Made by a program: the position numbers and the translations under genes. A stretch of DNA of 64,000 bases from Pseudomonadota bacterium (GTDB taxonomy: Bacteria > Pseudomonadota > Gammaproteobacteria > Pseudomonadales > Pseudohongiellaceae): the NCBI GenBank assembly GCA_040384465.1, contig JAZKJF010000009.1, positions 2,129 to 66,128 of the forward strand, read 5' to 3'. Positions within the stretch are counted from its first letter, which is position 1; each line of letters starts with the position of its first letter. The notes beneath the pieces were generated by a model, which had not been told where the DNA came from, ran no database searches, and saw only the letters and a list, made by a program, of their open reading frames with translations. Below, piece after piece: positions 1-64,000 of this stretch.

Positions 1-873
1 GATGTCGTCGAAACCTTCAAAGAGGGTGTCATCTTGGACAGTTTGTTTATGGCAGGCCAGAAGGCTGATATACCAGCCGTGTCAATAATGGAGATGGCCG
101 ACATCTTCGGTGGTGTTATCGATTTCATCCTTGATCCTCGCGAAGGGGACAACTTCAGCATTGTCTACGAGGAGAAGTATCTCGACGGAGAGTTCATTGA
201 TAACGGCGAGATCATCGCCGCACAATTCACCAACCAAGGTACACAATACACCGCTTTCCGCTATGAGAGTGCAGATGGCGAAGTTGGCTACTACAATCCT
301 GATGGGGAAAGCATGCGAAAAGCCTTTCTAAGAACCCCTCTGGACGTATTCCGGATAAGCTCCAATTTCAATCTGAGCCGCAAGCACCCTATTCTGAATA
401 CCATTCGCGCCCACCGTGGCACTGACTATGCCGCTCCTCGTGGAACTCCCGTTCGAGCCACCAGCGATGGTGTGGTGACATGGGCAGCCAGAAATGGCTC
501 TTTCGGTAAACTTATTGTCATTCAGCACAATGGTCAGTTTGAAACCAAGTACGCACATCTGAATGACTACGCAGAGGGGCTCAAGAAAGGTTCCCGCGTT
601 CGTCAAGGGGAAGTGATTGGTTATGTGGGCACCACCGGCGGCTCTACCGGACCTCATCTGCACTATGAATTTCTTGTGAATGGTGAACACAAAGACCCAG
701 CGAAAATCCTCGATCAAATGCCCAAAGCGAACTCTATCGATCCTATAGAATTGCCACGCTTCAGAGTTCATGTCAGAGAACAATTAGCTAAGCTTCATAT
801 CCGCAGTAACGACACCAGAATTCTCAGCTACAACACGACGATCTCCAAGAGCCAGGACTCCCTTACGCAATAA
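1..873 (+). CDS. M23 family metallopeptidase, C-terminal part (5' end upstream of window)
   Basis: Frame 1 is open from nt 1 (DVVETFKEGV...), so the listed TTG at 34 is not the true start. LytM/M23 signatures HRGTDYAAPRGTPV and GSTGPHLHYE are present. Confidence 0.85.
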   Translation, partial: DVVETFKEGVILDSLFMAGQKADIPAVSIMEMADIFGGVIDFILDPREGDNFSIVYEEKYLDGEFIDNGEIIAAQFTNQGTQYTAFRYESADGEVGYYNPDGESMRKAFLRTPLDVFRISSNFNLSRKHPILNTIRAHRGTDYAAPRGTPVRATSDGVVTWAARNGSFGKLIVIQHNGQFETKYAHLNDYAEGLKKGSRVRQGEVIGYVGTTGGSTGPHLHYEFLVNGEHKDPAKILDQMPKANSIDPIELPRFRVHVREQLAKLHIRSNDTRILSYNTTISKSQDSLTQ

Positions 874-898
874 TTGCGTCATAAGGAAGAACACCTAA

Positions 899-2038
899 AT
901 GCCCTCATCCGAACACTTCATCGGCTTGTTGTCCGGAACGAGCATCGACGGAATCGACTGTGTTTTAGTCGACTTTTCTCAACAGCCACCGGCTCTTGTG
1001 GCCACGCACACACAATCAATACCGCCGAGCCTGCGCCAAGACTTGCTACTACTCTGTCAGGGCCAATCGATTTCACTGCAGTTACTTGGGGAGACCGACA
1101 TCGCAATTGGGCGAGTCTTCGCAGAGGCGGTGAATTCATTGCTCGCAAAGTGCAAGCTTAAATCGACCGATGTTATCGCTATAGGCAGTCACGGTCAGAC
1201 CATCAAGCATCACCCGATTGGAACTCGCCAATTCACACTGCAGATCGGTGACCCCAACACCATCAGCGAATTGACAGGCATCACCACCATCGCTGACTTT
1301 CGCAGAAAAGACATGGCAGCAGGGGGGCAGGGTGCGCCGCTTACACCAGTGTTTCATCAAGGGCATTTCGCCAGCAGCACAGTAAGACGAGCAGTGTTGA
1401 ACATAGGGGGTATCGCCAACATCTCTCTGCTGAGTTTTGACGCAGACACCCCACTGACAGGGTTTGATACAGGCCCTGGGAACGTCCTGTTGGATTCCTG
1501 GATACATCTAAAAAAAGGACTGCCATTTGACCAAAGCGGGGCATGGGCCGAAGCCGGGACAGTGAACGCGCAACTACTGGAGCGCCTCTTGAGCGAAGAC
1601 TTTTTTGCGTTGCCTGCGCCCAAAAGCACAGGCCGGGAACTCTTCAACCTGCCTTGGCTGACAGCGAAACTAGCGGAGATAGAGCCGGTAGCAGATGTGG
1701 ACGTGCAAGCCACCCTGCTGGAGTTCACTGCACAAACTATTGCTCAGAGCACAAACTGGAATTCACGCAATATCGAGGAAGTCATCGTCTGCGGCGGTGG
1801 CGCCCATAACCTCCTGCTGCTGCAACGTCTGAGAACACTCTTGGCACCTGTCAGAGTGATCTCAAGCGACAAAGCAGGGTTAGCACCGGACTGGGTAGAA
1901 GGTGTGGCGTTCGCTTGGATGGCCCGAATGACCTGGTTAGGTGAAGCAATCGACTGTCGCAGCGTGACCGGAGCCAGGCATCCTTGCATACTCGGAGGAA
2001 TCTATCGCTCCGAAACTGCAGGTCAAACAGATCGATAA
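899..2038 (+). CDS. anmK: anhydro-N-acetylmuramic acid kinase
   Basis: 379 aa. N-terminal GLLSGTSIDGIDCVLVDF and overall AnmK-like layout. Sits next to erpA as in Pseudomonas-type synteny. Confidence 0.9.
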   Translation: MPSSEHFIGLLSGTSIDGIDCVLVDFSQQPPALVATHTQSIPPSLRQDLLLLCQGQSISLQLLGETDIAIGRVFAEAVNSLLAKCKLKSTDVIAIGSHGQTIKHHPIGTRQFTLQIGDPNTISELTGITTIADFRRKDMAAGGQGAPLTPVFHQGHFASSTVRRAVLNIGGIANISLLSFDADTPLTGFDTGPGNVLLDSWIHLKKGLPFDQSGAWAEAGTVNAQLLERLLSEDFFALPAPKSTGRELFNLPWLTAKLAEIEPVADVDVQATLLEFTAQTIAQSTNWNSRNIEEVIVCGGGAHNLLLLQRLRTLLAPVRVISSDKAGLAPDWVEGVAFAWMARMTWLGEAIDCRSVTGARHPCILGGIYRSETAGQTDR

Positions 2039-2047
2039 AACAACGGA

Positions 2048-2407
2048 TCAGACCGAGAAAGAAGATCCACATCCGCACGTCGTTGACGCCATCGGGTTAT
2101 TGACGACAAAGCGCGCCCCTTGCAAACCCTCGACGTAATCAACCTTCGCACCCTGCAGATATTGAAAACTGAGCGGGTCCACCATCAGATCTGCACCGAA
2201 ATTGCTGACGAGTGTGTCATCGTCATTAAGCGCCTCATCGAAACTGAAGCCATACTGAAAGCCAGAGCAGCCGCCACCCGTCACAAACACGCGCAGTTTC
2301 AAGCGCGGGTTGCCCTCTTCCGAAATCAAGGTTTTGATCTTGTCGGCAGCATTCTGAGAAAGAGAGATGTTGGTTGGATCGTGAGACTGAACAACGGACA
2401 TCGGCAT
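2048..2407 (-). CDS. erpA: iron-sulfur cluster insertion protein (A-type carrier)
   Basis: 119 aa HesB/IscA family with GGGCSGFQY and C-terminal CGCGSSF cysteine motif. Confidence 0.9.
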
Positions 2408-2490
2408 ACCATGGATTGTGTGTCGCAGGAAGCGCCAAGCATATTGATGCCAATGGCGCGATGCGGCGATTATGGCGAAGACCTAGTAAA

Positions 2491-2949
2491 TCAGTCAACT
2501 ATTGTTTCATTAGCATTATCGTAGGAAAGCACGTTGGCAGGTGTCGCCGCGAGCCGCTTCGACTCCTGCTGAGCCCTGCCGATATGCTTCAGTCCGCCAT
2601 TCACTTCAGCCCCCATGACCATCTCGATCAACGCGTAATATACGTCGCCGATCACGACTGCTTTGGCTGCCAATTCAAGATGCTTCGTACTATGGACATC
2701 ACCCCTTACCAGGCCATTGATCACTGCTGAAGGAACCCAGATTTCTCCTTCCACCACACCAGATTCAGCGACTCTCACCAAGGCAGTGGATTCATCCTCG
2801 GCAAAAATATTGCCTCGGATAGTTCCTTCAACAATCAACTCTCCACTGAAGCGCAGATCTCCGGAAATCTCGGTCTGCCGTGAAATAAGCGTATGAGCGG
2901 GCCCTTGCTGTCGTGGTTTGTTCTTTTCTGCCCCACCAAACATCTTCAT
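2491..2949 (-). CDS. bactofilin (polymer-forming cytoskeletal protein, DUF583)
   Basis: 152 aa. Repetitive beta-helix-like pattern (ISGDLRFSGELIVEGTIRGNI ... VEGEIWVPSAVINGLVRGDV ... AKAVVIGDV) typical of CcmA/bactofilins. Confidence 0.8.
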   Translation of the reverse strand: MKMFGGAEKNKPRQQGPAHTLISRQTEISGDLRFSGELIVEGTIRGNIFAEDESTALVRVAESGVVEGEIWVPSAVINGLVRGDVHSTKHLELAAKAVVIGDVYYALIEMVMGAEVNGGLKHIGRAQQESKRLAATPANVLSYDNANETIVD

Positions 2950-3677
2950 TCCTCCACAACCGCCCAGTTAAAGAATTTTTCCAGACTTCGTTTTTGCGGC
3001 TCGCTCGACTCTGCTCGTATCTCGACCTGCGTTGGCTGGAAGTCGGTGGGTAACACCAGCTCCCCCTCAATATTCTGGAAGTAGCGAAAATTAAGTACTG
3101 TGCTCACGGTTGACGCATCCTGCACCAACTCCTGCAGCGGCAGTAATACTTTCTCTCCAGCAAGAGTTCCCGCCACATCAATCTGCACCTTGCCTTTGAG
3201 TTCCCTGTCGCCAGCCCCCGCTTGACGGAACACGGCCCGGTATCGATAGGTGTCTGGCGTAAGCGTGGCCTGAATGGTGAACTCGGCGATGATCAAACCG
3301 GGTTCGGCAAGCTCCGGCGTCATCACTTGCCGATAGAACATTACATCCTGTTCCAGTTGCATAACCCGCTGTCGCAAACTGTTGATCGTACTTTGGACCT
3401 CTTCGTTCGCACGCTGATCCATGATGCTGGTGCGATCAGACACGACCACCTGCGAGCGCAGACTCATCAGCTCATCACGAGCATCTGCAAGCTCAAGCGC
3501 CAATTGTTCATTGTCGCTGGAAGTGATGACATAGTCGCGCCCGGCTGCAATCTGACCGAGCACAAAACCAACAGCGGCGATCAGCAGGACACCGACCACT
3601 AAGGCATAACGCAACTGTGGCCGATACGGAACCACTACCATGCGTTGCTGTTTGCTGCCTTTCACGACTCCGGGCAT
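2946..3677 (-). CDS. membrane-anchored coiled-coil protein (DUF6776-like), function unknown
   Basis: 243 aa. One N-terminal TM helix (LRYALVVGVLLIAAVGFVLGQIA) followed by a coiled-coil-like segment. Its stop overlaps the bactofilin start (ATGA at 2946-2949). Confidence 0.5.
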   Translation of the reverse strand: MPGVVKGSKQQRMVVVPYRPQLRYALVVGVLLIAAVGFVLGQIAAGRDYVITSSDNEQLALELADARDELMSLRSQVVVSDRTSIMDQRANEEVQSTINSLRQRVMQLEQDVMFYRQVMTPELAEPGLIIAEFTIQATLTPDTYRYRAVFRQAGAGDRELKGKVQIDVAGTLAGEKVLLPLQELVQDASTVSTVLNFRYFQNIEGELVLPTDFQPTQVEIRAESSEPQKRSLEKFFNWAVVEE

Positions 3678-3699
3678 GAGACCTCAGTCTGCTATCAGT

Positions 3700-4737
3700 T
3701 CAAGGCAGGAGGGCGACCACGCGCAGCCCCTCGGATTCGTCGAGTCCAAACATGATGTTCATGTTCTGGATGGCCTGCCCGGAAGCGCCTTTCACGAGAT
3801 TGTCGATGACCGACAGCACCACCACCATGTTGTTGTGCGGCAAGTGGCAGACGGCAATCTGGCAACGATTCGAGCCGCGCACATTCCGAGTCGCAGGGAA
3901 TTGCCCTTTCGGCAAAACGTCCACAAACGGCTCATCCTTGTAGCGTTCCTCGAAGACCGCTTGCAGATCCACTGCGACCTCTGGGTTACGCAGTGGCGCA
4001 TAAAGAGTGGCATGAATGCCGCGAATCATGGGTGTCAGATGGGGAATGAAGGTCAACTTGACCTCTTCACCGGCGTAAGCATCAAGCCCTTGAGAGATTT
4101 CCGGCAGATGACGATGCCCTGCCACGCCATAGGCATGTAGAGACTCAGACGCTTCGGAAAGCAGACTGCCAACACTGGCCTTGCGTCCAGCACCGCTAAC
4201 CCCCGACTTGGCATCGGCAATCAGACTGCCAGTGTCGATCAGACCTTTTTCAAGCAGCGGCAAGAAGCCCAACTGAATCGCGGTAGGGTAGCAGCCCGGT
4301 ACCGCCAGCAGACGTGCGTCGACAATCTGCTTCCTGTTCACCTCAGGCAACCCGTAGACAGCATGTCCCAGCAGCTCGGGACTCTCGTGGCTGACGTTGT
4401 ACCATTTTTCCCAGAGCGCTTGATCACGCAGCCTGTAGTCAGCAGAAAGATCGATGACGCGCACGCCTCGGGCAAGCAACTGCGGGACCGTCTTCATGGC
4501 CACGGCGTGGGGCGTCGCATAGAACACCACGTCACAGGCAAACAGTTCTTCGGTATCGGGAGCGGAGAAAGCCAGGTCGATATGTCCGCGCAGGTTCGGA
4601 AACAGATCGGCCACAGCGGTACCTTGCAGTTCGCGCGACGTAATGACCTTGATGCTGACATCTTTGCGTGGGGCGAGCAGACGTAATAATTCCACTCCGG
4701 TATAACCTGTTGCTCCGACGATTCCGACCTTGATCAC
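3700..4737 (-). CDS. argC: N-acetyl-gamma-glutamyl-phosphate reductase
   Basis: 345 aa. [10 protein letters not shown] Rossmann N-terminus and the PGCYPTA active-site cysteine motif. GTG start. Confidence 0.95.
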
Positions 4738-4907
4738 TGGCTCCTCCTGTCTCTATTTCTCATTTGCGGGCCCGGGATGATACCCGTGTTTTCCGGCTCG
4801 ATCCATTTTATCAGCTGTGCTAGTGTAGCCTCTCCCTCCGCAGGACCACCCGTCAGCACCTCTCGTTGCGGCACCTGTGGCAACAGAGTGTAATCACGAG
4901 GAACGTC

Positions 4908-5330
4908 ATGGCCTGGGTCAAAGCCTTTCACATTGTCGCTGTTGTCTGCTGGTTCGCGGCAATCTTTTACCTGCCCCGCCTGTTCGTCTATCACGCCATG
5001 AGTGAAGACAAGATCAGTAAAGATCGCTTTGTCATCATGGAGCGCAAACTGTTCAGAGGCATTGCCACGCCCTCTGCGATCGCTACCATAGTGCTTGGCA
5101 TCTGGCTGATTTCGTTCAATCCATCCTATTACATGAGTTCCGGATGGATGCACGCCAAGCTCGCGCTGGTCATCCTGTTATGCATTTACCACTACTTCTG
5201 CTGGCGCATCATGATCGCGTTTCGTGACGAGACGAACACGCGCAGCCATGTCTATTTCCGTTACTTCAATGAACTTCCTGTGTTCCTGCTGATCGGCATT
5301 GTCATTCTCGTGGTCGTGCGTCCGTTTTAG
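4908..5330 (+). CDS. hemJ: protoporphyrinogen oxidase HemJ (CopD-like membrane protein)
   Basis: MAWVKAFHIVAVVCWFAAIFYLPRLFVYH N-terminus is typical of HemJ. ATG at 4908 is preceded by GAGGAA. The listed ORF start at 4866 is probably too far upstream. Confidence 0.8.
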   Translation: MAWVKAFHIVAVVCWFAAIFYLPRLFVYHAMSEDKISKDRFVIMERKLFRGIATPSAIATIVLGIWLISFNPSYYMSSGWMHAKLALVILLCIYHYFCWRIMIAFRDETNTRSHVYFRYFNELPVFLLIGIVILVVVRPF

Positions 5331-5357
5331 AAAGCAACCTAGAGGCGAGTCTCCACC

Positions 5358-6152
5358 GTGCAGAATATTGCTGGCAAGAAACCCAATGTCATGTGCTTCT
5401 CAGGACTGGATCCTACTGGCGGCGCTGGCATTCAAGCGGACATTGAAGCGCTGTTCAGCACTGGCTGCCACTGCCTGCCAGTCGTTACCACTTTGACCGT
5501 GCAGGACACTGGCAATGTCATGGCCTCGCACCCTACAGATCCAGCGCTGCTGATAGAACAGGCACGAGCGGTTCTGGAAGACATCCCCGTGCATGCCTTC
5601 AAGATCGGGTTACTCGGCAGCATCAAGACGGTAGAAGTGATTCACACACTCCTGACCGACTATCCGGATATTCCCGTGATACTCGACCCCATCCTGCGAG
5701 CCGGAGGTGGTTATGAGTTCACGCGGGAGAGCATTGCCGAAGCCCTCAACGCACTGCTCCTGCCCATGACAACTGTGGTCACACCAAACACCAACGAACT
5801 GCGTGCGCTGGCCCCCAATGGCGACAGCTTCGACGCGAGTGCGAATGAGTTGCTGGATCGTGGTTGTCAGCACGTTCTGCTTACCGGCACTCATGCCAAC
5901 AGCCCTCAAGTCATCAATCGTCTTTATACCCGTCATCAACCGACCCGGGCCTACACCTGGCAAAGACTTGAGCATGAATATCATGGTTCCGGCTGCACGC
6001 TGGCCGCGGCCCTCGCTGGCTATCTTGCGCATGGACTGCAAATCAACGAAGCGGCTCAGCAGGCACAGCGCTTCACCTGGGAATCTCTGAATCACGGCAT
6101 CCGTGCTGGCTTCGGGCAGTTCCTGCCCAATCGAAGCCACTGGAATCGTTGA
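5358..6152 (+). CDS. thiD: hydroxymethylpyrimidine/phosphomethylpyrimidine kinase
   Basis: 264 aa. GLDPTGGAGIQADI and the GSGCTLAAALA ribokinase-family anion-hole motif. Confidence 0.9.
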   Translation: MQNIAGKKPNVMCFSGLDPTGGAGIQADIEALFSTGCHCLPVVTTLTVQDTGNVMASHPTDPALLIEQARAVLEDIPVHAFKIGLLGSIKTVEVIHTLLTDYPDIPVILDPILRAGGGYEFTRESIAEALNALLLPMTTVVTPNTNELRALAPNGDSFDASANELLDRGCQHVLLTGTHANSPQVINRLYTRHQPTRAYTWQRLEHEYHGSGCTLAAALAGYLAHGLQINEAAQQAQRFTWESLNHGIRAGFGQFLPNRSHWNR

Positions 6153-6815
6153 ATGACGCAGGCTCCCCTCTTTTTTTCTCGCGGCGTGTACGCCATCACC
6201 GATGAAACCCTGCTCACCGGGGCTTTTCTATTTGAGGGCGTGCAAGCAGCACTGGAGGCGAGACTGAGTCTTCTGCAGTACCGCAACAAATACTCACCCT
6301 GGGCCGAGCGCGTTGCGCAATGCCAAGCTATCAAGACGCTATGCGCGCAATTCCAAACTCCATTTCTGATCAATGATGATGTCGATCTCTGTATAGAGGT
6401 GGGTGCAGACGGCGTACATCTTGGGCAGGGTGACTCGCGATTGCTCACGGCACGTCAGCGTCTGGGAGACTCGTCCATCATCGGCATCACCTGCCACAAC
6501 AACTTGTCACTGGCTCGGGAAGCCGAGGCGCACGGGGCATCCTACGTCGCCTTCGGCCGCTTCTTTCCCTCCAGCACCAAACCACTTGCTCCCCCGGCGA
6601 CACTTGACGATCTACGTCAGGCTCGGGCGGCACTACGGCTACCCATTGTTGCAATCGGCGGCATCAACCCGGAAAATGGCGCCACATTGATCGAGGCTGG
6701 CGCCGACATGCTGGCCGTCATTCATTATTTGTTCGCCTTCCCTGATGTTTCCGCTCGGGTCCGGCAATTGAACTCACTATTCCAATCATCCATTGCACCC
6801 CCGAACAAGCGGTAG
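6153..6815 (+). CDS. thiE: thiamine-phosphate synthase
   Basis: 220 aa. ATG follows the thiD stop directly. YAITD..., GADGVHLGQ and VAIGGI motifs are typical of ThiE. Confidence 0.9.
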
Positions 6816-6828
6816 CATCGAGGAAATC

Positions 6829-8142
6829 ATGTCTGCGAGTGAAAGCAATTCAGAGAAAAAAGTCAGCCGCTCGGCGCAACTGTTTGAGGAAGCCAAGCGC
6901 TATATTCCCGGCGGCGTGAACTCCCCCGTGCGTGCGTTCCGTGGTGTGGGTGGCAATCCCCTGTTCTTCCAGGGCGGCGAAGGCGCCTGGTTGATCGACG
7001 AGGACAACAACCGCTACATCGATTACGTGGGCGCTTGGGGCCCGTTGATCCTCGGACACAAACACCCGGCAGTTATCAAAGCGCTTCAAGAGCAGCTGAC
7101 TCACGGCCTGGGCTATGGCGCTTCCACCGAAGCAGAGATCACCATCGCACGCACCATCTGCGACCTCGTGCCATCGATTGAACGCGTCCGCCTGGTGACC
7201 TCCGGCACCGAAGCCACCATGAGTGCGGTTCGTGTGGCGCGTGGCTTCACTCGTCGTGACAAGATCGTCAAGTTCGAAGGCTGCTACCACGGTCACGTCG
7301 ACGGACTGCTGGTGAAGGCGGGCTCTGGTGCACTTACACTCAGCGAGCCGGACTCCCTCGGCGTACCGAAAGCCTACACTGATCTCACCTATGTACTGCC
7401 CTACAACGATGTTGATGCGCTGGAGAAACTCTTCGCCAGCAGTGGCCACGAGATCGCCTGCATCATCGTCGAACCGGTAGCTGGCAACATGAACTGCGTG
7501 CCGCCAATCCCGGGCTATCTGCAGGCTCTGCGCGATGTGTGTACTCAGTACGGCAGCGTGTTGATATTCGACGAAGTCATGAGCGGTTTCCGTGTGGCAC
7601 TCGGTGGCGCACAAGCAGTTTATGGCGTCACTCCCGACCTGACGACGCTCGGCAAAGTCATTGGCGGAGGTCTGCCTGTCGGCGCCTTTGGTGGTCGCCG
7701 CGAAATCATGGAAATGATCGCCCCGATGGGCCCGGTTTATCAGGCCGGCACGCTGGCGGGCAGCCCACTAGCCGTCGCTGCGGGCATGGCCATGTTGACG
7801 GAGATTCAGAAGCCAGACTTCTACAAGCAATTGTCACAGCGCGCCAGCACTTTGATGTCAGGACTGCAGGAACGCGCCGACGCCGCGAAGATTCCCTTCA
7901 CCACCAATCAAGTCGGTGGCATGTTCGGTTGCTTCTTCACCAACGAAAAGCAGGTCAGCACCTTTGATCAAGTCATGGCTTGCGACGTGCCGCGTTTCCG
8001 CAAGTATTTCCATAGCATGCTGAGCAATGGCGTCTATCTGGCACCCTCCGCATTCGAGGCGGGCTTTGTGTCGGCCGCGCACGGTGACAAAGAGATTCAA
8101 CTGACGCTGGACGCCGCTGAGAAAGCCTTCGCGAGCCTCTAA
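6829..8142 (+). CDS. hemL: glutamate-1-semialdehyde 2,1-aminomutase
   Basis: [12 protein letters not shown]..., the class-III aminotransferase core and the [11 protein letters not shown]-lysine region. ATG at 6829 with GAGGAA upstream is preferred over the listed 6793 start. Confidence 0.95.
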
Positions 8143-8197
8143 GTAGCGAAGCGCCCTGAAAATCCCCATAGATCAAATGCACAGGACTGAGAGATTC

Positions 8198-9193
8198 ATG
8201 CAAAAGTACGACGTTTACGGCATCGGCAACGCGCTGGTGGATAAAGAGTTCGAAGTGGAAGATCAATTCTTTGTCGATGCAGGCATCGAGAAGGGTTTCA
8301 TGACCTTGATCGACGCGGACAAGCAACAGGCGCTGGTCGAGATGCTCTCTCAACGCTATGGTTTGAAGAAGCGGGCAGGCGGTGGCTCAGCGGCCAATTC
8401 CATGTACGCGCTCAGTCAGTTCGGCGGCAACGTGTTCTTTTCCTGCAAAGTCGCCAATGACGAGACTGGGCACTTTTATGTGCAGGAACTGGGCAGCCAG
8501 AACATCAGCACCAACCTCTCAAGCACTCTCGAACAAGGCGTCACTGGCCGCTGCGTGGTCATGGTCACGCCGGACGCGGAACGCACCATGCTGACCTCGC
8601 TCGGCATCTCGCAACTTGTGTCGGTGGAGGAGCTGGACTACGACGCAATTCGTTTGTCCGAATACGCTTATGTCGAAGGCTATCTCGTCACCTCACCCAG
8701 CGCTCGCGAAGCAGTGCTGGAGCTGAAAGATCACGCGAGAGAACAGGGCGTGAAGTTCGCACTGACGTTCTCCGATCCGGCGATGGTGGAATACTTCCGC
8801 GATGGCATCAACGAATTCATCGGCGACGGCGTGGATCTGCTGTTCTGCAACGAAAAAGAAGCCATGCTGTGGTCCGGCAAGGACACGCTGGAAGAGGCCT
8901 GCAAGGCGCTCGAACAGAAGGCGGCGCAATTTGCTGTGACACGCGGGGCACGTGGTGCTCTGTTGTTCGATGGCAACCACTACATTGATGTAGCACCGCA
9001 TGCGGTGAAAGCCGTCGACACCAACGGCGCGGGAGACATGTTCTCAGGCGCGTTCCTCTACGCCCTCACGCAAGGCATGGATTTCGCGACGGCTGGTCGT
9101 CTCGCCAGTCTGGCTTCGGCGCAGGTGGTCTCGCAGTTCGGTCCGCGACTCAGACCGGAACAACACAGCGAACTCCTCGCGCAGATCAAATGA
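8198..9193 (+). CDS. PfkB-family kinase (adenosine kinase-like)
   Basis: YGIGNALVD N-terminus and the C-terminal DTNGAGDMFSGAFLYAL PfkB signature. Confidence 0.8.
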   Translation: MQKYDVYGIGNALVDKEFEVEDQFFVDAGIEKGFMTLIDADKQQALVEMLSQRYGLKKRAGGGSAANSMYALSQFGGNVFFSCKVANDETGHFYVQELGSQNISTNLSSTLEQGVTGRCVVMVTPDAERTMLTSLGISQLVSVEELDYDAIRLSEYAYVEGYLVTSPSAREAVLELKDHAREQGVKFALTFSDPAMVEYFRDGINEFIGDGVDLLFCNEKEAMLWSGKDTLEEACKALEQKAAQFAVTRGARGALLFDGNHYIDVAPHAVKAVDTNGAGDMFSGAFLYALTQGMDFATAGRLASLASAQVVSQFGPRLRPEQHSELLAQIK

Positions 9194-9246
9194 GATTTGG
9201 GGTCAGAGTAAAATACAGACTGTATTTTTACTCTGACCCCAAATCT
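9193..9246. terminator. long hairpin between convergent PfkB-kinase gene and dnaJ (probable bidirectional terminator)
   Basis: agatttggggtcagagtaaaatacag / ctgtatttttactctgaccccaaatct. About a 25-bp stem with one bulged A, 2-nt loop. Confidence 0.7.
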
Positions 9247-9249
9247 CCA

Positions 9250-10371
9250 TCAGGCGCGCAGTTCATCCACAAATTTCTTCACGCCATCAAACCAGGAGGT
9301 CTTTTTCGGCGATTGCTTGCCTTCGGTTTCCGCAATGTCGTGGAATTCGGCGAGGATTTCCTTCTGACGTTTGGTGAGATTCACCGGCGTCTCTACCACC
9401 ACTCGGCACAGCAGATCACCGGTGACACCGCCGCGCACCGGGACCACGCCTTTGTTGCGCAGTCGGAAAAGCTTGCCGGTCTGTGTCTCCGGCGGAATCT
9501 TCAGTTTCACACGACCATCGAGAGTCGGCACTTCGAGTTCACCACCTAGGGCAGCATCCACGAAGCTGATCGGAATCTCGCAATGTAGATCAATGCCATC
9601 ACGCTCGAACAGTTTGTGCTCACGGACAGAGACCTGCACATAGAGATCACCAGCCGGCCCACCGTGACTGCCAGCCTGCCCTTCGCCTGAAAGACGAATG
9701 CGGTCGCCGTTATCGACACCGGGCGGAACCTTGACGGACAGTGTCTTCTGCTCTTCCACCGCACCGCGCCCATGACAGGTGCCGCACGGGTCTTTGATCT
9801 GCTTGCCAGAACCCTGACAACGTGGACAGGTTTGCTGCACGGAGAAGAAACCCTGCTGCATGCGCACCTGGCCGATACCGTTACAGGTGCCACAGTCGAC
9901 GGGGCTGGAGCCTTTCTTGGCACCACTACCCTCACAAGTCTTGCAAGCCACGGCGGTAGGAATACGAATCTTGGCTGTCGTGCCGCGTACGGCCTCCTCC
10001 AGATCCAGCTCTAGGGTGTAGCGCAGGTCGGCGCCCTTGCGCACATTGCTGCGTCCGCCACCACGCTGACCGCCGAAAATGTCACCGAAAATGTCGCCAA
10101 AGATATCGCCGAAATCGCCAGCACCCGCGCCGCCGCCTCCCTGCTGGTTCACACCGGCATGCCCGTATTGATCGTAGCGGGCACGTTTCTGGGCGTCGGA
10201 AAGCACTTCGAAAGCCTCATTGGCTTCCTTGAACTTATCCTCGGACTCTTTGTTGTCGGGGTTACGGTCAGGGTGATGCTTCATCGCCACGCGACGATAG
10301 GCCTTCTTCAGATCAGCTTCTGAGGCATCGCGCGGCACACCCAGTACTTCGTAGTAATCTCGTTTGGACAT
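9250..10371 (-). CDS. dnaJ: molecular chaperone DnaJ
   Basis: J domain with HPD (KHHPDRNP), G/F-rich linker and four CxxCxGxG zinc-finger repeats. Confidence 0.97.
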
Positions 10372-10530
10372 AATCTGCTTCTGTGTCGGTTGTGCGTAAA
10401 TGTCAGCGGGCTCTGTCGTCGCTCTTGCTGACAGCCCTACAACGCAAAAAACCAGACAGGGTTTCCCATCCGGTTTTTTGCCTTGCCAGTTCAGTTCGTC
10501 AGCACCGCATCAGGCGGTGGTGACCACTTG

Positions 10531-12450
10531 TTACTTGTCGTCTTTGACTTCTTCGAACTCGGCGTCCACGGCGTCGTCGTTACCGGATGCACCACCTTGG
10601 TCGGCACCACCAGCCGATTGTGCGCCCGCTTGTTTCTCAGCGTACATCTTCTGCGCCAGGCCGGAGGAAACTTCGGTCAGCTCTTTGGTCTTCGCTTCGA
10701 TATCAGCGATATCGCCAGCCTTGATGGCTGCCTCTGTCGCCAGAACAGCCGCTTCGATTTTCTCTTTCTCGGCCGCATCTACTTTGTCGCCCGCTTCTTC
10801 CAGCGTCTTGCGAGTGGCGTGTACCAAGCCATCAGCCGTGTTGCGTGCGGTGATCAGCTGCTCGAACTTCTTGTCTTCAGCAGCATTTGCCTCGGCGTCC
10901 TTAATCATGTTTTGAATCTCTTCCTCGGACAGTCCGCTGGAAGCCTTGATGATGATCGACTGCTGCTTGCCGGTCGCCTTGTCCTTCGCAGACACGTTCA
11001 GAATGCCGTTGGCGTCCAAGTCGAAGGCCACCTCGATCTGCGGCATGCCGCGCGGCGAGGGAGGAATGTCCGACAGGTCGAACCGACCGAGGGACTTGTT
11101 CTGGGCTGCCTGCTTGCGCTCGCCCTGGACGACGTGAATCGTCACTGCAGTCTGGTTGTCGTCCGCTGTCGAGAACACCTGAGTCTTCTTTGTTGGAATC
11201 GTCGTGTTCTTCTCGATCAGGAAGCTGGCCACACCGCCCAGCGTCTCGATACCCAGAGACAATGGAGTCACGTCCAGCAGCAACACGTCGTTCACTTCAC
11301 CTGACAACACGGCGCCTTGGATCGCGGCACCGAGAGCTACGGCTTCGTCAGGGTTCACGTCACGACGCGCTTCCTTGCCGAAGAAGTCAGCGACTTTCTT
11401 CTGCACCATCGGCATACGGGTCTGACCACCGACCAGAATCACATCGTTGATCTTGGAGATGTCGAGGCCAGCGTCCTGCAGGCAGGTCTTGACCGGACCC
11501 ATGGTGCGATCAACCAACTCTTCCACCAGAGATTCGAATTTGGCACGGGTCAGCTTCTGCACCAGATGCTTCGGTCCGCTGGCATCGGCCGTGATGTACG
11601 GCAGATTGATCTCGGTCTGCTGAGCAGAGGAGAGTTCAATCTTGGCTTTCTCGGCAGCTTCTTTCAGACGCTGCAGGGCCAGTGGATCGTTGTGCAGATC
11701 CATGCCGGTTTCTTTCTTGAATTCTGCTGCGAGATACTCGATCAGACGCAGGTCGAAGTCTTCACCACCGAGGAATGTATCGCCGTTGGTGGCGAGTACT
11801 TCGAAGGTGTGCTCGCCGTCAGTCTCGGCAATCTCGATGATGGAGATGTCGAAAGTACCGCCACCGAGGTCAAACACGGCGATAGTGGAATCTCCACCCT
11901 TCTTGTCCATACCGTAGGCCAGTGCAGCGGCTGTCGGCTCGTTGATGATGCGTTTGACTTCCAGGCCCGCGATGCGGCCTGCATCCTTGGTCGCCTGACG
12001 CTGTGCGTCGTTGAAGTACGCAGGCACAGTCACTACCGCTTCAGTCACTGGCTCGCCGAGGAAATCCTCAGCCGTTTTCTTCATCTTCTTGAGCACCTGC
12101 GCAGAGATCTGCGGAGGAGACATGTTCTCGCCGTTCACGCGCACCCAGGCGTCGCCATTGTCAGCTTTGACGATCTCGTAGGGCACCATCTTGATGTCTT
12201 TCTGCACGACGTCGTCTTTGAACTGACGGCCGATCAGACGCTTGATGGCAAACAGTGTGTTCTTGGGATTGGTGACGGACTGCCGCTTGGCAGGCTGACC
12301 TACCAGTGTTTCGCCATCCTTGGTGAACGCGATGATCGACGGCGTGGTGCGATCACCCTCCGCATTCTCGATCACTCTGGATTTGCCGCCATCCAGAATC
12401 GCCACGCAAGAGTTCGTGGTACCAAGGTCTATTCCGATAATTCTACCCAT
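10531..12450 (-). CDS. dnaK: molecular chaperone DnaK (Hsp70)
   Basis: 639 aa. [17 protein letters not shown] and the full Hsp70 architecture. Confidence 0.98.
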
Positions 12451-12541
12451 TCTCGTTTCTCCGTTGCGCGACTCCGGCTCGCTCTCTGCCGCCGAAAGTG
12501 CTGATATCTGTTGTCAGGTTAATGAATTGCTTCTGGCCACC

Positions 12542-12570
12542 TATATTGGCCCTGCCCGGCTGATTTCAAG
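12542..12570 (-). promoter_or_regulatory. possible sigma-32 (RpoH) promoter for dnaK
   Basis: The minus strand reads CTTGAAA-N14-CCAATATA, upstream of the dnaK start at 12450. The -10 element only partly matches CCCCATNT. Confidence 0.4.
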
Positions 12571-12590
12571 TCCGGGCCGTAAAATCGCTG

Positions 12591-13199
12591 TCAGACTTTC
12601 TCGTCTATGGATGACGCCGATGCCTTGGCAACCATGACCATGGCGGGGCGAATCACCCGGCCGTGAAGGGTGTAACCTTTCTGCATGACCGCCGTGACGG
12701 TGCCTGGCTCGACGTTAGGGTTTTCCTGCATCACCATGGCCTGATGACACTGCGGATCGAAAGGCTCGCCGAGAGGGTCGATCTGCTCGATGCTGAACTT
12801 GCGGAAGCAGTCGACAAAACTCTTCAGCGTCAACTCCACTCCCTGCAGGAGCACCTTCACGGATTCGTTTTCCTTGTCGGTGGATACCTGGATGGCGCGC
12901 TCAAGATTGTCCATCACGCCCAACAGCTCGCTGCTCAGTTTTTCCTGACCGAACTTGTGGGCTTTCTCCACATCCAGTTCGGTGCGGCGGCGCAGATTCT
13001 GCATTTCCGCCTGCACACGCAACACTTCATCTTTTTGATGCAGAATCAGCGTCTCGGCCTGCGCCAGACGTTGCAGCACTTCGACGAGCTGTGATTCTTC
13101 AGACGACTGATCCTGACCGTTCTCTGTGTTTACGGAGTCCAAATTTTCCTCCATCCCGCTTTCGTTTGTCCCTTTGTCGTTCACCCAGTTTTCCTCCAC
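12591..13199 (-). CDS. grpE: nucleotide exchange factor GrpE
   Basis: 202 aa with an acidic N-terminus, coiled coil and a GrpE C-terminal domain (GYTLHGRVIRPAMV). Confidence 0.95.
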   Translation of the reverse strand: MEENWVNDKGTNESGMEENLDSVNTENGQDQSSEESQLVEVLQRLAQAETLILHQKDEVLRVQAEMQNLRRRTELDVEKAHKFGQEKLSSELLGVMDNLERAIQVSTDKENESVKVLLQGVELTLKSFVDCFRKFSIEQIDPLGEPFDPQCHQAMVMQENPNVEPGTVTAVMQKGYTLHGRVIRPAMVMVAKASASSIDEKV

Positions 13200-13247
13200 G
13201 CTATTTCTTTAGCAAATTTGGTTCAGCAAAATAAAACCTGCAGCACG

Positions 13248-13277
13248 ATATGGGGGCACAGGTTTTTCAATTCAAGC
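13248..13277 (-). promoter_or_regulatory. sigma-32 (RpoH) heat-shock promoter for grpE
   Basis: The minus strand reads CTTGAAT-N13-CCCCCATAT (-35 at 13271-13276, -10 at 13248-13255). It lies about 50 nt upstream of the grpE ATG. Confidence 0.65.
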
Positions 13278-13427
13278 CACAAGATAAAATTTGCCGGTAC
13301 AGGCTAAACAGACCCACTGCCACTCCCCCGCATCCAACACTGACAAGGTTGGGGCGGATGCGCTATATTCTTCAGCAACAACGTCGTTTTAATACCGCTC
13401 TCAACCCTCTGGAACAATCCGACCCGC

Positions 13428-15128
13428 ATGCTGACCCAACTCTCAATCCGCCACTACGCCATCGTCGACCATCTGGAAATCGATTTCCGTCGTGGCATGT
13501 CCGTCATCACCGGCGAAACCGGAGCTGGCAAGTCCATCATGCTGGGAGCACTGGGACTCACGCTGGGAGATCGTGCAGACAAGGGTGTCATCAGCAGCGG
13601 CGCCACCCGCGCAGACATCACCGCGCATTTCGATACCAGTGATCAGCCCATGGCGCGGGCATGGCTGCAAGACAACGAACTGCTCGCCGACGAGGAGCCA
13701 CAGGTTTGCCTGCTGCGCCGTGTCGTCAGCGATGACGGGCGCTCCAAGGCTTGGGTCAATGGCTTTCCAGTGACGCTGCAGGTGCTCAAGACCATCGGCG
13801 AGATGCTTATCGACATTCACAGCCAGCACGAGCACCAGTCCCTCCTCAATCGCAGCACCCACTTGCGCCTGCTCGATGAATTCAGCGGGGATAATGCCCT
13901 CACGGACGACGTGCGCCGTGTCAGTCGCGAGTGGAAAAAGAATCGCGAACGCCTGGAGGCTTTGAGCCAGCAGTCGGAGGAGTCTTCCGCGCAGGTGCAG
14001 CTGATTCGTTATCAGATCGGCGAACTGGACGAACTGGCACTGGAGGCTGGTGAGCTGGAGTCTCTGGAGGAGGAATATCGCACACTCAACAGCGCCGACA
14101 GCTCACTGGCCACTGCCCGGCAGCTGCTCGATCTGTGCAGCGAGAACGACGAATTCACCGTGCAGGGCGCGCTCAATCAGGCCCTCGCGTTGTTGCAGGA
14201 GCTGGGCGCGAAAACTCATGCATTGGACCCGGTGACCGAACTGCTCAACACCGCCTCAATTCAGATCGAAGAAGCTGTCGCCGAACTGCGTCATGGCATC
14301 GACCACTTCGAAGCAAATCCGCTCAGACTGGAAGCGATCAATCAGCGCCTCGCCGACATTCAGCAGATTGCTCGCAAACACCGTGTCAAACCGGAAGAAA
14401 TCGCGCCTCTGCATGCTCAACTGCAAGCACAGCTCGCCGCCTGGGAGCACAACGACGAAGACCTCGACACCTTACAGCAGCAGGACGCGCTGCTACTGCA
14501 ACAGTACCGTCAGTTCGCCGAACGTCTAAGCGCGCAGCGACGCAAAGCAGCAACCGAGCTGGCACAGCAGATCAATCTGCAGATTGCGGAGCTGGGCATG
14601 AGCAGCGCGCGGCTGACCGTCGCACTCTCCCCGACCGAGAGTCAGACACCCTCAGCTCACGGTCAAGAGAGTGTCGAGTTTCTAGTCAGCACTAACCCCG
14701 GACAGGAGCCCCGCCCGCTGATCCGCATCGCTTCGGGCGGCGAGCTTTCGCGCATCAGTCTGGCCATTCAGGTGATTACCGCGCAGACCTCTGCTACCCC
14801 CACACTGGTATTCGACGAGGTGGATGTCGGCATCGGCGGCAGTGTTGCCCGCTCAGTGGGCAGACTGTTACGACAATTGGGAGAGCGCGGACAGGTGCTG
14901 TGCGTCACCCATCAGGCGCAGGTCGCCAGTCAGGGGCATCAGCATCTGTTCGTCAGCAAGTTGATTCAAAACACAGATGGACAGGCAGCGACGACCGGCA
15001 CGCAGATTCGTGAACTATCCCGGGCAGAAAAAGTCAGGGAGATTGCGCGCATGCTCGGGGGAGAATCCACAAACCAAGGCTTCACACCGGAATCCCTGGC
15101 TCACGCAGAGGAAATGCTGAGCGCCTGA
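13428..15128 (+). CDS. recN: DNA repair protein RecN
   Basis: 566 aa SMC-like protein. Walker A GETGAGKS at the N-terminus, long coiled coil, and C-terminal SGGELSRISLAIQ plus LVFDEVD. Confidence 0.95.
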   Translation: MLTQLSIRHYAIVDHLEIDFRRGMSVITGETGAGKSIMLGALGLTLGDRADKGVISSGATRADITAHFDTSDQPMARAWLQDNELLADEEPQVCLLRRVVSDDGRSKAWVNGFPVTLQVLKTIGEMLIDIHSQHEHQSLLNRSTHLRLLDEFSGDNALTDDVRRVSREWKKNRERLEALSQQSEESSAQVQLIRYQIGELDELALEAGELESLEEEYRTLNSADSSLATARQLLDLCSENDEFTVQGALNQALALLQELGAKTHALDPVTELLNTASIQIEEAVAELRHGIDHFEANPLRLEAINQRLADIQQIARKHRVKPEEIAPLHAQLQAQLAAWEHNDEDLDTLQQQDALLLQQYRQFAERLSAQRRKAATELAQQINLQIAELGMSSARLTVALSPTESQTPSAHGQESVEFLVSTNPGQEPRPLIRIASGGELSRISLAIQVITAQTSATPTLVFDEVDVGIGGSVARSVGRLLRQLGERGQVLCVTHQAQVASQGHQHLFVSKLIQNTDGQAATTGTQIRELSRAEKVREIARMLGGESTNQGFTPESLAHAEEMLSA

Positions 15129-15158
15129 GGAAGGCGCTCGACTAAAGTCTCGACAGGC

Positions 15159-15578
15159 TCAAGCCTTCTGGCAGCTTTTGCAGATACCGTAGAGATAGAG
15201 GCTGTGGTCGGTAATCTCGAAGCCAAACTTGGCAGCGATCTTGTCCTGCTGCTTCTCGATCACTTCGTCGTAAAACTCCTCCACCAACCCGCACTTGTTG
15301 CAGACCAGATGGTCGTGGTGCTCCATGGTGCTCAGCTCGAACACCGAATGGCCGCCCTCGAAGTGATGGCGCATCACCAGCCCCGCTGTCTCGAACTGGG
15401 TCAGCACACGGTACACCGTCGCCAGGCCGACATCCTCGTCAGCATCGATCAGCGCCTTGTACACATCCTCTGCACTCAAATGCCGGGTAGCGGAATTCTC
15501 CAATAACTGCAGAATTTTCACGCGTGGCAGAGTGACTTTGAGGCCCGCTTTACGTAATTCCTGATTCTCTGATGACAT
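15159..15578 (-). CDS. fur: ferric uptake regulator
   Basis: 139 aa. GLKVTLPRVKIL, HHDHLVC and CxxC motifs are typical of Fur. Confidence 0.95.
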   Translation of the reverse strand: MSSENQELRKAGLKVTLPRVKILQLLENSATRHLSAEDVYKALIDADEDVGLATVYRVLTQFETAGLVMRHHFEGGHSVFELSTMEHHDHLVCNKCGLVEEFYDEVIEKQQDKIAAKFGFEITDHSLYLYGICKSCQKA

Positions 15579-15654
15579 GCTTCTCTCGTGGTGGCAAGAC
15601 CGGTTAGCAAAGAGGTATTATGCCCACTAACCGATCCAGAAGAAAGTTAGCCAC

Positions 15655-16101
15655 ATGCCGGGAATTCTGAACTTGTCAAAATCACGCACTCAACAGCCTG
15701 CTTATCGCCGTCCCACCCACCATGCCAGATTGGCCCTGTTGCTGGGCAGCATGCTGGCTGTGAGTGCCTGCAGTTATCTGCCGAGCCTGCAATTCCCTGG
15801 TGTCTACAAGATCGATATCCAGCAGGGCAACATCATCACGCAAGAAATGGTGGACCAGCTGCGCCCAGGCATGACCAAGCGCCAGGTTACCTTCGTGATG
15901 GGCACGCCGCTGGTGCGCGACCCCTTCAATCAGGATCGCTGGGATTACGTCTACAGCTACCAGCCCGGTGGCGGTGTGCGCGGACAGGAACGCATCACCA
16001 TGTATTTTGAGAATGATTTGCTGGTCAACTTCACCGGGGATTTCAAACCCGGCGAAGGCACTCCAGCCGCCAGTGCAACACCAGCGGCTACCAACTCCTG
16101 A
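15655..16101 (+). CDS. bamE: outer membrane protein assembly factor BamE (OmlA)
   Basis: Lipobox LAVSAC, then YKIDIQQGN...GMTKRQV...LGTP, typical of SmpA/OmlA. Sits next to fur. Confidence 0.85.
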
Positions 16102-18243
16102 TCAAAACTCGATCCGTAATCCTACTTCGACACTGCGCCCGGCTTCGGGCGCCACATCCTTGAGCAAGGACGTGTGGTTGCGAATCTCCTCATCCAGCAG
16201 ATTGTTGAGCTTGCCGAACACGGTGGCCTCGCCCGCAAACAGCTCAGCGTGGTAATCCACCGACGCGTTAAGCAGCGTGTAGCCTTCCGTCTTGGTTTCG
16301 CGCAGCGCCACATCGGATTGACTAGCCACCCGCGTGGCACGCAGCTTGTAGATCCAATGATCTTGAGCATGACTGATCTCGGCCCCAAACCGTCTCGCTG
16401 GGATCTGCGGCACGTTGCCACCGCGCTGCAGTTCCGCCCGGACATAGTCGCCGAACAACGTCAGATCGGTCCGCTGCAGGTCATTGCCAGCAATCGGTAG
16501 CGTGAATTCCACTTCCAGCCCTTTGAACTCGGCATCCTCCTGCGTCAGCATGGCGATGGGAATTTCATCAACCTCAACGCCTGTATCACGCATGTACAGA
16601 TAGTCGCGAATGCTGTTGTAGAACACATTGACCTCCCCAGTCACCCGCCCCAGATGGCGACGCAGGCCGATCTCGAAGTTGGTCGAGCGCTCCTTGTCGG
16701 CGTCCGGGTTGCCAATCTCCAACCGCTGCGTTGCCGCGTGGGCAATCAGCTGGTGCTCGTCATCCGGCGTCCTGCAGGTCACCGCATCAATGTTGGAGTA
16801 CAGCTCCTCCACTGTCGGGGTGCGTTGCGAGTGCGCGACCGAGACCAGCAGATTGAGATCCTCCCGCGCGCGCCACAAGCTAGACGCGCTGCCGCTGAGG
16901 CTGCTGTCCGAACTTTCACAGTTGCCCACCTGCTGCAGATGCTGATGTTCACCACGCACGCCGAACTCAACCATCATGTCGCCGACATCAATGCTCTGCA
17001 GCGTAAACAGCGCAATCGAATCAATGTCCGTGGCGGCAATGTAGGCCTCGTCGCCCAGAGCGCTGAAGGTCTTGCTGCCGTACTGCAGACCAGTCACTCC
17101 CGTGACACTGCCGACTGGTCGATGCGCGACGGTGAAACGCCCTTCACTGCCCTCGTTTTTGTAAACCGTCCCGATCTGTCCGTCACCCTCGATCTCAGCG
17201 TGCTGATAGTCCACGACACTCAGCTTGCCGTTGATCTCCTCGAAGAAACCGCCCAGCGGCGCCTTGCCTTCGAAGTCCAGACGCTCCTGCTGCATGGCGA
17301 TACGAATCCCTCCCTCGGGATCTTCCGCCTCCGGCTCACCCGCCTCATGATCGTCTTCGTCATGTGGTTCGTGGTGATGATGCGCGGCTGTTGGTAAACC
17401 GTAATGGCTCTCGGACTGATTCAGCGCCATCCCCAGGTAGCCGCCGCCAAACACCCAGGAGAGTCCTCCAGTCAACGCATGGGCACGGGTTGAAGAGTTG
17501 TCGATGAACCCTTTGCTCGCGAGCAGCTCGGAGACAGCTTCCTCGTCATTCAGATCAACGGTGTCAGGATTGATGGCAAAGCCCTTGATACGCGTATCGT
17601 TGCTGGCGCGATAGGTCCCATCGAGATGCCACGCCAGCGAGCCTGCGCCATTCTCAAGTTTGAAGACACTGGTCTGCTGGTCTGAGGCACTCTGGTGGCG
17701 GGTTTCCAACAAACCAGTCAATGCCTCTGGCACGGTGGTGGGCACACGGTTGTCGATCACATTCACCACGCCGCCAATCGCTCCATTGCCATACAGCAGC
17801 GTCGCCGGGCCACGCACGACCTCAATGCGCTCTGCCAGCACGGCCTCCACACTATTTGCATGATCGGGACTGACCGCCGCCGCATCGATGTTGCTCACAC
17901 CGCCCTGCAATACTTGCACACGATTACCACTCTGGCCACGAATCACTGGCATACCGACTCCGGTACCGAAAGACGCGCTATTGACGCCTACCAGTTCTTT
18001 CAGAGTCTCTCCCAGCGTACTGGCTGCTTTCTCGCGTAGCGCTTCGCCACTGAGCACATTCACCGGCAAGGAAGTTTCTGCGCGATTGCGCTGCAAGGTG
18101 CCGGAGACGATGATTTCGTCGAGCACCGCGTCGTTGTGCGGCTCGGCCGCGTGGACACTGCTTGCAGCCATACCTGCGGACATTGCCGCAGAAACGGCTG
18201 ACACCAACGCATGAACTCGGAAAGATTGACAAAAAGAACGCAT
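16102..18243 (-). CDS. TonB-dependent receptor with a His/Asp/Glu-rich loop (ZnuD/metal-type)
   Basis: Signal peptide from ATG 18243, plug domain (DEIIVSGT..., IEVVRGP), C-terminal ...EVGLRIEF. The loop AAHHHHEPHDEDDHEAGEPEAEDPEG is encoded near 17310-17385. Confidence 0.9.
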   Translation of the reverse strand: MRSFCQSFRVHALVSAVSAAMSAGMAASSVHAAEPHNDAVLDEIIVSGTLQRNRAETSLPVNVLSGEALREKAASTLGETLKELVGVNSASFGTGVGMPVIRGQSGNRVQVLQGGVSNIDAAAVSPDHANSVEAVLAERIEVVRGPATLLYGNGAIGGVVNVIDNRVPTTVPEALTGLLETRHQSASDQQTSVFKLENGAGSLAWHLDGTYRASNDTRIKGFAINPDTVDLNDEEAVSELLASKGFIDNSSTRAHALTGGLSWVFGGGYLGMALNQSESHYGLPTAAHHHHEPHDEDDHEAGEPEAEDPEGGIRIAMQQERLDFEGKAPLGGFFEEINGKLSVVDYQHAEIEGDGQIGTVYKNEGSEGRFTVAHRPVGSVTGVTGLQYGSKTFSALGDEAYIAATDIDSIALFTLQSIDVGDMMVEFGVRGEHQHLQQVGNCESSDSSLSGSASSLWRAREDLNLLVSVAHSQRTPTVEELYSNIDAVTCRTPDDEHQLIAHAATQRLEIGNPDADKERSTNFEIGLRRHLGRVTGEVNVFYNSIRDYLYMRDTGVEVDEIPIAMLTQEDAEFKGLEVEFTLPIAGNDLQRTDLTLFGDYVRAELQRGGNVPQIPARRFGAEISHAQDHWIYKLRATRVASQSDVALRETKTEGYTLLNASVDYHAELFAGEATVFGKLNNLLDEEIRNHTSLLKDVAPEAGRSVEVGLRIEF

Positions 18244-18369
18244 TTTTACCCTCACTATCGATAATGGACAGGCCATGCACCAAGGCTGCGGCGCTCCTCA
18301 TGGGAAGCACAGCGCATAAGCAGCAGCGGGATGCGAGGCCGGGAATTGCCAAATGGCAGTTTTCGAGAA

Positions 18370-18684
18370 TCAGATCAGCAGGGCGGGCGGGGGAGAACGC
18401 GATCTGGCGGAAATTGGCCAGGAATAAGCAGGTTGTTCGGCAGGATCAAAGTATTCCTGTGGAGTCAGCAGGATGTCAGGGCGGGAAACGGAAAGAGTTG
18501 GCGCATCATCCCCAGACCCGAGGTTCAAACAGATGGCGCAGTCGTACTGTTTATTAAGATCGCCTGCGTGGGTATGCAGGAGCGTCAAACTCTGGGAAAG
18601 GAGGAAGACCAGCAGAAAACTCAGCGCGAGCACGCCTTGGAACGGATGCTTCAACAGCTTGAGGGGGGACTGGGTCATGTTCAT
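18370..18684 (-). CDS. small exported protein, DUF2946-like (HxH and CxxC motifs)
   Basis: 104 aa. Hydrophobic N-terminus, then LLHTHAGDLNKQYDCAICLNL. Lies directly upstream of and co-oriented with the TonB receptor. Confidence 0.5.
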   Translation of the reverse strand: MNMTQSPLKLLKHPFQGVLALSFLLVFLLSQSLTLLHTHAGDLNKQYDCAICLNLGSGDDAPTLSVSRPDILLTPQEYFDPAEQPAYSWPISARSRSPPPALLI

Positions 18685-18855
18685 GACATGCTCTGCGAGG
18701 GCTCCACGTAAAACCTCCGAGACAACCGGGAATCGCTTTGAGCGAGCCCCGGTTGTTCGAAGGCGGACTTACGGGCACACCTAATTGACCGTGGCATTTT
18801 CGAAAAGTTTCACAGAGCCTTAAAATTCCCTAAAACTAATTTTCAAACGCCATTT

Positions 18856-18870
18856 TGTTACTGTGTAACA
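18856..18870. promoter_or_regulatory. Zur-box-like palindrome TGTTAC-TGT-GTAACA
   Basis: 6-3-6 inverted repeat with the geometry of the Zur core TGTTAT-AAT-ATAACA. It lies 172-186 nt upstream of the DUF2946-like/TonB receptor operon. Confidence 0.35.
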
Positions 18871-18887
18871 TAGCAGCGTTCACACTA

Positions 18888-19877
18888 TCAATCCAGCCCC
18901 AGACTGACGGCAAAACGTTCCAGCGCCTCGAGCCCCACAACGTCATGTGCCACCAGCGTGAGATCTTGTCGAGGAATGTCCGGCAGCGCCTCTTTCAAAG
19001 TGGCCAGATGCACTTCCTCCTGCACTCGGCGCTCTGCCAGGAACTCCCCCATCCCTTCCGGTGACCGCTTGTTAACCACGAGGGCGCCGACGGTAACGCC
19101 GGAGCGACGCAACTGATCATGCAGCGCAATCGTCTCCAGCACTGGGAGACGCTCGGCAGCCAGCACGATCACGAACGACGTGCGCTCGGGGTTGCTCAAC
19201 GCATTGCGCAAGTCCATGAAGCGACGACGACGGCGATTCAACAGGCTGCGGATGCGGCTCTCACGCTCGACCAACGGATCTTCCTGCCCACCCAGAACCT
19301 TGTTGCCCACGCTCTTGTCACTGCCCAGGTTACGCATCACCGAACTGAAGCGATCGGCCTTGTCTCTACGCTGGATCAGGCCATCGGTCCAGGCCGACAT
19401 CATCTCGGGCAGCGCAATCAGCCGCGCGGTGTGGCCGGAAGGTGCCGTGTCAAACACCAACAGGTCATAGTCGGTGGCGGCCTTTTCGACGACCTCGGCG
19501 ATGCGCTCCATGATCGCGGCTTCCTGCATGCCGGGCGCATCGCGGGACAGCTCGATGTGCTTGTCGACTTCACCCGCCAGATGGGGCGCCATCAGTTTGC
19601 GCAGCGAGGCAGATACTTCTTCCAGATGTTCATTCACAGTCTGCTCGGGGTCGAGTTCCATGCCGTCCAGGTTGGAAGCAAGCCGAACTGGACGAGGCCC
19701 TACGGTGCGATTGAACAGATGTCCAAGGTTGTGCGCCGGGTCCGTGGAGACCAGCAACACACGCTTGCCTTCCGACGCCATTGCCATCGCGGTCGCAGCC
19801 GAAACAGTAGTTTTGCCCACGCCACCTTTGCCACCGAAAAACAGAATACTTTTGGAGCGGGCCAGTTCTAGCAGCAT
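18888..19877 (-). CDS. ArsA/Get3-family ATPase (single-domain)
   Basis: 329 aa with the deviant Walker A FFGGKGGVGKTTVSAATA and DTAPSGHT. It has one ATPase domain, not the duplicated ArsA. Confidence 0.85.
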   Translation of the reverse strand: MLLELARSKSILFFGGKGGVGKTTVSAATAMAMASEGKRVLLVSTDPAHNLGHLFNRTVGPRPVRLASNLDGMELDPEQTVNEHLEEVSASLRKLMAPHLAGEVDKHIELSRDAPGMQEAAIMERIAEVVEKAATDYDLLVFDTAPSGHTARLIALPEMMSAWTDGLIQRRDKADRFSSVMRNLGSDKSVGNKVLGGQEDPLVERESRIRSLLNRRRRRFMDLRNALSNPERTSFVIVLAAERLPVLETIALHDQLRRSGVTVGALVVNKRSPEGMGEFLAERRVQEEVHLATLKEALPDIPRQDLTLVAHDVVGLEALERFAVSLGLD

Positions 19878-20158
19878 GAGACGTGATCCAGTGGTGAGCG
19901 CTCCATGCCCATGCGGCGATGCCAGTCATGGAAGCGGTCGTAGACCACCGGCAGCAGTTCAAGGGTGTAATAAGTCGTGGGGTTGGGGATGCCGAGGCTT
20001 TCCGAGAAGATCAGCATCATGAACAGATCATCTTCATCACGCTGCGCACGGCCAAACTCGCGTCGATAAGGAGCAATGTAATATTCGCGCAGCCCTTCTT
20101 CGAGGCGGGTTAAGAAGCTCTTGCGCTTGTCATTCGCAGGTATGTCGTTCTGATCCAT
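19868..20158 (-). CDS. small protein ending in Cys-Cys-stop, coupled to the ArsA-like ATPase (resembles what I recall as the 'cory-CC-star' family)
   Basis: 96 aa from ATG 20158, with AAGGAG 6 nt upstream. The sequence ends ...LDHVSCC-TAG. The CC codons overlap the ATPase start (ATGCTGCTAG). Confidence 0.6.
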   Translation of the reverse strand: MDQNDIPANDKRKSFLTRLEEGLREYYIAPYRREFGRAQRDEDDLFMMLIFSESLGIPNPTTYYTLELLPVVYDRFHDWHRRMGMERSPLDHVSCC

Positions 20159-20202
20159 GGTGTTCTCCTTGCCCCGAGTATACGTTGGTTGTTGAGCGCG
20201 AC

Positions 20203-20550
20203 TCAACGCTTGCGCAGACCCGCCGCCAATGCCTTCTTGCGGGCACGAGCCGCGCGCAGCAAACGCGCCTGCATCGGGTCGATCTGCAATGGGCGATATA
20301 TCTCCACCCGGTCGCGTTCGTTCAGCACATAGTCCTGTGGCAGCGGGCTGGCCTTGCCATCGAGAGGGCGCGAGAAGATGCCCATCGCGGCGGAACGCGG
20401 ATCAATCTCAGGAAACTCTGTAGCAATTCCCGACAACTCCACGGCAACCATGGCGGTGGTGCCACGTTTTATTTGAAGGACGATGATGCGCTGTTGGTCG
20501 GGTAACGCATAGGCCACCTCAACAGAAATCAGATCAGACGACCCGCTCAC
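20203..20550 (-). CDS. rnfH: RnfH family ubiquitin-like protein
   Basis: 115 aa. ISVEVAYALPDQQ...RDRVEIYRPL is typical of RnfH. Overlaps the ratA stop by 4 nt. Confidence 0.85.
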   Translation of the reverse strand: MSGSSDLISVEVAYALPDQQRIIVLQIKRGTTAMVAVELSGIATEFPEIDPRSAAMGIFSRPLDGKASPLPQDYVLNERDRVEIYRPLQIDPMQARLLRAARARKKALAAGLRKR

Positions 20551-20987
20551 GTCGGCTCACCATAGAGAAGATTAGCGCGCTCGACCACCGAATCCACCAG
20601 CGAATTCGCGGAGTGATTGAAGAGTTTTTCCAACGCAAAGCCCATCAATCCACCGGCAAAATCGAATTCCATCTGCAGGCTGACCTTGCAGGCATTCTCT
20701 GCCAGTGGCTGAAAGTGCCACGACGCCCCAAACTTGCGAAACGGCCCCTCCACCAGACCCATACGCATTTCCTCGCCGGGCTTGACGGTGTTGCGCGTCG
20801 TGAACGAATGCTGCAATCCTGCCTTGCCGAGTGTCAGCTCACCCACTACCTCGTTATCCGTGCGACTGATAACACGCGCCTTCTGGCAGCCCTGCATGAA
20901 CAGGGGATAACTCTCGATGTCGTTGACTAGGTCATACATCTGCTGTGCCGAGAACATCACCAGCGCACTGCGATCGATTCGAGTCAT
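20547..20987 (-). CDS. ratA: SRPBCC-fold RatA/CoQ-binding family protein
   Basis: 146 aa. MYDLVNDIESYPLFMQGC ... FDFAGGLMG pattern. Conserved position beside smpB. Confidence 0.85.
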   Translation of the reverse strand: MTRIDRSALVMFSAQQMYDLVNDIESYPLFMQGCQKARVISRTDNEVVGELTLGKAGLQHSFTTRNTVKPGEEMRMGLVEGPFRKFGASWHFQPLAENACKVSLQMEFDFAGGLMGFALEKLFNHSANSLVDSVVERANLLYGEPT

Positions 20988-21075
20988 AACGGTTTCAGGA
21001 ACTGCCTCAGGTTAAGATGGGCGCGATTCTAACTCGGCCTATGCAGCCGGGGGAATGCGGTTATAATGCGCCGCT

Positions 21076-21558
21076 ATGGCAAAATCAGGTAAGGCAAAAG
21101 CAGTCGACACCACCATCGCCCGTAACAAGAAGGCGCTTCATGATTATTTCATCGAAGACTCTTTCGAAGCGGGGATGATGCTGCTCGGCTGGGAAGTCAA
21201 AAGCATGCGCGAGAAGAAAGTGCAGCTGACGGACAGTTACGTCATCCTCAAGGACGGCGAGGCCTGGCTGATCGGCTGCAACATCACGCCGCTCAACACC
21301 GCCAGCACTCACGTCGTCTGCGAACCGGACCGCACCCGCAAGCTCCTGTTGCACCGCAAGGAGCTGGCGCGTCTCTTCTCCAGCGTCCAGCAAAAAGGTC
21401 ACACCTGCGTGGCCACCAAGATCTACTGGAAAGACCACCTCATCAAGTGTCAGGTTTCACTCGCCAAGGGTAAGCAGGAACACGACAAGCGCAATGTCGA
21501 GAAGGATCGCGAGTGGGCCATCGAGAAGCAGCGTACGGTGCGGCACGCGCAGCGCTGA
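21076..21558 (+). CDS. smpB: SsrA-binding protein
   Basis: 160 aa. [14 protein letters not shown]...LLLHRKE...GKQEHDKR is typical of SmpB. Confidence 0.97.
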
Positions 21559-21669
21559 TGTTAATCTGTCGTCGGACAGACATCTGTAAAGAGTCGATCG
21601 AAATGGACAAGGCAGCACTCATAGCAACACTGCAGGCGGCCCTGCCTGATCTTTAACAGAAGTGCAGGG

Positions 21670-22695
21670 TCAATCACACCGAACAACGCCCGCACTGACG
21701 GTTGAGCCGGGCTTGCCAGCATCGTTGACCCAAAACACCTGTCGACCGCCGTCAGCACACTCTGCCTCAGGTGCCAACGCGATGCCTTCGTGGTTGGCAT
21801 TGGCCAATGCGGCAGGGTGCGTCAGCACTGTACTCAGAACAAAGCTGCCCTGCGTTGCACTGCCAGGCACGCCATCGATCTGCAATATGCCCGTGACATT
21901 GCCGCAGTCGTCATCACAGTGGGCCCACAGCACCGCATTGTCACGATCATACTCCAGCCCCATCAGATGCGGAAAACCAACGCTGATGACCGCGATTTTA
22001 TGGAAAAGACTGTCCTCGTGATTCAGTGCATAGGCGTAGATATCGCCGTTCTGCTCCAATGCGGCGAGAAACAACCCGTCGCCATGCGCTGGATAATCAT
22101 TAGGGTCATAAGGCTTGTGCAACCGCTGGTCGTAAAAACCTGCAGTGATCAGATCCGCGTCAGGAATCCAGGTGAGCCCCTCCCAGCCTGCGTTCGAACC
22201 AACATCCAACTCGACAGACTCGGGATTGTCCTCATCGTGGGTCAGATCCCATTCGGCGACAGGAGTCCCTTGCGCAGTGTCGAAAGCAATAATACTCAAC
22301 TTGCTCTCCTCATCCTCCTTCTCTGAGGCGATGTAGACGACATCACTGTCCCAATTCGTCTTGGCGACTGACTCGGAATCCGGGGTCGCGCCAGACAGCG
22401 TTGTCAGCGTCCAGTCCCGAACAGGGGACCAACGGCCGGAGGCGGTATTGAATGAAAGTTGATGCAAGGTCGCCGGGCCATTTTTAACCACCCACAGATA
22501 CCCAGGTTGACTGGGCGAAGCCGGTTGATAGGTAGCACCACTGCTGTTGCTGCCAAGCTCTGCGGCAGGGTCGTCCACCAGCGCGACCACCTCACTGCCT
22601 GGCCACGGCGTCAGTACAAAGTGCGCGGGAATGGAGGACGCAGGGTGACAACCGATCAAAAGCAAAGACAGCAAAACACTACAAACACGCATCAT
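21670..22695 (-). CDS. predicted lipoprotein, possibly phytase-like/beta-propeller fold, function unknown
   Basis: ATGATG at 22690-22695 gives MMRVCSVLLSLLLIGC (lipobox). The longer listed ORF (to 22863) would overlap the SDR gene. WEGLTW and NHEGIAL motifs recall phytase-like esterase domains (weak). Confidence 0.55.
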   Translation of the reverse strand: MMRVCSVLLSLLLIGCHPASSIPAHFVLTPWPGSEVVALVDDPAAELGSNSSGATYQPASPSQPGYLWVVKNGPATLHQLSFNTASGRWSPVRDWTLTTLSGATPDSESVAKTNWDSDVVYIASEKEDEESKLSIIAFDTAQGTPVAEWDLTHDEDNPESVELDVGSNAGWEGLTWIPDADLITAGFYDQRLHKPYDPNDYPAHGDGLFLAALEQNGDIYAYALNHEDSLFHKIAVISVGFPHLMGLEYDRDNAVLWAHCDDDCGNVTGILQIDGVPGSATQGSFVLSTVLTHPAALANANHEGIALAPEAECADGGRQVFWVNDAGKPGSTVSAGVVRCD

Positions 22696-22715
22696 ACCTG
22701 CCACTGACTCCACCA

Positions 22716-23594
22716 TCACCTGACCAGCGTCGGCAGAAACGTCGACACCACCATCGCCTGCTGCTTGCCGCCATCCGGATCTGCCGCCGTTTTGAACTCC
22801 GTGAATTTCTCCGCCCACGCCGACGTACGCATGCGCAGCGGCGGGTTTTCCCGATTCACGCAATCCAGAACGACAGCGGCCACTTCCTGCGGAGTCTGAT
22901 AAGAGCGGGTTTCCCCCATGGCCCCGCGCGCCTGAATGCCACCCATGTAGAGATCAAGCACGGGTTTGTAGGCGTCGTCGTGAATACCACCAGTGGCTTG
23001 CACCATCCCCATGACATTGCTGACAAACTCCGTCGCAATCCCACCAGGCTCGATCATCGAAAATTTAATGCTGAACGCAGGCTGCACATAGCTCGCCAGT
23101 GATTCGGTGTAGCCCTCGACAGCGAACTTGGCCGCACAATAAAACTCATTGAAAGGCTGTCCCACTAGGCCACCGACAGACGTAATGTTGATGATGTGAC
23201 CCGTTCTGCGTTCACGCATGTGCGGCAGAACGGCTTTGGTGCAACGCACCACGCCTTTGAAATTGACGTCCATGACCCACTCCATCTCATCCTCTGTCGC
23301 CTGTTCGGTGGTCCGCACAAAACCCGCACCGGCATTGTTGATGAGAATATCGATCACGCCCTCTTCCTTGAGTATCTCGGCAAAGCAGCGCTCCACACTC
23401 TGTGCGTCCTGCACATCCAGTTGCTTCACTGTCAACGTCACTTGTTGCGCTTTGGCGGCGGCCAGCAAAGCATCCTGCTTGTCCAAGTTGCGCATCGTGG
23501 CGATGGTAGTGATGCCCTGTTTTGCCAGCATCACCGCGACATGCAAACCCAGGCCTGTGGACGTTCCAGTGACGACGGCGACTTTCTTGTTCAT
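22716..23594 (-). CDS. SDR family oxidoreductase
   Basis: 292 aa. VVTGTSTGLG cofactor motif, NNAG, and the catalytic S...YCAAK. Confidence 0.9.
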   Translation of the reverse strand: MNKKVAVVTGTSTGLGLHVAVMLAKQGITTIATMRNLDKQDALLAAAKAQQVTLTVKQLDVQDAQSVERCFAEILKEEGVIDILINNAGAGFVRTTEQATEDEMEWVMDVNFKGVVRCTKAVLPHMRERRTGHIINITSVGGLVGQPFNEFYCAAKFAVEGYTESLASYVQPAFSIKFSMIEPGGIATEFVSNVMGMVQATGGIHDDAYKPVLDLYMGGIQARGAMGETRSYQTPQEVAAVVLDCVNRENPPLRMRTSAWAEKFTEFKTAADPDGGKQQAMVVSTFLPTLVR

Positions 23595-23679
23595 GACATT
23601 GCTCTCTGCGAGTGGAGTGAGGTTGAAAAACTAGCACACGACCCCATCTAGTGTCCTGTGCTAAGCTGCACACACTAAC

Positions 23680-24037
23680 GGGGGCGCTTTGGATTCGACG
23701 CCGGTATCAAACCCTGAGGTGCATGTCGAGAGGGTAGTAACTCTCGTAAATCAATTACTGCAACTTACTAGTTGCCAACGACGATAGCTACGCTCTAGCC
23801 GCTTAGTGCGGTTAGCGGTCACCCCGGGATGCCTGTAAACCGGTGTTTTTGTGACTGTCATATAGAACAGGATCGCCAGCCTAGCGCGCCCAGCGCGAAG
23901 CAGCTAAAAGTACTGGGCTCGCCCGAACCACCCTGCCCGTCGGGCCGGCGAGGGTTAACTTAATAGACGACGCTACACATGTAGATCCAAAGGCAGCGGA
24001 CTGACGGACGGGGGTTCAAATCCCCCCGCCTCCACCA
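23680..24037 (+). ncRNA. ssrA: tmRNA (transfer-messenger RNA)
   Basis: The 5' GGGGGCG pairs with the 3' CGCCUCC-ACCA (G3:U pair retained). The tag ORF GCC AAC GAC GAT AGC TAC GCT CTA GCC GCT TAG (23774-23806) encodes ANDDSYALAA. T-arm is GGTTCAAATCC. Confidence 0.95.
24012..24037 (+). repeat. attL core (tmRNA 3' end)
   Basis: gggttcaaatccccccgcctccacca is identical to 29017-29042. Confidence 0.85.
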
Positions 24038-24199
24038 ACCACACGACCAGAGACGAACGCGAAGGGCCGCAAGAGGCCCGTAAACACTGAGAAAAATCAC
24101 CTTTCCCGTTCTGTGACGTACACAGATGACTTGCAATGTCCGGCCCCTGATGTAACATCGGATGTAACACGACTCCGATTGACTCCCAGGCGGTGTTAC

Positions 24200-25441
24200 A
24201 TGGCAACGAAAGCGCAACCTCTGACTGATGCCCAATTGCGGCAGACCAGACCGGGACCGAAAGAGTACAACCTTGCCGATGGTGGCGGGCTGTTCCTTCG
24301 CGTGAAGCCTACCGGCTCCAGATCCTGGCTGTTCAACTACTTCAAACCCTTCACCCGGACACGCTCCAATCTCAGCATTGGAAAGTATCCAGCAGTGAGC
24401 CTTGCCAGTGCTCGCCAGTGCCGCGCTGAATACCAATCCCTAATTGCCCAAGGGATCGACCCCAAAACGCACAGAGAAGCGATTCAGCAGCGCCTGAGCG
24501 ATGCCCACAGCAGCACCTTGGAGCGCGCTTCCCGTGTGTGGCTGGCAGTGAAGCGGGCAACCGTCACACAGGCCCACGCTGAAGACATCGAGCGATCCCT
24601 GACCCTTCACATCTTCCCCCGCCTTGGTAGCGTCCCTGTCCACCTGATCGGCGCCAAGGATGCCATTGCGATACTGGAGCCCATTGCCGCACGTGGATCA
24701 CTGGAGACCGTGAAGCGGCTCTGCCAGCGCCTGAACGAGATATTCACCCATTGCGTGAACACGGGAGTCCTTGAGCACAATCCCCTTGCAGGTATCGGGA
24801 AAGCCTTCGCACCACCTACCAAAGAACACATGCCCACGCTGAAGCCAGACGAGTTGCCTGATCTGATGCGCGCACTTACCCGCGCCAGCATACGCATCAC
24901 CACGCGCTGCCTGATCGAATGGCAATTGCACACGATGGTGCGGCCGAGCGAAGCAGCAGGCGCACGCTGGCAGGAAATCGACTTCACCCGTGGCACCTGG
25001 AACATCCCCGCCGAGCGCATGAAGAAAAAGCTGCCGCACACTGTTCCACTGACACCGCAAGCACTCGCCTTGCTGGAGAACATGAAGCCGATCAGCGGAC
25101 ACCTTGAATTCATCTTCCCAGCAGATCGCAATCCAAAGACCCACACACACGAACAGACCGCAAACATGGCGTTGAAGCGCATGGGCTTCGGTGGGCGACT
25201 GGTGTCGCACGGCCTGCGATCACTGGCCAGCACCACGCTGAACGAGCAGGGATTCGACCCCGACATCATCGAGGCAGCACTGGCGCACCGGGACAAGAAC
25301 ACTGTGCGGGCAGCCTACAACCGCGCCGAGTACATCGAGCGCCGCCGCCCAATGATGGCCTGGTGGTCAAATCACGTCGACAGCGCCGCATTCGGTGAAG
25401 TTGCACGAACGAGAACCAAGCATATGCGAGTAGTTGGATAA
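24200..25441 (+). CDS. tyrosine-type site-specific integrase (DUF4102 arm-binding domain + catalytic domain, P4/CP4-57 type)
   Basis: MATKAQPLTDAQLRQTRPGPKEYNLADGGGLFLRVKPTGSRSW N-terminus. HGLRS...AALAHRDKNTVRAAYNRAEY is the catalytic HxxR...Y region. ATG at 24200 is preferred over the listed 24113. Confidence 0.95.
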   Translation: MATKAQPLTDAQLRQTRPGPKEYNLADGGGLFLRVKPTGSRSWLFNYFKPFTRTRSNLSIGKYPAVSLASARQCRAEYQSLIAQGIDPKTHREAIQQRLSDAHSSTLERASRVWLAVKRATVTQAHAEDIERSLTLHIFPRLGSVPVHLIGAKDAIAILEPIAARGSLETVKRLCQRLNEIFTHCVNTGVLEHNPLAGIGKAFAPPTKEHMPTLKPDELPDLMRALTRASIRITTRCLIEWQLHTMVRPSEAAGARWQEIDFTRGTWNIPAERMKKKLPHTVPLTPQALALLENMKPISGHLEFIFPADRNPKTHTHEQTANMALKRMGFGGRLVSHGLRSLASTTLNEQGFDPDIIEAALAHRDKNTVRAAYNRAEYIERRRPMMAWWSNHVDSAAFGEVARTRTKHMRVVG

Positions 25442-25466
25442 ACCACACACAAGAGGAATTGAGACT

Positions 25467-25721
25467 ATGACTGAGATTGAAACGCTGGTTATGACTGAGA
25501 TTGAAACGCTGGTGCGGAACGGATCGAGCCAAACACAAGCTATCTTCTGCAACGCCGTTCAAGTCCTCGCCTTTGGAAATGAGGGCCAGATATCCCGAGT
25601 ATTCGAGTTCGCCGCCCTTATGGAAGGAAACAAGGTTTCACATGATGAGGTTCTGCGCGAACTGACAAAAATGGCCTTTGCCGTCAAGCAGGAACGGTAC
25701 GCAGCAGAGGTGGCAGCATGA
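25467..25721 (+). CDS. hypothetical protein (island cargo)
   Basis: ATG at 25467 lies 9 nt after AAGAGGA. The first 24 nt are tandemly duplicated (MTEIETLV x2). No recognisable motifs. Confidence 0.5.
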   Translation: MTEIETLVMTEIETLVRNGSSQTQAIFCNAVQVLAFGNEGQISRVFEFAALMEGNKVSHDEVLRELTKMAFAVKQERYAAEVAA

Positions 25722-26137
25722 ACATGAACACGAACGCAGCACAGCACACCTCTGACGATCTCTACAGACCCATTAACTACGCCAGCGCCGATGGCATTTC
25801 TGGCTTTCTGAAACTGCCCTTCGTTTTCCGCGATCCATCGAAACGACGACCAGCACCAGGAACCAACTGGAGTATTCCAGCACCAGGTACGCACACTTAC
25901 ACCGAGGCATGCGAAGTGGGCCGCGCCTATGCCATTCACTTCGCGCAGTACCTGAAGGACAACCCCGAAATGGCAGGCGATAATAGTCTCGGACACGTTG
26001 CCGAGGACGTCGACTTTTCAGACAAAGAGCAGAGCGGCTATTGGGTCGGATTCTTCTCGCTCCTGGGTGAACTGATAGCAATGGGCGCGGATCGAGTGGA
26101 TCTGACGGCGCAGCTTCAAAGGCGTCGGCATGACTGA
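25718..26137 (+). CDS. hypothetical protein (island cargo)
   Basis: 139 aa. ATGA overlap with the upstream ORF. No recognisable motifs. Confidence 0.55.
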   Translation: MNMNTNAAQHTSDDLYRPINYASADGISGFLKLPFVFRDPSKRRPAPGTNWSIPAPGTHTYTEACEVGRAYAIHFAQYLKDNPEMAGDNSLGHVAEDVDFSDKEQSGYWVGFFSLLGELIAMGADRVDLTAQLQRRRHD

Positions 26138-26197
26138 AGAGACTGGCCAACTGACAACGGGAAAAAGGACTGACAGCATCAGCAGGGAGTTGCAACC

Positions 26198-26857
26198 GTG
26201 TTCATAGAGGTCAGCGCGGAGCACCAAAAACATATTCATAGCCGCATACTTCCAAAGTTAAGCGAGAGTGAAATAGCAAACCTGTTCCGCTTTTTTGGGA
26301 CTATCTGGTTAGAAGGAACTGAAGGCAATCGCAGTCAAGGGGCTATCAAAAAGGAATTGAATTCGGCCGCCAAAGAGATTGAGAAAGGGCTGAGCCGACT
26401 GGAGAAACTTATTGCAGAAAGAGGCGCTTCCCTCGAAGCAATCAACGTCTTGGACTTTCACTATAGCGATGCAAACAACCATGACATGACGATGGTCAAC
26501 CTTTCAATTTCTGAGGCTGAAGCGTCGGGAACTGTCCACTCATTACGCAAAATCGTGGCAGCCATCAAGCACCAGGCGCAGGACTTAGAAACCGAACAAC
26601 GACAGGGGCGGCCGCAGGCAGAAAGGTACAAACATTTACTCCTGGCGATCATGCTGTGGTTCGACCGCCACCAATCACACTACAGACCATCTGCGACCCA
26701 AGAATCTCCATTCGTGATTTTCATCACGTACCTGCTTGCCGATGTGCTGGGGCTTGGGATCAGCGACCCCAGACGGCACGTAGCAAACGCACTTGAGCAC
26801 TTCAATCACCATCTTGCCAAAACCAAGCCCCCCCGGCACAAAACACCTCGAAAGTAG
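26198..26857 (+). CDS. hypothetical protein (island cargo)
   Basis: 219 aa with a GTG start. The 5' part is AT-rich (23/60 GC in line 26221, counted by hand). No recognisable motifs. Confidence 0.55.
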   Translation: MFIEVSAEHQKHIHSRILPKLSESEIANLFRFFGTIWLEGTEGNRSQGAIKKELNSAAKEIEKGLSRLEKLIAERGASLEAINVLDFHYSDANNHDMTMVNLSISEAEASGTVHSLRKIVAAIKHQAQDLETEQRQGRPQAERYKHLLLAIMLWFDRHQSHYRPSATQESPFVIFITYLLADVLGLGISDPRRHVANALEHFNHHLAKTKPPRHKTPRK

Positions 26858-26953
26858 AGCCGTTTCGTACATAGCGAAGGTGCTCCACTCTCCAATAGCC
26901 TGTCCGTGTTAGTCCGTTACCGACCATAGACGAACGCACAGAGAGGCTTCACC

Positions 26954-27223
26954 ATGACTACAGCAGCACCACAGGCGCAATCCCATTGCGTCGCAGCACC
27001 AACACCACACGAAAGAATCTTGCGCTGGCCCGAGGTACAGGAGCGCACCGGCCTTTGTCGCAGTCACGTCCACGACATGGCAAAACGTGGGCAGTTCCCC
27101 GCACCGATCAAACTCGGTGGCCGCGCAAGCGGCTGGCTTGAATCTGAAATCAGCGCATGGATCGAAGAACGAAAAGCGAGCGCACGCGGGGATGTTGAAC
27201 GAAGGGAGGCGCGCAGATCATGA
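26954..27223 (+). CDS. alpA: AlpA family transcriptional regulator / excisionase-like
   Basis: 89 aa. ILRWPEVQERTGLCRSHVHDMAKRGQFPAPIKLGGRASGWLESEISAWIEER is a classical AlpA/MerR-like HTH. Confidence 0.85.
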   Translation: MTTAAPQAQSHCVAAPTPHERILRWPEVQERTGLCRSHVHDMAKRGQFPAPIKLGGRASGWLESEISAWIEERKASARGDVERREARRS

Positions 27224-27537
27224 ACAACGAAACCGGGGCCGCCAGTCACAACGGCCCGATCCCACATCATCACAGCACACCTGGCAAACTGGATCGCATG
27301 CTCTCAACCTTCGCCAAGGGTGAGAAGCTGAACACATTCGCCGCAAAAGAATTGGGCGACACATGCCTACACACCACAGTGTCAGATCTTCAGCAAAGGC
27401 ATGGTGTCAGATTCACCCGGGAGTGGCAAACCGTAGAGGGCCGCTTCGGTAAAACCCGCGTGCGGGTCTACTGGCTCCAGGGCGAAGACCTCCAGAGGGC
27501 CTGCCAGATCGTCGCGGCGCGTAGGGCATCCGCTTGA
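27220..27537 (+). CDS. small putative DNA-binding protein (HTH_39-like), function unknown
   Basis: 105 aa. ATGA overlap with alpA. The LNTFAAKELGDTCLHTTVSDLQQRHGV segment resembles phage-island HTH proteins (weak recollection). Confidence 0.45.
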   Translation: MNNETGAASHNGPIPHHHSTPGKLDRMLSTFAKGEKLNTFAAKELGDTCLHTTVSDLQQRHGVRFTREWQTVEGRFGKTRVRVYWLQGEDLQRACQIVAARRASA

Positions 27538-27547
27538 GGGGTGCCGC

Positions 27548-27943
27548 ATGGCGAAGAAAAAGCGAAGCCTGCCATTCGACAAGCGGGGCGGGGCACTGGT
27601 GCTCCAGCGCCGCATGCTCGAATCATCCGCATATTCGTTTCTGACTCCAGAGGCAAAGGTGCTTCTGTTGCTCCTGCAAACGCACTGGCGCAACGATAAG
27701 CCAGTTGCCTATGGAGTGCGCGAAGCAATGGACAAAATCCCGTGCGCGAAGGGAACAGCGCAGCGAGCTTTTGAACAGGTACAGCGTTCGGGATTCGCTG
27801 AACTCGTTGATGAATCACAATTCAGCACAAGGACACACAGCCGAGCGAGAACGTGGCGGCTTACCTGGCTGCCATTCATGGACAAACCACCTTCCAACGA
27901 GTGGGAAAAATTAGGGTCACCGGGTCAAAAATGCACCCTGTAG
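27548..27943 (+). CDS. putative replication-initiator-like winged-helix protein
   Basis: 131 aa and basic. It is followed immediately by iteron-like repeats, the first of which lies in its 3' end. The Rep assignment is an inference from context. Confidence 0.4.
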   Translation: MAKKKRSLPFDKRGGALVLQRRMLESSAYSFLTPEAKVLLLLLQTHWRNDKPVAYGVREAMDKIPCAKGTAQRAFEQVQRSGFAELVDESQFSTRTHSRARTWRLTWLPFMDKPPSNEWEKLGSPGQKCTL

Positions 27944-28049
27944 AGTGCTCACAGGGTCAAAAATGCACCCACTGATGCGAGCGCCCACCGCTCCAGGGTC
28001 AAAAATGACCACACACAGGGAGAGCACTTACAGGGTGCAAATTTGACCC
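27922..28049. repeat. iteron-like repeats GGGTCAAAAATGCACCC (3 direct + 1 inverted)
   Basis: Copies at 27922-27938, 27954-27970 and 27996-28010 (variant gggtcaaaaatgacc), plus an inverted gggtgcaaatttgaccc at 28033-28049. Spacing is 32 and 42 bp. Confidence 0.7.
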
Positions 28050-29016
28050 ACACCTACTGTAACCACCACCAGCGAAACGTTGCGCCTTCCGTCTTCAAGC
28101 AGCGAATGAAACCTGTGTAACCTGTAGCCAGTTTTGCCGGAGAAATTTTTGTCAAATCCCGACATCCTCGCGTCCGTGGATTGTGAAAGTGCTCTGGAAG
28201 GACCCGAGGCCTTCCCCCTATGACCGCGACGAGCCGACAACGAAACAACAACCACACTCCAGAATAATTTCATAATTACCGCTTTCTCGCGCTTCCTCGC
28301 ACCCGTATCCTGACTTGCAGGGGAGGACCTAAGACCACGCAGGCACGGCCACCCAGGCGCAGCGGTGACGATCCCTTTCGTACTCGTACCAGTTGCCCGA
28401 TTCGCACCACAGTACGATTGCAGGAAAATTTTCTGTGCGTGCGGTCGATGCGGTACATAGGCGGCGCGACTTCCAAGGATTCGTACCACCCTCCCCCTAC
28501 TCGTACCACAGTCAACCCTGATGCCAGCCGGTGAACCCATCTGAAAGTGCAATTTTGTGGATGCAAGAAAGCGCCTATGGGAGCGGTGTCCGAGTCTCTA
28601 CAGCATAGGCTGCAACAGCCCCCCGCCCACTACCAGACCGATTGAAAGCCTGACAGATCAAGCGAGAGGCTTCGCAACGCGCATTCCGACATTTTCAAAT
28701 CTGAATTTTGACGGCGAGAAAATTTGCCTGGGGGCGCGGTCTAGGTGCGGAGAGTCCAACTGTTTCGACCTACCCTACCCCGTACACGACCAGGCAAAGC
28801 ACCGACCGCCCTGAAAAAAAAGTTTCAATTCGCGGGTGTGAGCGTATGTGGTCGATGCGGTACATAGAACTGAAGCCCCAGAGATTCACTCCGCCCCCCA
28901 CCTGGAGCGCACAGCACCACCCCGCCACAGGGTACCGACGCGCTGATGTAACACTGGATGTAACACCGGGAGACGTTGAGAAAAGCAGCACCAGCAACGG
29001 CGCACCCTGTAGGGAT

Positions 29017-29042
29017 GGGTTCAAATCCCCCCGCCTCCACCA
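29017..29042 (+). repeat. attR core (duplicate of tmRNA 3' end)
   Basis: gggttcaaatccccccgcctccacca. Only 26 nt are duplicated, so this is not a second tmRNA or tRNA gene. Confidence 0.85.
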
Positions 29043-29092
29043 GACAAAAGAAAGGCCCTACCGGCGCTAGCTGATAGGGCCTTTCTTTTGTC
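29043..29092 (+). terminator. rho-independent-type hairpin, probably the original ssrA terminator
   Basis: gacaaaagaaaggccct ... agggcctttcttttgtc. A perfect 17-bp stem placed directly after attR. Confidence 0.8.
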
Positions 29093-29378
29093 TGGTCGAA
29101 CCATGGAGAGTTGGACTTGCACAGTCGGGGTAACCGCCATGGATGGCGGGAATGTCGGCAATGCAGGAGCATTTGCCGACGCACAAAACGGCAGGACAGC
29201 CGTTTTGCACAGCGACGAAGGAGCTGCCCCGAAGGGGCGAGGCACATGGATGTGCCGAGTGAAATCCCCCTGTGCTGCACTGATCAGAATGATCCAAAAG
29301 AACTGGACTGACGTTCCCTCTCCCGCAAAACTGATCCACCATCCCCCTTCCTTCGTACTCCTAGCAAGGAGAAACCTC

Positions 29379-29789
29379 ATGCAAATTGCCATTCTGTTCG
29401 TCGTGACATCCGTTGTCTTTCTGATCGCAGATGCCCTGATGCTGCGCGCCGTGATCCAGCCACTTTTCCAGCAGCACCTGGGCGGGCAACTGATCGATGG
29501 TTTGCGCGTGGCGCCTGCGGCATTGTTCTATCTGACCTACATGTTTGGCATCCTGTGGTTTGCGGGGCTGCCTGCCCTGCGAAATGACGCTCCGGTCAGC
29601 GCACTAATCCAAGGGGCAATACTGGGGTTTGTCGCGTACGGGACCTATGAACTCACGTCGTGGTCGATCATGCGCCAGTGGCATGGCTCAATGGTGGCTA
29701 TTGACTGGACCTGGGGCACGTTAATCACGGGAGTAGCAGCCTGGGCTGGAGTGATGGCCGCGAGGGCCTGGGACGCCGCCCCACGGTAA
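29379..29789 (+). CDS. DUF2177-like integral membrane protein
   Basis: 136 aa from ATG 29379 with AAGGAG at 29367-29372. Four predicted TM segments. The listed ORF from 29088 is an unlikely 5' extension. Confidence 0.65.
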   Translation: MQIAILFVVTSVVFLIADALMLRAVIQPLFQQHLGGQLIDGLRVAPAALFYLTYMFGILWFAGLPALRNDAPVSALIQGAILGFVAYGTYELTSWSIMRQWHGSMVAIDWTWGTLITGVAAWAGVMAARAWDAAPR

Positions 29790-29965
29790 TCAATTCTTAT
29801 GTCATGACAATTCAGAGCCACCCGATTCTTCACTGATATCAAAATCGTCTTGGCAGGCGACTGCCAATGCTGATTCGAGTCCCGAAAGTGAGCGGTATAC
29901 AACAGTCCTATGTTGTGACGGGGAGCTACACTGCCCGATCGCACACCCTTTACCGAGATGATGAC

Positions 29966-31048
29966 ATGGCCCAAAGCAGAATAACCAGACACCGTACTGC
30001 AGTGGTGATCGGGGTCACTCTGCTGTTGCTCGTCGGGCTCAGAGCGGCATTGCCCTTAATCGTCAAGGATCAGATCAACGCACGCCTCGCTTCATTGGAA
30101 GAATACAGCGGGCATCTGGAGGACATCGACCTCGCACTTTGGCGCGGGGAATACAACATTGTGAACTTGGTCATCGAGAAGAGGGGCGTCGACACGACTG
30201 TGCCATTCGTGTGGGTGCCACGGGCTGCCATCTCCCTCGAATGGAAAGCGTTACTGGATGGGGCCGTGGTGGGCGAAGTGGAACTGTTTGCTCCCGAGCT
30301 GCACTTGATCGCTGCCGATGATCCCACGCAGGAGCAGATCGGTGCGGGCGTGCGTTGGTACAGTCTGCTCGAAGAGCTGGTGCCCTTTACGATAAACCGC
30401 TTCGAGATCCAGGATGGTCACTTCCGGCTCGACGACGCAGATGTTAAGCGTCCCCTCGATGTCCACATTCACGATATCGATGCACTCGCCACCAATCTTT
30501 CCAATGCGCGTGACACGGAAGCAGACAGCTTTGCCAGTGCTGCCCTGACAGGTCTCTTCGGTGCAGGAACTCCCCTGGCGATCAACGGTCAGTTGAGTCC
30601 CCTGGCAGACCCACCTGTCTTCGAGGTCGATGTGCGGTTGGAGGCTCTGCCTCTGACACAACTCAATGGTCTGCTGAACGCCTACATCGGCGTGGATGCG
30701 GAAGCGGGCGAGTTCTCGGTATTTGCGGAATTTGCGTCCGCCAACGGTCGCTTCGAAGGTTATATCAAACCCATATTGGCCAATGCGGAGTTCTTCAGCC
30801 TGGGGAACGAGGACAATCTGCTGCGCAATATCTGGGAGGGAATCGTCGCGGTTACTGCGGTACTTCTGCAGAATCAACCAGAGGACCAGTTCGCGTCGGT
30901 GATTCCGTTCTCGGGAGAGCTAGCGGACATCGACGCGGACGTCCTGTCCGCCATGCGGAGCATTCTGCGTAATGCTTTCGTCAGCGCACTGGAACTGAAG
31001 CTGGATAATACCGTCGAGATTGAAAACCTAGGAGCTGACGGCCAGTAA
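29966..31048 (+). CDS. DUF748 domain-containing membrane-anchored protein
   Basis: MAQSRITRHRTAVVIGVTLLLLVG anchor, then the YSGHLEDIDLALWRGEYNIVNLVIEK pattern typical of DUF748. Confidence 0.7.
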   Translation: MAQSRITRHRTAVVIGVTLLLLVGLRAALPLIVKDQINARLASLEEYSGHLEDIDLALWRGEYNIVNLVIEKRGVDTTVPFVWVPRAAISLEWKALLDGAVVGEVELFAPELHLIAADDPTQEQIGAGVRWYSLLEELVPFTINRFEIQDGHFRLDDADVKRPLDVHIHDIDALATNLSNARDTEADSFASAALTGLFGAGTPLAINGQLSPLADPPVFEVDVRLEALPLTQLNGLLNAYIGVDAEAGEFSVFAEFASANGRFEGYIKPILANAEFFSLGNEDNLLRNIWEGIVAVTAVLLQNQPEDQFASVIPFSGELADIDADVLSAMRSILRNAFVSALELKLDNTVEIENLGADGQ

Positions 31049-31080
31049 CCGCTCCTTTCACTCTCTAAAAACCTTAAAAT

Positions 31081-31126
31081 GTTTCTCATTGTTGACATGT
31101 ATGCGTATTTGTCCATAATGAGAAAC
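31081..31126 (+). promoter_or_regulatory. sigma-70-like promoter bracketed by a perfect 10-bp inverted repeat (candidate antitoxin operator)
   Basis: TTGACA (31092-31097), 16 nt, CATAAT (31114-31119). Inverted-repeat arms are gtttctcatt (31081-31090) and aatgagaaac (31117-31126). Confidence 0.55.
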
Positions 31127-31129
31127 ACT

Positions 31130-31621
31130 ATGCCGTCTCCAACCCCCACCATAGCAAGCAATGTCGCTGACACACTCAGCGCTTTAGGCACTCAGATTCG
31201 TGCCCACCGAAAAGCTTTGCGCATCAGTGCAACAACCGTTGCGGAAGCAGCGGGGATGTCGCGCGTCACGTTACACAGAATTGAGAACGGCGAGCCGTCT
31301 GTCACCATGGGTGCCTATCTGAATGCCCTGGCAGCCTTGGGAATGGATTTCGGTATCATCATTTCAGACATGCCAGAAACTGGCAGACAAGTTGAAAATC
31401 GTAAGGGTTGGATACCCGCGCGCATCCTGCTTAGCGACTATCCACAACTCAAACAACTCGCCTGGCAGGTGCAGGGAACCAATGCACTGACGCCGACGGA
31501 AGCCCTGAGTATTTACGAACGCAACTCGCGTCATATGGACATGCAGGCACTGGCTCCTCATGAGCGCGATCTGATTGAGGCGCTCCAAACAGGGCTGAGC
31601 CAGCGAGATACTCATGTTTGA
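31130..31621 (+). CDS. XRE-family HTH protein, probable antitoxin of the AbiEii-type toxin
   Basis: LGTQIRAHRKALRISATTVAEAAGMSRVTLHRIENGEPS is an XRE HTH, followed by an extra C-terminal domain. Overlaps the downstream gene by 8 nt. The start is ambiguous (31118 or 31130). Confidence 0.75.
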   Translation: MPSPTPTIASNVADTLSALGTQIRAHRKALRISATTVAEAAGMSRVTLHRIENGEPSVTMGAYLNALAALGMDFGIIISDMPETGRQVENRKGWIPARILLSDYPQLKQLAWQVQGTNALTPTEALSIYERNSRHMDMQALAPHERDLIEALQTGLSQRDTHV

Positions 31622-32324
31622 ACGCTCACATCATCAGCGAATCGCTCAAGTGCTGAACTCTCTCAACGGTTCTCTGCTGAGAGAAAACAACTGCCTGTTT
31701 GGTGGAGGCACCGCTATTGCGCTGCTCTACGAGGAATATCGGGAGTCTGTCGATATCGACTTTCTGGTCTCGGATATCAGCAGCTACAGCAATCTGCGTC
31801 ACTTGCTTACGGGAGCCCAAGGAATAACAGCACTGCTGCGGGAGAGCCCCGCTCCTTTTGTGCAAGCGCGCGAGGTCCGCGCCGACCAGTATGGAATCAG
31901 AACAATGCTGCAAGTGGGTGATCAGCTGATCAAGTTCGAAATCATCCTTGAAGGTCGTATAAAGCTCGACAAGCCTGCAGCCGATGACGAAATCTGCGGC
32001 ATCGCGACGCTTAGCGAATTGGATATGGCGTGCAGCAAACTGTTAGCCAACTCGGATCGATGGAATGACGACGGTGTTTTCAATCGAGACATCATTGATC
32101 TCGCGATGATGACCCCATCACTTGGGCTCCTGCGCTCTGCGGTTGCGAAAGCCGAATCCGCCTATGGGCCAGCCATCCGCCGGGATCTTGGCAATGCACT
32201 GGACAGAATGCAGAACCGCCATGACTGGCTGGAGCGCTGCATGACCGTCATGGCAATCACTCTGCCCAAGGCGCTTGTATGGCAAAAACTTCGCGCGCTG
32301 CGCAGGGTTCTTAGCTCCTCATGA
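31614..32324 (+). CDS. nucleotidyltransferase AbiEii/AbiGii (DUF1814) family toxin
   Basis: 236 aa. LFGGGTAIALLYEEYRESVDIDFLV matches the AbiEii nucleotidyltransferase motif. Confidence 0.8.
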   Translation: MFERSHHQRIAQVLNSLNGSLLRENNCLFGGGTAIALLYEEYRESVDIDFLVSDISSYSNLRHLLTGAQGITALLRESPAPFVQAREVRADQYGIRTMLQVGDQLIKFEIILEGRIKLDKPAADDEICGIATLSELDMACSKLLANSDRWNDDGVFNRDIIDLAMMTPSLGLLRSAVAKAESAYGPAIRRDLGNALDRMQNRHDWLERCMTVMAITLPKALVWQKLRALRRVLSSS

Positions 32325-32360
32325 GCGCTACTCACTAACCGCATGGATGTGAAAAGTCTC

Positions 32361-32431
32361 CTGTGGGAGCGGGCCCGCCCACGATTGAATTTAATGTTGT
32401 CATCTATCGCGGGCAGGGCCCGCTCCCACAG
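32361..32431. repeat. REP-like element, family 1 (inverted pair)
   Basis: ctgtgggagcgggcccgcccacga (32361-32384) and tcgcgggcagggcccgctcccacag (32407-32431). Located between convergent genes. Confidence 0.7.
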
Positions 32432-32441
32432 GGCTCGAGAA

Positions 32442-34073
32442 TCACACGCGCCGAATGGCAGGATTTCCTGCCAGAGTCTCCAGTGTTGCACCCGACACTA
32501 ATTCATAGTTTCGGTCGGTAATTGTCGACACAAAGTGCCAGGTAGCACGAACCTTGTCGCGCTGCACATCCAGCTCCACCCAACCGCGACCATTGGCCTT
32601 CATGTACTTCAATTCCGGGCTCGCCTGCAGGGTGGCTTCCTCCAGGCGCCCTTCCGGCAGCGTAAGGAAATTCTCGAATCCGGGTGAGGTGACACTTGGG
32701 GTCCCAAACTCCACAGCCACAATCTGGTTGTCGTCCGCATGCAGGTCGAAGGCCCAGGAGCTGTGTGTGTCGCCCGCCAGCACCACGACATTGTTGGCGT
32801 GCTCGCGAAATGCTTTCAGTGTGCGCGAGCGGTTTTCCGGATAACCGTCCCAAGCATCCAGGTTCAGAGGCAAGCCCTGCCGACCGCGAGTGCGCAGCAT
32901 GCCATAGCGACCTGCAAGAATGGCGTCGCGCTGCACTGGATCAAGCTCCTCGTCACTAATCTGCGGCGGGAACAACTTGCCTATCAACAACTGCTGGCCA
33001 ACAATCTGCCAGGGTTTGCCAGCCTGTGCCGAGCGTTGCAGCTCGCTGGCCAGCCAGCTTTCCTGAGTCGTGCCCATGATGCTGCGCTGATCGTCCGCGA
33101 GGCGGCTGCGCAAGGTGTCGATGTTCATGTCGTGGGAAAGCTGTTCGTCGCGCCCGATCAAGCGAGTATCCAGCATGATCAGCGTGGCCAGATCGCCAAA
33201 CTCGAAGGAGCGGTAGATGATGCCTTCTTCCAGGCTGCCCTGATCACGAATCGGCAACCACTCATGGTAAGCCTGTATGGCAGCCAGACGACGGGCGTCG
33301 AAGGCGCCTTCCCCTTCATTGTGATTCTCGGCGCCGGTTTGCCAGGTGTTGTTGGTGATTTCGTGGTCGTCCCAGACACAGATGAAGGGATGGTTCTGAT
33401 GGGCTGCCTGCAGGTCGACATCCGTCCGGTACAGACCGTAGCGCATCCGGTAGTCCTCAATGCTGACGATTTCGTTTTCCGGCTGCACGTTGCGCCCTAG
33501 CTCCAGCATCATAGGGTTTGCATAGTCACCCTCTGCATATTCATAGATGTAGTCGCCCAAATGCAGCACAGCGTCGCAGGGGCGGTTCGCCACCTCTTTG
33601 TAGACATTGAAATAGCCCTGCGGATAGTTGGAGCAGGACAGCACGGCAAGACGCAGCGACTCGACGCCAGCTTCCGGCAAAGTGCGTGTCTTTCCTGTGA
33701 CGCTGTAGACCCCCTGAGCCGAGAAGCGATAGAAATACTGGCTGGCAGGAGACAGCCCGGCAGCATCAACCTTGACGGTATAGTCGCTACTGCTGTCCGT
33801 CGTGGTCGAGCCGCTGGAGATGATCTGCTGAAACGCTTCGTCCGTGGCAATCTCCCATGCCACATCCAGACGTTCGGCCGTGCCGCTGCCCGGCAGCACG
33901 CGAGTCCACAGAATCACCCTGTCGGCAAGCGGATCGCCGCTGGCCACGCCATGGGTAAAGTGTGCTGCGGCAGCGGCCAACACCGGGTAGCCGCGCAATG
34001 CCAGCGCCCCTAGAGTGGCGGTAGCTCCGGCAAGGAAGCGCCGACGATTGACGCGAAGCGGGTCGAGGGACAT
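32442..34073 (-). CDS. phoD: alkaline phosphatase D family protein (Tat-exported)
   Basis: 543 aa. The twin-arginine signal NRRRFLAGATATLGALAL is followed by a PhoD-like metallophosphatase core (GDYIYEY, WDDHE). Confidence 0.9.
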   Translation of the reverse strand: MSLDPLRVNRRRFLAGATATLGALALRGYPVLAAAAAHFTHGVASGDPLADRVILWTRVLPGSGTAERLDVAWEIATDEAFQQIISSGSTTTDSSSDYTVKVDAAGLSPASQYFYRFSAQGVYSVTGKTRTLPEAGVESLRLAVLSCSNYPQGYFNVYKEVANRPCDAVLHLGDYIYEYAEGDYANPMMLELGRNVQPENEIVSIEDYRMRYGLYRTDVDLQAAHQNHPFICVWDDHEITNNTWQTGAENHNEGEGAFDARRLAAIQAYHEWLPIRDQGSLEEGIIYRSFEFGDLATLIMLDTRLIGRDEQLSHDMNIDTLRSRLADDQRSIMGTTQESWLASELQRSAQAGKPWQIVGQQLLIGKLFPPQISDEELDPVQRDAILAGRYGMLRTRGRQGLPLNLDAWDGYPENRSRTLKAFREHANNVVVLAGDTHSSWAFDLHADDNQIVAVEFGTPSVTSPGFENFLTLPEGRLEEATLQASPELKYMKANGRGWVELDVQRDKVRATWHFVSTITDRNYELVSGATLETLAGNPAIRRV

Positions 34074-34111
34074 GGCAGGGCTCCGGTAGTGAATTGGTTT
34101 TAAAAAAAGGA

Positions 34112-36610
34112 TCAGAACGGAATTCTTAAGCCCGCACCCACGCGGTGTTCTGTTCCTTCCTCTTCACCAATCCGTGCGCCAAGGTTCAGCCACCAGTTCC
34201 AATTTTCGGAAACGAATCCGGTGAGTGTCAGGGATGGTTCGATGACGGCTTGCGAGAAATGCTCAACGACGACGGATTGCGTCCCCATGGCATGATTGGC
34301 GCTGGCCAATCGCAAACGGGCGACATTGCTGTCGACATCGCTCTCGCCGGTGTAAGTCAAGCGCAGGATCGAGCGCATGCTGCCCAAATCCATGGAGGCC
34401 TCTCCGCCGACATAGGTGGCACTCCCGTCGGACTTGAGAGACGGATACGCAATATTGCCCCCCGCCGCACCGGATTCGATGTAATCGCCGATCGCTGTTT
34501 CCATCCAGCGCAGACCCGCCAAGGGACCAAACTGCACATTCCCGCGACTCATCAGGTAGCCCAGTTCGCCTGTGAAGGTAAAGGTGTTGATATTGGTGTC
34601 GCCGGATGCGGTCTGGCCATAGGCGCCTGCGCGTGTGATGTTCTCAAAACGCATGTCGCCGTAGGAACCGATAGCATTGGCATACAGCCCACCACTGCGA
34701 AGCGAGCCATACAAGGAGAACTGGTAGCTCTCTTGATCGGCATTGTAAGTGCCGCTGGTTTTCGGTTCGCCTTCGTAATAGCCCACCGATGCGCCCAGCA
34801 CGATCTGGTCGTTCAAGTTGCTGTCAAAGCCTACGGTAGCTCCGGTTGAGCGGACGCCAACCAAAGAGCCTGATTCGGATCTGGACAGCCAGTCGCCAGC
34901 AGCCCAGACAGCAATATTCCCGCTCGTTTGCACCGCAGCGGCGCCGCCGTGTCTCTGGGTCAGGAAATGCTGACCGACGTTGTCGGAATTCAACAGGGAC
35001 AAGTCGCGTGCGGCCTGTGCTGTCATACCGATAGTTGTCGGCGCTGCGGCGCTCATGGCCTGTAGATATTGCGAGTCAACGTACGTGGGCAGAGTCATCC
35101 GGTAAGACAGAACCAACGCATCGCTGTTGACGGATTGCGCGCAATTCTGGCCGCCGACACTGCAGGTGGAGGACAGGAAGTCATTGTCGTTGGCAACCAG
35201 CAGGAAGAAATCCTGGGGAGCGCTTTCATCAAGTGCAGGCAGCAGGGCCATGCCTTCCAGTTTCTCTGTCAGTGTCAGTCTGGTCGGTGCAGTGTTGTTG
35301 ATATTGATGCCGAACTTGCCCAACTGCGTGGTGTTGAGGATATTGATGACTTCCACCTGACTGACCGGCGTAATCGTCGAATTGAGCACGCCACCGGGTG
35401 CCACGGAAGTCGTCGTGGTTTCGAAGGGCGTCCCAGCAATGTTGGTCGCACCGGCGGTATCGATCAGCAACACGCTCTTGTACACCGGATTCAGCAAAGC
35501 CTGACCGAGGCCGTTGCCATCGCGTGACAGCACCAGGAACTGAGTGTCGTTCAACGCCAGCAGTTCCGATTGGGCTGCAGTGCGATTGGCGGCAGTGCCG
35601 TTGCCATTGGAGGTAAAGACTGGCAATTGCATCACGTAGTGGCTGACCGGTGCGCCCGGCGTGGCATTTTGGGAAATGTCATAGATCATCAGGCGAGTAT
35701 TGGTACGAGTTTGCTGGGCGGTGGTGCTGTCTTGCATGGGGGCGCTTTGCAGCAAGGTAGCCAGTTTTTTGTTGTCGGGCGTCAGCGCAATGCCTTCAAG
35801 CCCCTGATTGAGACGACGTCCTGTCGTTGCATCCGTGAGGGAGGTGAAGGACAGGCCGGTGGCTGTTCTGGGCATCAGAGCAGCAGGCGGTTGGATCACG
35901 CCCTTCATGTTGCCGGTCTTGTCGAAGTAATAGACATTGGCGCCATATTCATCGGACACATAAAAAGCGCCGTTGTTGAGGAAGCGTAAACCCTCCGCGT
36001 CAAGGCTGATCTTTCCTGCGGCAGCTCCTGTGGTGGAGCCGGGCAGGGACTTGCCATCCTGAGTGACGAACGCGGTGTCGCCAGTACCCGGATCAAGACC
36101 GGTGGTGACCTTGCCGTTGAAGTCTTTGAAGAAGAAGCCACCGGTTTGCACAAGGCCCAACTGCTGCTGAGAGTCGGCGCTGACCGGAAGATTCGTAGTG
36201 GAGGTATAGGGGGTAAAATTCATTGTAAAGCTGCTGACGCGGCCGGGGTAATCACTGAATGTGACATTGCCTACGCCATTGGGTCCGCGATCCGGCAGTG
36301 CGAACAAGGTCCCTGAATAACCAGTGGCATTTTTGCGCCAGGTGCCAGGCAGAACATCAAGTCCAGAAAAAGCGCCAAAGGTGTCACCGTTGAAATCCAG
36401 TGTGCTGGCAGGCAGACGCGCCACACCTTGCAAGCCCTGGTTGACAAAGGTCTGACCATTGAAGGTCGTAGAGGTTGCCCCCGCAGTCGTGACGACATTG
36501 GGTGTGGTATAGGTCGTTGGTGCAGCGAGTGCCTGGTTGGCAAGCATGACGCCGAAAGCAATGCTGGAAAAAACGGGAGACTTAAAACGCAAGCGACAAG
36601 CTGACACCAT
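34112..36610 (-). CDS. autotransporter with a phytase-like (esterase-like activity of phytase) passenger domain
   Basis: 832 aa. Signal peptide, then a passenger with GLEGIAL / LEGMAL beta-propeller-type motifs. The C-terminal beta-barrel of about 280 aa ends ...GAGLRIPF. Confidence 0.75.
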   Translation of the reverse strand: MVSACRLRFKSPVFSSIAFGVMLANQALAAPTTYTTPNVVTTAGATSTTFNGQTFVNQGLQGVARLPASTLDFNGDTFGAFSGLDVLPGTWRKNATGYSGTLFALPDRGPNGVGNVTFSDYPGRVSSFTMNFTPYTSTTNLPVSADSQQQLGLVQTGGFFFKDFNGKVTTGLDPGTGDTAFVTQDGKSLPGSTTGAAAGKISLDAEGLRFLNNGAFYVSDEYGANVYYFDKTGNMKGVIQPPAALMPRTATGLSFTSLTDATTGRRLNQGLEGIALTPDNKKLATLLQSAPMQDSTTAQQTRTNTRLMIYDISQNATPGAPVSHYVMQLPVFTSNGNGTAANRTAAQSELLALNDTQFLVLSRDGNGLGQALLNPVYKSVLLIDTAGATNIAGTPFETTTTSVAPGGVLNSTITPVSQVEVINILNTTQLGKFGININNTAPTRLTLTEKLEGMALLPALDESAPQDFFLLVANDNDFLSSTCSVGGQNCAQSVNSDALVLSYRMTLPTYVDSQYLQAMSAAAPTTIGMTAQAARDLSLLNSDNVGQHFLTQRHGGAAAVQTSGNIAVWAAGDWLSRSESGSLVGVRSTGATVGFDSNLNDQIVLGASVGYYEGEPKTSGTYNADQESYQFSLYGSLRSGGLYANAIGSYGDMRFENITRAGAYGQTASGDTNINTFTFTGELGYLMSRGNVQFGPLAGLRWMETAIGDYIESGAAGGNIAYPSLKSDGSATYVGGEASMDLGSMRSILRLTYTGESDVDSNVARLRLASANHAMGTQSVVVEHFSQAVIEPSLTLTGFVSENWNWWLNLGARIGEEEGTEHRVGAGLRIPF

Positions 36611-36677
36611 TGGAAAAACCCTCTACTGCAAAATAACCATTACCTGGAAAAACCGTTTATTCTTCTTCAATACAACC

Positions 36678-37766
36678 TTACTGACCGAGGCTCTCCACTA
36701 GCCCCGCTCCACGCAACAGATCGCCTACCGCATAAAAATGAAAAGTCCTGTCCGTAGACATGGCGGCGAAAATTCCACTCGGGAAACCCGGAAGCGCAAC
36801 AGCCGTGATATCGCTGCCGTCACTTTCTACAGTCGACAATGGCACGCTTCCCAGCAGCGTGTGCTGCAGCGGGTTGCCACCATCGCCTTCGCGCGGATAG
36901 AGATTGAAGCGGTTGGCCTGCTGGTCGGAAACGAGCAGGTAACCGGTGCCATCCGCGCGCTTGTAGATCGATATCCCTTCGCGGTCTTCGGTAAACCCGT
37001 CCAGGCCGAACACAGCTAACTGCTCGTCGGCGTCTTCTTGGAGCGGGTCGGCGTGGTATTTGCGGATGCCGTAGTTCTCGTCGCTGTAGTAGACATAGCC
37101 GAGTTCATTGTCGACAGCGATGGCCTCGATTTCCTTGGTGCCGCTCCAGCTTCCGAAGGCGCGGCTGAACACTCCGCGCAACTGACCAGTGCCGTCATCC
37201 ACGAGACGGTACTGGTGCAGATACCCTTCCGTGGGTGCGAAGGCATCGGAGCGACTGACGATGGCGAACAACGCGCCATCGCTCGGTCGGGTATACAGCG
37301 CAATGCCCATGACATCGCGCGCTCGTTCGTCTTCAAAAACCGGAATGCCGCCACCATCCACAGGTGCCATATCCGGCAGACGATAGATCCGCAGTCGCTT
37401 CGCATAACGCTCGGAGACCACAGCAACATCGACCTTCTGCCCAGCTACCATGACGCCATAAGCGATGTCGACATTGTTGGGTCGCAGCAATCCGCGCACG
37501 ACCTTCTCCTGCACAATGTTGCCATTGAGATCGAACACATAGAGCGCGCCATCAGCATCCTTGTCGGTGCCCAGCACCAGGCTGGCGGCTGGGTCTGCTG
37601 GGTTGATCCAGATAGCGGGATCATCCGTGTCGTAGCGTACGGGTTCGGTGACCAGACGCGGCACCAGCGCCGCGTCGGCCGCCTCTACTGCGCTGCCCGA
37701 AAGCAGCAACAGTGATGCAATCAATCGCGGGCGGGCCCGCTCCCACAGGGTCACGTGGCAGCTCAA
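36678..37766 (-). CDS. beta-propeller phytase (3-phytase family)
   Basis: VTEPVRYDTDDPAIWINPADP...GTDK is characteristic of BPP phytases. The start is uncertain (TTG 37766 or GTG 37754). The N-terminal signal region is encoded by a REP-like element. Confidence 0.8.
   Translation of the reverse strand: MSCHVTLWERARPRLIASLLLLSGSAVEAADAALVPRLVTEPVRYDTDDPAIWINPADPAASLVLGTDKDADGALYVFDLNGNIVQEKVVRGLLRPNNVDIAYGVMVAGQKVDVAVVSERYAKRLRIYRLPDMAPVDGGGIPVFEDERARDVMGIALYTRPSDGALFAIVSRSDAFAPTEGYLHQYRLVDDGTGQLRGVFSRAFGSWSGTKEIEAIAVDNELGYVYYSDENYGIRKYHADPLQEDADEQLAVFGLDGFTEDREGISIYKRADGTGYLLVSDQQANRFNLYPREGDGGNPLQHTLLGSVPLSTVESDGSDITAVALPGFPSGIFAAMSTDRTFHFYAVGDLLRGAGLVESLGQ
37723..37747. repeat. REP-like element, family 1 (single copy) inside the phytase 5' coding region
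   Basis: atcgcgggcgggcccgctcccacag closely matches the right arm at 32407-32431. Confidence 0.65.
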
Positions 37767-40456
37767 AAGTTGAACCGCAGTCCGCCGATGTAGCGCGGTC
37801 CGAATTTTTCAAACTCGATCGGATATGCACTGTCGTCGCCGTAACGACGCGCGCCCCTGTCGGTCAGGTTGACGGCATCCGCGAAGATCTCGAATGTCTC
37901 ACTGACCTGGTAACGAACAGATAGATCAAGCTCGTCGTCGGTATCCCAGAAGATGTCGCCATTGGACGTGGGGCTCATGACGCCATTGACCATGCGGTAT
38001 TCACCGATGGACTGGCCCCATGGCGTGCGGTATTGGTAAGCAAGCCGCACGGTCAGGCCGTATTTTTCGTAAGTAGCCTGCACGTTGTAGACTTCATCCG
38101 AAGTACCCAACACGCTGATGGTGCGCTTGGGCACGCCGTTGATAGCGGCCAGATTGACTTCCGAATCCGTGAACGTCGCGGAGACATTCATGCCGAATCC
38201 CTCCATCCACTCCGGCAGACTCATGCTGCGCACCAGGCGCTCGGCAGAGGCAACATAAGCCAGCTCAACGCCGCTCAGGTTGCCGTCGCCCGCATTGCCG
38301 ACGGCGGATTGTATGTAGCCAGAGCGATCAATACCGCCGACGTCCAGCGTGTCCAGCCCGAAGACATTGGACTGGCTGATCAGCACATCCTTGAGGTCTT
38401 TGTAGAAGAAACCGGCAGAGAAGAAATCACCGGAAGGCATGTACCATTCCAGATAGGCATCCAAACCGGTCTGCTTCTCGGGCTTGGCTTCCGGGTTACC
38501 GCCGGAGATAGTCTGAGTGCTGTCATTGATGGTGAAGTTGGGGCGCAAGTCGTCGTAGTCTGGACGTGAAGCGGACGTAGTCACACCGAAGCGCAATTTC
38601 ACATCCTCATGAATATTCCAGTTCAAATGGGCGCTAGGGTAGACCAGCACTTCATCGTTGGAGACCTCGACCAGCCGCGTCTGTGCCGGTGTAGCACCCA
38701 CTGCCGGGAAAGCCACATACGCTTCGCCAGTATTGTCAATCTGCTCGACACGCGCACCGTAAATCACATCGCCCCAGTCGAACTCACTGGTCGCCATGCT
38801 GTACAGCGCGGTGATGCTTTCGGTGACTTCCCAATAGTTGCCACGGCTGTCCTGCAAGGTGGCCGCGCCGCTGGCGATCTGCTGCTTCATGAAATTCGTG
38901 GTGAAAGACTGGTTGGTGTAGCGGAAGCCGTAATTCAGATCCTGTCCACCGAGATAGCCGGTATCGGTCGCAAAAGTGGCCCAGGTCGGAATCGTGCCTG
39001 TTGTGAAATTGCGCAGGTAGCTTTTCTCACTGGAGCGCTTGGTGCGGTCGGTGTACAGACCACCAAACTCCACTTTGGTCGGTAACCCGAACAACGCCGT
39101 GTCATAGTCGAGGTCGAGTTTGAAGGTATCAGCCGCCGTTTTGTCCGCACCGATCACGTTGTTGATGCTCTGCATCGGGAACTGGAAATCTTCGATATTG
39201 GTGATCTGCGGGCCTTTGGTGCGTGCAGCGGTGACACCACCCGTGCTGTAGAAACGCATGGTGTTCTCATCGCCATCACGGAAGTCGTAATCCACAGTCG
39301 GGCGCAGCGCAAAACTGGATGGGCTTTGGAAAGCGGCTGACACCGGCGTGTTACGACCGTCGTTGGTATTGGTGCGGTTCACGCGCCAGGACACATCCCA
39401 ATCCGACAGCATGTGCTCACCGCCTATAGTGTGACTCATGGCATATTCTTCGCCGTCACGGTAATCGATGCGGGCATTGATACGGGCGCCGTAGACTGTT
39501 CCCTGTGTCGGATTGTTGCCATTGATGTAGGCGGCACTGGTGTAGCCTGCGCCTGCCGCGTTGGTGCCTTGATCCAGACGCACGATGAAGTTGTCGCGCA
39601 GTTCGTCGTCATGGAACATGGTGTTGATGGTGCTGGCGAACACTGTGTTGCTGTCGTCCAGCTTGTAATCAAAGCGCAGTGAAGCAGAATAATTTTCGCG
39701 CGTCAGACGGTAATGTTTGTTTTCGTGTTCGCGGGCAAAGCGCTTGCTCGGATCCACGGTGTTGCCGAGATAGGGATCGGTTTCCCAGTTGTCGGTGGCC
39801 ATTTCACGCTGGTAGTAAGAACCCTGAGCGAGCACGCCCAGCGCGCCGTCCAGCAAGACGTTGGAATAGGTCAGTGCACTGTCGAACTCATCTCCGCCGC
39901 CCAGATCAACCCGGCCCGCGCCGATCTTACCGGTGACTTGCTGGCCGGGATTGTCGAAACCGGTACGAGTCCGGATATCCACATTGCCGGCCACCGTGTT
40001 GCCTGCCATCGACGGCACAATCGCCTTCTCGACAACAATCTGTTTGGCAATCGCAGAGGGAATGTTGTCGAAACGCGAGGCACGGCCTTCGGGGCTGACA
40101 ATGCTCATGCCATCGTAGGACAGCGTAGTCCAGTAGTTAGGGGCTCCGCGCAGGTTGACATAGCGCGCCTGGCCTTGATCGCGCTCGATACCAACGCCGG
40201 GCAAACGGCCGACAGCGAAAGCGATGTTCTGGTCTGGCAGGTTGCCGATGGCATCTGCCGACAGCACGCTGACCAGTGAATCGGAGTTACGTTGCATTTC
40301 CAGAGCTGCGGCAACACTTTCCGCCATCGGGCGGCGCACGCTGACGGTGATTTCTTCGATTTCGCTGCTGCTTGACTGTGCATTTGACTGCGCCTGTGTG
40401 CCCGAACTCAACCCGAGAACGGTGGCTCCCAATAACAAGGTTCTGAATGTGCTCAT
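37763..40456 (-). CDS. TonB-dependent receptor
   Basis: 897 aa. Signal peptide, plug (EEITVS..., YVNLRG) and a 22-strand-barrel-sized C-terminus ending GGLRFNF. Confidence 0.9.
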   Translation of the reverse strand: MSTFRTLLLGATVLGLSSGTQAQSNAQSSSSEIEEITVSVRRPMAESVAAALEMQRNSDSLVSVLSADAIGNLPDQNIAFAVGRLPGVGIERDQGQARYVNLRGAPNYWTTLSYDGMSIVSPEGRASRFDNIPSAIAKQIVVEKAIVPSMAGNTVAGNVDIRTRTGFDNPGQQVTGKIGAGRVDLGGGDEFDSALTYSNVLLDGALGVLAQGSYYQREMATDNWETDPYLGNTVDPSKRFAREHENKHYRLTRENYSASLRFDYKLDDSNTVFASTINTMFHDDELRDNFIVRLDQGTNAAGAGYTSAAYINGNNPTQGTVYGARINARIDYRDGEEYAMSHTIGGEHMLSDWDVSWRVNRTNTNDGRNTPVSAAFQSPSSFALRPTVDYDFRDGDENTMRFYSTGGVTAARTKGPQITNIEDFQFPMQSINNVIGADKTAADTFKLDLDYDTALFGLPTKVEFGGLYTDRTKRSSEKSYLRNFTTGTIPTWATFATDTGYLGGQDLNYGFRYTNQSFTTNFMKQQIASGAATLQDSRGNYWEVTESITALYSMATSEFDWGDVIYGARVEQIDNTGEAYVAFPAVGATPAQTRLVEVSNDEVLVYPSAHLNWNIHEDVKLRFGVTTSASRPDYDDLRPNFTINDSTQTISGGNPEAKPEKQTGLDAYLEWYMPSGDFFSAGFFYKDLKDVLISQSNVFGLDTLDVGGIDRSGYIQSAVGNAGDGNLSGVELAYVASAERLVRSMSLPEWMEGFGMNVSATFTDSEVNLAAINGVPKRTISVLGTSDEVYNVQATYEKYGLTVRLAYQYRTPWGQSIGEYRMVNGVMSPTSNGDIFWDTDDELDLSVRYQVSETFEIFADAVNLTDRGARRYGDDSAYPIEFEKFGPRYIGGLRFNF

Positions 40457-40502
40457 AAGATTTCCTGATTTTCCTGATAGTAGTGTGATGTAATTTTTTT
40501 GA

Positions 40503-41696
40503 TTATTGGTCGTAACTGATTTCGTAGAGAATGCCGCCGTCAGGCCGATTGGAAGGGCCTGTCTGCGATGAGAAATACAAATACTGGAACGTTGGATCGA
40601 AAGCAGGGCCGCAGATTTCTGATGTGTCCTGCCCTGTGATTTTCACCACCGGCAGCACCAGCCTGTTCGGACCCAGCAGGACGATCTGCATGTCACCACC
40701 GTCTTCTGCCACCAGCACATCACCGGAAGCGGTGATGGTGACGTTGTCTACGCCACTCAAATGAGGAGTCGTGGCACTGGCAAAATCGTAGATGACATCA
40801 ATCTGATTGGTGTGAATATCGAAACGCCAGACCCGGTTGTCGCCTTTGGTGGTGAAATACACCAGGCCCTCGGTCCAGGCGATCCCTTCGCCACCATTGA
40901 AATGAGAGGCAGCTGGCACCTGCAGTCTGGTGCGGACTGTCTTTGCTGCAGGGTCCGGCACGTCGTGCCAGACGATGTGGCGTGTGGCACCTTTGGCAAC
41001 CACTTCCGCAATCTGCAGCGTGCCTGCCGAAAGATCGGGCAAGGCGTTGGCAGGAATGAAGCGATAAAAACCGCCATCCGTCTCGTCTTCGGTGAGGTAG
41101 AGGTGGGAATTGACCGGGTCGACTGCTACGGCTTCGTGTTTGAAACGACCAAGCGCCGGCAAGGCAACACCGGGCTTCACACCAAAGGGATCGCACTCCC
41201 AGACAAGACCGCAATCAACCTCCTCGCAGGACAGCCAGGTCTGCCAGGGCGTTTTGCCACCGGCACAATTGTTGTCGGTGCCAGAGAGAATGGAGTAAGC
41301 CGCAGTGGCTTCACCCGCCGCATTGAAGCGCACCGCGCCAACACCACCGCCGCCTTCTGCGATCTGTACTTCGCTGTTGGAGACATAGATCCAGCCGCCA
41401 TCAGGCGTCGCAAAGGTAGCGCCACCATCCGGAGAGTTGTGCCAGCGGTACTCTGATTCAGGCAGCACCACCTGCCCAGAGCGGGCAATGACGCGAGAGC
41501 GAAACCCGGGCAACAACTGCAGACCATTCGCATCGGGAGCGCCCAGTTCACCCAGAGCAGCAGGATTGGCAAAGAGAGGCAGGGTCTGGCTTTCCGTTGC
41601 CAGCAAGGGCTTCCTGACGCCCGCAAGGAGGAACGCGGCAAAACTCAGCGAACCCCAGGCCAGAAATTGGCGACGATCGGTTTTGCATGTCTTCAT
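40503..41696 (-). CDS. PhoX-family (DUF839) phosphatase-like protein, Tat-exported
   Basis: ATG 41696 gives MKTCKTDRRQFLAWGSLSFAAFLLAG, a twin-arginine signal. GTDNNCAGGKTPWQTWLSCEE is the DUF839/PhoX hallmark. Confidence 0.8.
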   Translation of the reverse strand: MKTCKTDRRQFLAWGSLSFAAFLLAGVRKPLLATESQTLPLFANPAALGELGAPDANGLQLLPGFRSRVIARSGQVVLPESEYRWHNSPDGGATFATPDGGWIYVSNSEVQIAEGGGGVGAVRFNAAGEATAAYSILSGTDNNCAGGKTPWQTWLSCEEVDCGLVWECDPFGVKPGVALPALGRFKHEAVAVDPVNSHLYLTEDETDGGFYRFIPANALPDLSAGTLQIAEVVAKGATRHIVWHDVPDPAAKTVRTRLQVPAASHFNGGEGIAWTEGLVYFTTKGDNRVWRFDIHTNQIDVIYDFASATTPHLSGVDNVTITASGDVLVAEDGGDMQIVLLGPNRLVLPVVKITGQDTSEICGPAFDPTFQYLYFSSQTGPSNRPDGGILYEISYDQ

Positions 41697-41810
41697 CTCT
41701 TCAACGACCTTCACGCGTGTGCTCACTCCCAAAGAAAATTGCAATGCCAGCAATCGGGACTCCATTTTTCAGAGCTAACCGATTCGTTGCGGGGAGTTAA
41801 GCACCTGAAT

Positions 41811-41828
41811 GTGAAACCGGGATGACAG
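41811..41828 (-). promoter_or_regulatory. candidate Pho box (PhoB binding site)
   Basis: The minus strand reads CTGTCAT-CCCG-GTTTCAC against the consensus CTGTCAT-NNNN-CTGTCAC. It lies 115-132 nt upstream of the PhoX-like ATG. Confidence 0.4.
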
Positions 41829-41902
41829 CTGCATGGCAGTTGCATTGCAGTTACGTGGCAGCGCGATTGCATCACCCGCCTGAGTCATGGAATAGTGACC
41901 CC

Positions 41903-42901
41903 ATGAGCCACGACCATCACAATCATCACCACAGCCACCCCCCGCATCACGAGCACGAGCACGAGCACGCGCACTCGCATCAGAGGCACTCGCACCACGA
42001 GCACACCCCTGCCAGTTTCGGCAGAGCCTTCGCGATTGGGATCACGCTGAACCTCAGCTTCGTGCTGGTCGAAGCGTTCTATGGCTGGCAGGCGCAATCT
42101 CTCGCACTGCTGGCCGACGCAGCCCACAACCTCAGCGATGTCGGCGGCTTGCTGCTGGCCTGGGCCGCCTATGCCGCTGCCACCTTGCGGCCTGACTCAC
42201 GACACACCTACGGCTGGCGACGTGGCTCGATCCTGGCCAGCTTCACCAACGCAGTGCTGTTGCTGGTGGCAATGGGCTCGCTGGCGTGGGAAGCAGCGCA
42301 ACGCTTCCAATCTCCAATGGCGATAGAGGCGCACACCGTAATGCTGGTGGCGGGCATCGGTGTGCTGATCAACGCCGCGACCGCTTGGTTGTTCATGGCC
42401 GGCAGCAAAAACGATCTGAATATTCGTGGCGCCTTCCTGCACATGGCGGCCGATGCACTGGTCTCGGTGGGTGTGGTGCTGGCGGGAGCGCTGTATCTGT
42501 GGCGCGGCTGGGCCTGGATCGACCCGGTGGTCAGTCTGCTGATTGTGCTGGTGGTTGTGGTGGGGACGTGGTCGCTGTTCCGGCAGTCACTGCATCTGCT
42601 GTTTGATGGCGTACCGGACAACGTGGATCTCGGCAAAGTGCGCCAGTGTCTGCTTGACCTGCCGGGAGTCGTGGATGTGCACGACCTGCACGTCTGGGCA
42701 ATGAGCACCGCTGACAACGCGCTGACCGCACATCTGGTATGTGACGAGACTGTCGACGATCACGATGCTCTGCTAAGGCTCGCCGCCGTACGTCTGCGCG
42801 AGGGCTTTACTATCGAACATGTGTCATTGCAGCGCGAGTCACCGAGCTTTGCTGCGGACTGCCCGGCGAATCAGGGGCCGTGTGCTAACGCACTTCGCTG
42901 A
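41903..42901 (+). CDS. cation diffusion facilitator (CzcD/ZitB-like) metal efflux transporter
   Basis: His-rich N-terminus MSHDHHNHHHSHPPHHEHEHEHAHSH, six TM segments, HxxxD motifs (AAHNLSD, HMAADA) and a C-terminal cytoplasmic domain. Confidence 0.9.
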   Translation: MSHDHHNHHHSHPPHHEHEHEHAHSHQRHSHHEHTPASFGRAFAIGITLNLSFVLVEAFYGWQAQSLALLADAAHNLSDVGGLLLAWAAYAAATLRPDSRHTYGWRRGSILASFTNAVLLLVAMGSLAWEAAQRFQSPMAIEAHTVMLVAGIGVLINAATAWLFMAGSKNDLNIRGAFLHMAADALVSVGVVLAGALYLWRGWAWIDPVVSLLIVLVVVVGTWSLFRQSLHLLFDGVPDNVDLGKVRQCLLDLPGVVDVHDLHVWAMSTADNALTAHLVCDETVDDHDALLRLAAVRLREGFTIEHVSLQRESPSFAADCPANQGPCANALR

Positions 42902-42964
42902 TCAAATACCCTTGACTGTATCGCAAAGGAGATACAATATTCGCAAAGAATAGAGGATTTGATC

Positions 42965-43243
42965 ATGGCCAACACCACGATGCTACACGTCCGAGTGGAC
43001 GATGACGTTAAAACGCAAGCAAGTGAAGCACTGGCAGCCATGGGGCTGACAGTGTCAGATGCTGTGCGCATCCTGCTCAAGCGTGTGGTCGACGATCAGG
43101 CTTTTCCGTTGGAGCTCAAAGTCCCCAACGCCCAGACCCGTTCTGCCATGGAAGAGGCACGCTCGATGATGAAAGCCCGTGCCGCCCGTTTCGAATCTGC
43201 GGACGCCCTGCTCAATGACCTCGAAAAAACCAACCAGCAGTAG
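42965..43243 (+). CDS. dinJ: RelB/DinJ family antitoxin
   Basis: MANTTMLHVRVDDDVKTQASEALAAMGLTVSDAVRILLKRVV is a ribbon-helix-helix DinJ pattern. ATG 42965 follows AGAGGA. Confidence 0.85.
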   Translation: MANTTMLHVRVDDDVKTQASEALAAMGLTVSDAVRILLKRVVDDQAFPLELKVPNAQTRSAMEEARSMMKARAARFESADALLNDLEKTNQQ

Positions 43244-43535
43244 ACGCGCCAGCCCACCCAAGGCGTGCGACTACACAAAATTCTTCCTCAAGGACTGGGA
43301 GCGCCTCTTTCGCTCTGGCCGCTACGATATGGAGCGAATGAAAGAAGCGATGCTGTTACTCATCGCCAACGATGCTCCGCTCGGCCTCGAATGGCTTGAT
43401 CACGCACTCAAAGGTGCGTGGTCTGATCACCGCGAATGCCACATTGGCGGAGACTTCTTGTTGATCTATCGACTGGAAGGAAATTCAATCACGTTCGTGC
43501 GCGCTGGTACGCACTGCGACTTATTTGAGCAATAG
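43215..43535 (+). CDS. yafQ: YafQ-family (RelE superfamily) mRNA interferase toxin
   Basis: DYTKFFLKDWERL...LDHALKGAWSDHRECHIGGDFLLIYRLEGNSITFVRAGTHCDLF parallels E. coli YafQ. The start is uncertain: ATG 43215 overlaps dinJ by 29 nt and has no clear RBS. Confidence 0.7.
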   Translation: MTSKKPTSSRRASPPKACDYTKFFLKDWERLFRSGRYDMERMKEAMLLLIANDAPLGLEWLDHALKGAWSDHRECHIGGDFLLIYRLEGNSITFVRAGTHCDLFEQ

Positions 43536-43566
43536 TCGCAGTGCTGTCATTCTTCATTTGCTGCCA

Positions 43567-43959
43567 TCAGGTCGGATTATTCGAGCTGTTGTTTGAAGAA
43601 CCTTTCAGCGCATCGCGCAGCCCCGCAAAAGGATTGTGCGTCGCGGCCTGTTTCTTGTTCTCTGTGGTACCGCCGTAGCGGATGAAGTTGGCGAACTTGC
43701 TGTGCTCCTCGTCGTGACAGTAGAGGCACAGCAGCTCCCAGTTGCTGCCATCGACTGGATTGCAGTCGTGATCATGATTGACGTGATGCACCGTCAACTC
43801 GCGCAGGTTCGCCCGTGTAAACTCCCGCGCACAGCGCCCGCAGATCCACGGATACAGCTTCAACGCCTGTTCGCGATAACCCCGCTCGCGTTCCGCGATG
43901 TAGCGCCGTTGTGCGTCCAGCGCCTTGTCGGCGGCGGTGCCTTTGTCTGTTCCGGCCAT
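43567..43959 (-). CDS. yajD: YajD family HNH nuclease
   Basis: GYREQALKLYPWICGRCAREF...LRELTVHHVNHDHDCNPVDGSNWELLCLYCHDEEH aligns closely with E. coli YajD as I recall it. Confidence 0.85.
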   Translation of the reverse strand: MAGTDKGTAADKALDAQRRYIAERERGYREQALKLYPWICGRCAREFTRANLRELTVHHVNHDHDCNPVDGSNWELLCLYCHDEEHSKFANFIRYGGTTENKKQAATHNPFAGLRDALKGSSNNSSNNPT

Positions 43960-44167
43960 ATTCTCTTACCTCATGCTCTTCACACTGGGCGTCATTGCTT
44001 AATCACTTCTCCCAGCAACATGGGTTTCGCCGTGTTATCGACTGCCTGGATTATGGTCCACTTGATGGAATAGCTCCAGCCTTGTGGATAACCCTATCAG
44101 TTGACATTCCCCCACCCTCCCCCGAAACTCCGGACATCCTGATTTTTACCGGACGCCAGACACTCCC

Positions 44168-45901
44168 ATGGACTACTACACCCGGAACGCCAGCGATCTG
44201 TTCCGACAATACAGTTCACTGAACCCCGCCGACGTGCATCGCGGCTGGCTCGATTTGCTGCCTGCACAAGCCGGCCTCGCATGCGACATCGGCGCAGGCA
44301 GCGGGCGCGATGCCGCCTGGCTGGCCAGCAAGGGCTGGGATGTCATTGCCGTGGAACCCAACGCCGAGCTGCGCGCACTGGGTGAGCAGCACACCATCAG
44401 CGCCGCCGCCAACTCCAGCACTGCCATTGGTGGCGTCACATGGCTCGACGACGCGTTGCCGGAATTGAAGCAACTGCGCTCGCTGGATCAACGCTTCCAG
44501 CTCATTCTGATCAGCGCCGTATGGATGCATCTGACGCCTGTGCAACACGAGCGCGCCATGCGCATCGTCAGCGAACTTCTCACGCCCGGCGGCATGCTGG
44601 TGATTTCCCTGCGACTCGGACCAGACGTCGCCGGACGGTTTCATCCCATCTGCGCGGATGAGTTGATTCGCCTGGCACAGGATCGCGCGCTTGTGAACAA
44701 AAGACGTTTCCGCGGAAACGACTTGCGGCGTGAGGAGGTCGAGTGGGATACAGTGGTGTTTACATTGCCGGACGATGGCACGGGAAGTCTGCCGTTGCTG
44801 CGGCACATCATCGTCAATGACAACAAAGCGGCGTCGTACAAACTCGGTCTGTTGCGTGTGCTGATTCGCATCGCCGAAGGTGCGCCGGGCATGGTGACAA
44901 AGCGCAGCGACGACTGGGTAGAGATTCCATTCGGGCTGGTCGGGCTGTACTGGCTGAAGACCTATATGCCGCTCGTGCTGCGTCATAATCTGATTCAAAC
45001 ACCCGCTGCCAATCACGCGACCCAAAGTGGTTACGGTTGGGCAAAGCACGAACACTTTTACAGTCTGCAGGACCTCTCAGCTTATGACCTTCGCGTCGGC
45101 GCATCGTTCGACGCCAATGTTGCCCCACGTCTCGTCGGCGCTATTCGCGATGCCTGCATCAACATCAAGAAGATGCCAGCTCACTACATCACCTATCCAG
45201 GCGAAAACCGCCAAGTGTTTGAGTGTGAGACGAACACAGTCAGGCATGGCTCTACACCATGGCAGATCACTCGCGAAAGCCTGCGACAATTTGGTACTTT
45301 CCGCATCCCCGCAGCGCTATGGCAATGCTTCAGCCAATACGCCTGCTGGCTGGAGCCAGCCATCTTCAATGAATGGGTGAAGCTGATGCAAACCTGGAAC
45401 TTCCAGTACGACACCAACGTATACAGCGGCGCATTTCAGTGGATAGACGCCAAACGCGATACAACAAAAGTCAGTGAGCGCATCAAGCAACTGCACAATC
45501 AAGGACAACACGTTGAATGCGTGTGGACCCACAAGAGGCTAATCATCGCCAACGAAAAGTACGCCGTCGATCACTGCTTCCCATGGTCACGCTGGCTCAA
45601 CAATGACCTCTGGAATCTGATGCCTGCTACGACAAGCGCCAACAATTCCAAGAGTGACAAATTGCCATCAGCGGGTTTGCTTCAGCATTCGCGCGATCAC
45701 ATTATTCATTGGTGGGAGCAGGCATATATTGAGAGTGAATTATTGCGACAGAAGTTCTTCATTGAAGCGGAAGCAGCATTGCCACTCATCGCAACTGGAA
45801 GCACGGACATTGATGCAGTGTTTCATGCGATGCAACATCAACGGGCGAAATTGAAGGCCAGTCAGCAGTTGGCTGAGTGGAGTATTGCGCCTACAATCTG
45901 A
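44168..45901 (+). CDS. fusion protein: N-terminal class I SAM-dependent methyltransferase + central unknown domain + C-terminal HNH/His-Me nuclease
   Basis: 577 aa. Motif I is ACDIGAGSGRDAAWLASKGWDVIAVEP. The post-I region is LILISAVWMHL...GGMLVISL. The central region contains ASYKLGLLRVLIRIAEG. The C-terminal YAVDHCFPWSRWLNNDLWNLMPATTSANNSKSDKLP (about 45560-45680) is HNH-like. Confidence 0.7.
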   Translation: MDYYTRNASDLFRQYSSLNPADVHRGWLDLLPAQAGLACDIGAGSGRDAAWLASKGWDVIAVEPNAELRALGEQHTISAAANSSTAIGGVTWLDDALPELKQLRSLDQRFQLILISAVWMHLTPVQHERAMRIVSELLTPGGMLVISLRLGPDVAGRFHPICADELIRLAQDRALVNKRRFRGNDLRREEVEWDTVVFTLPDDGTGSLPLLRHIIVNDNKAASYKLGLLRVLIRIAEGAPGMVTKRSDDWVEIPFGLVGLYWLKTYMPLVLRHNLIQTPAANHATQSGYGWAKHEHFYSLQDLSAYDLRVGASFDANVAPRLVGAIRDACINIKKMPAHYITYPGENRQVFECETNTVRHGSTPWQITRESLRQFGTFRIPAALWQCFSQYACWLEPAIFNEWVKLMQTWNFQYDTNVYSGAFQWIDAKRDTTKVSERIKQLHNQGQHVECVWTHKRLIIANEKYAVDHCFPWSRWLNNDLWNLMPATTSANNSKSDKLPSAGLLQHSRDHIIHWWEQAYIESELLRQKFFIEAEAALPLIATGSTDIDAVFHAMQHQRAKLKASQQLAEWSIAPTI

Positions 45902-45929
45902 GACAAAAATATCACTGCATTAACCACAA

Positions 45930-46707
45930 TTCATAGCCAAAGCTTTTCAAATACGTGTTCGCGATGAAACACCAAGAAGTCAGAATGTGGCAGAAATTTC
46001 TCAGGTTTAGCAATCTGCTTCCCTTCATAATTTTTAACCGCACTCATGTAAAAGAAGTCACTATCACTGAATCCCTTGCCGGAAACTCGCACGGTGAAGT
46101 CGTCACGGATTGTAATAAGACCAAGATCAAAGGCTTTATCATGGAGAGCAGAAAGAGCAAGCCCATTCGCAGGATTTTTCCTATTAGCAGAATCTTAAAC
46201 CCAAGGGACTATGTGGCTTGCAACCAGAAGTTTTTGCACAGAAAGCCCGCTTATGCAGCACTTGAAGTCGTATGCAGTTAGCACAGCATTTCTAAAAAAG
46301 TCTTGCCCCCTTCTTGCCGTGCACTGCACTATCCTGTTCTCTCCTGTGTAGTCCATTTCGTCCAATGCCAGCGGCATCGCGTACAAAGAGCTGTCTTTAA
46401 GAACATCTTCAACTGCTTCGCCAGAACTTTGCTCGAAGGCATTCCAGTCGGATTGCATTCCCTTCCACATACTTTTGTCAGGGTTTGATGCCCCAGCAAG
46501 CCCTTTGCGCCCCGTTGACGTTATCTGAGGGTCAAGACTAGCAATGTTTGTAAGCTTCATTGCCAGTGCCGAAGGAGTTCTACCTAGTAATTCCGCAAAC
46601 TTGATTATCTGAGGATTTCGCGAGTGCATCTTTCCGAATGGAATTTGGCAATAAAGCCAAAATGCCACCAGCAGCTGCTGACGGGTCCAGGCATTTGAGG
46701 CAGACAT
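45930..46707 (-). pseudogene. COG3183-type HNH restriction endonuclease gene interrupted by an in-frame TAA
   Basis: The 170-aa ORF ends ...CCISGLSVQKLLVASHIVPWV-TAA (46195-46197). The same frame continues DSANRKNPANGLALSALHDKAFDLGLITIRDDF... to the TGA at 45930-45932. The HNH core is therefore split by a single nonsense codon. Confidence 0.75.
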
Positions 46708-46807
46708 TAGCTACTCCTTAGGTACCTTTCTGCGTTGTAGCACACAAAGCAAGATAGAGTTCGATGACCGAATTTTTACAGTATGCTTTTAGATACTCGA
46801 CTTTGCC

Positions 46808-47581
46808 TCAACCCAACTTCTGAACCGCCCTGCACTTTGGATAACCCGTACATCCCCAGAATTTTTCACCCATATTAGGTCCAGACTTTGTCACTCGAAT
46901 TATCAGGGCGCTCCCACATCGAGGACAAAGCCGATGAGCAGATTCGTCCAATCTCTGCTGCAGTCTTTGCACATGATCTTGATGTGTTGCATAGGTCTGT
47001 GCCAATCGCTGTGTCTGTAGAACATCGATCATCTGCACGACCTGATCATCGCTGAATACGGGGGTGGTGAAGGATCTTATGAACCGGATACCACCACCAG
47101 CATGCCGCACATTGTCGGGCATGGCAGTTTTCAGCGTTGCTGAGCCAACGAATATCACCAGCGAATGAATTGTCTCAATTGGCAGGGTGAGCGCAGACTC
47201 AACGGCTTTCACATGCTTGAAGTTCTGCCGCAATGGATTCTGAAATTTTGCGGTAGCTCTATAGATTTTCTGCGTCCATTGCGGCTGATCTTCTGAACCA
47301 AATATCCAACCCTTCATATTTTTAGTTTCTACAATAAAAATACCAAAGCGTGATACGACGATATGATCTATCTGCGTAGTCCCATCTGGGGTCGGCAGCG
47401 TGATGTTGTGGAGTTGATGGTAAATTGATTTATCGAGAGACCATTTGAATCTCAAACGCACCATCAGCTCGCCAAGCCAACCTTTGACGAACGGCACTTT
47501 GAATGCGCTGATAAGAATTGCGAGAGGGAAAAGCCACCAAAGCGAGAGCAGTCTATTGAGCAGAATCTGCGGAACATCCAT
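46808..47581 (-). CDS. NERD (nuclease-related domain) protein with C-terminal topoisomerase-type C4 zinc ribbon
   Basis: 257 aa. N-terminal TM segment, then the NERD core (GELMV...DHIVVSRFGIFIVETKN). The C-terminus is CPRCGSALIIRV...FWGCTGYPKCR. AT-rich (20/60 GC in line 47281, counted by hand). Confidence 0.8.
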   Translation of the reverse strand: MDVPQILLNRLLSLWWLFPLAILISAFKVPFVKGWLGELMVRLRFKWSLDKSIYHQLHNITLPTPDGTTQIDHIVVSRFGIFIVETKNMKGWIFGSEDQPQWTQKIYRATAKFQNPLRQNFKHVKAVESALTLPIETIHSLVIFVGSATLKTAMPDNVRHAGGGIRFIRSFTTPVFSDDQVVQMIDVLQTQRLAQTYATHQDHVQRLQQRLDESAHRLCPRCGSALIIRVTKSGPNMGEKFWGCTGYPKCRAVQKLG

Positions 47582-47695
47582 TGTTTAACTTCCATTTGAT
47601 GAACTTGCGTTGGTATGGTGGCCAAGTGTAAAAAGACCCTGCTGCCGAATAGGTCCACTAAGCCAGAATAACTCACCCTTTACAAGGAGCCCCCC

Positions 47696-48127
47696 ATGCC
47701 CATCTGGACCCGCCCCCTCACCCTAGAACTCATCACCGCCACCACCCGCGACACCGCCGTGCACAACCTCGGCATCGAGTTCACGGAGATCGGTGACGAC
47801 TATCTGTGCGGCCGCATGCCGGTGGATGCGCGCACGGTGCAGCCGCGTGGCATTTTGCATGGCGGGGCGTCGGTGTTGCTGGCCGAGACGCTGGGCAGCA
47901 TCGCGGCCAACTACTGTCTGCGCGGAGAGCATCAGGCGGCGGTAGGGCTGGAGATCAATGCGAACCATGTGCGCTCTGTGGCGTCGGGCTGGGTGACGGG
48001 CACCGCGCGGCCGATGCATATCGGCGGCAGTACGCAGGTGTGGGAGATTCGTATCGAGAATGACGAGGGCAAGCTGACGTGCATCTCGCGGATCACGATG
48101 GCGGTGATCACGTTACCGTCTGTCTAG
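47696..48127 (+). CDS. PaaI/YdiI-type hotdog-fold thioesterase
   Basis: MPVDARTVQPRGILHGGASVLLAETLGS and GGSTQVWEIRIENDEGKL parallel E. coli YdiI/EntH. Confidence 0.85.
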   Translation: MPIWTRPLTLELITATTRDTAVHNLGIEFTEIGDDYLCGRMPVDARTVQPRGILHGGASVLLAETLGSIAANYCLRGEHQAAVGLEINANHVRSVASGWVTGTARPMHIGGSTQVWEIRIENDEGKLTCISRITMAVITLPSV

Positions 48128-48267
48128 CCGACGTCTCGTGAACCGCTCGCCGGGATATACTCTCGGTCAATTCGCATTGTCGAAATGCCTCAATCTCATC
48201 CGACTACCCCGCAACGGACCGCTTTTCGGGCGGCCGTCACCACTACTACAACCGCAAGGAGAGCCAC

Positions 48268-48702
48268 ATGGCCCGAGTCAGCACTTACCTGAATTTCCCC
48301 CGCAATACCGAACAGGCTTTTCTGTTCTACAAGTCCGTGTTCGGCACCGAATTCTTCGGCAACACCATGCGTCACAGCGACATCCAGACACCACCGGGAA
48401 CGCCTCCTCTGCCCGAACAAGATCGCAATCTGATTATCCACATCGAGCTGCCGATTCTGGGCGGGCATGTGCTGATGGGCACAGACGCGCCGGAGTCGAT
48501 GGGCTTTACGGTGACGATGGGCAACAACCAGTTCATCAATCTGGAGCCGGACACGCGAGCGGAGACGGACAAGCTGTTCGCGGCGCTGGCGGAAGGCGGC
48601 ACGGTGGGGATGGCGTTGCAGGAGATGTTCTGGGGCGGGTACTTCGGCAGCCTGACCGACAAGTTCGGCGTGCAGTGGATGTTCAACTGCGCGAATGCGT
48701 GA
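48268..48702 (+). CDS. VOC (glyoxalase/PhnB-like) family protein
   Basis: 144 aa. YLNFPRNTEQAFLFYKSVFG ... MFWGGYFGSLTDKFGVQWMFN is typical of the PhnB/YjdN-like VOC family. Confidence 0.8.
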   Translation: MARVSTYLNFPRNTEQAFLFYKSVFGTEFFGNTMRHSDIQTPPGTPPLPEQDRNLIIHIELPILGGHVLMGTDAPESMGFTVTMGNNQFINLEPDTRAETDKLFAALAEGGTVGMALQEMFWGGYFGSLTDKFGVQWMFNCANA

Positions 48703-48709
48703 TTCTTGG

Positions 48710-48774
48710 TCGCCTGCAGGGCAGGCTCCTACAGTCAGTGGCGTCATCTTGTAGGAGCCTGCCCTGCAGGCGAA
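48710..48774. repeat. REP-like element, family 2 (inverted pair)
   Basis: tcgcctgcagggcaggctcctacag (48710-48734) and tgtaggagcctgccctgcaggcga (48750-48773). Located between convergent VOC genes. Confidence 0.8.
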
Positions 48775-48777
48775 CAA

Positions 48778-49296
48778 TCACCCCAGATAGCCGTGCTGCG
48801 CCAATTGCAGGCGGATGCCGTCCGGGTCATTGAAGTACAACTGGTCTCCGCCACTGGTGCGGTTAGCGGGGTCGCGGCTGATAGACGCCGTGATGCCGTG
48901 TTCCAGCAAGCGCGCCGCCATGGCGTCTGGGTCGTAGTTGTCCACGCCAATGCACAGGTGGTGCATGGTGCCGGGGTTCGCCAGCTGATAGAGACCGAGA
49001 AAACTCTCACCACCCAGCCCCATGTTGAGTCCGCCATTGGCCGGACGACTGATGATCTCCATCCCCAGCACCCGGTTGTAGAACTCAGCGGAGCGGTTGA
49101 CGTCGGCGACAGAGAGCGACACGTGGTTCATCGATATGCCGACAGCCGAAGGTTGCACCACCGGCACCTGCTGCGCGCGGATGATGGGCGAAGCAGCCAT
49201 TGCTCCTGCCAACCCCAGCAGCGAGGCCACCAGTTCGCGACGGCTCATGTGTTTGCGTTCGAATTTGTCGACCAGACTTTCGATTTCGTTCTTCAT
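48778..49296 (-). CDS. VOC family protein with possible Tat signal
   Basis: VOC core (MNHVSLSVADVNRSAEFY...). The internal start at 49248 gives MSRRELVASLLGLAGAMAASP, a Tat-like signal. Confidence 0.75.
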   Translation of the reverse strand: MKNEIESLVDKFERKHMSRRELVASLLGLAGAMAASPIIRAQQVPVVQPSAVGISMNHVSLSVADVNRSAEFYNRVLGMEIISRPANGGLNMGLGGESFLGLYQLANPGTMHHLCIGVDNYDPDAMAARLLEHGITASISRDPANRTSGGDQLYFNDPDGIRLQLAQHGYLG

Positions 49297-49326
49297 GACG
49301 AGTTCTCCGTATCGCTAAATGCGACA

Positions 49327-49424
49327 TGTAGGAGCCTGCCCTGCAGGCGATAAGAATCGAGGCACTGTAACTGATTCTTGAATCGCCTGCAGGGCATTTA
49401 TACCCTTTGGGTAGGCTCCTACAG
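49327..49424. repeat. REP-like element, family 2 (inverted pair, second arm interrupted)
   Basis: The first arm is tgtaggagcctgccctgcaggcga (49327-49350). The second arm tcgcctgcagggc / gtaggctcctacag is split by a 15-nt insert (49383-49424). Confidence 0.7.
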
Positions 49425-49443
49425 GAGTGGTAGATCGGTATTA

Positions 49444-51444
49444 TCAGTAGATGAAGCCTTCGCCGTAGCTCAGATCAATCGCAGTCGGGCTCTGCTCACC
49501 AGCTTTTGTGCCGTCGAGATAGAAACCCAGACCTGTGGGCAACGCATCGGCTGTTTCGCCATTGGTGTTGTAGTCGCCGTACGCGTAGTAGCTGGTAATC
49601 TGCAGACCGCCTTTGATGACGACGCCCAACAGATCTGTGTCAGCATCGATGAACTGGTTCTGTGTGACCAGTGCGGCCAGCAGGTCTTCGATGATCAGGT
49701 CCAGATCACGCACTTCCGGATCGAAATCCATTTTGACAGTGTAGTAGCCGTCGCCGCCGTTCGGCTTCACGTCGCCTGCTGTCTCTTCAAACACCAGCGT
49801 GAAGTGGGAGATGTCCTGAGCCCATGCCTTGAAATCATTGCCGACAGGAGTGACAACCGGTGGCTGCACTGGCGGTTGAACGGGCGGTTGCACTGGTGGC
49901 AACACTGGGGGCAGAACCGGTGAACCCTGGCCGTTGACCGTGAAGCTCACAATCGCGGAAGAGGAAGCACCGTGGTTATCCGTCATGCTGTATTCGAAGG
50001 ACAGATTTACAGATTCGCCATCGTTCAAACCGTTGTAGGCAGTGCCTGCATCGTAAGACCATGAGCCGTCAGCATTGAACACCAGGGATCCTTTGGCGGC
50101 ATTGCCATTCGCATCCACGAAGGAGTTTGCAGTCAGTGCCCAGACGTGCGTGTCCAGGTGATCCACATCCGAGTCATTGCCAGTCACGCTGGCAGAAATC
50201 ACACCACCTTCGTTGATTGCGGCGTGCACGTCATTCAGTGCGACCGGGCCATCGTTTTGTCCGTTCACAGCGAAGCTCACTGTCGCAGTAGAAGTCGCAC
50301 CGTTGTTGTCTGTCATGCTGTAGTCGAAAGACAGCGTGGCGGTCTCGCCTTCGCTCAGGTATTCAAACGCAGAACCTGCGTCGTATGACCATGTGCCGTC
50401 AGTGTTGAACACCAGAGAGCCTGGCGCTGCACTGCCATTGGCGTCCACGAAAGAGCCTGCGTTCAGTGCCCAGCTGTGGGTGTCCAGACGATCCACATCG
50501 GAATCGTTGGCAGTCACAGAAGCACCGACAATCACGTCGCCTTCGCTGATAGCGGCTTGCACGTCATCCAGTGCCACCGGGCCATCGTTGGCGCCATTGA
50601 TCACGACAGTGAAAGTAGAAGTATCTGTGCTGTAGTCACCGGCTTCGGCGCCTGCGCTCTTGACGTCAATGCTGTAGGTGCGGGTGATGGACTCACCAGC
50701 AGAAAGTTGATCGGCGTCTGTGCCATTGACGGCAACAGTCCACTGACCATTGCTGCCGAGCGTGACGGAACCCACTACCAGGGCGTCGGCATCATTGGTC
50801 ACCAGCGCTACCGCTGAACCCACTGCACCGCCGCTCCAGGAAGTCACGCTGTTAGTGTTGCCCGAGGCACCTGTGTCATTGCCGAAAAGGCTGCCGGAGG
50901 CGCTGTTGTTCTCGACCACAACGCCGCTGGCGTCATCAATCGCGTTGATCGCAGAAGAAGTGGTTTCGATGACTTTGGAAGAACCACTGCGGCTGCCACC
51001 TAACGCGCCCACAGAAGTCAGACGCACACCGAATTCAACATTGGCGAAGTCTTCCAGGGTCAGGGCACGAGTGCTGCTGGTGAGGTTGAATTCGTAGCTG
51101 CGGATGTCGTCTTTGCCCACACCGGCGGTGCCAATCTTGATACCGGCATCAAAGCCTTTGCCGCTGCCAGTCAAGCCGTTCATGTTGGTGCCTTCGCCCA
51201 GATCCTTGACGGCATCCAGGCCTTGACGGAAACCGGTGTTAGCCGTGGTGGTGGTGAGGCTGCCGACCAGGCTCTTGTCCTTGAGATCGAAGAACAGACC
51301 GCGCAGGTCACCGATAATCGCGCCTTCCTGGCTGACACTGAAACTCAGACTGCCGTTGGCAGACTCAGTGATCGTGACACGTACCTGTGGGTTAGTGCTG
51401 TCAGTTGCTGCGTCGTTAATCAGAAAACTCATTGAGCGGGCCAT
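49444..51444 (-). CDS. large VCBS/cadherin-like repeat protein (putative secreted adhesin)
   Basis: 666 aa. Two tandem repeats of about 111 aa (NDGPVAL[D/N]DV...TANDSDVD.LDTH.WAL...GSLVFN.DG.WSYDAG...). These are followed by a (L/V)PPV(Q) proline linker and a C-terminal domain of about 140 aa. Confidence 0.75.
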   Translation of the reverse strand: MARSMSFLINDAATDSTNPQVRVTITESANGSLSFSVSQEGAIIGDLRGLFFDLKDKSLVGSLTTTTANTGFRQGLDAVKDLGEGTNMNGLTGSGKGFDAGIKIGTAGVGKDDIRSYEFNLTSSTRALTLEDFANVEFGVRLTSVGALGGSRSGSSKVIETTSSAINAIDDASGVVVENNSASGSLFGNDTGASGNTNSVTSWSGGAVGSAVALVTNDADALVVGSVTLGSNGQWTVAVNGTDADQLSAGESITRTYSIDVKSAGAEAGDYSTDTSTFTVVINGANDGPVALDDVQAAISEGDVIVGASVTANDSDVDRLDTHSWALNAGSFVDANGSAAPGSLVFNTDGTWSYDAGSAFEYLSEGETATLSFDYSMTDNNGATSTATVSFAVNGQNDGPVALNDVHAAINEGGVISASVTGNDSDVDHLDTHVWALTANSFVDANGNAAKGSLVFNADGSWSYDAGTAYNGLNDGESVNLSFEYSMTDNHGASSSAIVSFTVNGQGSPVLPPVLPPVQPPVQPPVQPPVVTPVGNDFKAWAQDISHFTLVFEETAGDVKPNGGDGYYTVKMDFDPEVRDLDLIIEDLLAALVTQNQFIDADTDLLGVVIKGGLQITSYYAYGDYNTNGETADALPTGLGFYLDGTKAGEQSPTAIDLSYGEGFIY

Positions 51445-51630
51445 GCTTTTCTCCAGGTTTTTTACAATTCAAGTTGCCGTTTGGCTTTGTCACAATGCTG
51501 CGCAGTTTAGGGATCGCGAGATTCTTCAACAAAGGAGCTTTCTACTTATTTTCTAGTGGCTTATCCTGTGCAAAAGGAGTCCAATATAGGAGAAAGCTCC
51601 TAGGAGCCTCGGTACACAGGTTTACCTCGA

Positions 51631-52305
51631 ATGACAGTCATAAAATCCAAACCGATCAGCGTTTTGCTGGTCAGCGAATCCCCCCTCGTTATTTTCGGAC
51701 TACAGCGTTTACTCGAACCCAGACACCCTGCCATCGCCGTGGCGGGCACGGTGACTTCGCGGAATGTTGCCCTGATGGCAACACAGGACCCACAGTTGAA
51801 TGTTGCGCTCATCGACATCGATGGCAGCATAGGCGTGGAATTGGTGAATGAGGTGGTCTCCGCGCATACCTGTCGCGTGCTGGTGATGACGGCGACTACC
51901 GACCCGGCAGTGATTGACGCTGCAGTGGCCTTCGGAGCCAGCGGCATTGTCAGGAACACCGATCCGGTCGACGTTTACGTAAAAGCGCTGGAGCGAGTGG
52001 CAGAGGGAGAGTTGTGGCTGGACCGCGCCACGACCGGCAGAATCTTTCTGCAGATGTCACGCAGCAAGAATGGCAAAGGGCAGGAACAGAACCCGGAGCA
52101 AACCCGGTTGGAAAAACTGACACGTAAAGAACGCATGACCGTGGCGGAGATCGGACGCGATGCCGGCGCCTCCAGCCAGGAGATCGCCGAACGGCTGCAC
52201 ATCAGCGAGAGCACTCTCCGCAACCATCTCACCTCCATCTACGCCAAGTTGGAGCTAAGCAACCGCGTCGAACTCTACGCCTTTGCCCAGCGCAACCTGA
52301 CCTGA
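51631..52305 (+). CDS. LuxR/NarL-family response regulator
   Basis: Receiver-like N-terminus (VLLVSESPLV...VALIDIDG). C-terminal LuxR HTH (LTRKERMTVAEIGRDAGASSQEIAERLHISESTLRNHLTSIYAKL). Confidence 0.85.
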   Translation: MTVIKSKPISVLLVSESPLVIFGLQRLLEPRHPAIAVAGTVTSRNVALMATQDPQLNVALIDIDGSIGVELVNEVVSAHTCRVLVMTATTDPAVIDAAVAFGASGIVRNTDPVDVYVKALERVAEGELWLDRATTGRIFLQMSRSKNGKGQEQNPEQTRLEKLTRKERMTVAEIGRDAGASSQEIAERLHISESTLRNHLTSIYAKLELSNRVELYAFAQRNLT

Positions 52306-52325
52306 AAGCCTGCACCCGCTCTGTC

Positions 52326-52405
52326 TGTATGAGCCTGCCCTGCAGGCGACTCACGAAGCGGGCACAGTGTTAGGTTCTGATCGCCTGCAGGGCAGGCTCC
52401 TACAG
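52326..52405. repeat. REP-like element, family 2 (inverted pair with conserved 31-nt spacer)
   Basis: tgtatgagcctgccctgcaggcga (52326-52349) and tcgcctgcagggcaggctcctacag (52381-52405). The spacer ctcacgaagcgggcacagtgttaggttctga is nearly identical to the one at 54012-54042. Confidence 0.8.
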
Positions 52406-52491
52406 GCAATGGCGCTAATTCATTCAGAAAGTGGCGCAGTTTATAAAACTGCGCCATAATTGCGCCACTCCATGCAATAAACGGCGCCACC

Positions 52492-53967
52492 ATGAACCAA
52501 CTCGATTCCGCCACCGACCTGCTGCCCACCATACAGGCAACGCCCAACGGCTTGACGCTGGCCGCACTGCTCGCCAGCCACCCGTACCTGCCCCGACGCA
52601 CCGCTCAGCGCTGGATCAGCGGATTGATCGCAGGACACCAGATCAGCGCCAGCGGCGAAGGGCGTGCGCGTCGCTACTTCGTCGTACGAGGTTCACCGCC
52701 GCCACAGGCGTATACCTATGCCATCGCCGAACCTCGTATGGATCCACCGTACAGCCTGAATGTGTTCCCGTCTTTCATCCCCTTGTCTGCCGACAGTCGG
52801 GAAATTCTGGCCTATGTCGACCAGCCCGTGCAGGCACGCCATCCGGTGGGGTATCAGCGCGATTTTCTCGATGCGTACCAGCCCAACACCAGCTGGTACC
52901 TCTCCGCTACACTGCGTCGTCAGCTGCACCGCATCGGGACCACCGCGAAGGTCGATGCTCCTGCTGGCACCTTCAGCCGCGCCATTCTCAATCGTTTGCT
53001 GATCGACCTGTCATGGGCATCGAGCCAGTTGGAGGGCAACACCTATTCGCGGCTGGACACGCGCGAACTGATCGAGCATGGCCGGGCGGCACGAGGCAAG
53101 GCGGCGGTGGAAACGCAGATGATTCTGAACCACAAGAACGCCATTGAATTACTGGCTGAGAACTGCGGCGCGCCTGGCTCGGGGCCGACAATGACATTGG
53201 ACCGCTTCACAATCATGAACCTGCACGGCACGCTGGCAGAAAACCTGCTACCCAACCCCGAGGACGAGGGCTGCGTGCGCCAGCATATCGTCGACATTGG
53301 CCAGAGCGTCTACCGCCCGCTGTCCGTGCCCGCGCAGATCGACGAAACGCTGACTGTCCTGCTGCAAAAAGCCAGTCAGATTCGCGATCCGTTCGAGCAA
53401 TCCTTTTTCCTGATGGTGCACCTGCCTTATCTGCAGCCCTTCGCGGACATCAACAAACGTACCTCGCGGCTAGCTGCCAATCTGCCGTTGTTCCGCGCCA
53501 ATCTGTGTCCGCTGACTTTCCTAGGCGTTCCAGAACAGGCGTACAGCCGTGCGATTCTCGGCGTGTATGAAATGACTCGCGTGGAGTTGCTGCGCGATCT
53601 GTATGTGTGGGCGTACGAGCGTTCCACGCAGGAATACCTGACCATCAAACAGGAGCTGGCAGAGCCGGACCCATTGCGGCTGACCTGGCGAGACTTGATC
53701 AAGCACACGATTCGGGACGTGGTGAAGCAGCCGCAACTGGATGCGTTGACGTTGATTCAGCAAGCGGTTGAAACCCGTGTGCCTGATAGCAATCAGACAG
53801 ATGGCGAACTGAAAAAGGAAGTCCAGGCGCTGATCGTGGAAGAGCTGCGGCGCATCCACGACGGTGTGCTGGCGCGCTATGGCCTGCGCCCCTCAGAACT
53901 CAGCACCTGGAAGGAAGCGCAAAGCGCCAGGATGAGTCGGTTGCATTCCGGCGCGAATGGACTGTAG
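52492..53967 (+). CDS. Fic/Doc family protein with N-terminal winged-helix and a non-canonical (Gln for His) motif
   Basis: 491 aa. The Fic_N-like segment is SWASSQLEGNTYS. The core is VHLPYLQPFADINKRTSRLAANL (Gln codon at 53434-53436), against Fic HPFxDGNGR and Doc HxFxDANKR. Confidence 0.8.
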   Translation: MNQLDSATDLLPTIQATPNGLTLAALLASHPYLPRRTAQRWISGLIAGHQISASGEGRARRYFVVRGSPPPQAYTYAIAEPRMDPPYSLNVFPSFIPLSADSREILAYVDQPVQARHPVGYQRDFLDAYQPNTSWYLSATLRRQLHRIGTTAKVDAPAGTFSRAILNRLLIDLSWASSQLEGNTYSRLDTRELIEHGRAARGKAAVETQMILNHKNAIELLAENCGAPGSGPTMTLDRFTIMNLHGTLAENLLPNPEDEGCVRQHIVDIGQSVYRPLSVPAQIDETLTVLLQKASQIRDPFEQSFFLMVHLPYLQPFADINKRTSRLAANLPLFRANLCPLTFLGVPEQAYSRAILGVYEMTRVELLRDLYVWAYERSTQEYLTIKQELAEPDPLRLTWRDLIKHTIRDVVKQPQLDALTLIQQAVETRVPDSNQTDGELKKEVQALIVEELRRIHDGVLARYGLRPSELSTWKEAQSARMSRLHSGANGL

Positions 53968-54067
53968 GAGCCTGCCCTCTCTCTGACTGTAGGAGCCTGC
54001 CCTGCAGGCGACTCTCAAAGCGGGCACAGTGTCAGGTTCTGATCGCCTGCAGGGCAGGCTCCTACAG
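53962..54067. repeat. REP-like element, family 2 (partial copy + inverted pair)
   Basis: Partial copy ctgtaggagcctgccct (53962-53978), full copy at 53987-54011 and inverted copy at 54043-54067. Confidence 0.8.
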
Positions 54068-54085
54068 TCAGTGGCAGAATGCGGT

Positions 54086-55165
54086 TTAGCGGATCGCCAC
54101 CGCGCGCAGGCGGTGGTTCTCGCTGTCGGTCACGTAGAGCACGCCGTCACGCACGCACACGCCATGGGGACGCGCCAGCGCACAGCCCAGCGGATCGCCG
54201 TCCGGCCCATCGCCCACGGCGCCAGTGCCCAGCACCGAACTGATGATTCCCGACGCCAAGTCCATACGGCGGATGACGTGATTCTCGGTGTCGACAATAT
54301 AGAGGCTGTGGTCCTCAGCGGAGTAGGCAATGCCCTTCGGGCCGTTGAACGTGCAATCGATGGCTGCGCCGCCATCCCCCGTGTAACCGCTCTCGCCAGT
54401 ACCGGCAATGCGTTGCAGAGTCTGTGCCCGCAGATCCAGCTTGAACACCGCGTTGCCCTCGCGCAGCACCAGATACGCGTTGCCATCGTTGTCGGTGTCG
54501 AGCGAACGTGGTCCGCGCAAGTGCGTGCCAGCGAGCGCTGCGGCATCCGGCGTCTGCTCACGTTCACCGGTGCCGGACAGCGTGCTGATGGTGCCATCGA
54601 TCATGTTCACGCGACGCACCCGATGATTGCCGATGTCGCAGATCAGCAGATTGCCATCGGCGTCGAAGGCGATGCTGTGAGGCTGACGCAGCTGGGCGCG
54701 ATTGGCAGGTCCGGCGTCGCCGGAGAAACCCGCCTCGCCAGTACCGGCGACGGTGGAGACGATACCGGTGACTGCATCGACGCGGCGCACCACATGCGCA
54801 TCGCGCTCAACGACAAACAGGTGGCCGTCTTTATCAAAGCGGATCTCGTGCGGGGCGGAGAACGACGCGGCGAGCGCGGCACCACCGTCGCCCGTGTAAG
54901 CCTTCTGACCATTCCCGGCGAGAGTGGTGAGCAGACCGTCGCCCAGACTCAGGCGCCGGGTAAGGCCGGTATCGACTTCGCAGAAATACAGCGCGCCGTC
55001 CGGACCGAAGACGATGCCATAGGGATTGATGATGGGCGCCGTGACGCCGCCACCGGCGATAGTGCGTACCTGATTGGCCTGTTGTGCACGCAGAGGGAGC
55101 GGCAAGGTGGCGAGCGCCGCAGCAGCGGTCATTGTTCTCAGCAATTCTCGTCGTGAAAGCGGCAT
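54086..55165 (-). CDS. NHL-repeat beta-propeller protein, Tat-exported
   Basis: MPLSRRELLRTMTAAAALATL is the Tat signal. Five to six repeats follow the pattern P.GIAFD.DGNL...D..NHR.RRV....G.I.T.AGTG..G..GDGG. Confidence 0.75.
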   Translation of the reverse strand: MPLSRRELLRTMTAAAALATLPLPLRAQQANQVRTIAGGGVTAPIINPYGIVFGPDGALYFCEVDTGLTRRLSLGDGLLTTLAGNGQKAYTGDGGAALAASFSAPHEIRFDKDGHLFVVERDAHVVRRVDAVTGIVSTVAGTGEAGFSGDAGPANRAQLRQPHSIAFDADGNLLICDIGNHRVRRVNMIDGTISTLSGTGEREQTPDAAALAGTHLRGPRSLDTDNDGNAYLVLREGNAVFKLDLRAQTLQRIAGTGESGYTGDGGAAIDCTFNGPKGIAYSAEDHSLYIVDTENHVIRRMDLASGIISSVLGTGAVGDGPDGDPLGCALARPHGVCVRDGVLYVTDSENHRLRAVAIR

Positions 55166-55191
55166 GGCGGTGCTCCTGTTGTTATTTAGGG

Positions 55192-55356
55192 TCGCCTGCA
55201 GGGCAGGCTCTTACAGCCTGTAGGAGCCTGCCCTGCAGGCGACTAGGAATCTGCCCTGTACGAGCCTGCCCTCCAGGCGATTTGGAATCTGCCCTGTAGG
55301 AGCCTGCCCTGCAGGCGACTTGGAATCTGCCCTGTAGAGCCTGCCCTGCAGGCGAC
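55192..55356. repeat. REP-like family 2 cluster: one inverted copy followed by a 4-unit tandem array (38-bp period)
   Basis: Inverted copy at 55192-55216. Direct units start at 55217, 55255, 55293 and 55331. The 24-nt core is cctgtaggagcctgccctgcaggcga and the near-identical 14-nt linker is c/t-t-a/t-ggaatctgc. Confidence 0.85.
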
Positions 55357-55371
55357 CGAACGCGGCACAGT

Positions 55372-55863
55372 TCATCCCAACTCGCGCATCCGGGCCACCA
55401 GCTGCTCCCGCTCTGGCAGCGCCAGCGCAAACTCCCTCAGCGCAACCACACGCTCCCGCAGCGTCGCATACACACTGGCGAAAGCCGCCGCGATCTCGGC
55501 ATCGCTGCCTTTGACCGCCGCCGGGTCGGGCAAGCCCCAATGAATGCGCGTGGCAGGTCCTGGGAATAAAGGACAACTCTCACCGGCTGCGTTGTCGCAG
55601 ACGGTGATGACGAAATCGATCACCGGAGCACCCTCGCCGGTGAACTCCGACCAGCTCTTGCTGCGGTAATTCTCCAGCACCTCATCCACGCCAGCTCCGG
55701 CGGCAATCAACTGCTGCAGGGCAAAGGGATTGACGCGACCCACTGGCTGGCTGCCGGCACTGAAAGCGCGAAACACGGGCCCGCCCTCGGAGTTGAAAAG
55801 CGCCTCGCCCATGATGCTGCGCGCGGAATTGCCGGTACACAACACCAGCACGGTGTAAGGCAT
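55372..55863 (-). CDS. arsC: arsenate reductase, LMW-PTPase/thioredoxin-coupled type
   Basis: [19 protein letters not shown]-loop plus [11 protein letters not shown] cysteines. ATG 55863 is preferred over the listed 55887. Confidence 0.88.
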
Positions 55864-55877
55864 GGAAGACTTTTCAC

Positions 55878-56924
55878 TCAACAGCACGCCCCTCCTTCGC
55901 TGGACACACCGCCTCCATTGCCATCAAAGGGCATCGCGTCGCCACAGCCTTCAAACAGCCCATAGTGCCGCGAGAAATCACCGATGAACTCAAAGTGCGG
56001 AGCAAAGCGCGTGCCCTTGAGCATGTGCCAGGTGTTTCCGCACACGGGGAACACGCGGCCGGTTTCGATGTAGTGATGCTTGTCCAGTTCGAAACTGCTC
56101 GCGTGCTCGGGGATAGTGCCCTTGTAGATAACGGCCTGCCCATAGTCTTCGCAGGCGCTTTCCAGCTCATCGAGTTTGAACAGCCGATAAGTGGCGGAGA
56201 AGAATTGCAGGTTGCCAACGCGAGGCTGTAGCGCCGGGTCGGTGATCTCCAGAGGACGATCCTCGGTCAGACGCGGGTCCGCAAAACCCTGCCGGATAGC
56301 GATGCGCAAAAAGTCGTTCCAGTACAGCGCACCCCCCAGACACTCGCCGTAGAGCACCGGGTCATCGCGCACCGCATCGGGCACGCGGCGGTCGGCATAC
56401 ACATCGGAGAAATAGAACTCACCACCCGGTTTGAGCAAGCGCTGCACGCCGCGCAGCACCGCGTCTTTGTCTGGCGAAAGATTGACCACACAGTTGGAGA
56501 CGATGACATCGAAGCTGCCAGGCTGCAGGTCCAACTCGTCTAGCTTCTCGATGTAGCCCTTCAGGAAACGCACATTGTCATAGCCGAAAGCCTCGGTGTG
56601 CCAGGCCTGATGCTGCTGGGCCACGGCCAGCTGTTCGTCGGTCATGTCCACACCAACGACCAGACCTGTCGGCCCTACCAGCTGCGCCAGCGCGTAGACA
56701 TCACGCCCGGTGCCACAGCCCAGATCGAGTACACGGCAGCCTTCGAGCAGTGGCGGGCACACCAGCCCACAGCCGTAATAGCGCGCCAGTACTTCGGGGT
56801 GAATGCGGGCCAGCAAGGGCTTGAGCCACTGTGGCACCTGGCTGATGTCACAGCAGGCGCTGGTCTTGAGGTCCGCCGAAGTTTGCAACTGGCGGCCGTA
56901 ATAGTCTTGAACGATGTCGTACAT
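55878..56924 (-). CDS. arsM: arsenite S-adenosylmethionine methyltransferase
   Basis: [10 protein letters not shown]...TSACC...RYYGCG...[12 protein letters not shown] matches the ArsM layout with conserved cysteines. Confidence 0.85.
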
Positions 56925-57197
56925 ACTGCGGGTCTCGTGTGCTGAAAATGATCAGGAAATGAACTGGCGGGCAGTTTACACCAAGTCCGTTGTCAGTAGT
57001 TTTTCAGAAAGGAGCCAATACCCTCTGATTTAGTGCTGGTATACAGATACGGGAGCTGGCTACAATTGCCGAGAGCCCCAGCGTGTAGGAAAATTCGCAC
57101 ACGATTATTCAACCTTACATTCACATCCAGGTTCTCGCTCAAGCACCAGCAACACGGAAAGTTCACTCAGTAGCAAAGTTGACCGCACGTTTCGCCA

Positions 57198-58481
57198 GTG
57201 GACTTTATGCAAAAAATTACCGAAGAACTGCTCAGCTTGCGCACTCTGCTCGATAACGTCGGTGCCTATATTTTCACCAAGGATCTGCAAGGACGTTATA
57301 CCTACGTCAATCAACTTTGCGCGGATCTCTGGCACACAACCCCCGCGCAGTGCCTGGGTCTTTCCGACGCCCATTTCTTCGACGCCGACACCGCGCGCAT
57401 GCTGCGCGAGATTGATCTAAATGTGATCAACAGCGGTCTCACGCAAGAGCAGGAAGAGACGACTGTCGTCAAAGTGACTGGGGAGACTCGCATCTACCTC
57501 GCCGTGAAAGCGCCAATTCGCGATGAGCAAGACAACATCATTGGCCTGTGCGGAGTCTCGACCGACATCACCGCACGCAAGCAACTGGAACAAGCGTTGG
57601 CCCAGAAGAGCAACCTGCTCAACATCGTACTCGACAACATCGAAGCCAATATCTACATGAAAGACCGCGAGGGGCGTTATCTTTACGTAAACCCGCGCGT
57701 CTCCAACCTGCTGGAAACACCTCTTGAGAAAATCGTCGGGCGCACTGATCTGGAGTTGTTCCCCGGTGCTATCGGCGATGAGTTCTACCGCAACGATCAG
57801 AAAATGTTTGAAGCGGGGACCAAGCTCGCCATTGAAGAATCCTTCATCGACAAAGACGGCAGCACCCGTTACTACTGGTCCACCAAGATGCCGCTGCAGT
57901 TGCCGGGGCAACCCGAGATACTATTCGGCTTCTCGACCGACGTGACTGAACAGCATCAGCTGCGCATCGAGCTGGAACGCCGCGCCAACACCGATGCCCT
58001 CACGGGTATCTACAATCGCTTGTATTTCTATCAGGCCGCTGAGCAGGAGTTACTGCGCAGCCGTCGCTATGGCACAGCGATGTCGCTGCTGATCATCGAC
58101 ATCGATCACTTCAAGAACGTCAACGATACCTACGGTCACCAGGTGGGGGATGAGGTGCTGCGCAACATGGCTCAGCACTGCCAGAGCAGTGTGCGGGATT
58201 GCGACATTCTGGCCCGGGTCGGCGGTGAAGAGTTCGCGGTGCTAATGCCGGAAACCTCCGCAGCAGCGGCGATGATCATGGCCGAACGGCTGTGCCGTTC
58301 TTTCGAAGGATTGCTGCTGACGAAGGGGCCTGCGCCCGTCAGCATCACCATCAGTGCCGGGCTGTCCGAGTTCAAAACTTCAGATGTGCTCCTGCAAGCC
58401 ATTTTCACGCGCGCCGACAGGGCGTTGTATCAGGCCAAGGGGTTGGGACGTAATCGGGTGTGTATGGGGAGTGAGTGCTGA
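57198..58481 (+). CDS. PAS-PAS-GGDEF diguanylate cyclase
   Basis: Two PAS-like modules (YIFTKDLQGRYTYVN / IYMKDREGRYLYVN). GGDEF domain with RYGTAMSLLIIDIDHFKNVND and GGEEF. Confidence 0.9.
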   Translation: MDFMQKITEELLSLRTLLDNVGAYIFTKDLQGRYTYVNQLCADLWHTTPAQCLGLSDAHFFDADTARMLREIDLNVINSGLTQEQEETTVVKVTGETRIYLAVKAPIRDEQDNIIGLCGVSTDITARKQLEQALAQKSNLLNIVLDNIEANIYMKDREGRYLYVNPRVSNLLETPLEKIVGRTDLELFPGAIGDEFYRNDQKMFEAGTKLAIEESFIDKDGSTRYYWSTKMPLQLPGQPEILFGFSTDVTEQHQLRIELERRANTDALTGIYNRLYFYQAAEQELLRSRRYGTAMSLLIIDIDHFKNVNDTYGHQVGDEVLRNMAQHCQSSVRDCDILARVGGEEFAVLMPETSAAAAMIMAERLCRSFEGLLLTKGPAPVSITISAGLSEFKTSDVLLQAIFTRADRALYQAKGLGRNRVCMGSEC

Positions 58482-58488
58482 ATTTAGG

Positions 58489-58552
58489 TCGCCTGCAGGG
58501 CAGGCTCCTACAGGATGCCACCAGAGACTGTAGGAGCCTGCCCTGCAGGCGA
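58489..58552. repeat. REP-like element, family 2 (inverted pair)
   Basis: tcgcctgcagggcaggctcctacag (58489-58513) and ctgtaggagcctgccctgcaggcga (58528-58552). Located between convergent genes. Confidence 0.8.
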
Positions 58553-58580
58553 CAAAAGACCTACACCAAATACGCCCAAA

Positions 58581-59351
58581 TCAACGACATTCGACGCTCA
58601 TGATCTGACTCCCCCCCTGCTCCGCGCACGCCATCCGCAGATTCTCCTGCGCATCCCCATGCCCCTGCTGGGCGGCCAGGGCATACCAGCGTAGCGCAGC
58701 GACAACGTCCTGTGTGACTCCATCGCCACTGGCATACCGCAAGCCGATAATATTCTGAGCATTCGCATCGCCCTGCTCCGCCGCGCGACGATACCAGTGC
58801 GCCGCTTCCACCGTGTCCGCCACCACGCCGCGACCCTCAGCAAACATGACGCCGAGCGCGAACTGGGCGCGCACGTATTCCTGCGCGGCAGACGCCCGGT
58901 ACCAACGCAGCGCTTCGGCATCGCTCTGCCCTACCCCGAGACCGTACTCATGCATCAGACCGAGCTGGTACAGACCCCGTGCATAGCCTTGTGCAGCAGC
59001 AAGTTCGTACCAGTGCAACGCGACCGCATAATCCTGCACGACGCCCAGGCCATAGCGGGCAAGGATCCCCAGATTGGTCTGCGCCTCGGCGTTGCCCGCT
59101 TCAGCCAACGGACGCCACAGGCTGTGAGCGGTCAGGAATTCATCGTCCAGATAGGCTTGATTGGCCGCGTCCAGCGCGGTCTGCACCGTAGCAGTGTCGG
59201 GCTGATCGTCCTGGGCAAAGGTCGGCACGCTGAGCGGCGCCAGCACCACTGTAAGGATCAACACCAGCAAGAAGACACGCCACGAGCGGTCGGAGCTTCT
59301 AAGTGTGATTTGCATAGGCGACAGCAGCACGGCGGGTTGACCTCGGATCAT
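58581..59351 (-). CDS. Sel1-like repeat (SLR/TPR) protein, exported
   Basis: Repeated A..WY..AA.QG.A.AQ..LG.MY..G.GV units. The N-terminus has a hydrophobic signal. Confidence 0.85.
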   Translation of the reverse strand: MIRGQPAVLLSPMQITLRSSDRSWRVFLLVLILTVVLAPLSVPTFAQDDQPDTATVQTALDAANQAYLDDEFLTAHSLWRPLAEAGNAEAQTNLGILARYGLGVVQDYAVALHWYELAAAQGYARGLYQLGLMHEYGLGVGQSDAEALRWYRASAAQEYVRAQFALGVMFAEGRGVVADTVEAAHWYRRAAEQGDANAQNIIGLRYASGDGVTQDVVAALRWYALAAQQGHGDAQENLRMACAEQGGSQIMSVECR

Positions 59352-61069
59352 GGCGACTGGGGTGAAGTGTCGGATTGGTCTTGTGGCGCGGGAGCCACCG
59401 CCGGGACAGTCACGGTCTGCGCTGTCTGCTCTGTCTGTACAACCGGCACCCCCGGCGGCCTGCTCATTTTGATGAACCGGTCCAGATAAATAGCAGCCTT
59501 GGTAGCCTGGTCAACAATGCGGTGCAATTCGCTCATGCGCTCCAGGGTCGCGGCCATGCGCTTGGGAGGCACTTCCCCTGCTGTCCCCTCCAGCAGCATA
59601 CGCACCTTCAGCGCTTGATAATCGGTTTCAAAATTGCGGCGCTGATCACCCAGTTTGTCAGCGCTCCAGCCCGGGGCTTCCACCTGGGTGACCCCCAGCA
59701 GCTCCACCGCCCGAGCGCACAGGTTGTCCTGCGCGGCCACCAGCTCAGGCACCGGCAATTCAGTCTCTGGATGCTCCACCACCATCTCCAGCGCATGCTC
59801 GGCCACATTGACCAGATACTGCCCAACGCGCTGCGCGTCAGGCAAACCGTTGAGCACTGCGGCGGCGACACCCGCACGAGGAATACCGCTGGCGAACTCC
59901 CCGACGGCCAGATTCAGGTTCTCCAGTGCGCGGTGTCCACTTTCCAAATGCTTGTTGTCGCTGTTCTCCGCACTGATGGCCTCGCTGGCGAGATGCCGGG
60001 CCAGTGCATTCATGCGCTGCAGCTCCTGCACCAAGGCATCCATCGCAAGCATCGGCGTTGCCTGCACGTTGTGGTCGAGAAAGTGCGGACGGCTCTCGTC
60101 TTCCTCCAGCGAACGAAAATAGGTTCCCAAGCGCCGCACCAGCAGACCGGTGAGAGGCCACATGATGACGATCCCCATCAGCTTGACGAAGGTATGGAAG
60201 ATGGCCAGCGACATCGCCAGCTGATCCTGCGAACCAATGGCATTGGCCACAGTGTCGACAACCCACAGCAAGGGTTCCAGCAGCGTGAAGGCCACCACGG
60301 CGGTCACGGCATTGAAGATCACATGGGCGCTGGCAGCACGTTTCGCAGGAGCCGTCGCCCCTATCGCGGCGAACACGCCGGTCGAGGTCGTCCCGACATT
60401 GGCGCCAATCACCATCGCCGCCGCTGCAGCCAGCGGAATCAGCCCGCCAGCCGTGGCCGTCAAGATGATGGCCAGCGCAGCACTGGAGGACTGCACCAGC
60501 AAAGTCATGACAATCCCGAGGCCAACGAACAGCAACAGACTCAGCACGCCTTCGCCTGCCCAGCTGCCAAGCGCAATGGCATCCCCTAATCCGGCAAAGG
60601 CGTCACGCAGCACATCGACGCCCAGAAAGAACAGTCCAAACCCGGTGAGCGCCTGCCCCAAACCTGCTATGCGTTTCGAGCGCACCACAACGGACAGCGT
60701 CATGCCGATGCCAATCGCAGGCAGTGACAGCGCCTGCAAGTCCACATTGAAACCCACCAGCGCAACGATCCATGAAGTCAGCGTAGTGCCGAGGTTGGCA
60801 CCATAGATCACGCCCACGGCCTGCATGAGCGACAGCAGCCCCACATTGACGAAACCGATTGTCGTAAAGATGACAGCGCTGGAGGACTGCACGATGGCAG
60901 TGATCAGCACCCCGGAGACCAATGCGCGCAGACGGCTGTGCGTGGCAGCTTCGAGCACAGAGCGCAGCGTATCGCCCGCTGCTGTGGTCAGGCCCTCCGT
61001 CATCAGGCGCATGCCCAGCAGGAAGAGCCCGATTCCTCCGAGAAATGTTAAAACTGCCGCAATACTCAC
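59348..61069 (-). CDS. Na/Pi cotransporter family protein (NptA/YjbB-like with PhoU-like C-terminal domain)
   Basis: 573 aa. Duplicated QSSSA motifs (IVQSSSAVIF, LVQSSSAALA) in the TM region, followed by a helical cytoplasmic C-terminus. Confidence 0.88.
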   Translation of the reverse strand: MSIAAVLTFLGGIGLFLLGMRLMTEGLTTAAGDTLRSVLEAATHSRLRALVSGVLITAIVQSSSAVIFTTIGFVNVGLLSLMQAVGVIYGANLGTTLTSWIVALVGFNVDLQALSLPAIGIGMTLSVVVRSKRIAGLGQALTGFGLFFLGVDVLRDAFAGLGDAIALGSWAGEGVLSLLLFVGLGIVMTLLVQSSSAALAIILTATAGGLIPLAAAAAMVIGANVGTTSTGVFAAIGATAPAKRAASAHVIFNAVTAVVAFTLLEPLLWVVDTVANAIGSQDQLAMSLAIFHTFVKLMGIVIMWPLTGLLVRRLGTYFRSLEEDESRPHFLDHNVQATPMLAMDALVQELQRMNALARHLASEAISAENSDNKHLESGHRALENLNLAVGEFASGIPRAGVAAAVLNGLPDAQRVGQYLVNVAEHALEMVVEHPETELPVPELVAAQDNLCARAVELLGVTQVEAPGWSADKLGDQRRNFETDYQALKVRMLLEGTAGEVPPKRMAATLERMSELHRIVDQATKAAIYLDRFIKMSRPPGVPVVQTEQTAQTVTVPAVAPAPQDQSDTSPQSP

Positions 61070-61158
61070 ATGATTCCTTGCACAGAGGTGGATTGATCCG
61101 AAGGCTTGCGGCTAGAGTATAAAGGCCAGCAACAATACCCACAGGAATTTTTCACGAC

Positions 61159-61824
61159 ATGGCCATTTTGCGGGACCCCAATATCAAGGTCGTCATCTTT
61201 GACTGGGACGGCACCATCGTCGACTCCATCGAACACATCGCCACCAGCCTGCATCTTGCAGCCACCGAGCTGGGTTTCCCGACGTTGGAAAAATCCGCCT
61301 ATCGCAACATCATCGGGCTTGGCATGGTCGACGCACTCAAGACACTCTACCCCGCCCTCGACAACCAGGAGATCGAGGCCATTCGCGAAGCTTACGGCCG
61401 CTATTTCTTTTCCAAAGAAGCCACTCCGCAGCAGATTTTCGCGGGCATGACCGAAGTGTTGAGTGACTTGCGTGGCGCTGGTCGGGGCCGTGCCGTCGCC
61501 ACTGGCAAGAGCCGCCGAGGCCTAGACCACGCGCTGCAGACCAGCGGCCTGCTGTCCCACTTCGACGTCTCTCGCTGTGCCGATGAGACGCGCTCTAAAC
61601 CTGACCCGGCGATGCTGCTGGAGATTCTGCACTTCTACAATCTGTCCCCGCACCAGGCCGTGATGATCGGCGACACCACCTATGACCTGGAGATGGCGCA
61701 GCGCATCGGCATGCCGGCTATCGGCGTACGCTGGGGAGTGCACGACGACGAAGCCCTGGGCCGTTTCGGGCCGCAGACCATCGTGGGATCGGTTGAGGAA
61801 CTGCGGCGCGTGCTGGATTTGTAA
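61159..61824 (+). CDS. HAD-superfamily hydrolase (phosphoglycolate phosphatase-like)
   Basis: VVIFDWDGTIVDS motif I, ATGKSR motif and GDTTYDLEMA motif IV. Confidence 0.85.
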   Translation: MAILRDPNIKVVIFDWDGTIVDSIEHIATSLHLAATELGFPTLEKSAYRNIIGLGMVDALKTLYPALDNQEIEAIREAYGRYFFSKEATPQQIFAGMTEVLSDLRGAGRGRAVATGKSRRGLDHALQTSGLLSHFDVSRCADETRSKPDPAMLLEILHFYNLSPHQAVMIGDTTYDLEMAQRIGMPAIGVRWGVHDDEALGRFGPQTIVGSVEELRRVLDL

Positions 61825-61851
61825 GGGGTGTTGTTGATGGAGCGTCGAGAG

Positions 61852-62187
61852 TCAGTCTTTTGAGTGCTCTTTCTCTTCGCGAGGCTCCGGCTGAGGTTCT
61901 TGAGCAGCCCCTTGTGAACGCTCAGCGCGCGGGCGCAGCACCGTCGCGTTCAGCAGCACAGTCGCCAGACGGGTCAAGAGATTGATCGTCATGGTCGGGT
62001 GACGCATCAGAAAACGCATGAACTGGCTACTCGGGTAGCGGAAACGGCGCTTGCCAGGACGACGACTGAGCTTGATAGCGATCAGCGTCCGCTGCATCTG
62101 CAGCCGCACGCGCAGGTCGGCGATCTGTTGCTCCATCGGTGGTTGGTGGGGTTGTTGAGCAGAGTGTTGCAGAGACGACTCGTCCAT
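61852..62187 (-). CDS. YqjK-like small protein
   Basis: 111 aa from ATG 62187, with an ATGA overlap onto the upstream gene's stop. It is third in a DUF883 / holin-like / YqjK-like trio. The listed 206-aa ORF is an unlikely extension. Confidence 0.5.
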   Translation of the reverse strand: MDESSLQHSAQQPHQPPMEQQIADLRVRLQMQRTLIAIKLSRRPGKRRFRYPSSQFMRFLMRHPTMTINLLTRLATVLLNATVLRPRAERSQGAAQEPQPEPREEKEHSKD

Positions 62188-62654
62188 CACAGGCTCTCCC
62201 TCAACATTGCCAGATCGGCTTCTAGCTCGGCGCGAGTCGCCGCAAAAGCCCGTGCGCTGGCAGCGGCAAGCCGCTGAAACTGCCACCAGCAATACGTGGT
62301 GATGCCGGCATACACCAGAGTCAATGCCACCAGCACGTGTATTCGATAAGGCATGTCCCAGCTGAGCAACAGCACCAGCGCTCCGAATGCCAGCATGGCG
62401 CAGAGCAGAGCAGAGACACCCAGCAAGGTCAGCAACAGCATCTTGTGCAGCCGATCCTTCTCCTGCGCCCACTCCAGCTGGATCAGCTGACCGTGCAGCG
62501 AACCCTGTACCAGCAGCGCACCGCCAGCCTTGCGCAAGATCCGCAGTATGTGCAGGGCATCCATGGCCGCAGCCTGCTCCTCGGGGCCAGCGTCCTCTTC
62601 CACTGCTTCGATCTGCTCGTCCTCTTCTTCCAGTGCGCTACGGCTCATGCTCAA
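62187..62654 (-). CDS. YqjE-like (DUF1469, 'phage holin family') membrane protein
   Basis: 155 aa. Acidic N-terminus and two TM helices. The position after the DUF883 gene mirrors E. coli yqjD-yqjE-yqjK. Confidence 0.6.
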   Translation of the reverse strand: MSMSRSALEEEDEQIEAVEEDAGPEEQAAAMDALHILRILRKAGGALLVQGSLHGQLIQLEWAQEKDRLHKMLLLTLLGVSALLCAMLAFGALVLLLSWDMPYRIHVLVALTLVYAGITTYCWWQFQRLAAASARAFAATRAELEADLAMLRESL

Positions 62655-62962
62655 CGCCTCGACAACAGCATACCGATTATCACCCCCACGGCAGCGCCGA
62701 TCGCGACAGCTTCCCAGGGTTTGGCATTCACATATTCGTCGGTGGCTGCGGCGGCCTTGGTCGCCTGCCCGGCGAGCACGCCTCCCATGACACTGGTGCC
62801 CAGTTTGGCGAGCGCGATACGCTCGCGCAGCTTCTCGCTGGCACGCGTCAAATCATCGCCCGTGAGCGTCGAAGTCTCCTTGATCAGCTCTTCGATATCC
62901 TGCACGAACTTCTGAAACTCGCCGCCATCAACCGTCTCTGTCTGTTCTGTTTTGGTGACCAT
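62651..62962 (-). CDS. DUF883 family ribosome-associated membrane-anchored protein (ElaB/YqjD-like)
   Basis: 103 aa. Helical N-terminus and the C-terminal tail anchor KPWEAVAIGAAVGVIIGMLLSRR. Confidence 0.8.
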   Translation of the reverse strand: MVTKTEQTETVDGGEFQKFVQDIEELIKETSTLTGDDLTRASEKLRERIALAKLGTSVMGGVLAGQATKAAAATDEYVNAKPWEAVAIGAAVGVIIGMLLSRR

Positions 62963-63155
62963 CGTCGCGTCCTTGTAGAGTGCTTTGGATAAATCTCAGG
63001 AGATTGGATGCTACCTTTCAATCCGGGGCAGAACAAGCGCAAGGAATTGTCATGGATCATGTCAACGATAGATGAATGGAGAGGTGAACATTCAAGAACG
63101 CCCTGCTATATTCCAATCCAAGCGCTACCATAAAAAATAAGACACAGAGGTGCCA

Positions 63156-64000
63156 ATGAACCCATATTTCCGTCTGACTGCCGCCGCTCTGACCGCTCTC
63201 CTGGTGCAAACCGCTTGCACTCCTGCGTCAGATCAATCTTCAGCCACCACTACAACGCCTGCCGCCGCCCAGCCCTCCGCTTCCACCTGGGTCGCCACAC
63301 CGGAGATGCTCGCCTGCGCAGCCGAGCACGCCGTGCTGGTCGAAGGCACTGGTGATTTCAGCCGCGACATCGACTCGCCAGCCCCCGAAGCGCAACAGTA
63401 TTTTGATCAAGGTCTGCGCCTGGCCTACGGCTATTACTTCCCGGAGGCAGTCGGCTCCTACAATGCAGCCCTCTGCTTCGACCCCGACAACGCTCGCATC
63501 CACTGGGCACGCGCCCAGGCCCTCGGCCCCAATGCCAACAGCCGCAACAGCGCCATGCCCGACGACCCCATGGGCGAAGGCAAGAAGGCGATGGACCGTG
63601 CCGTGGAGCTGTCGGCCAATCAGCCGCAAATCTGGAAAGACATAATTCAGGCGCTGACGCCGATGTTCGACATGGCGACTTATCCCGAGCAAGCCGCCCG
63701 CAGCCAGGCAGTCATCGCCTCTGCCAAAGCCGCCTACGAGAAATATCCGCAGGACCACGAGATCGCCTTCCTGCTCGGCCACGCCATCATGATGGCCTCG
63801 CCCTGGTACTACTTCGAATGGGACGGCACCCCGCGCGAGAACACCGAGCTGGCCATGCAGGTCATGGAAACGGGCATGGCCGAGAACCCCTACCACCCCG
63901 GGCTGACGCACCTGCACGTACACCTGATGGAGGCGTCGCGCCAACCGGTCCGCGCCGAGACTTCGGCCGATGCGCTGGAGCCGCTGACTCCGAAGATCGG
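63156..64000 (+). CDS. exported/lipoprotein-like protein of unknown function, 3' end beyond window
   Basis: Not in the ORF track because no stop is reached. I translated ATG 63156 by hand: MNPYFRLTAAALTALLVQTACTPAS... It stays open to nt 64000. Codon usage looks genuine, unlike the antisense 63240-63944 ORF. Confidence 0.6.
   Translation, partial: MNPYFRLTAAALTALLVQTACTPASDQSSATTTTPAAAQPSASTWVATPEMLACAAEHAVLVEGTGDFSRDIDSPAPEAQQYFDQGLRLAYGYYFPEAVGSYNAALCFDPDNARIHWARAQALGPNANSRNSAMPDDPMGEGKKAMDRAVELSANQPQIWKDIIQALTPMFDMATYPEQAARSQAVIASAKAAYEKYPQDHEIAFLLGHAIMMASPWYYFEWDGTPRENTELAMQVMETGMAENPYHPGLTHLHVHLMEASRQPVRAETSADALEPLTPKI

What the first reader, a model, noticed from the sequence alone, without database searches (positions are those of the whole stretch)
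44168..45901. Single 577-aa polypeptide fusing a small-molecule-type SAM methyltransferase to an HNH nuclease via an unknown central domain
- The N-terminal ~200 aa carry class I methyltransferase motifs (DIGAGSGRDAAWLASKGWDVIAVEP; GGMLVISL). I could not find DNA-methyltransferase motifs such as (D/N)PP(Y/F).
- The C-terminal ~110 aa carry a His-Me/HNH core (YAVDHCFPWS...NDLWNLMPATTSANNSKSDK).
- The ~250-aa middle part (LPLLRHIIVNDNKAASYKLGLLRVLIRIAEG...) matches nothing I recognise and could be a nucleic-acid-sensing winged helix.
- I do not know a characterised system with this architecture.
- It sits in an accessory islet beside two other nuclease genes.
- GC drops along the gene by hand count: 42/60 at line 44221 versus 24/60 at line 45721. 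That suggests a chimeric origin of the HNH end.
- It is a candidate one-protein self/non-self discrimination or modification-dependent restriction/defence module.
Basis: partly seen in the sequence, partly recalled or inferred. Interest (0 to 1): 0.72.

Follow-up and report, generated by a model that had tools for sequence, protein, structure and literature searches.

The report
Uncharacterised methyltransferase–HNH nuclease fusion protein
The gene is real and encodes a three-part protein (a small-molecule-type methyltransferase, a domain with no known relatives, and a Cas9-type DNA-cutting domain) belonging to a widespread but unstudied family that often sits next to restriction enzymes, so it is a good though unproven candidate for a new kind of DNA-defence enzyme.

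Summary
The ORF at 44168-45901 (+) is intact and encodes 577 aa.

**Domains**
- aa 1-199: a class I SAM methyltransferase of the TehB/UbiG/NodS small-molecule type. It has no DNA-methyltransferase motif.
- aa 200-445: a well-predicted domain with no Pfam, PDB or viral-structure match.
- aa 446-505: an HNH_4 (Cas9-type) nuclease core, followed by a helical tail.

**Not a one-off or a recent chimera**
- Full-length relatives occur in at least 587 species across several phyla and on plasmids.
- SAM-binding and HNH catalytic residues are each kept in at least 96% of 171 members.
- The middle-domain+HNH module also exists alone (about 385 aa, more than 1000 proteins, mostly cyanobacterial plasmids).
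- The methyltransferase also exists alone or fused to a GNAT.

**Context**
- There is no universal partner gene.
- In 17 of 80 loci the gene forms a tight operon with a SauUSI-type type IV restriction enzyme. A further locus has the two genes adjacent but divergent.
- Other neighbours include Dcm, HNH_2 (a relative of phosphorothioate-DNA restriction enzymes), NERD and NOV_C.
- In the window's lineage the gene is backbone and its two flanks are variable cargo slots.

**Verdict**
- The GC fall is real but shared by the whole clade.
- Best reading: a restriction-type DNA endonuclease coupled to an active methyltransferase whose acceptor is unknown.
- The family is uncharacterised. I class it as a new variant of a known kind.

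The parts
44168..45901 (+). Complete CDS, 577 aa plus stop: methyltransferase, unknown domain X, HNH nuclease
   Evidence: 100% identical database entry P0001 and more than 120 full-length homologues.
44168..44764 (+). aa 1-199: class I SAM-dependent methyltransferase domain, TehB/UbiG/NodS-like small-molecule type
   Evidence: Pfam. Foldseek against PDB: NodS, RPA2492, UbiG, TehB at E about 1e-7, TM-target about 0.7. Profile against PDB sequences: TehB best at 9e-7. Stand-alone homologues of 39-47% identity share its invariant residues.
44279..44311 (+). aa 38-48: SAM-binding motif I, ACDIGAGSGRD
   Evidence: D40, G42 and G46 kept in at least 96% of 171 members, and G44 in about 90%. The E63 acidic post-I residue is E or D in 99%.
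44765..44992 (+). aa 200-275: LPDDGTG linker plus the first subdomain of X (helix, helix, beta-hairpin, helix). This is the most conserved segment of the protein.
   Evidence: Mean top-residue frequency 0.78, against 0.64 for HNH and 0.57 for the methyltransferase. K225 is 100% conserved, D218 99%, Y224 98%. Secondary structure from AF2 models.
44993..45502 (+). aa 276-445: rest of domain X, mixed alpha/beta, no known homologue
   Evidence: AF2 pLDDT mostly 80-97. No hit in Pfam at E<=1. Foldseek PDB and BFVD found nothing for this part.
45503..45682 (+). aa 446-505: HNH_4 (Cas9-type) beta-beta-alpha-metal nuclease core, YAVDHCFPWSRWLNNDLWNLMPATTSANNSKSDKLPS
   Evidence: Pfam HNH_4 2.7e-8. NCBIfam and PADLOC Cas9 HNH segments. 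Foldseek: Cas9 HNH domains, probability 0.9.
45569..45574 (+). Codons for D468-H469, the HNH catalytic Asp-His pair (matching Cas9 D839/H840 from my own knowledge)
   Evidence: D468 in 169/171 and H469 in 167/171. N483 in 169/171 and N492 in 168/171.
45683..45898 (+). aa 506-577: C-terminal helical extension after the HNH core
   Evidence: AF2 helices 502-566. Conserved W515, W516, Q558-R559, E570-W571.
45932..46707 (-). Context: HNH_2 restriction-endonuclease-like gene convergent with the target, disrupted by an in-frame TAA at 46195-46197 (pseudogene or sequencing error)
   Evidence: The C-terminal part hits NF045808 'phosphorothioated DNA-binding restriction endonuclease' at 2.9e-12, below that model's cut-off. 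HNH_2 genes also flank relatives in Haliea and cyanobacteria.
46808..47581 (-). Context: NERD nuclease domain plus topoisomerase-type zinc-ribbon protein, part of the 1.7-kb low-GC cargo islet
   Evidence: Pfam NERD 1e-31 and Zn_ribbon_Top1 5.5e-10. Absent at this position in L002 and L003.
43567..43959 (-). Context: YajD-family HNH nuclease, a conserved backbone gene and not islet cargo
   Evidence: NCBIfam NF008448 1e-50, above its cut-off. 87-89% nucleotide identity in L001 and L002.

Best explanation
The gene encodes a self-contained DNA endonuclease of restriction/defence type.

**Nuclease module.** It is a conserved two-part unit: unknown domain X plus a Cas9-type HNH. This unit also exists on its own in other bacteria. 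The extremely conserved first subdomain of X (aa 200-275, a helix-helix-hairpin with invariant Y224, K225 and R230) most likely holds the nucleic acid. Because it does not vary between relatives, it probably recognises a constant feature, such as a modification, a structure or the backbone, and not a variable sequence. HNH then nicks or cuts.

**Methyltransferase.** In this branch of the family a catalytically competent, small-molecule-type SAM methyltransferase has been welded to the N-terminus through a conserved LPDDGTG linker. It is kept under the same selection as the nuclease, so methyl transfer (or at least SAM binding) is coupled to nuclease function.

**Favoured reading.** The protein guards against foreign, probably modified, DNA alongside type IV restriction enzymes. 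In this reading the methyltransferase sets or gates nuclease activity. I do not think it is a classical base-specific DNA methylase.

**Shown:** the architecture, the conservation of both active sites, the autonomy of the X-HNH module, the operon linkage to a SauUSI homologue in some lineages, and the absence from phages.

**Inferred:** DNA as substrate, a defence role, and the nature of the methyl acceptor.
For: - Both catalytic centres are under purifying selection. Motif I and the HNH D-H...N...N are each kept in at least 96% of 171 full-length members down to about 30% identity. Only 5 members lose the methyltransferase motif and 5 depart from the HNH residues, one of them by a single N492H change.
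- The AF2 full-length model has pLDDT 87 and pTM 0.88, which indicates a compact, integrated protein.
- X-HNH is an independent evolutionary unit. About 385-aa proteins begin exactly at domain X (26% identity, E 1e-21). There are more than 1000 of them, mostly on cyanobacterial plasmids.
- Restriction-type neighbours recur in independent lineages.
  - A SauUSI homologue (PDB 7clg 1e-85; PLD + ResIII + DUF3427) is adjacent in 18 of 80 loci.
  - In 17 of these it is on the same strand and abutting or overlapping, in three different gene orders.
  - Dcm occupies the same slot in other Marinobacter.
  - Other neighbours are HNH_2 relatives of the PT-DNA restriction enzyme, and NOV_C, SLFN helicase and NERD.
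  - In cyanobacteria the neighbours are type III-B CRISPR and a NucS-like nuclease.
- In the window's own lineage both flanks of the gene are cargo slots. They hold NERD plus the HNH_2 pseudogene, Dcm, MNT/HEPN (PDC-M05), a DUF5131-like (phage Gp37/Gp68-type) gene with a three-Cys-motif partner (TcmP)-like gene (my reading of the sequences, not a library hit), or nothing.
- The family is present on conjugative and other plasmids and in several phyla at about 48% identity, which points to horizontal transfer.
- It is absent from 50,697 phage genomes, and a motif-seeded scan of 2.9 million viral contigs found no relative, which fits a host-side function.
- aa 200-275 is the most conserved region.
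Against: - No experiment exists for any member.
- There is no universal partner gene and no hit to any PADLOC defence model beyond generic domain matches.
- In some clades the neighbours are ordinary metabolic or stress genes: esterase, glyoxalase, FMN oxidoreductase, SDR, UxuA.
- The gene is stably retained at one chromosomal position within Marinobacter and within the window's lineage. That is less typical of defence genes and could mean it is merely the conserved edge of an insertion hotspot.
- The methyltransferase clade has stand-alone and GNAT-fused members with the same active-site residues. This suggests a small-molecule acceptor unrelated to DNA.
- The winged-helix assignment for X has no structural-search support.
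Confidence: 0.45

Rival explanations
1. It is a single-chain restriction-modification enzyme, analogous to type IIG. The N-terminal methyltransferase methylates host DNA at the feature recognised by X. HNH then cleaves DNA that lacks this mark.
For: - The methyltransferase and the nuclease sit in one polypeptide, and both active sites are conserved together.
- Restriction-type neighbours recur.
- pTM 0.88 suggests the domains act as one unit.
Against: - The methyltransferase has no amino-methyltransferase or C5 motif IV in any of 171 members.
- It matches only small-molecule methyltransferases by sequence and by fold.
- Homologues with the same active site work alone or fused to a GNAT.
- The X-HNH module lives without any methyltransferase in more than 1000 proteins. 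It is therefore not intrinsically dependent on protective methylation.
- X is the most conserved part of the protein, unlike the variable target-recognition domains of R-M enzymes.
Confidence: 0.17
2. It is a SAM-gated or metabolite-gated nuclease. The methyltransferase domain works mainly as a sensor of SAM (or of a small methyl acceptor). Depletion of SAM, for example by phage SAM-degrading enzymes, or appearance of a ligand, switches the X-HNH nuclease on or off.
For: - The methyltransferase is of the small-molecule type, and the same domain is reused with other effectors, such as the GNAT fusion.
- X-HNH is autonomous elsewhere, so the methyltransferase is an add-on.
- The conserved LPDDGTG linker and the high pTM fit allosteric coupling.
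Against: - Residues on the acceptor side, after strand 4 (W119, M120, H121) and R149, are about 95% conserved. That points to real catalysis and not only SAM binding.
- I know of no precedent. There is no direct evidence.
Confidence: 0.15
3. It is a housekeeping or stress-response enzyme, for example in processing of damaged or alkylated nucleic acid or in a xenobiotic response. It merely borders an insertion hotspot, so restriction genes next to it say nothing about its own role.
For: - It is a backbone gene in four related genomes while its flanks vary.
- It is syntenic in many Marinobacter with the downstream FMN oxidoreductase, SDR and c10.
- Some clades have esterase, glyoxalase, Macro, MazG, NUDIX, dGTPase or ImuB/UmuD neighbours.
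Against: - It has 4-bp overlaps or gaps of 33 bp or less with the SauUSI homologue, in three different gene orders. That is hard to explain by hotspot adjacency alone.
- Its distribution is patchy across phyla and it is carried on plasmids.
- The methyltransferase-less branch sits in cyanobacterial plasmid defence clusters.
Confidence: 0.15
4. It is one subunit of a two-component system with the SauUSI-like PLD-helicase-DUF3427 protein, playing a Mod-like partner to a Res-like motor nuclease. On this view the copy in this window is an orphan left after loss of the partner.
For: - Tight operons in 17 loci from Marinobacter, Halieaceae and a Pseudomonadales MAG, with permuted gene order.
- The window's locus shows gene decay next door: the HNH_2 pseudogene.
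Against: - 62 of 80 loci lack the partner nearby, including the window and all of its close relatives, yet both active sites stay intact.
- Plasmid copies are solitary.
Confidence: 0.08

Closest known systems
Type IV modification-dependent HNH restriction enzymes with an N-terminal reader domain (ScoMcrA/SprMcrA SBD-(SRA)-HNH, TagI SRA-HNH, VcaM4I EVE-HNH)
   Same: Both have a reader/binding domain followed by a C-terminal HNH nuclease in one chain. Both are solitary genes without a cognate DNA methylase and sit in restriction-rich neighbourhoods. Relatives of the SBD-HNH enzyme are direct neighbours of the X-HNH module in cyanobacteria and, as a pseudogene, in this window.
   Different: Domain X matches none of the known readers (SRA, EVE/PUA, SBD, DUF3427, DpnI-type winged helix) by Pfam or Foldseek. 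The HNH is of the HNH_4 (Cas9) type and not HNH/HNH_2. None of the known enzymes carries a methyltransferase.
Single-chain R-M enzymes (type IIG/IIL such as MmeI and Eco57I; type ISP LlaGI)
   Same: Methyltransferase and nuclease in one polypeptide, together with a recognition region.
   Different: Those use gamma-class N6-adenine DNA methyltransferases with an NPPY/DPPY motif and PD-(D/E)XK or Mrr nucleases. Here the methyltransferase is TehB/UbiG-like without that motif, and the nuclease is HNH.
TehB / UbiG / NodS-type class I small-molecule methyltransferases
   Same: Same Rossmann fold and motif pattern. These are the best sequence and structure matches for aa 1-199.
   Different: Only about 15-20% identity. 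NCBIfam equivalog cut-offs are missed by far: 28 bits against 218 for TehB. None of those enzymes is fused to a nuclease.
Cas9 HNH domain (Pfam HNH_4)
   Same: Same HNH subtype and the same D-H...N...N catalytic pattern.
   Different: There is no RuvC domain, REC lobe, guide RNA or CRISPR array. The similarity is limited to about 60-90 residues.
SauUSI (PLD nuclease - SF2 helicase - DUF3427 type IV restriction enzyme)
   Same: It is not a homologue of the target. It is the target's most frequent operon partner: adjacent in 18 of 80 loci and operonic in 17.
   Different: It is a separate protein and is absent from this window.

Membership tests
Class I SAM-dependent methyltransferase superfamily (Pfam Methyltransf_23/11/12/25) | Rossmann-fold methyltransferase with motif I (D/E-x-G-x-G-x-G) and an acidic residue after strand 2 | tested here: met
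   Four Pfam models score above their gathering scores. DIGAGSG plus E63 are conserved. The fold matches at E about 1e-7.
TehB tellurite-resistance methyltransferase (equivalog) | Score above the NCBIfam equivalog cut-off (218 bits), or a clear Pfam TehB membership | tested here: not met
   NCBIfam gives 28 bits against a cut-off of 218. Pfam TehB gives 21.0 bits against 20.4, which is only borderline.
DNA amino- or C5-methyltransferases (as in R-M systems, including type IIG) | Catalytic motif IV, (D/N/S)PP(Y/F/W) or PCQ, and a hit to N6_Mtase, N6_N4_Mtase, MethyltransfD12 or DNA_methylase models | tested here: not met
   Neither motif is in the query, and no [DNS]PP[YFWH] is in the first 230 aa of any of 171 relatives. 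No such Pfam or NCBIfam hit at E<=1.
HNH / His-Me finger nucleases, subtype HNH_4 | Beta-beta-alpha-metal core with catalytic His and metal-binding Asn/Asp | tested here: met
   HNH_4 scores 34.1 bits against a cut-off of 22. D468, H469, N483 and N492 are kept in at least 97% of the family. The predicted strand-strand-helix is at aa 465-495.
Type IV modification-dependent restriction enzymes (reader + nuclease) | A recognised modified-DNA reader domain (SRA, EVE/PUA, SBD, DUF3427, DpnI-type winged helix) | tested here: not met
   No Pfam or NCBIfam hit in aa 200-445. Foldseek against PDB and BFVD found no match for that part.
Type IV modification-dependent restriction enzymes (reader + nuclease) | Cleavage only of modified DNA | not testable with these tools
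   This needs in vitro digestion of modified and unmodified DNA.
MADS (methylation-associated defence system), component mad2 | An eight-gene mad operon, with mad2 as its DNA methylase | tested here: not met
   The PADLOC mad2 hit (4e-11) covers only the generic Rossmann core, aa 17-151. The MADS HMMs were built from broad HHpred alignments. No other mad genes are near the target.
Type II CRISPR Cas9 | RuvC domain, REC lobe and an adjacent CRISPR array with cas1/cas2 | tested here: not met
   Only the HNH segment matches (21 bits against 100). The neighbouring genes are unrelated.
X-HNH module family (unnamed; defined here) | About 245-aa domain X with an N-terminal (N/H)D.K..(S/T)YK(L/I).LLR motif, directly followed by HNH_4 and a helical tail | tested here: met
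   aa 200-577 finds 1314 50%-identity clusters at E<=1e-3. It aligns from the first residue of the cyanobacterial 387-aa proteins.

The most novel reading that the evidence does not exclude
The N-terminal domain is a methyltransferase of non-DNA-methylase ancestry. It puts a previously unknown mark on nucleic acid held by domain X, and HNH cleavage is coupled to that mark.

Possible acceptors include:
- a soft nucleophile such as a phosphorothioate sulfur;
- a backbone phosphate;
- the side chain of a hypermodified phage base.

This would be a new class of single-chain 'mark-and-cut' (or mark-to-protect) enzyme, built on a new DNA-binding fold.

Weak hints:
- The methyltransferase has TehB-like (S/Se/Te-methylating) affinity.
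- A stand-alone homologue lies beside a complete SspABCD-FGH phosphorothioation system.
- Relatives of the PT-DNA restriction enzyme lie next to X-HNH genes.
Probability: 0.13. Interest if true: 0.85.

Novelty: new variant of a known kind. Interest (0 to 1): 0.55.

Why it matters
**What it would add if the defence reading holds**
- A compact single-gene nuclease system present in hundreds of marine and soil species.
- A roughly 245-residue nucleic-acid-binding domain with no known structural relative.
- The first case of a small-molecule-type SAM methyltransferase wired to a restriction nuclease.

**Questions it opens**
- How can nuclease activity be licensed by SAM chemistry without a classical DNA methylase?
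- Why does the gene form operons with SauUSI-type enzymes that attack methylated cytosine?

**Practical points**
- The methyltransferase-less X-HNH branch (more than 1000 proteins) is equally unstudied.
- The HNH is of the Cas9 subtype, and the protein is small and predicted with high confidence, so structural and biochemical work is straightforward.
- If it proves to be a housekeeping enzyme, its value is mainly better annotation of a large 'methyltransferase domain-containing protein' family.

Tried and rejected
1. **Recent chimera at the HNH end: rejected.** The GC gradient is shared by L001-L008. The family-wide mean N-minus-C GC difference is only 0.028. Nucleotide identity to the ~90% relatives is uniform along the gene.
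2. **Two ORFs fused by a sequencing error: rejected.** Homologue lengths rule it out.
3. **Known defence system: rejected.**
   - PADLOC gave only generic methyltransferase (mad2) and Cas9-HNH hits.
   - The mad2 hit is explained by the broad way the MADS HMMs were built.
4. **Identifying domain X: failed.**
   - Pfam at E<=1 on the window protein, on divergent members and on cyanobacterial homologues found nothing.
   - NCBIfam, PHROGs and a profile search of PDB sequences found nothing.
   - Foldseek of a dedicated 378-aa model against PDB and BFVD returned only the HNH part, at E 0.1-0.3.
I could not inspect inter-domain geometry, PAE or the four conserved cysteines.
5. **A metal cluster from invariant C330, C393, C451 and C470: dropped.** Divergent members lack some of these cysteines.
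6. **Phage origin: rejected.** One 43-residue HNH-only hit in the phage genomes; the motif-seeded scan of IMG/VR found no relative.
7. **A universal partner gene: none found.** All-against-all clustering of ORFs in 80 loci found none.
8. **Small ORFs as shared partners: rejected.**
   - The small ORFs upstream of the cyanobacterial X-HNH genes are not homologous to each other.
   - A different small ORF of the Anabaena-type cassette is not homologous to the 150-aa ORF next to the Sphingomonas methyltransferase.
9. **A consistent phosphorothioation link: not found.** Full-length plasmid copies have no dnd or ssp genes nearby. This stays a weak lead only.
10. **Literature: nothing.** Searches for the architecture found no paper.
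11. **PADLOC census of neighbours: uninformative.** Redundant Dcm models filled the table.
12. **Census limitations.**
    - My ORF calling in the neighbour census was a crude longest-ORF method and produced some spurious calls, such as c13 and c43.
    - The neighbour counts are not corrected for phylogenetic relatedness. Marinobacter supplies many of the loci.
Full report
**1. The observation**

The window has one uninterrupted ORF at 44168-45901 (+) that encodes 577 aa.

| Region | Finding |
|---|---|
| aa 36-153 | Methyltransf_23/11/12/25 and, at borderline score, TehB |
| aa 460-500 | HNH_4, above its gathering score |
| HNH stretch | Cas9 HNH segments in NCBIfam and PADLOC |
| aa 200-445 | Nothing in Pfam, NCBIfam, PADLOC or PHROGs |

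- GC falls from 0.65 to 0.48 across the gene and stays low to about 47.6 kb.
- There is no (D/N/S)PP(Y/F/W) or PCQ motif.

**2. Not a private oddity**

- A protein search returned an identical entry and more than 120 full-length relatives of 53-94% identity, all about 570 aa with the same Pfam pattern. They are annotated only as 'methyltransferase domain-containing protein'.
They include Marinobacter, Halieaceae, Pseudohongiella, Ectothiorhodospiraceae, Latescibacterota and Gemmatimonadota.
- Copies of 37-41% identity lie on Azospirillum, Roseomonas, Sphingobium, Pseudoalteromonas and Sinorhizobium plasmids or chromids.
- The sequencing-error and recent-fusion ideas are therefore excluded.
- The N-to-C GC gradient is real, but the whole Pseudohongiella-like clade (L001-L008) shares it. 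The family-wide mean difference is only 0.028.
- Nucleotide identity to the ~90% relatives is flat along the gene.

**3. Anatomy**

*Conservation*
- In an alignment of 37 homologues all three parts are conserved.
- In 171 full-length members down to about 30% identity:
  - D40, G42, G46, E63 and D95 are kept in at least 96%, and G44 in about 90%.
  - The acceptor-side W119, M120, H121 and R149 are kept in about 92-96%.
  - HNH D468, H469, N483 and N492 are kept in at least 97%.
- Both enzymatic centres are therefore under selection.
- The most conserved stretch is neither of these. It is aa 200-275: the LPDDGTG linker and the first subdomain of X, with K225 at 100% and D218 at 99%.

*Structure prediction*
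- AlphaFold2 gave a confident, compact full-length model with pLDDT 87 and pTM 0.88.
- Foldseek matched the N-terminal domain to small-molecule methyltransferases (NodS, RPA2492, UbiG, TehB) at E about 1e-7.
- A profile search of PDB sequences put TehB first, at 9e-7.
- A separate model of aa 200-577 had pLDDT 84.5. It matched only Cas9 and phage HNH domains at E of about 0.1 or weaker.
- Nothing in PDB or BFVD matched domain X.
- X is predicted to start helix (207-216), helix (222-238), beta-hairpin (about 244-254), helix (255-272). That is compatible with a winged-helix-like DNA binder but is unconfirmed.

**4. Modular origin**

*The nuclease half*
- tblastn on plasmids found about 385-aa 'HNH endonuclease domain-containing' proteins in Tolypothrix, Nostoc and Leptolyngbya. 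They align with the target from the first residue of X to past the HNH (26% identity, E 1e-21).
- This methyltransferase-less branch has more than 1000 members.

*The methyltransferase half*
- About 200-aa stand-alone methyltransferases of 39-47% identity share the domain's invariant residues.
- One sits next to clpB in Azospirillum.
- One lies beside a complete SspABCD-FGH phosphorothioation locus on a Sphingomonas plasmid.
- In Streptomyces the same domain is fused to a GNAT acetyltransferase.

The protein is thus an old fusion of two autonomous units. Short hits in the representative search look like gene fragments.

**5. Genomic context**

*Census of 80 loci*
- Clustering the ORFs found no universal partner.
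- The commonest neighbour, in 18 loci, is a roughly 1040-aa PLD + ResIII helicase + DUF3427 protein. It is a clear SauUSI homologue (PDB 7clg, 1.2e-85).
- In 17 of the 18 it is on the same strand as the target, with a gap of 33 bp or less or a short overlap of the called ORFs.
- Three gene orders occur: partner then target; target, NUDIX, partner; and target then partner. That is operon-like linkage and not mere island proximity.
- In other Marinobacter the same upstream slot holds an E. coli-type Dcm on the opposite strand.
- Among 136 other immediate neighbours Pfam found:
  - restriction-type and related domains: DNA_methylase (5), NOV_C (4), HNH_2 (3), NUDIX (3), SLFN helicase (2), NERD (2), Macro (2);
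  - lineage-specific metabolic genes.
- In some clades the neighbours are an esterase and a glyoxalase.

*Methyltransferase-less branch*
- In Nostocales-type plasmid loci (Anabaena-type and Tolypothrix) an HNH_2 gene lies next to X-HNH on the opposite strand. That gene matches the NCBIfam 'phosphorothioated DNA-binding restriction endonuclease' model over its full length (1e-37, below the cut-off).
- In Leptolyngbya the X-HNH gene instead lies near type III-B CRISPR and NucS-like genes.

*The window's own lineage*
- YajD (43567-43959), the target and the thioesterase (47696-48127) are backbone genes.
- The slot downstream of the target holds, in the four related genomes:
  - NERD plus an HNH_2 pseudogene (the window);
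  - nothing (L002, which keeps a roughly 50-nt remnant);
  - a DUF5131-like (phage Gp37/Gp68-type) gene plus a three-Cys-motif partner (TcmP)-like gene (L003);
  - Dcm (L001).
- The L003 and L001 cargo names above are my reading of the sequences, not library hits.
- The upstream slot holds FtsH-like and MNT/HEPN (PDC-M05) genes in L001 and L002.

*Phages*
- No relative was found in the phage genomes, apart from one 43-residue HNH-only hit, or in a motif-seeded scan of IMG/VR contigs.

**6. Interpretation**

*What the evidence shows*
- An active-looking HNH_4 nuclease.
- An active-looking small-molecule-type methyltransferase.
- A new, highly conserved middle domain.
- Autonomy of the X-HNH unit.
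- Recurrent and sometimes operonic linkage with type IV restriction genes.

*What I infer (confidence about 0.45)*
- This is a restriction/defence-type DNA endonuclease.
- Its invariant X-N subdomain recognises a constant nucleic-acid feature.
- The fused methyltransferase couples nuclease function to SAM chemistry.

*Against a classical single-chain R-M enzyme*
- The DNA-methyltransferase motifs are missing.
- Homologues with the same active site are stand-alone or fused to a GNAT.
- X-HNH exists without any methyltransferase.
- X lacks the variability expected of a target-recognition domain.

*Rivals still open*
- A SAM- or ligand-gated nuclease.
- A housekeeping or stress enzyme that merely borders an insertion hotspot.
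- An orphaned subunit of a two-gene system with the SauUSI homologue.

*Most novel reading not excluded*
- A new nucleic-acid mark made by a methyltransferase of non-DNA-methylase ancestry. The phosphorothioate-related hints are weak and inconsistent.

**7. Comparison and novelty**

- The nearest known kinds are type IV reader-HNH enzymes and type IIG single-chain R-M enzymes.
- The protein fails the defining tests of both. It has no known reader domain and no DNA-methyltransferase motif.
- It is not a member of MADS, Cas9 or the TehB equivalog.
- Literature searches found no description of the family.
- I class it as a new variant of a known kind: a multidomain restriction-type nuclease.
- The finding is worth experimental follow-up. 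Function remains inferred, and candidate defence genes of this sort are common, so interest is moderate.

Noticed in passing
window 45932-46707 (-): This is an HNH_2 restriction-endonuclease-like gene of 258 codons, convergent with the target and 30 bp from its stop. It is split by an in-frame TAA at 46195-46197. The C-terminal part matches NCBIfam 'phosphorothioated DNA-binding restriction endonuclease' at 2.9e-12. The + strand ORF 45955-46281 that overlaps it is probably spurious. L002 keeps about 50 nt of its 3' end, so the islet was probably deleted there and not inserted here.
   Followed up: partly
L030, L031, L036, L037, L039, L053-L055, L074 and others (Marinobacter, Halieaceae); for example L054:4858-7989 then 7986-9668: A SauUSI homologue (PLD + helicase + DUF3427; PDB 7clg 1e-85) forms tight operons with the methyltransferase-X-HNH gene in three gene orders. 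In Halieaceae a NUDIX gene sometimes sits between them. In other Marinobacter (L043, L047, L050, L051) the same slot holds an E. coli-type Dcm on the opposite strand.
   Followed up: partly
L084:4330-7631 and L081:5807-8185 (Anabaena/Nostoc/Tolypothrix plasmids): This is a conserved cassette: a divergent HNH_2 gene (a full-length relative of the PT-DNA restriction enzyme, 1e-37), then ORFs of 85 aa and 151 aa, the 387-aa methyltransferase-less X-HNH, and a 135-aa ORF. The small ORFs have no Pfam match. GmrSD_N fragments, an AcrVA2-like gene and a group II intron lie nearby.
   Followed up: partly
L095 (Sphingomonas sp. CL5.1 plasmid pTSSC1, record 31685-47820): A stand-alone homologue of the target's methyltransferase domain (39% identity) forms a two-gene operon with a 150-aa unknown protein. 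This operon is divergent from a complete sspABCD plus FtsK-domain (SspFGH/DndFGH-like) phosphorothioation-restriction locus. AbiE lies on the other side.
   Followed up: partly
L092:3947-5077 (Streptomyces sp. NBC_00984 plasmid): The same methyltransferase family (47% identity to aa 4-175) is fused to a C-terminal GNAT acetyltransferase. This suggests a small-molecule or amine-type substrate for this methyltransferase clade.
   Followed up: no
window 43960-44167 and 45902-47695, compared with L001-L003: Both flanks of the target are variable cargo slots in ~90%-identical genomes. Upstream, L001 and L002 carry an FtsH-like AAA protease and MNT/HEPN (PADLOC candidate PDC-M05). Downstream, the genomes carry Dcm (L001), a DUF5131-like (phage Gp37/Gp68-type) gene plus a three-Cys-motif partner (TcmP)-like gene (L003), nothing (L002), or NERD plus the HNH_2 pseudogene (window). 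The Dcm, FtsH-like and L003 names are my reading of the sequences, not library hits.
   Followed up: yes
window 23680-24037 (+): A tmRNA gene with tag peptide ANDDSYALAA. tmRNA genes are common island-integration sites. I did not examine the 20 kb between it and the target for island boundaries.
   Followed up: no
window 46808-47581 (-): A NERD nuclease domain fused to a topoisomerase-I-type C4 zinc ribbon. It matches PHROG 21557 (unknown function) over its full length at 8e-32. Its NERD part weakly resembles the N-termini of the MADS6 and PglW kinases.
   Followed up: no
window 49444-51444 (-): A 666-aa protein with cadherin-like/Big_9 repeats, probably a surface adhesin. It is unrelated to the finding.
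   Followed up: no
L101:6471-6995 and L096:9776-11239: In an uncultured gammaproteobacterium a Macro-domain gene is inserted 5 bp upstream of the target orthologue. In Pseudoalteromonas a dGTPase gene lies directly downstream, on the opposite strand, and a 713-aa NERD protein lies two genes further on. These are further nucleotide- or ADP-ribose-related neighbours of unclear meaning.
   Followed up: no

Follow-up and report, generated by a model that had tools for sequence, protein, structure and literature searches.

Background

The hsd-mrr-mcrBC region of E. coli and the core-gene-flanked hotspots of Pseudomonas aeruginosa and E. coli are examples of chromosomal defence hotspots, also termed 'immigration control regions', that have conserved genes on either side. 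The locus reported here lies in a stretch of 64,000 nucleotides (hereafter the window) of contig JAZKJF010000009.1 from a Pseudohongiellaceae genome (assembly GCA_040384465.1). It resembles these hotspots in that one slot holds differing restriction or defence cargo among relatives, with atypical composition, with no need of an integrase, and with pseudogenes and deletion stubs being common. It differs from them in the very small size of its slot (0.1-8 kb), in a left anchor that is an uncharacterised nuclease fusion and not a housekeeping gene, and in the repeated occurrence of one type of cargo in strongly diverged alleles.

A reader domain is joined to an HNH domain in several two-domain restriction enzymes, among them the modification-dependent type IV enzyme VcaM4I, which is an EVE-HNH protein (PMC7897488), as well as SBD-HNH phosphorothioate readers and wH-HNH enzymes (PMC11037411). 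The HNH_2 family of our locus is alike in having about 260 aa, with a separate N-terminal domain and a C-terminal HNH_2-type domain which aligns with VcaM4I and, below the cut-off, also with the PT-DNA restriction model. Unlike these enzymes, its N-terminal domain matches no known reader, and the copy in the window is a pseudogene. In other phyla the family is found between a C5 methylase and EcoRII-C together with a small partner, which is an unusual context for type IV restriction.

NERD domains occur in stand-alone NERD plus zinc-ribbon proteins, in PglW of BREX, in MAD6 of MADS and in Nhi-like NERD-helicases. The NERD protein of the window shares with them the full-length domain with its D...E.K motif, the topoisomerase-type zinc ribbon and the defence neighbourhood, but has neither a kinase nor a helicase domain. 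Membership in MADS or BREX was considered and rejected: the mad2 match (40 bits) reflects only a generic methyltransferase fold, the PglW and MAD6 matches are confined to the NERD module of about 90 residues, and no kinase or other MADS/BREX component is found near the locus. To our knowledge, no function has been shown for the short NERD plus zinc-ribbon architecture.

Type IIG/IIC enzymes (MmeI, Eco57I class) carry a SAM methyltransferase fold and a nuclease in one polypeptide, as does the methyltransferase-HNH fusion (MTase-HNH) at our locus, and the defence neighbourhoods are a further likeness. The fusion differs in its nuclease, which is a Cas9-type HNH_4 and not PD-(D/E)XK, and in a central domain without known fold. 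We rejected its assignment to this class, since both Pfam and fold comparison place the methyltransferase with small-molecule enzymes and not with the N6/N4 or C5 DNA methylases.

Results and Discussion

A variable slot between the MTase-HNH and thioesterase genes

The MTase-HNH gene (44168..45901, plus strand) is intact and encodes 577 aa. It is followed on the minus strand by the HNH_2 (PF13391) restriction-type endonuclease pseudogene (45931..46707) and by the NERD plus zinc-ribbon gene (46808..47581), which is intact with 257 aa, and then on the plus strand by a hotdog-fold (YdiI/EntH-like) thioesterase gene (47696..48127; TIGR00369, 124 bits). Three consecutive nuclease-type genes had been proposed by a sequence-only reading of this DNA, and all three open reading frames are indeed found where it placed them.

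Among congeners, at least six distinct states of the slot between the MTase-HNH and thioesterase genes are identified. The slot contains DUF5131 and TcmP in genome G019, a C5 methylase of 43% GC in G041, and a NERD pseudogene in G006. In G018 it holds an STM2767-family helicase, a 217-aa gene, Dcm, Vsr, EcoRII and an M28 peptidase, and in G007 a 110-aa gene, an intact HNH_2 gene, NERD and an M28 peptidase. The G016 slot is only 104 bp long and includes a stub of the HNH_2 gene, its last ~16 codons, which marks a deletion of the cassette. Although the cargo differs or is missing, the MTase-HNH gene is 81-94% identical in G016, G018, G019 and G041. The thioesterase is linked to it in five congeners (G016, G019, G018, G007 and G006), with a spacing of 0.1-8 kb in several, and the two genes are 6.1 kb apart in LSUCC0112, an isolate from outside the genus. 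A 4HBT-domain gene is also found in Pseudomonas sp. NyZ704, 4.6 kb downstream of MTase-HNH, but with no tblastn match to the thioesterase of the window.

On the whole, comparison across relatives finds different content at one site, recognised defence genes in relatives and atypical composition. The earlier suggestion of a variable hotspot holds, though with shifted bounds: these are the MTase-HNH 3' end as the left anchor and the thioesterase on the right, not yajD. No integrase, tRNA, target-site repeats or convincing flanking repeats are found at the locus, and re-examination agrees with the sequence-only reading in its lack of an integrase and of flanking direct repeats. Because none of these marks an insertion, the mode of cargo exchange can only be inferred. 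In Pseudohongiella-type genomes the cargo is interchangeable, low in GC and mostly of nuclease or restriction type; it would have entered either horizontally or as a replacement of alleles, by way of recombination in the conserved flanks. PADLOC, the run of which had been advised, recognises no complete known defence system at the locus, its models matching single proteins or domains; a defence function is suggested by association and domain content. Our main conclusion, a likely one, is that there is a small defence-type cargo slot 3' of MTase-HNH and upstream of the thioesterase, occupied here by a decaying copy of a NERD/HNH_2 operon.

Probable erosion of the NERD/HNH_2 cassette

The recurrent cargo consists of NERD, HNH_2 and ~110-aa genes in an operon convergent on the MTase-HNH end, as seen, with overlapping 3' ends, in G007 and in the metagenome contigs L068-L071. 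The partner of about 105-110 aa is a real family, with 41-49% identity across phyla. Within the genus, HNH_2 is present in 2 of 26 genomes and NERD in 7 of 26. The complete operon would encode a membrane-anchored NERD/zinc-ribbon protein, an HNH_2 endonuclease and the conserved partner of ~110 aa, and the window probably holds a decaying copy in which the 110-aa gene has been deleted and HNH_2 cut by a TAA, leaving the NERD and MTase-HNH genes as the intact remainder. An M28 peptidase gene and an MNT/FtsH-like block, both kept by relatives at the edges, have been lost through further deletions. This block occupies 2.5-3.5 kb in G016 and G041 that are missing from the yajD/MTase-HNH junction of the window (43960..44167), and by its ORF content consists of an MNT/HEPN toxin-antitoxin pair and an FtsH-like AAA protease; homology to G016 begins at about 44012 of the window. 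The 110-aa partner and the M28 peptidase, as well as Dcm and EcoRII-C, are absent from the whole genome. From these losses relative to its relatives, the cassette here appears to be eroding and not freshly acquired. The idea of a horizontally acquired defence-type islet survives in its deviant composition, its variability and the defence genes of relatives, but not as a fresh acquisition, the same cassette being present elsewhere and eroding here.

The recurrent convergent arrangement in G007 and L068-L071, with its overlapping 3' ends, could also mean that MTase-HNH, NERD, HNH_2 and the 110-aa protein are one interdependent four-gene defence system, degenerate in the window, in which the methyltransferase could mark the target for HNH_2 or NERD. 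We consider this improbable. In its favour, 4 of 83 other loci have a relative of HNH_2 no more than 7 kb from MTase-HNH, for instance directly upstream of it in Haliea salexigens, and NERD-family genes follow it in Halioxenophilus (a NERD-UvrD helicase) and Pseudoalteromonas. Against it, none of the partners is present at about 75 of the 83 loci with MTase-HNH from other genera. Congeners retain MTase-HNH alongside quite different cargo, and in other phyla HNH_2 and the small partner form a cassette with Dcm and a short EcoRII-C, without MTase-HNH or NERD. Our literature search found no study of this latter four-gene module. The evolutionary rates are also unequal: in the pair L068 and L069, identity is 91% for MTase-HNH, against 71% for HNH_2 and 61.5% for NERD. 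Moreover, the locus L072 has an intact HNH_2 gene while the 110-aa gene is missing. The HNH_2 copies of Pseudohongiella are 63-71% identical to each other and 60-66% identical to those of other phyla, that is, no closer among themselves.

The stop codon in the HNH_2 gene

As had been noticed from the sequence, the HNH_2 gene carries a nonsense codon. The gene is a single frame in which the codon at 46195-46197 is a TAA, the only interruption; this stop falls within the catalytic motif, four codons past the catalytic His. The two halves match the PADLOC model PDLC04132 ('HNH') colinearly with E-values of 1e-78 and 4e-31, covering model positions 23-188 and 191-274 of 286. The orthologue in G007 is intact with 260 aa (5.5e-121 against PDLC04132; PF13391, 2.3e-11), and an intact relative of the window's gene is found at 83% identity. 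The window's gene does not contain a complete beta-beta-alpha-metal motif in an uninterrupted frame, and since the TAA separates the catalytic His from the metal-binding Asn/His, no active HNH_2 nuclease is possible from it.

In its HNH domain the protein is similar to the modification-dependent VcaM4I (PDB 6yex, 1.7e-8). The N-terminal ~125 aa have no Pfam or PDB match and are probably a DNA-reading domain. The intact HNH_2 protein would be a restriction nuclease, probably a modification-sensing one. A C5 methylase is absent from the window's own genome. A phosphorothioate-dependent enzyme was tried and rejected, as against NF045808 (cut-off 180 bits) the C-terminal half in the window scores 46 bits and the G007 protein 64 bits, with the alignment limited to the HNH part and not including the sulfur-binding domain.

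Being the lone defect in a full-length frame that is 83% identical to an intact relative, and lying in a draft genome of 19 contigs, the TAA might be an error of sequencing or assembly, or might represent a minority variant in the population, in which case HNH_2 would be intact and the islet functional. This is very unlikely, as consensus assemblies seldom contain substitution errors that introduce a stop, there are independent signs of decay (the 110-aa partner and the M28 peptidase lost, the cassette nearly deleted in the sister G016), and nothing hints at TAA recoding, with the neighbouring genes ending normally under table 11.

The NERD gene

The decaying operon copy retains a NERD gene that scores well above Pfam gathering, with 110.2 bits against 22.1 for PF08378 and 39.3 against 32 for PF01396 (Zn_ribbon_Top1). 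The protein has an N-terminal hydrophobic segment, a PD-(D/E)XK-like NERD domain in which the D..ETK motif is present, and a C-terminal topoisomerase-type C4 zinc ribbon. G007, L068 and L069 have orthologues with 58-65% identity in the corresponding position. We infer that the protein acts as a nuclease.

Base composition and flanking genes

The computed GC and GC3 profile shows a real deviation. The segment 45650..47600, comprising the MTase-HNH 3' end, the HNH_2 pseudogene and the NERD gene, has 46.1% GC, about 2.7 standard deviations under the genome mean of 56.5% (sd 3.9%, ~2-kb windows) and among the lowest 1.9% of ~2-kb genome windows. The sequence-only reading was right on the drop and on the return above 60% near 47.7 kb, while its figure of 33-40% was too low: in 300-nt windows the segment has 43-50% (minimum 42.7%), and GC is back to 62-66% at 47.6-48.0 kb. 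GC3 is 0.46 in HNH_2 and 0.49 in NERD, compared with 0.65-0.85 in the flanking genes. GC declines from 62% to 49% along the MTase-HNH gene, which as a whole has 56%, equal to the genome mean, and a GC3 of 0.66. The low-GC cargo is HNH_2 and NERD alone, and the composition of MTase-HNH is host-like. The cargo of G007 is likewise low (41-49% GC). Despite the same cassette being at the same site in G007, cassette GC3 has not shifted towards the host value, which recurrent replacement would explain better than plain vertical inheritance.

To the left of MTase-HNH lies yajD, a small HNH protein gene (43567..43959, minus strand; NF008448, 170.6 bits against a cut-off of 87). It is preceded by a dinJ/relB-type antitoxin gene (42959..43243, plus strand; PF04221 RelB, 66 bits against 22.4) and a yafQ-type toxin gene (43179..43535, plus strand; PF15738 YafQ_toxin, 91.5 bits against 30), the start codon of the latter being uncertain and the Pfam domain spanning residues 30-117 of this ORF. 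Both adjacent genes exceed their thresholds as a DinJ-YafQ type II toxin-antitoxin pair, and with the thioesterase and yajD also above cut-off, the earlier identifications of the flanking genes are borne out. The antitoxin gene is outside the low-GC cargo and is a neighbour; it is intact beside yajD in G015, and mere fragments are found in G041, G019 and G022. While yajD (22 of 26 genus genomes, near-core) and the thioesterase (20 of 26) are widespread, their supposed role as a pair of conserved flanks fails: yajD adjoins the MTase-HNH locus solely in the closest relatives, including G016 and G041, and in most genus genomes lies on contigs other than those with MTase-HNH and the thioesterase.

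That MTase-HNH, HNH_2 and NERD arrived jointly as one recent defence islet between yajD and the thioesterase, as their adjacency, the GC drop over the right-hand part and the position of yajD in G016 and G041 might suggest, is very improbable and already largely refuted by the host-like MTase-HNH gene, which keeps its linkage to the thioesterase in congeners with yajD elsewhere and in LSUCC0112 and persists in G016, G018, G019 and G041 with other cargo or none.

The MTase-HNH fusion

The gene that anchors the variable slot is widespread. Over 2200 homologues of ~570 aa are found, and the family occurs in no fewer than 587 species genomes as well as on megaplasmids, which also argues against the three genes being an islet as a unit. 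Databases label the family merely as methyltransferase. The protein consists of a small-molecule-type SAM methyltransferase (~1-200), a central domain (~200-440) and a Cas9-type HNH_4 (~445-570); by Pfam, the class I SAM methyltransferase spans residues 38-153 and HNH_4 residues 460-500. The Pfam search gives just Methyltransf_11/12/23/25 and TehB, and no N6_Mtase or C5 DNA-methylase. In the AlphaFold model (pLDDT 85-88), the N-terminal fold best matches UbiG, NodS, TehB and ChlM, the sole match of the C-terminal fold is the Cas9 HNH domain, and the central domain is conserved and confidently modelled without a recognisable fold. The SAM-binding and HNH residues are invariant throughout the family.

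Elsewhere the neighbourhoods of MTase-HNH are hypervariable, 162 nearest neighbours falling into 117 clusters. SauUSI-like type IV enzymes are directly upstream in 18 of 84 loci, Other neighbours are McrBC in one record of a Roseomonas plasmid and, by visual reading of the ORFs, McrB/McrC-like genes in Haliea L090. NERD-helicase genes, C5 methylases, AbiEii and PDC candidates are also among the neighbours. These associations suggest that MTase-HNH is a resident of defence islands, the HNH of which would cut nucleic acid under the control of the SAM-binding and central domains. More speculatively, and with little confidence, MTase-HNH might be a defence component acting with modification-sensing nucleases, perhaps also a conserved landing site, its methyltransferase and central domain sensing or marking a substrate that comes from the invader. 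The repeated presence beside it, in unrelated lineages, of type IV-like and NERD nucleases (SauUSI-like, McrBC, HNH_2 with the 110-aa partner, NOV_C and NERD proteins) would then be explained.

Conclusions

Overall, the locus is an ordinary defence-type hotspot with decaying cargo, at a site of probable exchange of anti-phage genes among related bacteria of marine origin. For annotation, the HNH_2 gene becomes a pseudogene, the cargo boundaries are moved and yajD is no flank. Of wider use is that HNH_2 has a conserved partner across phyla. MTase-HNH is a more interesting lead than the islet itself and, because it recurs beside type IV restriction and NERD genes, a good candidate for testing as a defence gene. 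If it does act as a defence component, the Pseudohongiella arrangement would be one variant of a modular mark/sense and cut system, and the window would show its dismantling.

Gene order and base composition

The locus is a real, small defence-type hotspot in a genome of 3.4 Mb assembled in 19 contigs (window C9:2129-66128). Its close homologues carry names that indicate the genus Pseudohongiella. On the forward strand are dinJ (42959-43243) and yafQ, whose start is given as two alternatives (about 43179 or 43257, ending at 43535), followed by yajD on the reverse strand (43567-43959). Next comes a gene of 577 aa fusing a methyltransferase to an HNH_4 domain, called MTase-HNH below (44168-45901, forward). 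It is followed on the reverse strand by the restriction-type gene HNH_2 (PF13391; 45931-46707), with an in-frame TAA at 46195-46197, and by a 257-aa gene with NERD (PF08378) and Zn_ribbon_Top1 domains (46808-47581), and then by a hotdog thioesterase on the forward strand (47696-48127). MTase-HNH and the NERD gene are both intact. The region from 42.5 to 49.5 kb has zero matches in Rfam, and a promoter and terminator scan gave a site count not above that of shuffled sequence. The glyoxalase intergenic region (48703-48785) carries an element of about 70-80 nt from a REP-like repeat family, with at least 12 further copies in the same genome (on C1, C3, C4, C9 and C14) at 81-91% identity and in both orientations, and a few copies in congeners too.

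The interval 45650-47600 has 46.1% GC against a genome mean of 56.5%, which is about 2.7 standard deviations lower and falls in the lowest 1.9% of windows of about 2 kb; the 33-40% counted by hand in the sequence-only reading is too low. The sharp rise reported there after the islet is confirmed, with 62-66% at 47.6-48.0 kb. GC3 is 0.46 in HNH_2 and 0.49 in the NERD gene, compared with 0.65-0.85 in adjoining genes, while MTase-HNH (56% GC as a whole) goes from 62% in its methyltransferase part to 49% in its HNH part. As that reading had also stated, no integrase or flanking direct repeats mark the locus: direct and inverted repeats, tRNA genes and integrases were searched, and nothing convincing was found.

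A variable slot between MTase-HNH and the thioesterase

Of the 26 genomes of the genus, 22 have yajD and 20 have the thioesterase. The two had been taken as conserved flanks, but they lie on separate contigs in most of these genomes, and the conserved linkage is that of MTase-HNH with the thioesterase. This linkage is found in G016, G019, G018, G007 and G006, and outside the genus in the isolate LSUCC0112, at 6.1 kb. Pseudomonas sp. NyZ704 has a gene with a 4HBT domain 4.6 kb downstream of its MTase-HNH, but tblastn gave no match between this gene and the thioesterase of the window.

The content of the slot differs from genome to genome. In G016 it is a deletion stub of 104 bp retaining the last 16 or so codons of HNH_2, and in G006 it holds a NERD pseudogene. 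G007 has a 110-aa gene, an intact HNH_2, NERD and an M28 peptidase, with 41-49% GC within flanks of 60-65%. In G041 we found a C5 methylase of 43% GC, after which the contig stops. The slot of G018 (L048:12286-18132) carries a DEAD/DEAH helicase of the STM2767 family (965 bits) and a 217-aa partner without assigned family, then a Dcm-Vsr-EcoRII restriction-modification unit and an M28 peptidase. That of G019 (L002:3-1410) pairs a DUF5131 gene, phage Gp37/Gp68-like, with the three-Cys-motif partner protein TcmP, a known mobile pair which is functionally unexplained.

Gene content also varies, on a smaller scale, at a second point, between yajD and MTase-HNH. Here the closest relatives, G016 (L046:253-2771) and G041 (L032:3212-6635), have blocks of an FtsH-like AAA protease (648-682 aa) and MNT/HEPN-type toxin-antitoxin genes, whereas in the window, where these genes are absent, the gap is only 209 bp.

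The cassette and the interrupted HNH_2 gene

In G007 and on four metagenome contigs (L068-L071), NERD, HNH_2 and the 110-aa gene are tightly clustered and point the same way, and the cluster runs up to the 3' end of MTase-HNH or overlaps it. The 110-aa protein shares 41-49% identity with genes of about 105 aa located 3' of HNH_2 in unrelated phyla, and belongs to a real family. In those phyla the cassette consists of Dcm, HNH_2, the ~105-aa gene and a short EcoRII-C gene. The order C5 DNA methylase, HNH_2, ~105-aa protein and EcoRII-C-only protein (145-186 aa) was seen in three unrelated sources, a Pseudomonadales MAG (L061:3669-6733), Sterolibacterium (L062:5001-6528) and a JGI metagenome contig (L063:4569-6682), the last two having the methylase ORF reduced to a short fragment or stub.

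The close packing with MTase-HNH may suggest an obligate system of four genes (MTase-HNH, NERD, HNH_2 and the 110-aa gene). The evidence argues against it: HNH_2 with its small partner occurs elsewhere in other company. The whole genome of the window (96.6% complete) lacks a 110-aa gene, Dcm, EcoRII-C and an M28 peptidase, and no C5 DNA methyltransferase (PF00145) was detected in it. The M28 gene comes just before the thioesterase in G007 and G018, and LSUCC0112 has it upstream of the thioesterase as well.

Divergence is far greater among the cassette alleles than in the anchor gene: L068 and L069 share 91% identity in MTase-HNH, against 71% in HNH_2 and 61.5% in NERD. The Pseudohongiella copies of HNH_2 are roughly as far apart among themselves as they are from those of other phyla. 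This divergence, together with the persistently low GC3, fits repeated replacement of the cassette or strong diversifying selection on it.

In the window, the TAA in the assembled HNH_2 frame falls four codons past the catalytic His (HIVPWV*), so that the truncated product would be without the Asn/His half of the beta-beta-alpha-metal motif. Relatives with an unbroken frame are found on metagenome contig L072, at 83% identity, and in G007, at 63%. As assembled, the nuclease gene of the window thus appears to be dead, and because of L072 the loss of the 110-aa gene is placed earlier than the nonsense mutation. With one nuclease gene dead, its partner deleted and flanking genes deleted, the cargo of the window is on its way out.

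As to other identities, a phosphorothioate-dependent enzyme scored far under the cut-off for HNH_2, a cognate C5 methylase is lacking in the genome, and MADS or BREX, raised by matches to mad2, MAD6 and PglW, was rejected since these are single domains only.

Neighbourhoods and family of MTase-HNH

The nearest neighbours of MTase-HNH are hypervariable, 162 neighbours falling in 117 clusters. In a search for a conserved partner over 84 loci, a SauUSI-like gene alone recurs (18 of 84), the rest being 116 other clusters. It encodes a type IV methyl-directed restriction enzyme of about 1040 aa (PADLOC PDLC03659, 754 bits, at L102:3861-6989; also, for example, L105, L108, L093 and L146), with hosts in Marinobacter, Halieaceae, Natronospirillum and a Pseudomonadales MAG. 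In most loci it sits immediately upstream in the same orientation and stops about 12 nt ahead of the MTase-HNH match; in a few (e.g. L093, L146, L089) it is just downstream. McrBC is annotated near MTase-HNH in a Roseomonas plasmid record, and McrB/McrC-like ORFs were read by eye in Haliea (L090). Further neighbours include NERD-helicases, HNH_2, NOV_C, C5 methylases, AbiEii and PDC candidates. For the 100 neighbour proteins scanned with PADLOC, the output gives the families present, not the fraction matched. Such neighbours indicate that MTase-HNH resides in defence neighbourhoods.

In Haliea salexigens (L131:2919-6926), an MTase-HNH gene of 65% GC is immediately preceded by a block of 47-50% GC, which encodes a caspase-like protein of 628 aa and carries an HNH_2 gene of 54-56% identity to the Pseudohongiella copies, so low-GC cargo adjoins MTase-HNH on its 5' side too. 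Despite these neighbourhoods, the composition of MTase-HNH is host-like in both the window and Haliea, and the three nuclease genes, earlier read as one acquired block, are not one block.

The family has more than 2200 length-conserved homologues at about 570 aa and is found in at least 587 species genomes; its members include Marinobacter, Halieaceae, Alcanivoracaceae, Ectothiorhodospiraceae, Latescibacterota and Gemmatimonadota, with copies at about 40% identity on alphaproteobacterial and Pseudoalteromonas megaplasmids. In the phage collection searched it is all but missing, the sole match there covering the methyltransferase only. Across the family, neither the residues that bind SAM nor the catalytic residues of the HNH domain vary. 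In confident structure models (pLDDT 85-88), the N-terminal third resembles the small-molecule methyltransferases UbiG, NodS and TehB and the C-terminal end the Cas9 HNH domain, while a fold search of the PDB with the central domain of about 240 residues returned zero neighbours. Internally deleted copies occur in G015 (L049:9371-10177) and as a second copy in G016 (L050:7264-8070), as ORFs of about 339 aa in which residues 1-36 and 338-573 are retained, whereas the methyltransferase and the greater part of the central domain are gone. Methyltransferase-only remnants (residues 1 to about 198) survive in G006, G002 and G008, showing that the anchor gene decays too in some congeners. The higher-value lead is the MTase-HNH family itself, which is uncharacterised and is repeatedly found beside modification-sensing nucleases.
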